Assembly (NCBI GenBank): GCA_002269645.1
Contig: NIVC01001924.1
Span: 124,001-188,000 of the forward strand
Source of the DNA: Macrostomum lignano
Lineage: Eukaryota
Direction of reading: 5' to 3'
Length of the DNA stretch: 64,000 nt
This document shows, in pieces, positions 1 through 64,000 of the stretch. Made by a program: the position numbers and the translations under genes. The stretch's first letter is position 1. Every line of letters starts with the position of its first letter. Below the pieces are notes generated by a model. The model worked only from the letters and a program-made list of their open reading frames with translations, made no database searches and was not told the DNA's origin.

Positions 1-1364
1 TCGTGCTGCATGAGCACCAGGTACACCGACACGTGAGTGCCTTCTCCGGACTCGTTGCCGTTGAGGAACAGGCGAACTCTGAACATGAAGCCGAAATGGC
101 GAGTAAAGAAGGGCTGGGAGAAAATGCTGATCACCCGCTTGTCGATGGCCTCCCGCCGCCTCTTGGTGAAGTTGCTCACCTTCCACACTAGAAACCCGTC
201 ATAGTTCGTGCTTTCAAGATTCAGCAATCGAAACTCGATCTCATTCAGCTTCTGCTGCACTATTGAAGAGTTTGAGTCCAGCATAATTGCATCCTGGTCG
301 ACTCCAGTTCGTCGCCCTGTCTCAACTGCCGAGCTGTCCATCTGTCTGATTTTCTCATCTAAGTTCTTCAAGAACTGTCGCATTTGCGAGATGCCCCCGA
401 ATTTGTCAGCCATCTGCTCAAACTCAAGCGTGGTGTGGGCCCAGTTGGCTACATTCACCTGCAGCTTCTTGAAGTGGTCATGAATGTTGGCCACCTTCCG
501 CTTCACTTCCTCCACCTCCCCGGTGCCTCCGGCGGAAACGACGGTGGCTGCGGCAGTCGCAGCAGTCGGTGGTGCAAAGCTCGGACCGGAGGCCACCTGC
601 CTCAGCTTCGAGTCCAAAAGCGTCAAATGATGGTCGACTTCGTCTCTGTAGTGCTTCTCAAGGTCCGACTTTCTGGCTTTTCTCTCGCAGCCCAGGTGGC
701 CGTACTTGCACTCGTTCGGTTTGTCTGGACAAGTTTTTAGGTGTTCAACAAAGTCCTTGCGGTTCAGCTTCCTGGACTTGTCTTTGCAGAACGGACAGTA
801 GTCTGTGTATCTCGGACAGCACATGGCCGAGTCCAGGTTCCTGTGGCTCTTCTCCATCTCGCTGTGCACCACCGACTGCTGGCACAAACCGCAGGTCACC
901 CGTCGTTGCCGACACTCGTCACTGAGGTGGGACTTGAGTCTCTTCTTCAGTATCGAGTCCCGGCACAACTCGCAGCTGACCTTCTCGTATTCGCACTTTT
1001 CCAGGTGAGTGTCCACCTCCCTCCACTTCATCTGGTCCTTGCAGCCGCCGTCCCGGTTGGGGCAGAACACGGTCAGCTTGCTGATCTCCCGTCTCGTGGC
1101 GATGTCGGGCACGCAGCTGGACTGGCAGATGCGGATCTCCTCATCCTCATCCTTGCAGGCCTCGGTGGTTCCGGGGCAGAGGCGCCTCTCGGTGGGGTGC
1201 AGCTTGGCCTGCACGCAGGACTGGCAGATGCGGCAGCCGTGAGGAGTCTGGAAGGCGTTGAAAACCGGCTTTGAGCAGCTGTTGCAGCGCAGATGGGGCG
1301 GCACCGCCTTCTCGTCAGCCGGCTGGGCCAGCGAAGCCTTCTCGGACAGTCCGGGGGTCGACAT
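1..1364 (-). CDS. TRAF: TNF receptor-associated factor (TRAF2/3-like): RING, TRAF zinc fingers, coiled coil and start of MATH domain; runs off left edge
   Basis: Manual translation of - strand from ATG at 1364 is open to the window edge (454 codons; absent from the ORF track, apparently because it has no stop). MSTPGLSEK...CNSCSKPVFNAFQTPHGCRICQSC (RING-like), FCPNRDGGCKDQMKWREVDTHLEKCEYEKVSC and CKYGHLGC (TRAF zinc fingers), LESTNYDGFLVWKVSNFTKRRREA...SIFSQPFFT..GFMFRVRLFLNGNESGEGTHVSVYLVLM (MATH). An acceptor ttctctctcag at 1410-1420 suggests the exon starts at 1409, and the frame is also open from there. Confidence 0.92.
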   Translation of the reverse strand, partial: MSTPGLSEKASLAQPADEKAVPPHLRCNSCSKPVFNAFQTPHGCRICQSCVQAKLHPTERRLCPGTTEACKDEDEEIRICQSSCVPDIATRREISKLTVFCPNRDGGCKDQMKWREVDTHLEKCEYEKVSCELCRDSILKKRLKSHLSDECRQRRVTCGLCQQSVVHSEMEKSHRNLDSAMCCPRYTDYCPFCKDKSRKLNRKDFVEHLKTCPDKPNECKYGHLGCERKARKSDLEKHYRDEVDHHLTLLDSKLRQVASGPSFAPPTAATAAATVVSAGGTGEVEEVKRKVANIHDHFKKLQVNVANWAHTTLEFEQMADKFGGISQMRQFLKNLDEKIRQMDSSAVETGRRTGVDQDAIMLDSNSSIVQQKLNEIEFRLLNLESTNYDGFLVWKVSNFTKRRREAIDKRVISIFSQPFFTRHFGFMFRVRLFLNGNESGEGTHVSVYLVLMQH

Positions 1365-2403
1365 TGGCGGCTGGAGAGCGGAGAGGCCATGGAATTGACT
1401 TGGGAATGCCTGAGAGAGAAATTTATGCTATCAAATGTTTTCATGAACTGTGCTTGAACACTGGCTGGCTACAAGGTACTACCGTGTAATTTTACAAGGT
1501 ACTATCTATGCAGATGACCATTATATATATAAAATTCGATGTTTAACATAAAATTGTTGGTATAAAGATAGGCGGCATCTTTAAACAACCATGACTGCAA
1601 GGCCTCTGGACTCGAAAATTCGTCACCGCATCACAACAAGTATAAAAAGGGATTTCATCACAAACACTCCAAGATTGTTTTAGCAGAATTCTTATTAAGT
1701 GCACCTACGTTGTACAGTCGAGAAAACAAGAGAATGGAGAGAGAACAGAAAATTGGATTGTACGCGCACTAGGGAGAGGAAGAGACAGTTCAGTGTACAG
1801 TAAACTGCGCTTGTACGCTTTACACTCGTACGCTTAGAAAGGAGAATCCTTGGATAGGCCGTGGAACAGCCTTGGAATCGCCACGGGCTCTGCCGGGGCA
1901 GATCCGCTGGTTTTTATCAGTACAGTTTAAAATAGAAATTACATCTGGCTTGTATTTGGAGCCGAAAAACACTGCAGACTGAATATAGTAGGCATTGTAG
2001 GCAAAACAGGAAGTCAGCCAGCCAGTCTCAAAACCCGAAGATAATAAGAGTTAGCAGGATCCGGAGAAAAACAATCTTTCGACTTTTCATATAAGCACAT
2101 GATGATAATTAGCCTAAAGGAGACCTTCAGACGAAACTCTTTCCTACTGCGTGCCTGAGTTTACGATATAGAAAACTTAATTCGCTGGTGACCAATTTCA
2201 GCCACAAAAATGTTGCATTTAGCGATATACTTAGAAGTAAAAATCGATTATTAAATTTCAAAATGATACGAAATATCCCGACGTTGCTTCGACGAAATTA
2301 ACTTAATGACTAAAATATGATAAAGAAACACCTCTTTTGACGTGTGCCAGCTGAGAAAAACCAAAAAGTCCGAAAGGTTATTAAAATTGTGGACTTGGAG
2401 AAA

Positions 2404-3150
<747 letters not shown>

Positions 3151-3749
3151 CATACATAGAAGTATATACGAGTATAATCAAGCTGAACTAGTTGACTAGA
3201 AACTTTTTGGGTTTATATCGTAAAAATAAATGCAAGTTAAAGCAGTGTATATAAGAACTGATGGTCTATTGTACTTGCTTGTAACAGTACAAAATGTTAA
3301 TTTATTATTGAGCAAAATCATGCCAAACGTGAGTTTGTAATTACTAGATAATTCATTGAAAAAAAGTTGCTAAAAACAGCTAAAGGCGCGTTGAAAAAAC
3401 AAAAATTAAAAGACACACATTGTTGAATTAAAAAAAGCACAGCACATGTTGTCTAATTTTAATAGTCTTTATCGAGATAATGGCTTTGTTTATGGAGTAC
3501 AAAATATAGTTATAAAATGTCTCTACACTTAAGACCGTAGCTTCAAATATCAAATTATAAACGCACTGTTCAACAGCGATGAAGCTAGTATAAAAGGTAT
3601 GAAAAAACAAATAAAAAGTTTATCAATCACGTTTTTATTTAATAAACATTAAAAAATTTAATGAACTTTGTCTATGGAACGAGTGACTTTACTCGTAAAA
3701 CCTTACTGAACTTTAAGAGGGTCAATGCCTCTTCTGAAGTATTTGTCTC

Positions 3750-4263
3750 AACCTGATCTAGGCTTACAGCTACTCCTTCAGGTCTTTGTCCTCAGTCTAA
3801 TCATACGGCTTACAGCTACTCCTTCAGGTCTTTGTCCTCAGACTAATCATACGGCTTATAGCTACTCCTTCAGGTCTTTGTCCTCAGACTAATCATACGG
3901 CTTACAGCTACTCCTTCATGTCTTTGTCCTCAGACTAATCATACGGCTTATAGCTACTCCTTCAGGTCTTTGTCCTCAGACTAATCATACGGCTTATAGC
4001 TACTCCTTCAGGTCTTTGTCCTCAGTCTAATCATACGGCTTACAGCTACTCCTTCAGGTCTTTGTCCTCAGACTAATCATACGGCTTATAGCTACTCCTT
4101 CAGGTCTTTGTCCTCAGACTAATCATACGGCTTACAGCTACTCCTTCAGGTCTTTGTCCTCAGTCTAATCATACGGCTTATAGCTACTCCTTCAGGTCTT
4201 TGTCCTCAGTCTAATCATACGGCTTACAGCTACTCCTTCAGGTCTTTGTCCTCAGACTAATCA
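3750..4263. repeat. 46-bp minisatellite, left half (GGCTTACAGCTACTCCTTCAGGTCTTTGTCCTCAGACTAATCATAC)
   Basis: About 11 tandem units; the array resumes in the same orientation at 16031. Confidence 0.95.
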
Positions 4264-4840
4264 GGGTCTACGACGTTTGCCTGCGGGACGTTTGCCAGCC
4301 GACGTTTGCCTGCGGGACGTTTGCCAGCCGACATTTGCCAGCCGACGTTTGCCAGCCGACGTTTGCCAGCGGGACGTTTGCCAGCCGAAGTTTGCCTGCC
4401 GGACGTCTGCCTGCGGGACGTTTGCCAGCCGACGTTTGCCAGCCGACATTTGCCAGCCGACATTTGCCAGCCGACATTTGCCAGCCGACGTTTGCCAGCG
4501 GGACGTTTGCCAGTCGGACGTTTGTCAGCCGACATTTGCCAGCCGACGTTTGCCTGCCGGACGTTTGCCAGCCGACGTTTGCCAGCCGACGTTTGCCTGC
4601 CGGAAGTTTGCCAGCCAAAATTTGCTAGCCAATATAAAGCCAGTCAGTGAAAAATTTGATACTGAAACATTCGCAGTTTAGCGGTTTGACAAAAACCGTT
4701 TTTACTCCAACCCTTTGACGGTTATTCGCATATATACAAGTCTGAAAGCAAAAGCTACAAATTATGAAATTTATGCAAAATCTATATAAATTATGCAATT
4801 TATATAGATTTACATCTAATATCCAGTTTAACAACGATTT
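4264..4840 (+). repeat. Left TIR with 14-bp subterminal tandem array
   Basis: Reverse complement of 15512-16030. Confidence 0.92.
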
Positions 4841-5144
4841 TCTTTGAATGTGAAAATATTGTTTACTTTTGACAATTGTGTATCGTTTTTCCCAGTTTGA
4901 GATGTTTGATTTTTGATGTGCGAAAGAAGACGCGCAGATTACAACGGGAATCTCCAGCGATTAAGTTATGAGGCAAACAAAAAGAGCTGCTGAGCGGTAA
5001 TTCTGGCTCATATATTTCTCAGTTCATTGGGAGATCTAAAAGTAAGCAAATTGATTCCAATGCTGTTGTATTACTACTCAAGTAAGCAAGGAAACCGCGA
5101 TCTCAACGTACATGTGTAGACGAGTCGAATGCGGTACGTTTTTA

Positions 5145-8566
<3,422 letters not shown>

Positions 8567-8725
8567 TCTCTCCTAATACTAAAACCGACGCGATGTTTGT
8601 CTGTCTGTATGTCTGTCTGTCTGTATGTAGCAAGTGAACTCCTACAATTCTGCCAAGTCAACGTCGAAACTTATATGGGAAAACTGCAAATTTTCCGGAG
8701 CAGGCTTTAGGCTATTTTAATTTTT

Positions 8726-10787
8726 TCTACATATAAAAATCAAAACTCTGTGTGTGTGTGTACAATTTTGATCGCTATGGACTCCCAAACCGCTCAACCA
8801 AATTACACCAAACTTTACACCCACCCTAAACTTACTACGGAGAATGTCTTAGGCTACCTTTTAATTTCCTAAATTTGAGTCTTCCTACCTAAAAGTGCAA
8901 AAAACTGCTCAAAATGCGCAATTTTTTCACTAAATCCTCCATAGCGCCGCTCCACTTCTACCGATTCTTTTCAAATTTGACACAGATAATCTTTAACTAT
9001 TTTGGCACAATTGTGTAAAATTTCGAGTCTCAAAGTTAATCCTGAGCGGTGCTGTGCACTTTTAAATTTAGGCTGTTTTTTTCAGCGTAGCAACCACCCC
9101 AACCTCCGCCCGCCTGCCTCTCTTTCCCGATCCCGATCTGGGCCCAGATGTGTAAAAGGGTTTCAAAATTGACTAACTTTCAGCTGCCATAAGTTTGCTC
9201 CACGTAAAGCGATTGACTCCCAACTTGACACAATTCTTCATTGACTCATTCTTTATCTAAATGTAAAGTTTCAACTCTGTAACTCAACCGAAAAAGAAAC
9301 TGTAAGCATGTGAAGTTTGTCTGCTTTTTCTGTTGTTTGTGCCTCTCACTCACTCATTCCCCCAGCCCAGACGAAGGGTCAGGCGATAGGGCTCAATGTA
9401 CATAGCGAATGTACAGTGTTTTGGAATAACTTTTTAATAGACTTCTCTGTACCCCCGCGAGTGGAGAGGCGTTGAGAGGAGACAGTTTAGCGAGAGATTC
9501 AAACTACTGTCCTCTGTATAGACAAGTCGCAGCAGTTAAACAAGGATGGCAAATCAAGGCGATGTGGGATGGTTTATAAAAATAGCGAAAAATTAATGAA
9601 TAACTGATTACAATGCAATCCGACTAAATTAGTTACACCATGAAAATTTTAACATTAAGATTCGCATAAGGTAACTTTAAAATTTAAATGGCCTCCTAAG
9701 AAATGCGTATTTCCTTGGTTGTTAGACTGCTGCAGACTGTGGACAAACATGGCGAACATTAAACAGCCACCATGTCTAACATTAAAGAGCCACCATGTCG
9801 AACATTAAAGAGCCACCATGTCTAACATTATATGGTGGAGCTGGAGAATGGAGATACACAAATTCCTCTCAGGGCTGCTAATTGGCCAGAAAGATGACGT
9901 GATCAAAGCATGAGAAATGATAACAACCATGATAGTACTACGTCCCATGATAGTACTTTCGAAGCAGGGATTGGCAGATTTTTATCTCAAAGGCCAGATA
10001 AAGAATCCAGCTCATGGCTGCGGGCCAGATGAGAGTGAAAAGGAAAAGTGGTGAGGAGAGAGCAGAGAAGAAGGGAGGAAGAAGCGAGAGGAGGGGAGAA
10101 AGGAAGGAGAGGAAAGAGTAAAGGTGAGAAGAGGGGAGAGATGAGACAGAGGATCGATGAGAGAGGAGAGTAGAGAAGATTGAGAAGAGAGTAGAGATGA
10201 GAGAGTAGAAAGAAGATGACAGAGGGTCACGAGGAGAGGAGAGATTAGAGAGGAGAGAGTAGAAAGGATAGAGAAGAGAGGAGATAAGAGGGGGAGAGAG
10301 GAGTGAGAAGAGAAGAGATAGAGATAAGAGAGTGGTGAAAGAAGAGGGGAGAAAGGAGAGATGAGAGAGTAAAGGGAAGAGGAGGAGAGAGGAAAGAGAT
10401 GAGATTGTAGAGATGAGACAGATCAAAGAAGAGATGAGAGATGAAAAATGTGAGAGGAGAGTGCAGAGAGACGAGAGAAGATAATAGAGGAGAGAGAGTA
10501 TAGAAGAGGGAAGAGAAAAGAAGAGAGGAGTAAGGAAAGAGAGGAGTCAGAAGAGGTGAAAGAGAAGAGTACAGAGGAGATAAGTGAAGGAACGTATAAG
10601 AGAGTAAAGATGACAGATGAGAGAGCAGATGAACAGACAGAGATGGGAGAGTAGAGAGAACAGAGGAGAGATTAGAGAAAAGAGATTACAGAGACTAGAG
10701 GAGAGAGGAGAGACAGGGAGAGAGAAGAGGAAGTAGGAGAATGAAGAGGGGAGAGAGTAGAGAGGAGAAGAGAGATGGGAGAGGAGA

Positions 10788-10846
<59 letters not shown>

Positions 10847-11747
10847 GAGCAGAGAGAAACGAGAAGAGATAAGAGAGAAAAGATAAAAGAAGAGAAAGGA
10901 GAGATGAAAGAGCGGACGAGAGAGAAGAGAGGTGAGGGAAGAGACGAGAGAAGAGGGGAGAGAGGAAAGAGTAGAGAGGAGAGATGAGAGAGTAGAGGAG
11001 AGAGTTAAAAGAAGAAAGAAAGAGAGAGAAAAGAATAGAGAGGACAAGGAATAGACGAGAGAAGAGGGGGAGAGAGGAGAGAGGAGAGGAGGGAGAAAAC
11101 GAAAAAGTAGAGAGGCGAGAGGAGAGGAGAGAGAAAAGAAGAGGGAAGAGATGAGATAAGAGATATGAAAGAGTAGAAAGATGAGGTAATATACGAAAGA
11201 AGATGGGAGAGAGGAGAGAGGAGAGGAGAGAGAAAACGAAAGAGTAGAGAGGAGAAAGGAGAGGAGAGAGAAAACGAAAGAGTAGAGAGGAGAGAGGAGA
11301 GCAGAGAGAAAAAAATAGGGAAGAGATGAGATAAGAGAGATGAAAGAGAAGAGAGATGAGGGAAGATACGAGAGAAGAGAGGAGAGAAGAGAGAGGAGAG
11401 ACGAGAGACGAGGGATGAGAAAGAAGAAAGGAAACAGAGAGACGATAGAAATTTTAAAGGATCCAAGGGACATAGGGAGAGTCAGGGAGAGGCCAGAGTT
11501 TGCCAATACATGTTTTAGAGTCAGACAGACATTGCCTGGCATACTGTGGAGTACCCCAGGAAACAATATCAACGTTTGCCTCAAACCCTAATTTTACACG
11601 AATGTGCTCCATTTTATGTCTACCTCTATCCTACGAACTATTAACAAGTTTTTGTTTGTTTATGGCCTTAGATTTCAGAATACATGCAAAAGTAGTTCCG
11701 GGGATTGGAATTCCCCGGGTTCAAAATCCGCGGGTTTCAACAGCTTG
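8726..11747 (+). mobile_element. Non-autonomous Helitron-like element, copy 2
   Basis: TCTACATATAAAAATCAAAAC start; same body and 3' hairpin/CTTG end as copy 1. Confidence 0.75.
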
Positions 11748-14082
11748 TCTCTAACTATAAAAATCAAAACTCTGTGTGTCTGTGTGTGTGTGTGTGTGTC
11801 TGTGTGTGGACAATTTTGATCGCTATGGACTCCCAAACCACTCAACCAAATTATACCAAACTTTACACCCACCCTAAACCTACTACGGAGAATGTCTTAG
11901 GCTACCTTTTAATTTCCTAGACTCAAGTCTTCCTACCTAAAAGTACAAAAAACTGCTCAAAATGCGCGATTTTTTCACTTAATACTCCATAGCGCCGTTC
12001 CACTTTTACCGATTCTCTTCAAATTTGACACAGATAATCTTCAACTATTTTGGAACAAGCATGTAAAATTTCGAGTTTCAAAGTTAATCCTGAACGGCGC
12101 TGTGCACTTTTAAAGTTAGGCTGTTTTTTTCAGCGTAGCAACCACCCCAACCTCCGCCCGCCTGCCTCTCTTTCTCGATACCGATCTGGGCCCAGATGTG
12201 TAAAAGGGTTTCAAAATTGACTAACTTTCAGCTGCCATAAGTTTGCTCCAAATAAAGCGATTGACTTCAAATTTGACACAATTCTTTATTGACTCATTCT
12301 CTGCCTACATGTAAAGTCTCAACTCTGTATCTCAATCAGGACAGAAACTGTAAGCATGTGAAGTTTGTCTGCTTTTTCTGTTGTTTGTGCCGCTCACTCA
12401 CTCATTCCCCCAGCTCAGACGAAGGGTCAGGCGATAGGACTGAATGTACATAGCGAATGTACAGTGTTTTGGAATAAATTTTTAATAGCCTTCTCTGTAC
12501 CCCTGCGAGTGGAGAGGCGTGGAGAGGAGAGAGTTTAGCGAGAGATTCAATTTTAAACCACTTTCCTTTCCTCTGAATGGACAAGTCTGCAGCAGTTAAA
12601 CAAGGATGGCAAATCAAGGCGATGTGGGATGGTTTATAAAAATATCGAAAAATTAATGAATAACTTATTACAATGCAATCCTACTAAATAAGTTACACCA
12701 TAAAAATTTTAACATTAAGATTCGCATAAGGTACTTTAAAATTTAAATGGCCTCCTAAGAAATGCGTATTTCCATGGTTGTTAGACTGCTGCAGACTGTG
12801 GTGGTGGAGCTGGAGATATACAAATTTCTCTCAGGGCTGCTAATTGACCAGAAAGATGACGTGATTAAAGCATGAGAAATGATAACAACCATGATAGTAC
12901 TACGTCCCACAAACTGGCTTTCGAAGCAGGGATCAGCAGATTTTTATCTCAAAGGCCAGATAAAGAATCCAGCTCATGGCTACGGGCCAGATGAGAGTGA
13001 AAAGGAAAAGGAATAGACTATTAGAAAGGGAGGAGGGGCGAGAGGGGATAAAAGAAAAGATAGAGGATAACAGGAGAGACGTACGAGGAGGTTGAGGAGA
13101 GAGCAGAGAATATGGGACAAAGAAGCAAGAGGAGGGGAGAGAGAAGGAAGAGGAAATAGTAGAGGTGAGAAGATGGAGAGAAGAGGGGAGAGATGAGACA
13201 GAGGATCGATGAGAGAGGAGAGTAGAGAAGAGTGAGATGAGAGAACAAAGAGGAGATGAGAGTATCGAGAGGGGGGATTAGAAAGGATAGAGGAGAGGAG
13301 ATAAGAGGGGGAGAGACGAGTGAGAAGAGAGAAGATAGAGATGAGAGAGAGTTGAGAAAGAAGAGAGGACAAAGGAGAGATGATAGAGTAAAGGGAAGAG
13401 GAGGAGAGAGGAAAGATATGAGATTGTAGAGATGAGTGAGATGAAAGGAAATATGAGAGAGTAGAGTAGAGATGAGAGATGAAGGAAGAGAGAGCAGAGT
13501 GCGGAGAGACGAGAAAAGAGAATAGAGGGGAGAGAGTATAGAAGAGGGAAGAGAAGAGAGGAGTAAGGAAAGAGAGGAGTCAGAAGAGGGGAAAGAGAAG
13601 AGTGCACAGTAGAGAGGAGAGTAGAGATGACAGAAGAGAGAGGGGAATGAGAGAGCAACGATGAGAGTGAACAGACGATATAAGAGACGAGAGAGGAGAG
13701 TGAGAGAAAAGAGAGAAGACAAGAGAGGGAGAGAGTATAGAAGAGGGGAGAGAAGAGAAGAGAAGAGAAGAGGAGAAAGGAGAAAGGAGAAAGGAAAGAG
13801 AGGAGTCAAAAGAGGGGAAAGAGAAGAGTACAAAGAAGAGAGGTGAGAGAGCATACGAGTATAAGAGAGTAAAGATGACAGATGACAGAGGAAAGAGGAG
13901 AGATAAGAAATAAGAGATGAGAGATGAGAGGTGATACAAAAGGAGAGAGAAGTGAGTGAAGAGAGAGAGGAGGGGAGGGAGAGAATCGAGAAGACAGGGG
14001 AAAGAGAGGAAGGACAAGAGATGAAAGGAAAGAGGGGGGAGATTAGAGAGGAGAAGAGAGATGAGACAGGAGAGAGCAGAGA

Positions 14083-14180
<98 letters not shown>

Positions 14181-14856
14181 GAGAAGAGATAAGAGAGAAA
14201 AGATAAGAGAGCAAAGATGAGAGAGAAGAGAGGTGAGGAAAGAGACGATAGAAGAGATGAGAGGAGAGAGTGGAGAGAAGAGAAGAGAAAGGAGAGAGGA
14301 GAGATGAGGGAAGTGTTGAGAGAGGGTAATGTAATGAGTGAGAAGAGAGGAGAGGAGAGGGAAGAGAGAGTAGAGAGTAGAGAGAGAAGAGAGAGGAGAG
14401 AGCAGAGAGAAATGAGAAGAGATAAAAGAGGAGAAAGGAGAGATGAGAGAGCAGAGACGAGAGAGAAGAGAGGAAAGGAGAGAGAAACGAATAGAGGGAA
14501 GAGACAAAAGAAGAGGGGACAGAGGAGAAAAGAAAGAAGAGATGAGAGGAGAGAGAAGAGACAAGAGACAAGAGAGAAGTGAGAAAACAGAAGAGAAGAT
14601 AGAAGTTTCAAAGGATGCAATGGAAATAGGGAGAGGCAGAGGTAGAGGCCAGAGTTTTCCTGACATTCTGCGCAGCACCCCAGCCAACAATATCAATGTT
14701 TGCCTCAAATCCTAATTTTACACGAATGTACTCTATTTTATGTTTAACTCTATCCCAACTAATAAATGTTTTTGTTTGAGTTTAATCTCAATATGCAAAA
14801 ATAGTTCCGGGGATTGGAATTCCCCGGGTTCAAAATCCGCGGGTTTTAACAGCTTG
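11748..14856 (+). mobile_element. Non-autonomous Helitron-like element, copy 3
   Basis: Joined directly to copy 2 (CAGCTTG|TCTCTAACTATAAAAATC); ends AAAATCCGCGGGTTTTAACAGCTTG|T. Confidence 0.75.
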
Positions 14857-14906
14857 TAGTAAGCTATATAGCTGAATAGCCAGACAAGCCGCCAGTAGCA
14901 AGCTAG

Positions 14907-15311
14907 TATTGCTTTTGTCAGCCTAACTGAGAATAAAGCCACCCAAAGTGAGAATCCTGCCTACGCTGACTGCGAAGGGCCTGGCTGCGTGCAGCCTTAG
15001 TCTATGAGCCATAGACAATAAAGGACAAGCAAAGTGATAAAAAGCCATCCAATGTGAGAATCGATTGGTCTTTTAAAACTTTGCTTGTCCTTTATAGTCT
15101 ATGGCTCATAGACTAGGCTGGACGCAGCTAGGCCCTTCGTATTCAGCGTAGGCAGGATTCTCACATTGGATGGCTTTTTATCACTTTGCTTGTCCTTTAT
15201 TGACTATGGCCCATAGACTAAGGCTGCACGCAGCCAGGCCCTTCGCAGTCAGCGTAGGCAGGATTCTCACTTTGGATGGCTTTATTCTCAGTTAGGCTGA
15301 CAAAACCAATA
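14907..15311. mobile_element. ~405-bp foldback/MITE-like inverted repeat
   Basis: Arms of ~150 bp (14907-~15060 vs ~15160-15311) are reverse complements; a partial third arm lies at ~15078-15165. Confidence 0.75.
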
Positions 15312-15511
15312 GAATAGCAAGCGCTAGACACTACGTATGCAAAGCTTAGTCATGCCAAGGACTACTAAAGTAGAAGTACGCAGCACTCGAAATCTATGAA
15401 AAATGTTTTGAAGGCCATAGGGAGATAGGAAGTTTTCATCTTTTCAGCACAACAATTGTTATTGCTTTCATACGAGGCAAACCCAATGTTCATCTTTTGA
15501 TATGTTGTGCC

Positions 15512-16030
15512 AAAATCGTTGTTAAACTAGATATTAGACGTTAGACTGATGAACTGCATAATTTATAGATTTTGCTTTCAAACTTGTATACATGCGAATA
15601 ACCGTCAAAAAGTTGGAGTAAAAACGGTTTTTGTCAAACCGCTAAACTGCGAATGTTTCAGTATCAAATTTTTCACTGACTGGCTTTATATTGGCTAGCA
15701 AATTTTGGCTGGCAAACTTCCGGCAGGCAAACGTCGGCTGGCAAACGTCGGCTGGCAAACGTCCGGCAGGCAAACTTCGGCTGGCAAACGTCCCGCTGGC
15801 AAACGTCGGCTGGCAAACGTCGGCTGGCAAACGTCGGCCGGCAAAAGTCGGCTGGCAAACGTCCCGCAGGCAAACGTCGGCTGGCAAACGTCCGGCAGGC
15901 AAACTTCGGCTGGCAAACGTCCCACTGGCAAACGTCGGCTGGCAAACGTCGGCTGGCAAATGTCGGCTGGCAAACGTCCCGCAGGCAAACGTCGGCTGGC
16001 AAACGTCCCGCAGGCAAACGTCGCTATCCC
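15512..16030 (-). repeat. Right TIR with 14-bp subterminal tandem array
   Basis: Reverse complement of 4264-4840. Confidence 0.92.
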
Positions 16031-16620
16031 GACTAATCATACGGCTTATAGCTACTCCTTCAGGTCTTTGTCCTCAGTCTAATCATACGGCTTACAGCTA
16101 CTCCTTCAGGTCTTTGTCCTCAGACTAATCATACGGCTTACAGCTACTCCTTCAGGTCTTTGTCCTCAGACTAATCATACGGCTTACAGCTACTCCTTCA
16201 GGTCTTTGTCCTCAGACTAATCTTACGGCTTATAGCTACTCCTTCAGGTCTTTGTCCTCAGACTAATCATACGGCTTACAGCTACTCCTTCAGGTCTTTG
16301 TCCTCAGTCTAATCTTACGGCTTATAGCTACTCCTTCATGTCTTTGTCCTCAGACTAATCTTACGGCTTATAGCTACTCCTTCAGGTCTGTCCTCAGACT
16401 AATCATACGGCTTACAGCTACTCCTTCAGGTCTTTGTCCTCAGACTAATCATACGGCTTACAGCTACTCCTTCAGGTCTTTGTCCTCAGCCTGATCTAGG
16501 CTCACAGCTACTCCTTCAGGTCTTTGTCCTCAGCCTGATCTAGGCTCACAGCTACTCCTTCAGGTCTTTGTCCTCAGCCTGATCTAGGCTCACAGCTACT
16601 CATTCAGGTCTTTGTCCTCC
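16031..16620. repeat. 46-bp minisatellite, right half
   Basis: Same unit and orientation as 3750-4263. Confidence 0.95.
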
Positions 16621-16625
16621 TCAAC

Positions 16626-19600
16626 CTACTTGGCGCCACCATCAACCCGCTGCCTCTGCCGCTGCCGGGCCATAAACCTGCTACCAGGCGTGTCCCGGCC
16701 GTCGGCAACGCCGCCCCAGTTACCGCCTAGCAACACGGTGGGCGGCCAACGCCTGCTCAAAGCTGTACTCGAATGAGTACGCAAGCTGACTGAAATATTA
16801 TCAGCAGGCGTTGTGAAACGCATTCGCTTAATAACGGCGTCTAATTGATCTAAAGTACAGCACAAAGTTTTTGTTGCAGAATCCGAATTAGCAACAGAGG
16901 CTTCCAATTGATCGCAGCGAAGTTTAGCTTGCAGAATTTCGCGTTCCAATTCTTCGTGGGAAACTGCAGCCAGCTCTGCTTCAGCTTGTTGCTGGGCAGC
17001 TGTAGAAGCAGCAATAGATATGTCAGACGAAAAGGGCGTAGCACTGGAATCGGCAGCAGCCATGTTGGACAGTATTCGAGCCTGCTGCTGTTCAGCCTGT
17101 TAATACGAGTTTTATTGCCGAATATTTTCAGGATTTTTAAATCTGCACCTTTAAATGTATTGAAATATTCACTCAGTTTTGAATATTCACCGGCGATTTT
17201 CTAGAGGTTGGAGAGTTGATTCTCTAGATGCCAGATAGTGATTCTCTAGATGCCAGATAGTGATTCTCTAGATGCCAGATAGTGATTCTCTAGATGCCAG
17301 ATAGTGATTCTCTAGATGCCAGATAGTGATTCTCTAGATGCCAGATAGTTGATTCTCTAGATGCCAGATAGTGATTCACTAGATGCCAGATAGTGATTCT
17401 CTAGATGCCAGATAGTTGATTCTCTAGATGCCAGATAGTGATTCTCTAGATGCCAGATAGTGATTCTCTAGATGCCAGATAGTGATTCTCTAGATGCCAG
17501 ATAGTTGATTCTCTAGATGCCAGATAGTGATTCTCTAGATGCCAGATAGTGATTCTCTAGATGCCAGATAGTGATTCTCTAGATGCCAGATAGTTGATTC
17601 TCTAGATGCCAGATAGTTGATTCTCTAGATGCCAGATAGTTGATTCACTAGATGCCAGATAGTGATTCTCTAGATGCCAGATAGTTGATTGATTCTCTAG
17701 ATGCCAGATAGTTGATTGATTCTTTAGATGCCAGATAGTTGATTGATTCTTTAGATGCCAGATAGTTGATTGATTCTTTAGATGCCAGATAGTTGATTGA
17801 TTCTTTAGATGCCAGATAGTTGATTGATTCTTTAGATGCCTAGATGCCAGATAGTGATTCTCTAGATGCCAGATAGTTAATTGATTCTTTAGATGCCAGA
17901 TAGTTAATTGATTCTTTAGATGCCAGATAGTTGATTGATTCTCTAGATGCCAGATAGTTGATTGATTCTTTAGATGCCAGATAGTTGATTGATTCTTTAG
18001 ATGCCAGATAGTTGATTGATTCTTTAGATGCCAGATAGTTGATTGATTCTTTAGATGCCAGATAGTTGATTGATTCTTTAGATGCCAGATAGTTGATTGA
18101 TTCTTTAGATGCCAGATAGTTGATTGATTCTTTAGATGCCAGATAGTTGATTGATTCTTTAGATGCCAGATAGTTGATTGATTCTTTAGATGCCAGATAG
18201 TTGATTGATTCTTTAGATGCCAGATAGTTGATTGATTCTTTAGATGCCTAGATGCCAGATAGTTGATTGATTCTTTAGATGCCAGATAGTTGATTGATTC
18301 TTTAGATGCCTAGATGCCAGATAGTGATTCTCTAGATGCCAGATAGTTAATTGATTCTTTAGATGCCAGATAGTTGATTGATTCTTTAGATGCCAGATAG
18401 TTGATTGATTCTTTAGATGCCAGATAGTTGATTGATTCTTTAGATGCCAGATAGTTGATTGATTCTTTAGATGCCAGATAGTTGATTGATTCTTTAGATG
18501 CCAGATAGTTGATTGATTCTTTAGATGCCTAGATGCCAGATAGTGATTCTCTAGATGCCAGATAGTTAATTGATTCTTTAGATGCCAGATAGTTGATTGA
18601 TTCTTTAGATGCCAGATAGTTGATTGATTCTTTAGATGCCAGATAGTTGATTGATTCTTTAGATGCCAGATAGTTGATTGATTCTTTAGATGCCAGATAG
18701 TTGATTGATTCTTTAGATGCCTAGATGCCAGATTGTGATTCTGTAGATGCCAGATACTGACTCTCTAGATGCCAGATACTGACTCTCTAGATGCCAGATA
18801 CTGACTCTCTAGATGCCAGATACTGATTCTCTAGATGTCAGATATTGACTCTCTAGATGCCAGATACTGACTCTCTAGATGCCAGATACTGACTCTCTAG
18901 ATGCCAGATACTGACTCTCTAGATGCCAGATACTGACTCTCTAGATGTCAGATACTGACTCTCTAGATGCCAGATACTGACTCTCTAGATGCCAGATACT
19001 GATTCTCTAGATGTCAGATATTGACTCTCTAGATGCCAGATACTGACTCTCTAGATGCCAGATACTGACTCTCTAGATGCCAGATAGTGATTTCTCTAGA
19101 TGCCAGTTAGTTTTGATTTCTAGATTTGACCAACTTGGGAAAGCGTTAGATGATTTTCAAGATGCTGATTGTTAATCAAAGTAAAACCATCAGTTCTCAA
19201 ACCGGTTCACCCCCCCCCCCATCTCTTACTAACCAGCAGTTCGTCGCGCCGTTCCCTCAACCTGCGCATATCCGAGCGCAGCTTCTGAACTTCCGGTTCG
19301 ACAGACTCCGCTAGACGAATAGACAGCTGTTGAGTCTCAAGTTGAGTCCGACAAGTCAATCGACGCTGCTCGCTGAGCATTGATTGAGTAGACTCCAAAG
19401 CCCGCTTCAGATTATCAATCGACTCTGAGCTGTTCGCACTGTCGCCTAGCAACCGAGTTCGATCAGCTTCTAATCTGCGACATCGAGTTTGCTCAGCGTT
19501 GACTGACTCAACAGCGTGACTGAGCTGGCGGCGAAGGCTGCCCGACTCGGAGGCCTGTGGGATTGCAAGGATTTTTGTTTATAGCTTTACTGGGGCAAAT

Positions 19601-20485
19601 CTCAAAGCAGGGGATTAGCGATTCTTAATGTAGGGGGATTAGAGATTCTTAATGTAGGGGGATTAGAGATTCTTAATGTAGGGGGATTAGAGATTCTTAA
19701 TGTAGGGGGATTAGAGATTCTTAATGTAGGGGGATTAGAGATTATTAATGTAGGGGGATTAGAGATTCTTAATGTAGGGGGATTAGAGATTATTAATGTA
19801 GGGGGATTAGAGATTATTAATGTAGGGGGATTAGAGATTATTAATGTAGGGGGATTAGAGATTATTAATGTAGGGGGATTAGAGATTATTAATGTAGGGG
19901 GATTAGAGATTATTAATGTAGGGGGATTAGCGATATTTAATGTAGGGGATTAGCGATATTTAATGTAGGGGATTATAATTACAACTACTCAAAAAATAAA
20001 TCATTATATATATAGATTTTGTAAGACCAACCAACCTCGATTCTGAGCGTCTTCAGTTCTTGTTCAACAGACTCAGCTTTTGCCAACCGACTGCGCAGCC
20101 TCTGCAATTCGCCTCTCAGCCAGGCGGCACTGTCAGCTGCAGCCGTGGCCAAGGATTTCTCTCTGTCCAACTGAGACACTCGAGCTAGTTCAGCATCTGT
20201 AGCGGCCTTAACCGTTGCTAAGTCGTTGTCAAGACAATGCGCAGTCTCATTAACAATAGCTGATGACGCTTCTAGTTGGCCTAACTTGTGAGTGAGTTCA
20301 CTGCAATTAGCCCGCAATGTTGCAATCTCACTGCGAAGTGATTCCACCTGGTCTAAGGAATCTAGTTGACTACTAATAACATTGGCCTGTTGAACTTGCT
20401 GAGCAATAGCAGGATGCTTGCAGCGCAGTTGCAGCAGCTGACTAGCAGCAAGTGCCGCACTTTGCTGCTGCTTTGGCTCCAGCAT
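16626..20485 (-). CDS. Uncharacterised coiled-coil protein, three exons (5' end uncertain)
   Basis: Exons 20485-20036 (MLEPKQQ...LKTLRIE), 19554-19234 (ASESGSLRRQL...RRDELL) and 17096-16626 (AEQQQARILSNMAAADS...GGAK*). All junctions are phase 0 with GT..AG (GAG|GTTGG, cacag|GCC, CTG|GTTAGT, taacag|GCT). Heptad-like L/E/Q/R/A-rich content; family not recognised. Confidence 0.68.
17216..19110. repeat. 21-26-bp minisatellite (GATTCTCTAGATGCCAGATAGT and variants) filling an intron
   Basis: Directly visible; variant units cluster in blocks. Confidence 0.97.
19610..19975. repeat. 24-bp minisatellite (TAGGGGGATTAGAGATTCTTAATG) filling an intron
   Basis: About 15 units. Confidence 0.96.
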
Positions 20486-22787
20486 AAAAATTTTATTTTT
20501 TGTTTACCATTATTAATACTTAATACTAATTATTGAAATTACAGCAGCCATATATTGACTAAAAATGCAACTTTGTTTTGCAATTCACCTAAAAACAAAG
20601 AAAAATTTTTCAATTCATCATCAAATTCTCATGAAGAGATAAACAAAAATCTAAATTTGTCAAATTGGTTTCAATTTTGTAACTTGCTATTTGTCTGCCC
20701 CAATTTGGCTAGCAGTTGCACATGTATGATTCTATTTTAATTATGGCTATAAAATATTATGACTATAGTATAGAATACAATAGCTATATATATTCTCATA
20801 GAAAACAACTGCTCTTTTAGCTAAAACCACAAAAATATAATCATTTAAAACTACAAATCAAGTTAAATAAATATAAAAGACTTAGGTTATTGATTCATTT
20901 AGGCTTGAAATACTTTTACATACAACAGCTATATAAATCATGCATTTCAAGAATACTAGAATATAGAAGATTTTGAAATCTTTTAATTCAGTTTTGTTTA
21001 ACTTGTATAACAAAATAGATAAGCTATGTTATATGAACATAAAAAGTGCTCACTTTAATTATTTGGTTGAGTAATGAGGTAGGCCTTATTTTAGCATTGT
21101 TTGTTTCCTAGAAAGTAGTATATTTGAAACTAGGCTATTTTGTTTTAATACGTATAATATTAGTAATATTGTAAATATTTTAAATATTATGAAATTTTAT
21201 TTGTTTAAAAGACCAAATCGAGAGGAGTATAAATACACAAGCTGAATAAGAAGGAGAGCAACTTGTGCTTTGCTGGCTTTAAGCTTAAAATTGTTCTAGT
21301 ATATTGCTCGATACTTACTGACTTAGTTATTTTAGAAAGCATCAGAAGCCCCAAGATTGGGAGAGTTCAACCCATTCTCAGAGAATGAGACAACTAGATC
21401 TAGGATCTAAGAAACTGTCTTTAGGAGGCAGAGATCCTACCACAGGGTAGAGAAACCCAGACTTAGAGTCTGAGAAACCCGCCTCAGGGCAGAATACCCA
21501 GCAAAGTACGCTGTGACCCTCTGATCCCAGGAACGCCCAGGACTGAGAATAATATCTTTAGAGGAGTATAGGAATAGGATAGACAGTGCCTAAAAGACCG
21601 CTCAGGCCAGAAAGTACAATAGAAGTACAGACGCTACCAGTAAAAGTATATACACTACCAATAGAAGTATAGATGCTACCAGTAAAAGTACATACACTAC
21701 CAATAGAAGTACATGCGCTACTAGTAAAAGGCAAATAATAACCAGCAATATTAACAAGAAGGAATAACCCCTGTAACAACTTTGGTGGCAGCTTTAGGAC
21801 AGTCAATAATAGGAATTAGAAAAGTAGCCCTACAACAGCTGGTAGCTAATTGGTGGGATCATTCATAAAGACAGAAGAATTCCCCACTACAACAGCTAGT
21901 GGCATAATGGTAGAATTCTCAGAGAGAGCCAACAGGCCTATAACAGTAATAAAAAAGTTATTAACATTTTTATAAAAAAATCTCAACTCTTTTAAATGGG
22001 TAAAATGTATTATAGAATATGACCTTTTTAATAAAAGTTCAGGATTTTTTATGTTAACTTTTTTAAATTGAAATTTTAGCTGTTGAGTTTGGTGTCATTT
22101 TTTAGATTTTTTATTCAGCTTTAATATGAATAAATTTTAATAATAAAAACAAAAAAATGTTTTTATATAGTATTCTAGCTCTGAAGTTAGGACCATATGT
22201 TAGATACTAGCAAAAAGTGTGCATATTTTTATTTTTTAAAGCTTTATACCTTAGTATATATTGCTCCTAAACTGACTTGAATGGTCTTAAATTGTAGAAA
22301 ACATATAAAATCATATAAATATATATAGTTACTAAGCTTTGGGCAATGTTAGACTTGGGCATCAAGATATTTCTCACTAATTTTATATTTAGGAATGTTT
22401 AAACTTTCTTTTATAATATAGCTAGCCTCAGTTTTAATCTTGGGGGAGTTGTCTAGATAAAAAACTATTAAATGGTATAGTTATACTTTAGAATTTGGAA
22501 GTGAATAAAAACATTTATTAACTTTACCTATATATTACCTTCAATTCTACATTATTAAACTGATTATACAACAAGAAATCAAAATATACTAAATTTTATA
22601 CTATAAATATAATACATTGTTATTCTTGCCATATACTTATAAATTTGAGCCCAAATTTTATCAAGAGCAATAGCATCTTGGATTTCAAGACTTTCTATTT
22701 GCTTTGTCTTGCAATTTAGTACAGAAAAAAAGCTTCAAAAAGCTTTTCCTTTCTGGATTAAAAAAATTGATTAGGCCTATTTAAATT

Positions 22788-23790
22788 TATAAAGGGCAGT
22801 AAAAAGTTCTGAGCCTTGGTTTGAAGGAGAGAGAACTAGGGCAAATGCAATCAGCTTTTTTTCTTATATAGTCTCCCTGCATTGAGCACCCCTCAAACTA
22901 GGAGGTTGCAGCATCCTTCAGTGCCTCATCAGTGTCAAATTGCTGCCTATGGAATGCTCACTTGAGATATGGAAACAGGTAAAAGTTGCTAAGGACAAGG
23001 TCTAGTAAATAGGCAGGGTGTGGCAGCTCTTAGAAGCCTGCAATGCTAACAGCTGCCTTTGCCAACCCACTGGTATAGGTACATACATTGTTTTGCAGCA
23101 GCACTAGGGCCTATACCATGGCTTAGCATTCCCCACTGATTCTCCTTGATTGCCTTGTGTAGACAGGCAATCAGATTGGCATAGTAGGCAGTGGGCACTG
23201 GGCACTTATGACTATCTGCTTGTGTGGCAAAAAGTCTAATAGGAGTAGGCCTTTGGAATCTCAAAAGATGGTAAAAATTGCCTTGCCTGCATTATATCTA
23301 GTCTGTGCCTTCAGTGGCATAGGTGCACCAACTAGAAGCCACTACTTTGACTCCTTTGACTTCAAGGATTATGGTGGTAGATCCATGTCTCATCAGCAGT
23401 CCCATAACAAAACAGAAAGCCAACAGGATCTAGATTGTAATTTTGCTAGACAAGCTTTGCATACTGTAACTACATAGACTTCTGGTCACTTGTCAAGATT
23501 TGTAGGATCCACTAGGCCAAGAAGACCTTTGACAAATGAAGATGCTGGTATAGGATCTTGATGACCAATAGTCAAAGAGCCGAGTGTTTGCCACAAATTC
23601 CTGACCTTAACCCACCAATCACCATCAACCAAGGCCTGGATGCACTGGATATTATCAGCATTGATAGCCAACTAGGGGCATCCATATGGAGGGTCATCTT
23701 TGAGAGAGTTGCAGCCAAACTTGAACTTAGCTGCCCAACACTTGATATTGGCATTTGAGGAGGCAGCCTTAGCATATATACCAGCAATGC
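22788..23790 (-). pseudogene. Decayed mariner (Tc1/mariner) transposase
   Basis: - strand fragments: KCWAAKFKFGCNSLKDDPPYGCP (cf. WFARFKSG..SLEDDPRSGRP), GTADETWIYHHNP (TGDETW), AGKAIFTIF*DSKGLLLLDFLP, YYANLIACLHKAIKE, ELPHPAYLLDLVLSNFYLFPYLK (HPPYSPDLAPSDFYLF). Many stops and frameshifts. TIR-like TATAAAGGGCAGTAAAAAGTTC at 22788. Confidence 0.9.
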
Positions 23791-25336
23791 AACTTTGGAT
23801 TTCAGCAGGTTTTGAGCCCTTGAGGGTCAGGAATTTGATCATTACCGGCTACCCTATACTCAATCTTTAGTTCCTGAGAATTTGCCATAAGTAGCTAGAA
23901 TTTACCCTATAGGAAAAAGTTGTAAAACCGCGGACGGTGTCTGGCGCACTTTTGAAATTTTTCTAAAGCGCAGCGCGCGCACAGGCGTAATAAAGGGTTG
24001 GTAAAAAAGTGCATTGAAGCGCGAAACGTTTTTAAAACAGTTCAAACGTTGTTGGAAATAACAAATAATGCTGAAATAAAAATGGAAATATTTACCAACT
24101 AAACAAATCATTGCATTCAAACAAATAATATTCACTAGAAATACATTTACTTTCTTAAATACATATGCATTAAATGTATTAAGACCACCGGAAAAAGAAA
24201 GACAAAATTAAAATTCTGGAGTTTGAATCCAGACTTATACACAGTATATTCTATCACAATATATCCGAATTTTCTTTCTTTTTTCATTTCTCTATTGCTA
24301 AAAAATACAGTACAGGAAAATTTTTACTCTAAAATAATGGGACTGTGTCCCTTTCACTCGCATTTGTAAAATTTTCCTGAATCTGAATTTTGCATGCATT
24401 CATTCTTACGAGTATGTACTATACATGGTACTACAAAAGCGATGCTTCCACTTGAAGCGGCCAAGCGGGAAAGCTGGAGCCATGAAAGGCGGCGCGTGAT
24501 TATCACATGTACATATGCTAGCTAGTACTACATTTACATGTTAACGAAATGATTCCCCGACGCGGCATTCTATAAACGTACATTGCATGACAGGGGCGCC
24601 CACCAAGAGACAGGAGTGCCAAACAAGAGACAGGGCGCCCACCGAGAGACAGTTGCGCCCACCAACAAGAGACAGCTAGGGCGCCCACCAAGAGACAGGA
24701 GCGCCCACCAAGAGCTAGGGGCGCCCACCATGAGATAATTTGCAGCCAATGGCGCCCACCAAAAGAGACAATGGGCGCCTACCTAAGAGAGACAGCTGGG
24801 TGCCCATCTAGGGACAGGGCGCCCTGCACCTGCATGCAAGAGACGTACACTTTGGTTGTCGCACCGCTACATCATCCGCTATACTTTTGATCGATCTTTC
24901 TGTTCTGCATTAAGCATTGAACTAAAATCGGTCCTGCAGTGATAATATGTAGCGTTGATGTAGTATTGAATTTAGACTTCATATTGCATGTTGGGGTACG
25001 TATGGTTGTTTGTTTGTGAGAGTTTTTATTATTAGCGATCGTAACTACTCGATTTTGTACATCAAATCGAAAAAATTGCATTGCTGTTGATGCTGTAACG
25101 GAATTCTTACAAAGTAATTTATGTAAAACTTTAAAATATAATTTAGTCATTTACTTTAAAAAAGTAAAAATCAAAATACAGAAGTACATGCGCGTACAGG
25201 CGTTCAGTATTCAACGTATTCAAGAAATAATTTTTAATCAGCAATTTGGCGCAACTATGGGTGCCCACGAAGACACCAGATATTGGCGCCGCTTAGGTTA
25301 CACCCCGGATTTAAAATTCCGCCACGGAGTGTCCGC

Positions 25337-26620
25337 ATGTGGGTGAATGCGTGTTCAGCATGTGGGTGAATGCGTATTCTACATGAGGGTGAATGCGTGT
25401 TCAGCATGTGGGTGAATGCGCGTGTTCAGCATGTGGGTGAATGCGTATTCTACATGAGGGTGAATGCGTGTTCAGCATGTGGGTGAATGCGTGTTCTGCA
25501 TGTGGGTGAATGCGTGTTCTGCATGTGGGTGAATGCGTATTCTGCATGAGGGTGAATGCGTGTTCTGCATGTGGGTGAATGCGTATTCTGCATGAGGGTG
25601 AATGCGTATTCTGCATGAGGGTGAATGCGTGTTCTGCATGTGGGTGAATGCGTATTCTGCATGAGGGTGAATGCGTGTTCAGCATGTGGGTGAATGCGTA
25701 TTCTGCATGTGGGTGAATGCGTGTTCTGCATGTGGGTGAATGCGTATTCTGCATGAGGGTGAATGCGTGTTCAGCATGTGGGTGAATGCGTATTCTGCAT
25801 GTGGGTGAATGCGTGTTCAGCATGTGGGTGAATGCGTATTCTGCATGAGGGTGAATGCGTGTTCAGCATGTGGGTGAATGCGTGTTCTGCATGAGGGTGA
25901 ATGCGTGTTCAGCATGTGGGTGAATGCGTGTTCTGCATGAGGGTGAATGCGTGTTCAGCATGTGGGTGAATGCGTGTTCTGCATGAGGGTGAATGCGTGT
26001 TCAGCATGTGGGTGAATGCGTGTTCAGCATGTGGGTGAATGCGTGTTCTGCATGTGGGTGAAAACGTGTTCTGCATGAGGGTGAATGCGTGTTCTGCATG
26101 TGGGTGAATGCGTGTTCTGCATGTGGGTGAATGCGTGTTCAGCATGAGGGTGAATGCGTGTTCTGCATGAGGGTGAATGCGTGTTCAGCATGTGGGTGAA
26201 TGCGTGTTCAGCATGTGGGTGAATGCGTGTTCTGCATGTGGGTGAAAACGTGTTCTGCATGAGGGTGAATGCGTGTTCTGCATGTGGGTGAATGCGTGTT
26301 CTGCATGTGGGTGAATGCGTGTTCAGCATGTGGGTGAATGCGTGTTCTGCATGAGGGTGAATGCGTGTTCAGCATGTGGGTGAATGCGTGTTCAGCATGT
26401 GGGTGAATGCGTGTTCTGCATGTGGGTGAATACGTGTTCTGCATGAGGGTGAATGCGTGTTCTGCATGTGGGTGAATGCGTGTTCTGCATGTGGGTGAAT
26501 GCGTGTTCTGCATGTGGGTGAATGCGTGTTCTGCATGAGGGTGAATGCGTATTCTGCATGAGGGTGAATGCGTGTTCTGCATGTGGGTGAATGCGTGTTC
26601 TACATGAGGGTGAATACGTG
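25337..26620. repeat. 23-bp minisatellite (TGCATGTGGGTGAATGCGTGTTC)
   Basis: Directly visible. Confidence 0.97.
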
Positions 26621-27307
26621 TTTTGCATGTGGGTGCATGAATACATGTTCTGCATGAGCTGGGTGAATGGGTGTTCCACATGTAGGTGAGTGTCATCGAT
26701 AATTCACCACTCGAATCTATCAAGTCAATCGGCCAGTGTGAATGCAGCGTTCATGCACTTCTAGCAGTGGTTTACGTAGCTATGTTCGTAGTGAGCTAAA
26801 AATAAATTTTCGCATTGTGCATTGTGTAGATTTTTGCATGCGAGTAGAAATCTTGTCAGGCATTCGGTTCTAAAAAGGTGGCATGAAGTTTATTTTATGG
26901 TCTTTTATTTATCTACAGGTTAATCAATAGGTAAAATGGATGAGCATCGTAAAGCTTCACAATTAAAATAGCACTTGATTTACTTGTTCGCAAATAGCCT
27001 TTTTATAGTAAAACACTTTTGACGCTGTTCTCAAACTCGGGATCTTTTTAAAAATGATTCACCGCGGTACTACCTTGAGATCAAAATACTCAAAACGGTT
27101 ATTCTTCCTTTAAAGATGGCTCCAATCTGGACCAGTTATAGGGAAATAAGTGATGTCAAGTTGAGTTTATTTCAGTAAATAACTGAACTGCATTGTAGTG
27201 AAGAACTCTATAATAATGTTGTACAGAATTGGAATCAGTAAGAAAGGCATTAAGAGGCAACAGAACTCAAAACCATTGGAATCTTACTGACGAAAGAAAC
27301 AATTACC

Positions 27308-27670
27308 ATGAGCACAACAGCTCAGCCGAGCTCCAATTCCACAAATGAGCAAAGCACAGATCAAAGGTAAAATATACTAAATCTTTTATATTTTTATTAC
27401 CTGTCGATACCGAGTTCCGATATGTTGAGTAGGACCTGCAGTTTTAACATGTTGACTGGTATCTGTCGTAATGAATAAACCTTAACTAAGAACACTCATT
27501 AATCAAAACTTGTCAGATAAGCTCTCTCAAAGAGGCAAATACAATTAGCGTTCCAAACTAAACTCATATGTTTCAGCGGCTGCACCGTACTGAATAGACC
27601 GGTAGTGAATAGGATGAGAATTCTGATTGATCAAGAAACAGCGGGAGAAGCTGCTGATGGACGCTGGATG
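27308..27670 (+). CDS. Two candidate upstream exons of the globin gene (alternative N-terminus or 5' UTR)
   Basis: 27308-27366 (MSTTAQPSSNSTNEQSTDQ, AG|GTAAAA) and 27577-27670 (tttcag|C...ATG|GTAAAC). Phases 2 and 0 are compatible with acceptor cggcag|CTT at 30598, which is in frame with the globin. Confidence 0.4.
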
Positions 27671-28279
27671 GTAAACCACACAGCTATTTTTTTCCACGAT
27701 ACAAAGCCGTAATTTGAAATTTCTAATACGAGCGTATCACTAAACTACTTATTAATAAGTACGAGTAGTATGAAGCGTGTCTAAATGTCTATTCAGCGTT
27801 TTCCAACATTTTCAATTGTATTATGAATTAAGTGAAAACAATGTTAGATCATTGTTATGCATTGTAAATAATTTTAGCTCGTATTCTGAGGCATGCTTGT
27901 GCTGTTCCGGAAGTGTTAAATGTTAATGATACTTTAATAACTTTCTACAAAACTTTTTACCAGTGTTTTGTTTCCAGATACTCCTACTAGTTCCGCTATT
28001 CATCAGTTAATCCATTTCTTTGCGTATTAATTATACAGAGCCTTTACACAGGCAGTAAAAGCAAAATGGCACTCATTTTGGATTTTTATTTGTACCCACT
28101 AGTTCAATGCACTTCTGCTGCACATGTCTATTTTTAGCAGTTTGTGTGTACAAATCTTGCACAAGATTGAGCATCTTCTTCGAGCTAGGTGCATTCAAAC
28201 AATAGCGTCTGCGTCTACATGTACAAATTAATAATTTAGTTACTATTTGCAACTTTGTATCATATTAGTACAGCTTTGA

Positions 28280-29345
28280 AAGGGAAGATCAGAGAGAAGA
28301 GATCAGAGATGGACAAGATCATGGAGAGGAGGGATATCAGAGAGGAGAGATCAGAGATGGAAGAAGATCAGAGAGGAGAGATCAGAGAGGAGGGATCAGA
28401 GAGGAGAGATCGGAGAGGAGAGATCATAGAGGAGAGATCATAGAGGAGAGATCGGAGAGGAGAGATCATAGAGGAGAGATCTGAGAGGAGAGATCTGAGA
28501 GGAGGGATCAGAGAGGAGAGATCGGAGAGGAGAGATCAGAGATGGAAGAAGATCATAGAGGAGAGATCATAGAGGAGAGATCATAGAGGAGAGATCGGAG
28601 AGGAGAGATCATAGAGGAGAGATCTGAGCGGAGGGATCAGAGAGGAGAGATCGGAGAGGAGAGATCAGAGATGGAAGAAGATCATAGAGGAGAGGTCAGA
28701 GATGGACAAGATCATGGAGAGGAGGGATCAGAGAGGAGAGATCAGAGATGGAAGAAGATCAGAGAGGAGAGATCAGAGAGGAGGGATCAGAGAGGAGAGA
28801 TCGGAGAGGAGAGATCATAGAGGAGAGATCATAGAGGAGAGATCATAGAGGAGAGATCATAGAGGAGAGATCATAGAGGAGAGATCATAGAGGAGAGATC
28901 GGAGAGGAGAGATCATAGAGGAGAGATCTGAGAGGAGAGATCAGAGAGGAGAGATCGGAGAGGAGAGATCAGAGATGGAAGAAGATCATAGAGGAGAGAT
29001 CATAGAGGAGAGATCATAGAGGAGAGATCGGAGAGGAGAGATAATAGAGGAGAGATCTGAGAGGAGAGATCAGAGAGGAGAGATCGGAGAGGAGAGATCA
29101 GAGATGGAAGAAGATCATAGAGGAGAGGTCAGAGAGGAGAGATCAGAGAAGAGATCAGAGAGGGGAGATCAGAGAGGGGAGATCAGAGAGGGGAGATCAG
29201 AGAGGGGAGATCAGAGAGGGGAGATCAGAGAGGGGAGATCAGAGAGGGAGATCAGAGAGAGGAGATCAGAGAGGGGAGATCAGAGAGGAGATCAGAGAGG
29301 GTAGATCAGAGAGGGTAGAGAGGGGAGATCAGAGAGGAGAGATCA
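28280..29345. repeat. 14-bp purine-rich minisatellite (GAGAGGAGAGATCA)
   Basis: Directly visible. Confidence 0.95.
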
Positions 29346-29869
29346 GAGGGGTCCTCCTTACAGATTGAAAATGAAACCACATGAAAGTGGTTCACATGCG
29401 TTGATAGGTTATTTTCGATCAGACAGAAACCCCCTGTCACAGCATACAACTGTTGCCAATGGGTTAGCCATTCAATAGCTAAAATGTAGGCTTCTTTGTA
29501 TCAGCGGGGTCAAATCTGAGATATCTGGAATCACCTGGCTGCAGAGCCTTCAGGAAGGCCGAAACAAATAAATATGAAAGTAACGATTTGGCTCCTTGTT
29601 TTGTTACTTTTCCTGGTCTTGATTGTTAAATATACTTTTCAACACGGGTTTGATACATGTAATTATTTTGCAACTTTCTTACTTGAGAAAGTTTTTTATC
29701 TGCTGCTTCTTCCGTGTGCCAGGTTTTTTCCATTGCTTAAATATCATCTCCGTTTCTAATTCTATCTTCCCTTCTACACCTTCCATCTCCCTCATCTCTA
29801 CCCCCTCTCAACCCCTATCTCTACGTTTCAACTTTCTCCGTCTTTCCTTTTTATATGACAGCGGATAAG

Positions 29870-30440
29870 ATAAGAGAGAATGAGATACGAGAGTATGAGA
29901 TTGGAGGGGATAAGATTGGATGGGATGAGATTGGAAGGGGATGGGATCGATGGGATGAGATTGGATGAGATGATATCGGATGGGATGAGATTGGATGGGG
30001 ATGAGATTGGATGGGATGAGATTGGAAGGAGATGAGATTGGCGGGGATGAGAACGGAGGGGTGAGATTGGAAGGAGATGAGATTGGATGGGATGAGATTG
30101 GATGGGATGAGATTGGATGGGATGAGATTGGATGGGGATGGGATTGAAAGGGGATGAATTTGGAGGCGATGAGATTGGAAAGGAGATGAGATTGGCGGGG
30201 ATGAGAACGGAGGGGTGAGATTGGAAGGAGATGAGATTGGATGGGATGAGATTGGATGGGATGAGATTGGATGGGGATGGGATTGAAAGGGGATGAATTT
30301 GGAGGCGATGAGATTGGAAAGGGGATAAGATTGGATGGGATGAGATTGGCGGGGATGAGAACGGAGGGGTGAGATTGAAAGGAGATCAGATTTGAAGGGG
30401 ATGAGATTGGAGGTGATGAGATTAGATGGAATGAGATGGG
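29870..30440. repeat. 15-bp G-rich minisatellite (GATGAGATTGGATGG) with higher-order repeats
   Basis: Directly visible. Confidence 0.93.
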
Positions 30441-30669
30441 GGTGGGCTGAGACGCGAGTGCCAGTTTCCATGCCGCAAGCCACCAGTTTGGCACGTATCC
30501 AATCAGCCATTTCCATCAGAGCGCACAGAAATCCACGCTCCGACAACCTGATTGGGCAGCAGTATTTCCAGTCGAATTCTTCACTTTGAAACGGCAGCTT
30601 GAAGAAGATTCCATAACTAATTTAACCCAATGCTCAAATGCAGCGGATTTACCTGCAGCGTCACTGAAA

Positions 30670-43961
<13,292 letters not shown>

Positions 43962-44079
43962 CACCCGCAGCACTGACTTTTAATACTTTAATAGTCAGAA
44001 ATTCAAATAATATTTTCAGCGCTTCTGCCCGTTGAAGATTCCCATTAGAAAATGAAAGTACTGCACATTCTATACCTGA

Positions 44080-44670
44080 ACTACTGACATCCCAAAAATC
44101 TGGACTGACACCTCCATCTCTACTGACATTTACCGGTCTCTACTGACACCCCAGTGTGTCTACTGACACCCCCACTATTTCTACTGACACCCCACTGTCT
44201 CTACTGACACCCCACTGTCTCTACTGACACCCCAGTGTGTCTACTGACACCCCACTATTTCTACTGACACCCCACTATCTCTACTGACACCCCACTATCT
44301 CTACTGACACCCACTATCTCTACTGACACCCATCTCTATACTGACATCCCACTGTCTACTGACATCCCACTGTCTACTGACATCCCACTGTCTCTAAACT
44401 GACATCCCAGTCTACTACATCCCACTGTCTCTATACAGACATCCCACTGTCTCTAAACTGACATCCCACTGTCTAAACTGACATCCCACTGTCTCTATAC
44501 TGACATCCTACTGTCTCTACTGACATCCCACTGTCTCTATACTGACATCCCACTGTCTCTATACTGACATCCCACTGTCTCTAAACTGACACCCCACTGT
44601 CTACTGACATCCTACTGTCTCTATACTGAAATCTCACTATTTATATACTGACACCCTACAGTCTCCACTG
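44080..44670. repeat. ~20-bp minisatellite (CTACTGACACCCCACTGTCT) downstream of the globin stop
   Basis: Directly visible. Confidence 0.93.
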
Positions 44671-46000
44671 ACACCTCTGGCCTATTGTTATCTTGCCGCC
44701 ATGAACAGCCTCTATATATCGTCATTGATAATTATAATAACGAGCATCACCTCGTACTGTAAAGTGTATCAAATAGTGAAAAAACAAATGTAAATCGCTG
44801 ATCATTTCGAAACTGGAAAATTTGTTGAAAATTTCTTTAATATCGAATTATGGTTAATACTGTTAATTAATACTACTCAGAGTAATTGAATCGCACGAGT
44901 ATGAATCATTCTTATTTCAATGCAATATTTTGCGTCCCTCTAGCAAAGATGAAATTTGCTTCTCTTTATTGTCGAAGCGTCGCAAAACAAAATAATTTTG
45001 TTTTAAAAATAAACTTCAGCCCGTGTAACCATTGACAGTTCACTGTTTCACTGTGAACGTACTTGCTTCAATCTAAAGCTTAAATGTAGAAGATAGGCCT
45101 AAAACTTCTACAAATAAGCAAATCAATAAAATATTTATGGCTGTCTCAATTTCATCGTTATATTTTTTCTCGTGCTTTCTTAGAAATAAAGTTCATATCA
45201 CTTTAACTTCAACCAACAGCCGGAGACAAAAAAATAATAAAATTAAAAGTTAAGAAGACATAACGCACAACGAAATTAAATTGACTATCTAACTGTAAGT
45301 GAATCTAAATGGAATATTTATGAAAATAATATTATTATATGATATATTATGCACAAAACAGTTCGGCTTAATCGGAAACTGCATCTCACAATATTATAAC
45401 TACAGTGATAAGCAGGCCAATCGTATCTGGCAAGTGAAATTATTGTCAACAATTTTAACAAAACTGGTTTTAATGAGTTAATAAAAAAAAGTCATTTAAC
45501 CACAAAATAGGTTAAATAAATCATATGGACTGTATTATTTGGCTAGAAAATATACAAAAAAAGCAAAAGTAATCGTTTATAAATGGTATTACAACCTTCG
45601 GCGAATTATAACAACCCTTTTCGTGTAAATTACATAGATTAGATGCAAATTCAATAGCTTGTGCAACTGACTAAAAAGCGCGAGTGCCACTACTTATATG
45701 AGTAGACAAAAATAAAAAAACGGAATAATCAACCTGGAAGTGGATAAGTTCAAACATTTTTTAAAAGTAAAAAATTATGCGCTCATGGAACTACTATTAG
45801 TAATAAGTTTCTTCATAGATTCTGCCGCATTGCACAACAGAAACAAATAGAATACGTTTGCCTGAGAAAATTCTGACAAGTCTGAAAAGTCTGACACCTC
45901 TACTGACAATTAGCGAAAACCTCTAACTACAGTCCGATAGGTTTTCTCTGACACTTGTCCTTAAAAATAGTTTCAGATAATTTCCAATGACAAATAATCT

Positions 46001-46921
46001 GGTTTTGTCTCGCATAGAGGCGCCTAACCGCAGTAACCCCGTGAAACTTGTCTCTGCCTGGCTGAAAGCTTGTAATGAGTGAGTAGGCTGGGTTGGAGGG
46101 TAATAGTGGATCGGGAAGGGCTGTGGGTAGCTGTATAGGAAGGCAGGCCTATACCTGTACCAAGGTGCTCTGACGGTATCCCTCAGGCGCCCTCTGAGCG
46201 TACAGCCAGCGACCCTATTAAAGCTGGAGTGTGCCAGACTTAGCTGCAGGGCTGTCCCGGAGGGGACACAGCGGGAAGGCGCGGGCGCCCATTCCGCTAA
46301 GGAGTGTGCCAGAACCAGGACTGAGTCTGAGCAGGACGAGACCGTTGGCACGGTCACTATAGAAATGGCGGGTTGGCGAAGCAAAGGGTGAAATAGTCCC
46401 GGCGATTAGCCCTCCTGCCGCTTCAAAGATAAGAGACTGTCTGGCAAGAGTACCCGGGGTTTAGTTGGGGGGGAGGCTCCTTCGGGTGGCCACGGCCGTG
46501 GGGGCGGTCAATTGACCGGTTTTTTGGCTTATCTAACCCAGGAGAAGGCACGGGCTTCCCTGAATGGTTCTCTCAACCCCCTCTGGCCCCGGGGAGGTTT
46601 ATGATTTGTACCCGGGGGTGGTGGGCGGTCGGCCTCAGCATGGTAGCCACGGCTCTCGGCCTTCGGGCCATCCCTAATAGGCTAAGGGGTCTATCTAACC
46701 TGGTTTTTGGGCACGGGCTTCCTGACTGGTTCGTCGAACCGCTGTCACTGTCCCCCGGGGAGGTTTGGTTTTTGTGATTCTGCCCAATGTACAGTCCTCT
46801 ACAGTCTAACTTGGCTTTTAGTGTACTTCAGTACACTCCCCATTAGGAAACTTATTTCACTAGTGGCGTAAGAGCCTATTCATTTGGCTGAGGCGCCGGA
46901 GTTACTTATTTAGTTAGTTAG
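46001..46921. mobile_element. 921-bp insertion flanked by a 19-bp direct repeat; probable non-LTR retroelement fragment
   Basis: TTCCAATGACAAATAATCT at 45982-46000 and 46922-46940; GC-rich interior against AT-rich flanks; short TTAG-like tandem tail at the right end. Confidence 0.7.
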
Positions 46922-47109
46922 TTCCAATGACAAATAATCTAAGACTATGATTGACCGAAAAATCTAATTTTAATTTAAAAATCGAATAAAAGCATTAATA
47001 TCTGGGCATGAGCCATCAGGATACTGCAAAATAAAGTTGCTTGCAAAACTACAAGTAAAAAATTATCAGCGACTTTAATCATCCCATTCAGTTAATTAAA
47101 CGGCGCCTT

Positions 47110-49052
47110 TTACTTCCAGATTTTATTAAACAGCTCCATAAAGCTGTCATAAATCATAAACGTGATGCCAACGTCAAGACAGACTCGGCTGAGCCTGGGC
47201 ACCGTGCCCTTGTAGAATCTGCAAAGAGATGATTGAAAACACATTTAAAAAAATATCATTTAAATTTTCACGATTTTTTCTTTGTATTTCTACTGCAAGT
47301 AGAGTACTTAAAAGTGCATCATTCTTGTTTATATACGCGCAATATTTTTTGCAATTTCTACTGTAAGTAGGGTAAGAATATTCGCAAAATTGTTTATCTT
47401 GGAAGACCTGTATATACCGGTAGAATCCGCAGAAAGAACTACACGTTAACTCTTGCAGTCTGAGTCCTTGATGATGCACACAAGAGCTCACACAGAGTGT
47501 ACAGCAGCTTAAAACAAACAAATTATTTCCAAGAAACCCAAGCTTCACTCACGCCTTGAGTCCCTCCTCCCGCCAGATCTTGACGAAGCAGTGCGCGGTG
47601 CTGCGGTACTTGTGCGCCTCCAGGCCCTGCATTCGAGTCTTCACCACATCGATCGGCGTGTTGCCGAACACGGAAGCCGCCCCGGCCACTGCGCCAAACA
47701 TGCCAGTCAGCAGCTTCGGGATCGGCCTCGTGTTGTCCGTGTCACCGCGGTAGGCCCTGTACCAGTCCTTCAGCGACTCCACCACCAGGAAGCGGATGGC
47801 CTGGTTCGAGCCCTGCTTCATCATCGTGGCCGTCAAGCCCTGGTAGCAGCCCCGAAGCCCCTGCTCGCGCACAATCTCCCGGACACCGTGGAAGAAGCCG
47901 CGGAACTTCGGGTTCGCCGAGTTCTGGTCGTTGATGAACTTCACCTTCACCGTCTCCATGGGCGTCACGGCGAAGATCGCCTCGCAGATGCCGGCGCCGA
48001 GGCCGCACAGAAACTTCCGACCGGTGCTCAGGTTGCCCTGCGCGTCCGAGTTGCGCTTCTTGAACTCCTCGAATGCGCCGAACCTTTGGCGGGGTTGTTA
48101 GATGGCGAGGCTTTTGGCTGGCTCAGCGCACGCATACTTACTCCTGCTGACTACCCTAACCATCTATGTAGAAAGCTAACAAGCTGGCGAGGCATTTCGC
48201 CAGCAAAAGTTACTCCTGCTGACTACCCGCATAACACCAGAGACGATCAGTTAAAACTCAAGTAAGTATCAATAAACTTCGAAGAATCGTGACTTGCAGA
48301 TCCTAACCTACAGAACCCTATTTGCAATTCCTAACTAACGAATATCTAATCTAAAAATCACAACCCACAAATCCCAACCTAAAAATCCCAATCTACAAAT
48401 CCCAAAGCTCAAATCCCAAAACGCCCCGCGCGTCCGAGGTGCGCTTCTTGAACTCCTCGAATGCGCCAAACTTTTGGCGGGGTTGTTAGATGGCGAGGTT
48501 TTTGGCAGCCTAAGCGCACGCATAGTTACTCTTGCTGACTACCCGATAAACATCAAAATCTATGATGCGAAACCCTCAACCAAATCGCAACTTACTAATT
48601 AACCTACAAATCCCAAATCCCAAATCCCATCAACAAGCCCCTCTCTCACCTCACAGCGGACTTGGGAATCGAGCCATACAGCAGCACACTCAGGCCTCGG
48701 TACAAGCCGAAGAAGCCCCGCTCCCTGACCGTCACCTTCACGCAGTCGATCGGCCCCTTGTACCGCTTCTGGGCGCCCACCTTCTCGTCCAACTGCAGCT
48801 GGGTCTTCACGTACTCTGTTGGGAATGTGATGCAGATCTCCATGCCTCCCGTGATGCCGCCTGAGGGACAGAGTTTGGCGTGGCTTTCTGGCTTGGCCTC
48901 TTAATATAAACATTTTCCATTTCATAAATCCATCTCTCACCTGCAATAATGCCTTTAAGGCTCTTGTTGCTGCTTCCAGAAGCAGCTGCTGCAGCTGCAG
49001 ACACTCTCTGGTTTGGTCTGCCAGCGCTGAACACCAGGCCACGGTCTGACAT
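47110..49052 (-). CDS. SLC25A1: Mitochondrial citrate/tricarboxylate carrier, copy A (320 aa, 4 exons)
   Basis: Exons 49052-48941, 48860-48650, 48083-47553 and 47218-47110; GT-AG with phases 1/2/2. Carrier motifs [19 protein letters not shown] and [10 protein letters not shown]; [14 protein letters not shown] and [16 protein letters not shown] are typical of SLC25A1. Confidence 0.95.
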
Positions 49053-52000
49053 GATGAGAGCTGCAGGAGATGCAAAATGGGATTTCCAAACTCACAATAA
49101 AAAATTGGATAAATTGATTAGGCTAAGGTTGTACAATTCTATAAGCTCAGTGCCATCATTTAGTAGAAGAAGCATTTTTAACTGCTCTTTTTATTAAAAT
49201 AAAAAAAGATTAAAATGCTGCGTTTTTAGATTTAGATTTAAAGTAAAGAAATAAAATTCTTTTGAAAAACAATTAATTATCTTGAAAGGTTTGCTAAAAC
49301 TCCTGTCAAAAAACTGTTTTTTTAAAGTATGATCATTATATAATACAAAATATTTTATTACTTTTGTACATTTGTCCCATGTTTTAGTAGATATAGAGGT
49401 AATCTAAAACTTTAAAGCCTAGATAGAAAATTAACAATGCTTATGCAGTAGGGCTCATATTTGTTCTAAGAAAATATTAACATTTTTGTAAGTCAAATTC
49501 CTGCCAAATAACAGTTATACAAATATTTTGTTTTAATATGATGATATTTGTTTTAACTAAATGTTGTTTAAACAAATGTAACCCAAGCCAATAGAGAGAG
49601 GTTTCAGTTAGTATAAATACAAGGTGAAATACTAAACATTTTCCTTAACTCCTTTGTTGGGTTCAATACTCAGTAACCTAGAAATTAAGATTTCTCTGGT
49701 CTTACTTTCTTAGTTATTTAAGCAGGATTACAAGTTTGGAAAGACCATATTGGATAAAAAGGGCGTTTTGCCAGTGCAGTTAAGTAGGGATTACCAAACA
49801 AGCATTTTGCTAAACAGAAAAGGTGGATTGCCCAGTAAGGAGGGAGGATTCCCTAAGAATAGATCTAGGCTATTACAAGCATAATATAGTATTAAATTGG
49901 GAAAGACAGTATTAAAGCTGGAAACCCCTTGGTTAGTGGAATGCCATGTTTAGACTAAGTAATTTAGAAATTAGTAGTAATTATTAGTATAGTAGTAAGC
50001 AATGTATTGCCACTTGGGAACTGAAGCTACCAGGGTAACTCGTACTGACAATAGCCCATATATGTACATATAGGTTTAATTATTGGGATTCTTAGGATTA
50101 GAAATAATAGATTTAGTAGTACAATCTAGTGATTAAAATGGTGAAATTTAGACAAGGAGTAAATAGGCCTGCTACAACTTGGTGGCATTAGTAACTAGGA
50201 ACAATTATACCTATAACACTTATTTAGTGTTGGATTTCCATCCTCCAATTATTTGTACTTTCTGTTTTGCAATTCAGCCTTGTACTTTTTAGTTAGCTAG
50301 CTCCCTTTGTCTTGAAGAAGCCACACACAATGATTGTAGCAATGGTATGCAAGTCTGGCTTGTCTTAAATATGATCAGCTCTGATCTTTCTCATTTTATT
50401 ATCCCCAAGCTCATCGACTTGGATTGCTTCACGACCTATAGCCATAGCTTTTCATTAGAGTTTATGGCTTGACATGGCTATTTGTATGTAGCAATAATAA
50501 TAAATAAAACTCTGCCTTTATACTTAAGGCTAGTATATAATATATTAGGTGCTATATAAAAATAGGTGCTATAATGTACACTATATATAATAATTGTATA
50601 TTACATTTTATGGTGATTTGCATTAATCAAATTATAACAAAATTACTAGGCCTAAGTTGAAACTGAAATTTATTACAAAGACTATTTCATGCTTGTGAAG
50701 TTCTTGCTTATTATTTAGAGTTAAACTGTCAAGGCACTAGTCAGTCAAAGTATCATTCATCATCAAAGACTTAGAAATATGATCAGTGCATATTACAGCA
50801 TATAAAATATTTTGTAGCTATAGAAAATAAGATAAATATGTCAAGATACTACTATAGCTACTATAGCCAAGTCCTAAATTAAAGGAGATAAGCTATTTAG
50901 GCTAATAAAATTTAAACTATTTTGGCAATAAACATTAAGTTAATGACAACAATAATCCTTGAAGTATTGTTTACTTGAGATAAAAATTACAGCTGCTGGC
51001 ACTGGCAGTGGCAGGCGTGGCACTGGCAGCTTAAATTAGGATTGCAAAATAAATTCAAAAGGAGGGAAATGATTCAAGTAAAAATTAGTAAACCATATAG
51101 GGTTTAACGATTTTTGGGATTGAATCAGCATTTAAACTTTTTGTAGCCTATGCCATGGCCTACGCTACATAACTATTTTAAAGATTACTAGATTAAATTT
51201 AACATTAGTACATTACCCCTTACTGAGAGAGATTGATTACTTTCGTAATCAATATATATTCAGTTCAGATGTTACAAACAAAAAATTAATTAATAATTTT
51301 TGGATAGTGGCCGTTTCTTGCTGACGGTAAGAGCTGGCCCATAATAAAGTCGAAACAATATGTTTGACTATTGTTTGACTATTTGATTAAAGTAGTAGTC
51401 AAGTAGTGTACACGTTTAAATATCGCTGATTGAAGCATTTGAATACTGATGTTGACTCTTGTCCAAACTTTAACAAAGCATTTTACGTCAAAGTTTTTTT
51501 GACGCGTATTTTAACAGTACACAGAGAACAGTTTTAAAATTTTAATATATAAAATAGATTAAGCTAAAAAACTTATATTTTTTTATTGCAAATTTTTCTC
51601 TTTCTTTTAAAATGTCCCATTTACACGATAGCGGACTAGTTTTCCAGATTTTTAATAACCGGTTTTTTAGTTTCAACTTTTTGTGAGTTAGTTTTGATTC
51701 AAATGAAAAAATATGATCGCCATAAAAATGTGTTTTATTTTTTTGACAACAATTTCTAATCTGGCAGCAGCATGGCGCAGGACAACAAAAATCGTGCTGC
51801 GCCACAATCGTTGACCACAATCAGCGACTGCAGAACTAAATAATAATGATACTGTTAATTAATCACGACTTTAGGTCTAGGTCTAGGACAAGAAAGAAGT
51901 AGAGGCTAGCAGTCTTCATTTATAATATATTTGTCTACTATCTAGTTTTGATATTAAATCTTTATATCTGTGTCGTTTATTGTTAGTTATTTTGTTGCAG

Positions 52001-53210
52001 ATCCCTCTACACTTGTGTTTTGCTATTTTAATTAGTTGTTTTGCACTGTAAACTGGTTGTCAGTCAAAAATATGGAAATAAATATAAGACGATGACTATA
52101 TCACTTTAATCATAAGGGTGGTCATTGCATTATGGTTAAAGCTAACCTTGTTAAAAGATGATTGCTAGTGCCTAGAGTCAAGAATATTAATATACTTGAG
52201 TTAGACTTCATATTTGGCCATAGTTTGGAAGGCAACATGTACTCCAGGGTTTCCTGGCATACCATAGTTTCGTTTGGATTGTGTCTTATTGTTCGCCCAA
52301 GTTTAATGCAGGAAAAAATGATGAGACCTTGTTTGTACACTAGGTTTGTGTGCGAATGTATGGTTTAGGTTTTTATTACCATCCATTACAGAATAATTTA
52401 GTAATATCTAATCTAATAAAATCAATAGTTTGTATTATTGTATGTATTAACTTTGATCTAAAACAATAATCATTTTAACCACTATGACACTAGATAAAAA
52501 CCTAAAGGTTTTCTTGTTTTGATAACATTTTTAGCATTTTTATAAACTAGAAACACTTAGCCTAAAAATATACCCTTTATAGTCTATGTCTTATGATAGT
52601 CATATTGACTGTTAAACATTTGATAGTCTGGAATGTGGCCTTGATTGCAAAAAAATTAGTATACTTTTGCCCCGAGACTCAAGTCAAGTGCCTACTTGGC
52701 ATTGGCATAAAGAATTTTCAAGCCCAATATTAGTATGCCTATTTAAATTAAAACATGATGAGCCTAGGCCTTATATTATATATTGTATCCTGTATAGTGC
52801 ATGCAATTTTAAATTTTATAGTATAGTATATTAGTATAATATACATTGTTTGCAAAAAAACTAATCAAGTTTAGCCTTAGGTTTAGTATATTTGCCATTT
52901 ATATAAATAAAAATATTTGTAATTTTTTATAAAATTCTTTAAGTAGAAAATATACCAAGGCATTTGTGGTAGCAACCAAAATGAAAACAGTGTTTAAAAC
53001 ATTTGACTACCAAATTTTATTGCCTGTGACAGTATGACAATAATTACCTACTATTGCTTGCCATTTTTCTTCCAACAATATGACTGCTAGCTTTTATTGC
53101 AGAAGAAAATTATGTAGTTACAGTTTAATTTGTTTTAAAAATCACCAATGAATTATGTAGCATTAAAGCCAGCATGCGAATTTTATTTTGCAGCACCTGC
53201 AGCTCTCGTC

Positions 53211-54773
53211 ATGTCAGACCGTGGCCTGGTGTTCAGCGCTGGCAGACCAAACCAGAGAGTGTCTGCAGCTGCAGCAGCTGCTTCTGGAAGCAGCAACAAG
53301 AGCCTTAAAGGCATTATTGCAGGTGAGAGATGGATTTATGAAATGGAAAATGTTTATATTAAGAGGCCAAGCCAGAAAGCCACGCCAAACTCTGTCCCTC
53401 AGGCGGCATCACGGGAGGCATGGAGATCTGCATCACATTCCCAACAGAGTACGTGAAGACCCAGCTGCAGTTGGACGAGAAGGTGGGCGCCCAGAAGCGG
53501 TACAAGGGGCCGATCGACTGCGTGAAGGTGACGGTCAGGGAGCGGGGCTTCTTCGGCTTGTACCGAGGCCTGAGTGTGCTGCTGTATGGCTCGATTCCCA
53601 AGTCCGCTGTGAGGTGAGAGAGGGGCTTGTTGATGGGATTTGGGATTTGGGATTTGTAGGTTAATTAGTAAGTTGCGATTTGGTTGAGGGTTTCGCATCA
53701 TAGATTTTGATGTTTATCGGGTAGTCAGCAAGAGTAACTATGCGTGCGCTTAGGCTGCCAAAACCTCGCCATCTAACAACCCCGCCAAAAGTTTGGCGCA
53801 TTCGAGGAGTTCAAGAAGCGCACCTCGGACGCGCGGGCGTTTTGGGATTTGAGCTTTGGGATTTGTAGATTGGGATTTTTAGGTTGGGATTTGTGGGTTG
53901 TGATTTTTAGATTAGATATTGGTTAGCTAGGAATTGCAAATAGGGTTCTGTAGGTTAGGATCTGCAAGTCACGATTCTTCGAAGTTTATTGATACTTACT
54001 TGAGTTTTAACTGATCGTCTCTGGTGTTATGCGGGTAGTCAGCAGGAGTAACTTTTGCTGGCGAAATGCCTCGCCATCTTGTTAGCTTTCTACATAGATG
54101 GTTAGGGTAGTCAGCAGGAGTAAGTATGCGTGCGCTGAGCCAGCCAAAAGCCTCGCCATCTAACAACCCCGTCAAAGGTTCGGCGCATTCGAGGAGTTCA
54201 AGAAGCGCAACTCGGACGCGCAGGGCAACCTGAGCACCGGTCGGAAGTTTCTGTGCGGCCTCGGCGCCGGCATCTGCGAGGCGATCTTCGCCGTGACGCC
54301 CATGGAGACGGTGAAGGTGAAGTTCATCAACGACCAGAACTCGGCGAACCCAAAGTTCCGCGGCTTCTTCCACGGTGTCCGGGAGATTGTGCGCGAGCAG
54401 GGGCTTCGGGGCTGCTACCAGGGCTTGACGGCCACGATGATGAAGCAGGGCTCGAACCAGGCCATCCGGTTCCTGGTGGTGGAGTCGCTGAAGGACTGGT
54501 ACAGGGGCTACCGCGGTGACACGGACAACACGAGGCCGATCCCGAAGCTGCTGACTGGCATGTTTGGCGCAGTGGCCGGGGCGGCTTCCGTGTTCGGCAA
54601 CACGCCGATCGATGTGGTGAAGACTCGAATGCAGGGCCTGGAGGCGCACAAGTACCGCAGCACCGCGCACTGCTTCGTCAAGATCTGGCGGGAGGAGGGG
54701 CCGCTTGCGTAAGCAATGTGCACTACTATTACTACTACTAGTACTACTAGTACTACTACTTCTACTACTACTA

Positions 54774-54820
<47 letters not shown>

Positions 54821-54963
54821 GTAGTCTTACGGCTTTAAAATGTTAACATTGCAGATTCTACAAGGGCACGGTGCCTCGTCTCAGCCGAGTCTGCCTGGAC
54901 GTTGCCATCACGTTTATGATTTATGACAGCTTTATGGAACTGTTTAACAAGCTTTGGAATTAG
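53211..54963 (+). CDS. SLC25A1: Mitochondrial citrate/tricarboxylate carrier, copy B (320 aa, 4 exons)
   Basis: Exons 53211-53322, 53403-53613, 54178-54708 and 54855-54963; same motifs; ends FNKLWN*. Confidence 0.95.
54721..54822. repeat. (CTA)n microsatellite in the last intron of copy B only
   Basis: Directly visible. Confidence 0.95.
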
Positions 54964-55117
54964 TTTATTAAATTTCCTACTCTGGGTCACTTGGACTATG
55001 GACTGACTGATTGCGCGCTTAGTTGCCAGAGCCAGGATTACAGTATTTCACTGCCGGCGTTCGTTTCCTGATTTTTGTGCTTCTCTGTGGTAGATTTGCT
55101 CACGTTTGACCTTTACG

Positions 55118-55170
<53 letters not shown>

Positions 55171-55869
55171 TAGTATCTGTCTGCCTGTCCGAATTAGTGT
55201 CTGTCTGTCCATTCTATCTTCTTATCTTTGCCAATGCTGTTGTTGCTGAAATAGCGTAATTTTTTACGAATCCGTTTGCAATTCGAGGTTAGATTGGGTG
55301 CCTGTAGACTCAGCGATTTAAATTCTCAGACTCAGTTGATTTATATTTTTGGTGCCAGTTGTGCAACCAGCTTGACTCCCATTTCAAACTTATCAGTGTT
55401 CAGCCACCCCTATTCCTTCCATCATTTTGAACTTAGTCGATAAATTTCTATATACTACTGACATTCATACAGTAGTAGGTGTGTGTCTTAGTAAATTGCT
55501 TATGATTAGTTTTCGTTATTAGTCTTATTAAGAGCTAGAATAGATTTGTTGCCATACTGCATGATACGATATTTTCCAATGCTACTACTGACTTACAAGT
55601 ACTGTATCAGCGATGTTTTAGTCATAATTGTCGTTTAGTAATATTTTTAATGCTAATAGTATCTCACAGTAAGCTGTGGCCATTATTATGCTAATGGAAG
55701 GTTTGTATAATATCTATAACAGTAGTAAAAATAGTTATAATACTAAATATTACTTGAGAGCGAAATGAAAATAAAATCTTTTTGATTTTTGCTGCTGCCA
55801 ATTAAGTTACTCATAAATATTCCATTCTGAAAAAAGTGGTTTTAATTTCTTTTTTAACTATTTTAGGGA

Positions 55870-57150
55870 GACAGCTCACTCTTTCCTCAAACTGCTCACT
55901 CTTTTTCCTCAGACTGCTCACTCTCTTTCCTCAGACTGCTCACTTTCTTTCCTCAGACTGCTCACTCTCTTTCCTCAGACTGCTCACTTTCTTTCCTCAG
56001 ACTGCTCACTCTCTTTCCTCAGACTGCTCACTCTCTTTCCTCAGACTGCTCACTTTCTTTCCTCAGACTGCTCACTCTTTTTCCTCAGACTGCTTACTCT
56101 CTTTCCTCAGACTGCTCACTTTCTTTCCTCAGACTGCTCACTTTCTTTCCTCAGACTGCTCACTCTCTTTCCTCAGACTGCTCACTCTTTTTCCTCAGAC
56201 TGCTCATTCTCTTTCCTCAGACTGCTCATTCTCTTTCCTCAGACTGCTCACTCTCTTTCTTCAGAGTGCTCACTCTTTTTCCTCAGACTGCTCACTCTCT
56301 CCTCAGACTGCTCACTCACTTTCCTCAGACTGCTCACTCTCTTTCCTCAGACTGCTCACTTTCTTTCCTCAGACTGCTCACTTTCTTTCCTCAGACTGCT
56401 CACTCTCTTTCCTCAGACTGCTCACTCTTTTTCCTCAGACTGCTCATTCTCTTTCCTCAGACTGCTCATTCTCTTTCCTCAGACTGCTCACTCTCTTTCT
56501 TCAGAGTGCTCACTCTTTTTCCTCAGACTGCTCACTCTCTCCTCAGACTGCTCACTCACTTTTCTCAGACTGCTCACTCTTTTTCCTCAGACTGCTCACT
56601 CTCTTTCCTCAGACTGCTCACTCTCTTTCCTCAGACTGCTCACTCTTTTTCCTCAGACTGCTCACTCTCTTCCTTCAGAGTGCTCACTCTATTTTTCTCA
56701 GTCTGCTCACTCTCTCCTCAGACTGCTCACTCTCTTTCCTCAGACTGCTCACTCTCTTTCCTCAGACTGCTCACTCTCTTTCCTCAGACTGCTCACTCTC
56801 TTCCTTCAGAGTGCTCACTCTATTTTTCTCAGTCTGCTCACTCTATTTTTCTCAGTCTGCTCACTCTCTCCTCAGACTGCTCACTCTCTTTTCTCAGACT
56901 ACTCATTGTCTTTCCTCAGACTGCTCACTCTCTTTCCTCAGACTGCTCACTCTCTTTCCTCAGACTGCTCACTCTCTTTCCTCAGACTGCTCACTCTCTT
57001 TCCTCAGACTGCTCACTCTCTTTCCTCAGACTGCTCACTCTCTTCCTTCAGAGTGCTCACTCTATTTTTCTCAGTCTGCTCACTCTCTTTTCTCAGACTA
57101 CTCATTGTCTTTCCTCAGACTGCTCACTCTCTTCTCAGACTGCTCACTCT
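55870..57150. repeat. 22-bp minisatellite (CTCAGACTGCTCACTCTCTTTC) with higher-order repeats
   Basis: Directly visible. Confidence 0.96.
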
Positions 57151-58279
57151 CAAGAGGAGTGCTCAATGAATTTTCTGTAGAGTGCTCAGTCTTTTTTCTG
57201 CAGAGTGCTTACTCCCGTTTTAGGAGTGCTCACTTCTATCCAGCGCTCACTTTATCACAAACCTCTATTTTTCTATCCTCATCTTTGAGCACAGGAAACT
57301 TTAACGCAATTCTCATTAATAATTTATAGTTCTTCAAGTTTATTGCGATCTCAAGACCACAGTAGACTTTCACGAGTTCACAGTTATTTTGATGTAGATG
57401 GCTCATTAATTATTAATTTTATACGGCAATTAGAGCTTCGGGGTAATCTACGTTGATTTTAAGGGTTTCCACCTTTTTCAATGTAATTCTTGATGTCGTG
57501 GTAGGTCGCCTGTAATTAATGTTATTTTTTATTATAGGCCGCACACACAACTTCAGCAAGGTAATTTGTATTCCAGCATTGTCTCTAGCTACTTGTCTGC
57601 ATGTAGGTGAGCCTGCATCTGCAGTGTGTTTCAATTGTTCTGCCAGTTGTGTCCAAGAGCGCGCATGCGTGTGTGTGGTCTGGCAATCTTACTACACAAT
57701 TAATGAGTGCCCCGCAGTGCAGATTGGCAACTGCTTGAGAACACGGCTTGTAGGGGGATCGTCACTTCTAATAAATAATTCACTTTCGCTGCGATGGTAG
57801 AATTGCGAAACACAGCATGGAGGCTGCTGTATGACACAACGGGCGGGCAATGAATGTCTGTCTGTCTGTTTCAGCGCATGGAATTGATGAGCGATCGGGT
57901 CATCTCATCATTGGCTGTGCGCTCTCATTAATCATTTAACACTCACTCGGTGGCTGCGGGGGGGTCGTCCCTTGATCTTGTCACCGGTATATAAGACTTA
58001 ATTCTTTCTGAGCCAAGTTTACTGTTTCGATCAGAGCCACTCTGAAGTATAAGAACTTGAATGAGCCCATTGTCGCAACTGCGGGGTGAGTAACTATTGA
58101 ATGTTTCAATAATGTCTTTTCTATCATAGTCATTCGAGAAAGAAAGATATTGGCGCTCCTTAGTCTAGCTGTTTTGTGTTCGATTATAAATGATGAAACG
58201 GAATCACTTGGTTGTGTAGGCAGCCGTTGATTTCTAAATGGTTCGTTTGTGGGGCTTTTAGAAAGAGGGGATTTGGCAC

Positions 58280-60092
58280 ACAGGGCCTTTAGCACCGGGG
58301 ATTTAGCATCAGAGGATTTAGCATCAGGGGATTTAGCATCAGGGGATTTAGCATCAGAGGATTTAGCATCAGAGGATTTAGCATCAGAGGATTTAGCACC
58401 AGAGGATTTAGCATCAGGGGATTTAGCACCAGAGGATTTAGCATCAGAGGATTTAGCATCAGAGGATTTAGCATCAGAGGATTTAGCATCAGGGGATTTA
58501 GCATCAGGGGATTTAGCATCAGGGGATTTAGCACCAGCGGATTTAGCATAGGGGATTTAGCATCAGAGGATTTAGGATTAGGGGATTTAGCACCAGGGGA
58601 TTTAGCACAGGGGATTTAGCACCAGAGGATTTAGCACAAGGGATTTATCATCAGGGGATTTAGCACCAGAGGATTTAGCATCAGAGGATTTAGCATCAGA
58701 GGATTTAGCATCAGAGGATTTAGCATCAGAGGATTTATCATCAGGGGATTTAGCATCAGAGGATTTAGCATCAGGGGATTTAGCATCAGGGGATTTAGCA
58801 CCAGGGGATTTAGCATCAGGGGATTTAGCACCAGAGGATTTAGCATAGGGGATTTAGCATCAGAGGATTTAGCACCAGAGGATTTAGCATCAGGGGATTT
58901 AGCACCAGAGGATTTAGCATCAGAGGATTTAGCATCAGAGGATTTAGCATAGGGGATTTAGCACCAGGGGATTTAGCATCAGGGGATTTAGCACCAGAGG
59001 ATTTAGCATCAGAGGATTTAGCATCAGAGGATTTAGCATCAGAGGATTTAGCATCAGGGGATTTAGCATCAGGGGATTTAGCACCAGAGGATTTAGCATC
59101 AGGGGATTTAGCATCAGGGGATTTAGCATCAGAGGATTTAGCATAGGGGATTTAGCACCAGGGGATTTAGCATCAGGGGATTTAGCATCAGAGGATTTAG
59201 CACCAGGGGATTTAGCATCAGGGGATTTAGCACCAGAGGATTTAGCATAGGGGATTTAGCATCAGAGGATTTAGGATTAGGGGATTTAGCACAGGGGATT
59301 TAGCACCAGAGGATTTAGCACAGGGGATTTAGCATCAGAGGATTTAGCACCAGGGGATTTAGCACAGGGGATTTAGCATCAGAGGATTTAGCACCAGGGG
59401 ATTTAGCACAGGGGATTTAGCACCAAAGGATTTAGCACCAAAGGATTTAGCATCAGGGAATTTAGCATCAGGGGATTTAGCACAGGGGATTTAGCACCAA
59501 AGGATTTAGCACAGGGGATTTAGCACAGGGGATTTAGCATCAGAGGATTTAGCACCAGGGGATTTTGCACAGGGGATTTAGCATCAGAGGATTTAGCACC
59601 AGGGGATTTAGCACAGGGATTTAGCACCAAAGGATTTAGCACCAAAGGATTTAGCATCAGGGAATTTAGCATCAGGGGATTTAGCACAGGGGATTTAGCA
59701 CCAAAGGATTTAGCACAGGGGATTTAGCACCAAAGGATTTAGCATCAGGGGATTTACCACCAGGGGATTTAGAATCAGGGGCTTTAGCACCAGGGGATTT
59801 AGCACCAGGGGATTTAGCACAGGGGATTTAGCACCAAAGGATTTAGCATCAGGGGATTTACCACCAGGGGATTTAGAATCAGGGGCTTTAGCACCAGGGG
59901 ATTTAGCACCAAAGGATTTAGCACAGGGGATTTAGCACCAAAGGATTTAGCATCAGGGGATTTACCACCAGGGGATTTAGAATCAGGGGCTTTAGCACAG
60001 GGGATTTAGCACCAAAGGATTTAGCACACAGGGCTTTTAGCACCAGTGGCTTTAGCACAGGGGATTTAGCACCAGGGGCTTTAGCACCAGGG
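58280..60092. repeat. 15-bp minisatellite (GGGGATTTAGCACCA / GAGGATTTAGCATCA)
   Basis: Directly visible. Confidence 0.96.
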
Positions 60093-60915
60093 AAGCAGGA
60101 TCGAAGACAGGAATTTAGGAGGAAGTTTTTATAAAAGTTTATTATACAGCTGTCTTTGACCAAGTGATTCTCAAAGATTGAACGCAGAACGACCCGAATA
60201 GAGTTGAGAACAGTGTTACACATCATGATATGCTATTGTGTATTTTACAGTGGGGGCTCTTCCTGATTGGTTACGGGTTAGTAATAAAATCGATTCTGAA
60301 TCACAATTCAATTCACGCAATTACCTAGCTAATGTAAATGCTCATGTTCGTTACATGCAATTATTACTAAAACAAAATGTGCAGCTCATGCTTTACTTTG
60401 CCATATTGACAAAATGACAAATTCAGATCAATCACTGGCCATTGTCTGCCCCATACATTACAATTTGGATTTGTTCAATAAATTAAAACTATAACTGTTT
60501 CATATTAATGACTGACTGATTTGTTCACTACACTGTTACTAAATGTAGCACTTGCTCTCATGGATGAAGGAAGTGAATCTAAAACACCCAGCAGGGGCGC
60601 CAGCTCCATCGAATACATGGTTTTAAAATAGGTGTCAAGTCAAATACTCTGTCTATTAAGACAAACAATTAGACATCAATTGTACATCCTTCATCCATGA
60701 TGCCTTTTGCTATTACTTGCCTGCAAACATTATTTTTTTGCAACGTAATCATAATTACAAAAATGACGAGTTTTACTGTACCCATTAAACCTGCAGCTTC
60801 AATTTCACTATAAAATTCGAATCAATTTACGATGAATCCGCGCTCACACACTAACAGCCGCCACAATATCACCGCCACACAGAATCCTAGCAATTCAACT
60901 AAAAAGCATAATTGA

Positions 60916-63908
60916 ATGAGAGACATGGTGTCACCCGGTGCACTAAACAGCGAGACCAGCATGGCGCTTAGCCAGAGCATGGATAGCGTCAATGCCTGTG
61001 TGGACGACGAGGTGAGACGGATTGAGAGTCAAAAAATTCATTTAATCACGAGCTTACATGTACTCGACAGTCTTCTTTAATTTGTTGAATTTCGATCTAA
61101 TTTAAATCCGCGCCAAAAAGTTTATCAAACGAAAAAGTAGAAACATTAAAATTCTGTCTTGAAGTTGAATCGATAAGTTGTTTTAATTGTTTTTAAACTT
61201 TGAGTTTTCATAACGCAAATAGTTGTGGCGCTAATTTCAGTTTGATTCAAATTAACAAACAATTGTACCGATAATAACTATATTTAGGGAAGACTGTCGC
61301 GTATTCGTACATTATTTTTCTCACCGTTTCTCTGTCAAAAATTTACAAATTACTAACAAGAAATTCAAATTTACAAGTAATTACTAAATTAGTAATTGTC
61401 TTAATAATATAGTTGCTGCTTTGTTCTATTCCTCAGGATGAATGCTTGGTAAAAATGCGAATGTTATATAGGCATATTGTTGGGCGGATTTCTAAAATTA
61501 ATTTGAAGACTCAATATTAAACAAATCCAATATAATAATTTTTTGAAAATTTTGGTTTAAAATTTGAATAACTTTAAATGTTAGTGTTGAACATCGATTC
61601 TTGGAAATGCATTTCTAGAAAGGAGTTCAATAAACCACACTCATAGCAGACGCAACTATATAAATTAGACAGTTCTTGATCACGATCACTTGGTTTATTA
61701 AATTACATTTAGGTTAAGCTAAGTAAGTTAGGTTTTATGAGTCTGTAAATTTGTTTGTAAATTGTTGCTTTTTAAATTAGATTTTTCCTTGCAGATTTAA
61801 ACTACGATTATGAATCTCTGAAACCGGTCATCCTACTTTTAAGTAGCATTGGCAGAACACTTCTTGCTTCTAGCAAAGTTAATTCATTAAAACAGAAATT
61901 GGTAAATTTCTATAATTGTTGCTTTTAAATATCAGGTGCGAACCCTGTTCGTCAGCGGGCTGCCAATGGACACGAAGCCTCGAGAGCTGTACCTGTTGTT
62001 TCGAGCTTTCAAGGTGAGTCACCGAATTTCAAATATTATACATTATACGGTTCCAATGCAAAATTTCTCTAAAAATCTATCCATAAAATTTCAGGGCTTT
62101 GAAAATGCTCAGTTGAAAAGTTTTGCTCAAAAATTGGGCAAACTCATGTGTGTGAGTAATCTGTGCATGGGATGCATATGTATGTACATTTCATGTAGCT
62201 TTTTGTTATAGTTTTGTAAAATAATCATTCAATTTTTTCCAGCCAGTCGGTTTTGTCACTTTCAAGAGTCGGGTGGACGCTGAGGTTGCAAAACAGGAAT
62301 TGCAGGTAACTGAAATTGTGTATCAGTTTGTGTCAGCTAGGTGGTACCAATTTGTGTCAGTTGGTGCCAATTTGTGTCAGTTGGTGCCAATTTGTGTCAG
62401 TTGGTGCCAATTTGTGTCAGTTAATGCCAATTTGTGTCAGTTGGTGCCAATTTGTGTCAGTTGGTGCCAATTTGTGTCAGTTGGTGCCAATTTGTGTCAG
62501 TTGGTGCAAATTTGTGTCAGTTGGTGCCAATTTGTGTCAGTTGGTGCCAATTTGTGTCAGTTGGTGCCAATTTGTGTCAGTTGGGGCCAATTTGTGTCAG
62601 TTGGTGCCAATTTGTGTCAGTTGGTGCCAATTTGTGTCAGTTGGTGCCAATTTGTGTCAGTTAGGGCCAATTTGTGTCAGTTGGTGCCAATTTGTGTCAG
62701 TTGGTGCCAATTTGTGTCAGTTGGTGCCAATTTGTGTCAGTTGGTGCCAATTTGTGTCAGTTGGGGCCAATTTGTGTCAGTTAATGCCAATTTGTGTCAG
62801 TTGGTGCCAATTTGTGTCAGTTGGTGCCAATTTGTGTCAGTTAATGCCAATTTGTGTCAGTTGGTGCCAATTTGTGTCAGTTGGTACCAATTTGTGTCAG
62901 TTGGTGCCAATTTGTGTCAGTTGGTGCCAATTTGTGTCAGTTGGTGCCACCAATTTGTGTCAGTTGGTGCCAATTTGTGTCAGTTGGTGCCAATTTGTGT
63001 CAGTTGGTGCCAATTTGTGTCAGTTAATGCCAATTTGTGTCAGTTAATGCCAATTTGTGTCAGTTAATGCCAATTTGTGTCAGTTAATGCCAATTGTGTC
63101 AGTTGGTGCCAATTTGTGTCAGTTGGTGCCAATTTGTGTCAGTTGGTGCCAATTTGTGTCAGTTAATGCCAATTTGTGTCAGTTGGTGCCAATTTGTGTC
63201 AGTTGGTGCCAATTTGTGTCAGTTGGTGCCAATTTGTGTCAGTTAATGCCAATTTGTGTCAGTTGGTGCCAATTTGTGTCAGTTAATGCCAATTGTGTCA
63301 GTTGGTGCCAATGTGTGTCAGTTGGTGCCAATTTGTGTCAGTTAATGCCAATTTGTGTCAGTTAATGCCAATTTGTGTCAGTTAATGCCAATTGTGTCAG
63401 TTGGTGCCAATTTGTGTCAGTTGGTGCCAATTTGTGTCAGTTGGTGCCAATTTGTGTCAGTTAATGCCAATTTGTGTCAGTTGGTGCCAATTTGTGTCAG
63501 TTGGTGCCAATTTGTGTCAGTTGGTGCCAATTTGTGTCAGTTAATGCCAATTTGTGTCAGTTGGTGCCAATTTGTGTCAGTTGGTGCCAATTTGTGAAAA
63601 ATTTGAGAAGGATTTTAGAAACTGGCTAGCTTATCATCAAACTTTGGGAAAGTTTAATGTAATGCCTTTTCATCTCCATATGCATTGCAGTTTTGACTAT
63701 TTAAATTTATAGTTAATTTTCATCTCCCGAGCAATAAAACAAAATTTAATTCTTCGGCCTTCAAAATTCTATCAGGGCGTAAAATTTGATATGGAGCTGC
63801 CGCAGACTCTGCGCCTGGAGTTCGCCAAGACCAACAACAAAGTGGCCAAGCCGAAGCTGGGCCAAGGAGTCGGCGGTCACCACCAGGCTATGCTGCCCAT
63901 GTCTGGCC
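60916..63908 (+). CDS. cpo: RRM RNA-binding protein, couch potato / RBPMS family (5' part; continues beyond window)
   Basis: Exons 60916-61011 (..[17 protein letters not shown]), 61936-62013 ([26 protein letters not shown]), 62095-62151, 62243-62305 ([21 protein letters not shown]) and 63776-63908 ([27 protein letters not shown]); all GT-AG and in frame. Confidence 0.93.
62325..63595. repeat. 20-bp minisatellite (CCAATTTGTGTCAGTTGGTG) filling a cpo intron
   Basis: Starts ~20 bp after the donor at 62305. Confidence 0.97.
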
Positions 63909-64000
63909 GTAAGTTTTGATACGGTTGAACATATTTGAACATATTTGAAACATATATAATTAGACTTCAGCCTGTGATATAAATTTCAGCTTTAAAAAAC

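Follow-up and report, generated by a model that had tools for sequence, protein, structure and literature searches.

A head-to-head pair of citrate-carrier genes in Macrostomum lignano with a near-identical core and diverged last exons

How can two neighbouring genes be almost identical over most of their length, introns included, and differ sharply in their last introns and last exons? The question is raised by a gene pair in the flatworm Macrostomum lignano, in a 64,000-nt stretch (the window) of contig NIVC01001924.1 of assembly Mlig_3_7; the window matches locus L002 exactly. An earlier note, made from the letters alone, had proposed an old inverted duplication whose arms are homogenised by gene conversion. 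The M. lignano genome is a hidden polyploid and very rich in repeats, and minisatellites make up most of the window.

Two citrate-carrier genes and their spacer

When spliced and translated, both genes are intact, each with a 963-nt coding sequence for 320 aa, and they stand head-to-head with 4,106 nt between the arms (Table 1), in agreement with the earlier description of two intact copies around a non-palindromic spacer of ~4.1 kb. The deposited protein PAA62528.1 is the spliced gene A product with two extra N-terminal residues (LI), and PAA62529.1 is the spliced gene B product with five (PAALV).

The gene B product matches PF00153 (Mito_carr) in three stretches of its 320 aa (E 6.2e-70), and over these repeats the gene A product is identical to it except for 6 residues. 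The P-x-[DE]-x-x-[KR] signature occurs in all three repeats of both copies (PTEYVK at 51, PMETVK at 149, and PIDVVK at 251). The best named homologues found in a homologue search were citrate/tricarboxylate transport proteins from arthropods, molluscs, annelids, and planarians, with 70–80% full-length identity. Named citrate carriers scored 490–546 bits, versus 90–101 bits for UCP1/UCP2 and AAC, which were the best solved structures matched (E 1e-24 to 7e-28). By sequence, both genes belong to the citrate/tricarboxylate subfamily (SLC25A1, CTP, or Drosophila scheggia) of the SLC25 mitochondrial carrier family, with citrate/malate exchange as the predicted activity. In the collections searched, the nearest proteins from outside M. 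lignano (76–82% identity) came from the Logan and JGI samples ERR7672905 and ERR14707600. A literature search on Mlig005712, Mlig017033, Mlig028833, and Mlig010069 found no paper, and a search on Macrostomum and gene conversion found none that treats the citrate-carrier locus.

The spacer presumably holds the promoters or outrons of both genes. No ORF of at least 100 aa lies wholly within its 4,106 nt, an Rfam search of it gave no match, and a comparison of its two halves with each other revealed no residual similarity beyond the 26 nt adjoining each ATG.

Table 1. Features of the gene pair, in positions of the window
Feature	Position	Strand	Description
Gene A	47110..49052	-	exons 49052-48941, 48860-48650, 48083-47553, 47218-47110; stop TAA; tail ..EEGLKAFYKG..DVGI..KIWK; from spliced translation
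Gene B	53211..54963	+	exons 53211-53322, 53403-53613, 54178-54708, 54855-54963; stop TAG; tail ..EEGPLAFYKG..DVAI..KLWN; from spliced translation
Homogenised core, arm A	47562..49078	-	26 nt of leader; exons 1-2 with introns 1-2; exon 3 up to 9 nt before its end
Homogenised core, arm B	53185..54699	+	from inverted repeats and alignment
Non-palindromic spacer	49079..53184	.	4,106 nt, 30% GC, AT-rich, between both 5' ends
Unconverted tail, gene A	47110..47561	-	last 9 nt of exon 3, intron 3, exon 4
Intron 3, gene A	47552-47219	-	334 nt, 34% GC
Unconverted tail, gene B	54700..54963	+	last 9 nt of exon 3, intron 3, exon 4
Intron 3, gene B	54709-54854	+	146 nt, mostly (ACT)33 at 54722-54820
Old homology, A side	47111..47239	-	exon 4 and ~20 nt of acceptor region, 85% identical to 54834-54962
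Pseudo-exon, gene A intron 2	48423..48544	-	incomplete copy of the intron 2/exon 3 junction, 92% identical to 48035-48156
Pseudo-exon counterpart, gene B intron 2	~53719-53837	+	from direct and inverted repeats

Divergence between the two genes of the window

A repeat search returned two pairs of inverted arms, 47562-48426/53835-54699 (865 nt, 99%) and 48500-49078/53185-53763 (579 nt, 99%), which form a single arm of ~1,515 nt whose only interruptions are two 1-nt indels. Introns 1 and 2 (80 and 566 nt, 646 nt together) lie inside the core. An alignment of the two cores, introns and all, showed 7 substitutions and 2 one-base indels over ~1,500 nt (99.2–99.4% identity); exons 1 and 2 had no differences, and exon 3 had 3 before the boundary. 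The homogenised tract runs from 2 nt 5' of the ATG to 11 nt short of the exon 3 end. The near-identity that had been described from ~15 bp before the ATG onward holds for the core, but the tract itself starts only at about -2: A/B similarity extends to 26 nt 5' of the ATG, and this leader is 88% identical, with 3 fixed differences (positions -3, -16, and -18).

At the 3' edge, the alignment reads GGA CTC AAG GC/gtgagt in gene A versus GGG CCG CTT GC/gtaagc in gene B (the slash marks the end of exon 3), and 6 of the 7 bases directly past the core's boundary differ. The abrupt stop described earlier (GLKA/gtgagt versus GPLA/gtaagc) is read directly in the pairwise alignment. The last introns, estimated earlier at ~335 and ~146 bp and called unrelated, are 334 and 146 nt long and unalignable, and the upstream regions and 3' flanks are likewise at the ~50% level of unalignable sequence between A and B. 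The only hit between the A and B tails in a sensitive blastn search was exon 4 with its acceptor. Exon 4 differs at 13 of 109 positions (88% identity), and together with the last codons of exon 3 it contains 5 amino-acid differences, namely L283P, K284L, G302A, I318L, and K320N. An AATAAA overlaps the last codons of gene A and is absent there in gene B.

The earlier note had proposed per-exon dS as a check, and the outcome was as predicted, ~0.01 in exons 1–3 versus ~0.5 in exon 4. The NG86 estimates were dN 0.0016 and dS 0.010 for codons 1–280, and dN 0.049 and dS 0.53 for exon 4 (dN/dS ~0.09); the C-termini (DVGI..KIWK and DVAI..KLWN) are those that it had described. The tails may be free to specialise, as the earlier note had proposed, but exon 4 is under purifying selection. 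The converted introns have 42–46% GC versus 34–35% in intron 3; GC3 is 0.87–0.91 in exons 2–3 and 0.66–0.69 in exon 4, yet 0.46 in the converted exon 1. With GC3 in that exon only 0.46, no clear signature of GC-biased conversion is seen.

Intron 2 of both copies also contains a partial duplicate of its junction with exon 3, a feature beyond those mentioned earlier. This pseudo-exon is unlikely to be a real alternative exon: its acceptor AG is shifted by 1 nt, its donor is poor, its length differs between the copies (48 nt in A, 47 nt in B), and the annotated proteins lack it.

Core haplotypes at three loci

We aligned the A and B copies of the window (Aw and Bw) with those of two other loci of Mlig_3_7, L001 (A1 and B1) and L003 (A3 and B3). 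On the L001 and L003 contigs the pair is again head-to-head and ends in the A-type and B-type tails of the window, and the spacer has the same orientation at all three loci, with a length of 4.1–4.6 kb over the three contigs. Within the core (from -2 to +1499), none of the differences among the six copies is fixed between A and B; 18 polymorphic events are shared (including 14-bp and 9-bp indels) and 6 are private. The 285 nt upstream contain 128 fixed A/B differences and 0 shared, and exon 4 contains 10 fixed and 0 shared. Throughout the flanks outside the core, differences are either fixed or private, with none shared between types, and the differences between A and B tails (last 9 nt of exon 3, intron 3, and exon 4) are all fixed at the three loci.

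Tails group strictly by type across the three loci, and the closest relative of each core is a core of the opposite type (A1–Bw, A3–B1, and Aw–B3). The A1 and Bw cores differ by 2 substitutions in 1,489 nt; the A3 and B1 cores differ by 4 in 1,476 nt and have a 14-bp deletion in common. The tails of A1 and A3 are identical (0/452) and their cores 1.41% apart, and those of Bw and B1 are identical (0/552) with cores 0.95% apart. Core haplotypes are common to the three loci: haplotype Z (9 linked SNPs and the 14-bp deletion over ~700 nt) occurs once on an A tail and once on a B tail, and haplotype Y is likewise attached to both an A tail and a B tail. A four-gamete test within the core gave Rm = 4, and the three-contig topology is steady in the flanks and scrambled inside both cores.

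Polymorphism shared between paralogues is accepted as the most powerful signature of ectopic conversion (PMC3924832). The absence of fixed differences, the 18 shared core polymorphisms, and the cross-type nearest neighbours indicate that exchange between the arms took place after the three loci had diverged, and the six copies thus support the earlier proposal of an old inverted duplication homogenised by gene conversion. Inversion of the spacer was not seen at any of the three loci sampled, and a spacer flip-flop at these loci is ruled out by the A tails, which always accompany A-type upstream sequence.

An acceptor-like CCTGCAG sits 8 nt 5' of the ATG in 6 of 6 copies and fits the published trans-splice acceptor motif [T/C]TNCAG. 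The gene B annotation begins 15 nt 5' of the ATG, and an extra TTGCAG is found only in the window's copy B. For these reasons, a link between a trans-splice (spliced-leader) acceptor and the core's 5' edge is only suggestive.

Proposed history, precedents, and implications

The pair is probably, and we hold this with good confidence, the product of an old inverted duplication whose arms have since converted each other repeatedly, within the limits of their homology. A head-to-head duplication of a single-type mitochondrial citrate-carrier gene would have produced paralogues A and B; we call it old because divergence is saturated in introns, upstream regions, and 3' flanks and has reached a dS of ~0.5 in exon 4. 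Recurrent non-reciprocal homologous recombination between the inverted copies (ectopic gene conversion with no net crossover) would then have repeatedly overwritten a tract of ~1.5 kb that begins at the start codon and, introns included, ends 11 nt short of the exon 3 end. As the copies are inverted, such exchange would be unable to delete genes. Conversion tracts would have to start and stop in homologous sequence, and sequence beyond either end of the core is unrelated; exon 4 (109 nt, 88%) would escape behind non-homologous introns of unequal length. Such limits would leave a homogenised block with sharp edges, slowly eroding, with edge-adjacent differences in the last 11 nt of exon 3 and at positions -3, -16, and -18. 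We infer the recombination mechanism, its limitation by homology rather than by selection at the boundaries, and the absence of crossover. The exchange may be intrachromosomal or between homologous or homeologous chromosomes, and these data fit each route alike.

A more elaborate version, which we think unlikely, is that the pair functions like a single gene whose two alternative last exons are encoded in separate gene copies: selection, beyond the missing homology, would keep the C-terminal transmembrane-helix-6 tails and the 3' ends distinct, conversion would equalise the transport core, and cores might also swap between arms of homeologous chromosomes. Exchange of the latter kind would account for the finding that each core has its closest relative on another contig and on the other arm. 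The LK/PL and G/A residue differences are fixed at 3 of 3 loci.

The assembly was made from PacBio reads with Canu (errorRate 0.04) and polished by Pilon with multi-mapping Illumina and RNA-seq reads (PMC5730564). The three contigs represent one PacBio data set from one inbred, karyotypically abnormal line. Part of the variant shuffling among six 99%-identical copies could be an assembly or polishing artefact, and the contigs may be phase-switched in the spacer, within which the topology among them switches at ~49.5–49.8 kb. Both the multi-mapping reads used in polishing and the switch within the spacer would favour a history with one conversion or partial re-duplication shortly before the loci diverged and none ongoing, the shared polymorphisms being products of correction, polishing, or mis-phasing. 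We regard this as improbable. Full-length core haplotypes occur on A and B tails whichever contig is considered, mis-phasing between loci is unable to shift a haplotype from A arms to B arms, and linkage over 700 nt is not expected from random short-read polishing; the arm is, moreover, only 1.5 kb, hence PacBio reads anchor in the unique tails. That the palindrome itself, or the close match between its arms, is an artefact (of chimeric or collapsed contigs, or of an inverted duplication created in assembly) is extremely improbable, even in so repetitive and hidden-polyploid a genome and in a window made up mostly of minisatellites. Three separate contigs of 120–646 kb have the same layout, with a unique spacer of 4.1–4.6 kb and consistently different tails, and an asymmetric spacer and distinct intact last exons are foreign to artefactual palindromes. 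The older ML2 assembly gives both tail types, and its chimeric model A0A1I8IT66 (antisense core exons 3 and 2, then sense gene A) has the head-to-head order; the collapsed or chimeric assembly that the earlier note named as a possible refutation is thus contradicted by layouts that agree.

A recent inverted duplication of the whole gene, with ends later replaced from an unlinked paralogue or diverging unusually fast, has nothing specific in its favour and is very improbable. Each of the 10 M. lignano proteins that fall in the 90% cluster is A-type or B-type, which leaves no third type of exon 4 among them as a donor and speaks against the unlinked source for exon 4 that had been raised earlier. 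Upstream and downstream flanks are both unrelated, so two independent replacements would be needed, and the differences in exon 4 are mostly synonymous (dN/dS ~0.09), which points to elapsed time and not to fast protein evolution. The carrier is highly conserved (70–80% amino-acid identity across phyla), as would be required if purifying selection alone, without recombination, held the core identical; this idea is refuted by introns 1 and 2, which together with synonymous sites are as identical as coding sites, and exon 4, equally constrained as protein, still has a dS of ~0.5. We give it a negligible probability.

Palindromic pairs under ectopic gene conversion are known from Drosophila, as in Hsp70Aa/Ab and Amy-p/Amy-d, and at Amy, homogenisation is confined to the coding region, with flanks that evolve independently (reviewed in PMC3924832). 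The citrate-carrier locus is likewise a small, tightly linked, inverted two-gene pair whose copies are more alike than their flanks and have silent polymorphisms in common. It differs in that its homogenised block spans two introns and ends within the coding sequence, with none of the last exon converted, in that it encodes a mitochondrial solute carrier in a flatworm, and in that the support is drawn from three homeologous or haplotypic loci in a single assembly rather than from population or sister-species samples. These small pairs are closer precedents than Y palindromes. For the conversion tract of human HBG1/HBG2, Slightom et al. in 1980 reportedly described a 3' boundary that is sharp and lies close to a simple repeat in IVS2. 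There, too, the converted block takes in an intron and the 5' part of the gene and ends abruptly, old divergence persists beyond it, and a simple repeat adjoins the boundary, as does (ACT)33, which begins 14 nt into intron 3 of gene B; HBG1/HBG2, unlike the M. lignano pair, are direct tandem repeats. To see the microsatellite as the cause of the boundary is pure conjecture. Arm-to-arm conversion in the human Y palindromes P1–P8 is said to have been described by Rozen et al. in 2003. Those palindromes lie on a chromosome that does not recombine; their arms, which contain testis gene families, range from 9 kb to 1.45 Mb and are 99.97% identical. The resemblance to them claimed earlier extends to the mechanism and to inverted arms that flank a unique spacer and are kept alike by conversion (intrachromosomal in the Y palindromes). 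It does not extend to scale or setting: the citrate-carrier arms are 1.5 kb long at 99.2–99.4% identity, are of autosomal type, have boundaries inside the gene, and can recombine with a homologue. The pair operates in the manner of a large sex-chromosome-type palindrome but does not count as one in the narrow sense (arms of at least 8 kb, at least 99.9% identity, whole genes).

As an instance of concerted evolution the locus is clean but ordinary, and it leaves the general understanding of gene conversion unchanged. It offers a compact natural conversion tract with base-pair-sharp edges, present in three near-identical loci of a hidden polyploid, and is usable for measuring conversion rates and tract limits in a flatworm capable of transgenesis. 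In work on the M. lignano citrate carrier, CRISPR guides, in situ probes, RNAi, and expression estimates from short reads reach up to six near-identical copies, and A can be told from B only by exon 4 and the 3' UTR. Where conversion acts in the M. lignano genome, dating duplicates by their divergence underestimates their age.

Anatomy of the head-to-head gene pair

Genes A and B form a head-to-head pair of four-exon genes (both strands were read, and the copies were aligned in gene orientation), and canonical GT..AG splicing gives each a 963-nt frame of 320 codons. At 100% identity, positions 43196–64000 of the window match NIVC01001924.1 of assembly Mlig_3_7 (GCA_002269645.1), and M. lignano gave the best hit in the homologue search. 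Transcript-based protein records already deposited match the spliced proteins (PAA62528.1 consists of "LI" plus A, and PAA62529.1 of "PAALV" plus B), which independently supports the exon structure. Three Mito_carr repeats were identified in the protein (PF00153, E 6e-70), and the P-x-[DE]-x-x-[KR] signature occurs in every one of them; over its full length the protein is 70–80% identical to named citrate/tricarboxylate transport proteins of arthropods, molluscs, annelids, and planarians. Carriers of other subfamilies with solved structures score only ~100 bits, versus 490–546 bits for named citrate carriers. Assignment of both genes as SLC25A1/citrate-carrier orthologues is justified by these comparisons; their transport role is predicted from sequence. 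The inverted-repeat arms flank a 4,106-nt spacer of 30% GC, in which an ORF scan found no convincing reading frame and Rfam gave no match. The repeat search reported each arm as two pieces solely because of two 1-nt indels.

Positions of the gene pair and of nearby features in the window
Feature	Position	Strand	Remark
Inverted repeat arm A	47562-49078		99% identity to arm B
Inverted repeat arm B	53185-54699		99% identity to arm A
Gene A exons	49052-48941, 48860-48650, 48083-47553, 47218-47110	-	
Gene B exons	53211-53322, 53403-53613, 54178-54708, 54855-54963	+	
Intron 2 duplicate, gene A	48423-48544		reference copy 48035-48156
Intron 2 duplicate, gene B	~53719-53837		reference copy 54105-54226
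Microsatellite, gene B intron 3	54722-54820		(ACT)33
AATAAA, gene A	47122-47127	-	codons 316-317
Acceptor-like site region, gene A	49053-49078		
Acceptor-like site region, gene B	53185-53210		
Insertion	45948-46932		985 bp
Recurring 46-nt unit	3761-4263, 16031-16619		
Example arrays	2405-3160, 6458-8261, 17216-19111, 25335-26689, 40566-42740, 55879-57151, 58266-60092, 62342-63596		
Next annotated gene downstream of gene B	~60916-64000	+	17721-21768 in L002, the window's locus

The earlier note described a near-identical core that stops abruptly, followed by unrelated last introns and diverged last exons, and every statement in that description was confirmed. Over ~1,500 nt, starting at the ATG and stopping 11 nt short of the exon 3 end, 7 substitutions and 2 single-base indels separate the genes, and none of them falls in exon 1, intron 1, or exon 2. 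No difference occurs in the final 192 nt of this core, and then 6 of 7 bases differ (GGA CTC AAG GC/gtgagt in A versus GGG CCG CTT GC/gtaagc in B). The third introns (334 nt in A versus 146 nt in B) cannot be aligned, 13 of the 109 positions in exon 4 differ, mostly synonymously, and the C termini read DVGI..KIWK in A versus DVAI..KLWN in B. The per-exon comparison that the note had suggested (Nei-Gojobori) gave dN 0.0016 and dS 0.010 for codons 1–280, and dN 0.049 and dS 0.53 for exon 4. Outside the core, sensitive blastn detected only two residual similarities between A and B: a 129-nt match (85%) formed by exon 4 and ~20 nt of the adjoining acceptor region, and a 26-nt match (88%) directly before each ATG.

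Intron 3 of gene B is mostly a microsatellite that begins 14 nt past the conversion boundary and varies in length by 30 nt among contigs. Gene A has a canonical AATAAA (codons AAT AAA) 9 nt before its stop, where the equivalent codons of gene B are AAC AAG; this contrast may be a sign of differing polyadenylation or 3′ UTR lengths.

Variation among six copies at three loci

The 90%-identity protein cluster holds 10 M. lignano entries, each A-type or B-type, which map to three contigs: that of the window, NIVC01002224.1 (locus L001), and NIVC01000725.1 (locus L003). All three carry a head-to-head pair with the spacer in the same orientation, at a mutual identity of ~97–98.5%. The DV1 line has extra large chromosomes, the species has been called a hidden polyploid, and duplicated blocks at ≥95% identity make up 180 Mb of Mlig_3_7 (PMC5730564, PMC10468722); the three loci are thus haplotypes and/or homeologues. 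Both tail types were also recovered in the older ML2 assembly. A collapsed or chimeric assembly, a concern of the earlier note, is very unlikely, as the three contigs and ML2 agree on the layout, although all assemblies compared share one PacBio data set. The 618-aa ML2 entry A0A1I8IT66 (P0125, UniRef) is a misannotated public gene model, a chimera of antisense core exons 3 and 2 followed by the full sense gene A, which mirrors the head-to-head layout.

We aligned the A and B copies of the window (Aw, Bw), L001 (A1, B1), and L003 (A3, B3), and scored a variant as shared when both states occurred among A and among B copies. The core (ATG to +1499) contained no fixed differences between A and B, 18 shared variants, 6 private variants, and 1 other. 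Fixed differences numbered 128 in the 285 nt upstream, 72 across intron 3 and the 9 nt of exon 3 that precede it, and 10 in exon 4, with no shared variants in any of these regions. Within the core, a 14-bp deletion is common to A3 and B1, and a 9-bp indel to A1, A3, and B3. The nearest relative of every core is a core of the opposite type on a different contig (A1 and Bw differ by 2 substitutions, A3 and B1 by 4, and Aw and B3 by 7), and the mean distance is smaller between A and B (9.8 substitutions) than within types (12.7). The tails of A1 and A3 are identical (0/452), as are those of Bw and B1 (0/552), yet the cores differ by 1.41% in the first pair and by 0.95% in the second. By the four-gamete test, at least four exchanges are required within the core. 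Contig topology is stable in the flanks, where the window contig is the odd one out at 46946–49484 and L003 from 49784 onward, and is scrambled within both cores.

In the spacer, at 49500–49800, the relationship among the contigs flips, with the window the odd one out to the left and L003 to the right, which could reflect a true haplotype crossover or an assembly phase switch. L003 also carries extra segments of 51 nt at window position 50539 and 421 nt at 51251.

If the contigs are correct, then polymorphism is common to both arms across loci. If the spacer is recombinant, whether in the contigs or in the actual chromosomes, then the true haplotypes number three (X, Y, and Z), each with nearly identical arms 0.13–0.47% apart; the tails are compatible with such re-phasing, Aw being the divergent copy on the A side and B3 on the B side. 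Arm-to-arm transfer that postdates the split of the three loci is required under either reading; inter-locus mis-phasing cannot shift a haplotype from A-tailed to B-tailed copies. The core and flank trees stay discordant after re-phasing: Y and Z have the most distant cores and nearly identical flanks.

The same data might be ascribed to one historical event plus assembly noise, given that Mlig_3_7 is a Canu assembly (errorRate 0.04) polished by Pilon with Illumina and RNA-seq reads (PMC5730564). Polishing reads multi-map across the six 99%-identical cores, and single variants could have been shuffled in this way. However, the linkage extends over ~700 nt and includes indels, which is beyond what such shuffling yields, and polishing is unable to turn diverged sequence into 99.4% identity. 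We consider this explanation improbable. Gene conversion between the arms, as proposed in the earlier note, is supported by the shared variation in the core and by its low dS relative to exon 4.

Other features in and around the genes

In both genes, the intron 2/exon 3 junction is partly duplicated within intron 2: the duplicate (122 nt, ~92%) comprises 75 nt of intronic sequence and 47 nt from the start of exon 3. Its 5′ motif, GGGTAGTCAGCAGGAGTAAC, recurs in a third, shorter copy at 48227. The duplicate is present in all six gene copies on the three contigs; its pseudo-exon (48 nt in A versus 47 nt in B) has an acceptor shifted by 1 nt and is absent from the annotated proteins. All six copies have an acceptor-like CCTGCAG/ 8 nt ahead of the ATG, in agreement with the [T/C]TNCAG motif published for SL trans-splicing. 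Only gene B of the window has a further site, TTGCAG/, 17 nt upstream, where L001 and L003 read CATG and gene A reads GCAT. The annotation starts directly after the −8 site in A and 15 nt upstream of the ATG in B.

About 177 nt downstream of the gene A stop, the window contig alone carries an insertion with a clean junction; it is absent from L001 and L003, has no second copy among the sequences compared, and is not a tandem repeat. Much of the window consists of long minisatellite and microsatellite arrays (periods 2–46 nt, each up to 2 kb), consistent with the reported figure of 15% for simple and tandem repeats in M. lignano; strand bias is strong in some (GC skew 0.75 at 6–8 kb), and one 46-nt unit recurs. 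Downstream of gene B, the following annotated gene extends past the window end amid 15-nt and 20-nt minisatellites, and its 307-aa product has no Pfam hit recorded.

A proposed conversion tract and its counterparts

A and B most likely arose by an old inverted duplication, after which recurrent ectopic gene conversion without net crossover probably overwrote the core, with the extent of the tract probably set by usable homology. No spacer inversion was seen among the three loci. The proposed limit rests on the sequence past both edges, which is unrelated, and on exon 4, a 109-nt, 88% island behind non-homologous introns. Differences clustered at the edges (the final 11 nt of exon 3 on one side and positions −3, −16, and −18 on the other) probably reflect erosion of the converted block. 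Selection for distinct tails is not needed. Because exon 4 has a dN/dS of ~0.09, and each tail deviates from the metazoan consensus EGP[KR]AFYKG..DVGI by just one or two conservative changes, the earlier suggestion that the tails were left free to specialise is kept as hypothetical.

The A/B pair follows the pattern classically seen when ectopic conversion acts on palindromic gene pairs. Shared polymorphism has been described as the most powerful diagnostic of that process; in Drosophila, silent polymorphisms are common to Hsp70Aa and Hsp70Ab, and in Amy-p/Amy-d the coding block alone evolves in concert and the flanks evolve independently (review PMC3924832). As in Amy-p/Amy-d, A/B homogenisation is limited to a block with diverged flanks. 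The earlier analogy to Y-chromosome palindromes holds for mechanism but not for scale, as the arms here are 1.5 kb at 99.4% identity and end within the gene. In human gamma-globin, the boundary is intragenic, sharp, and adjoins a simple repeat, and the A/B boundary is alike in these respects. The pair is chiefly useful as a conversion tract that is clean and measurable, and as a practical warning for M. lignano genetics.
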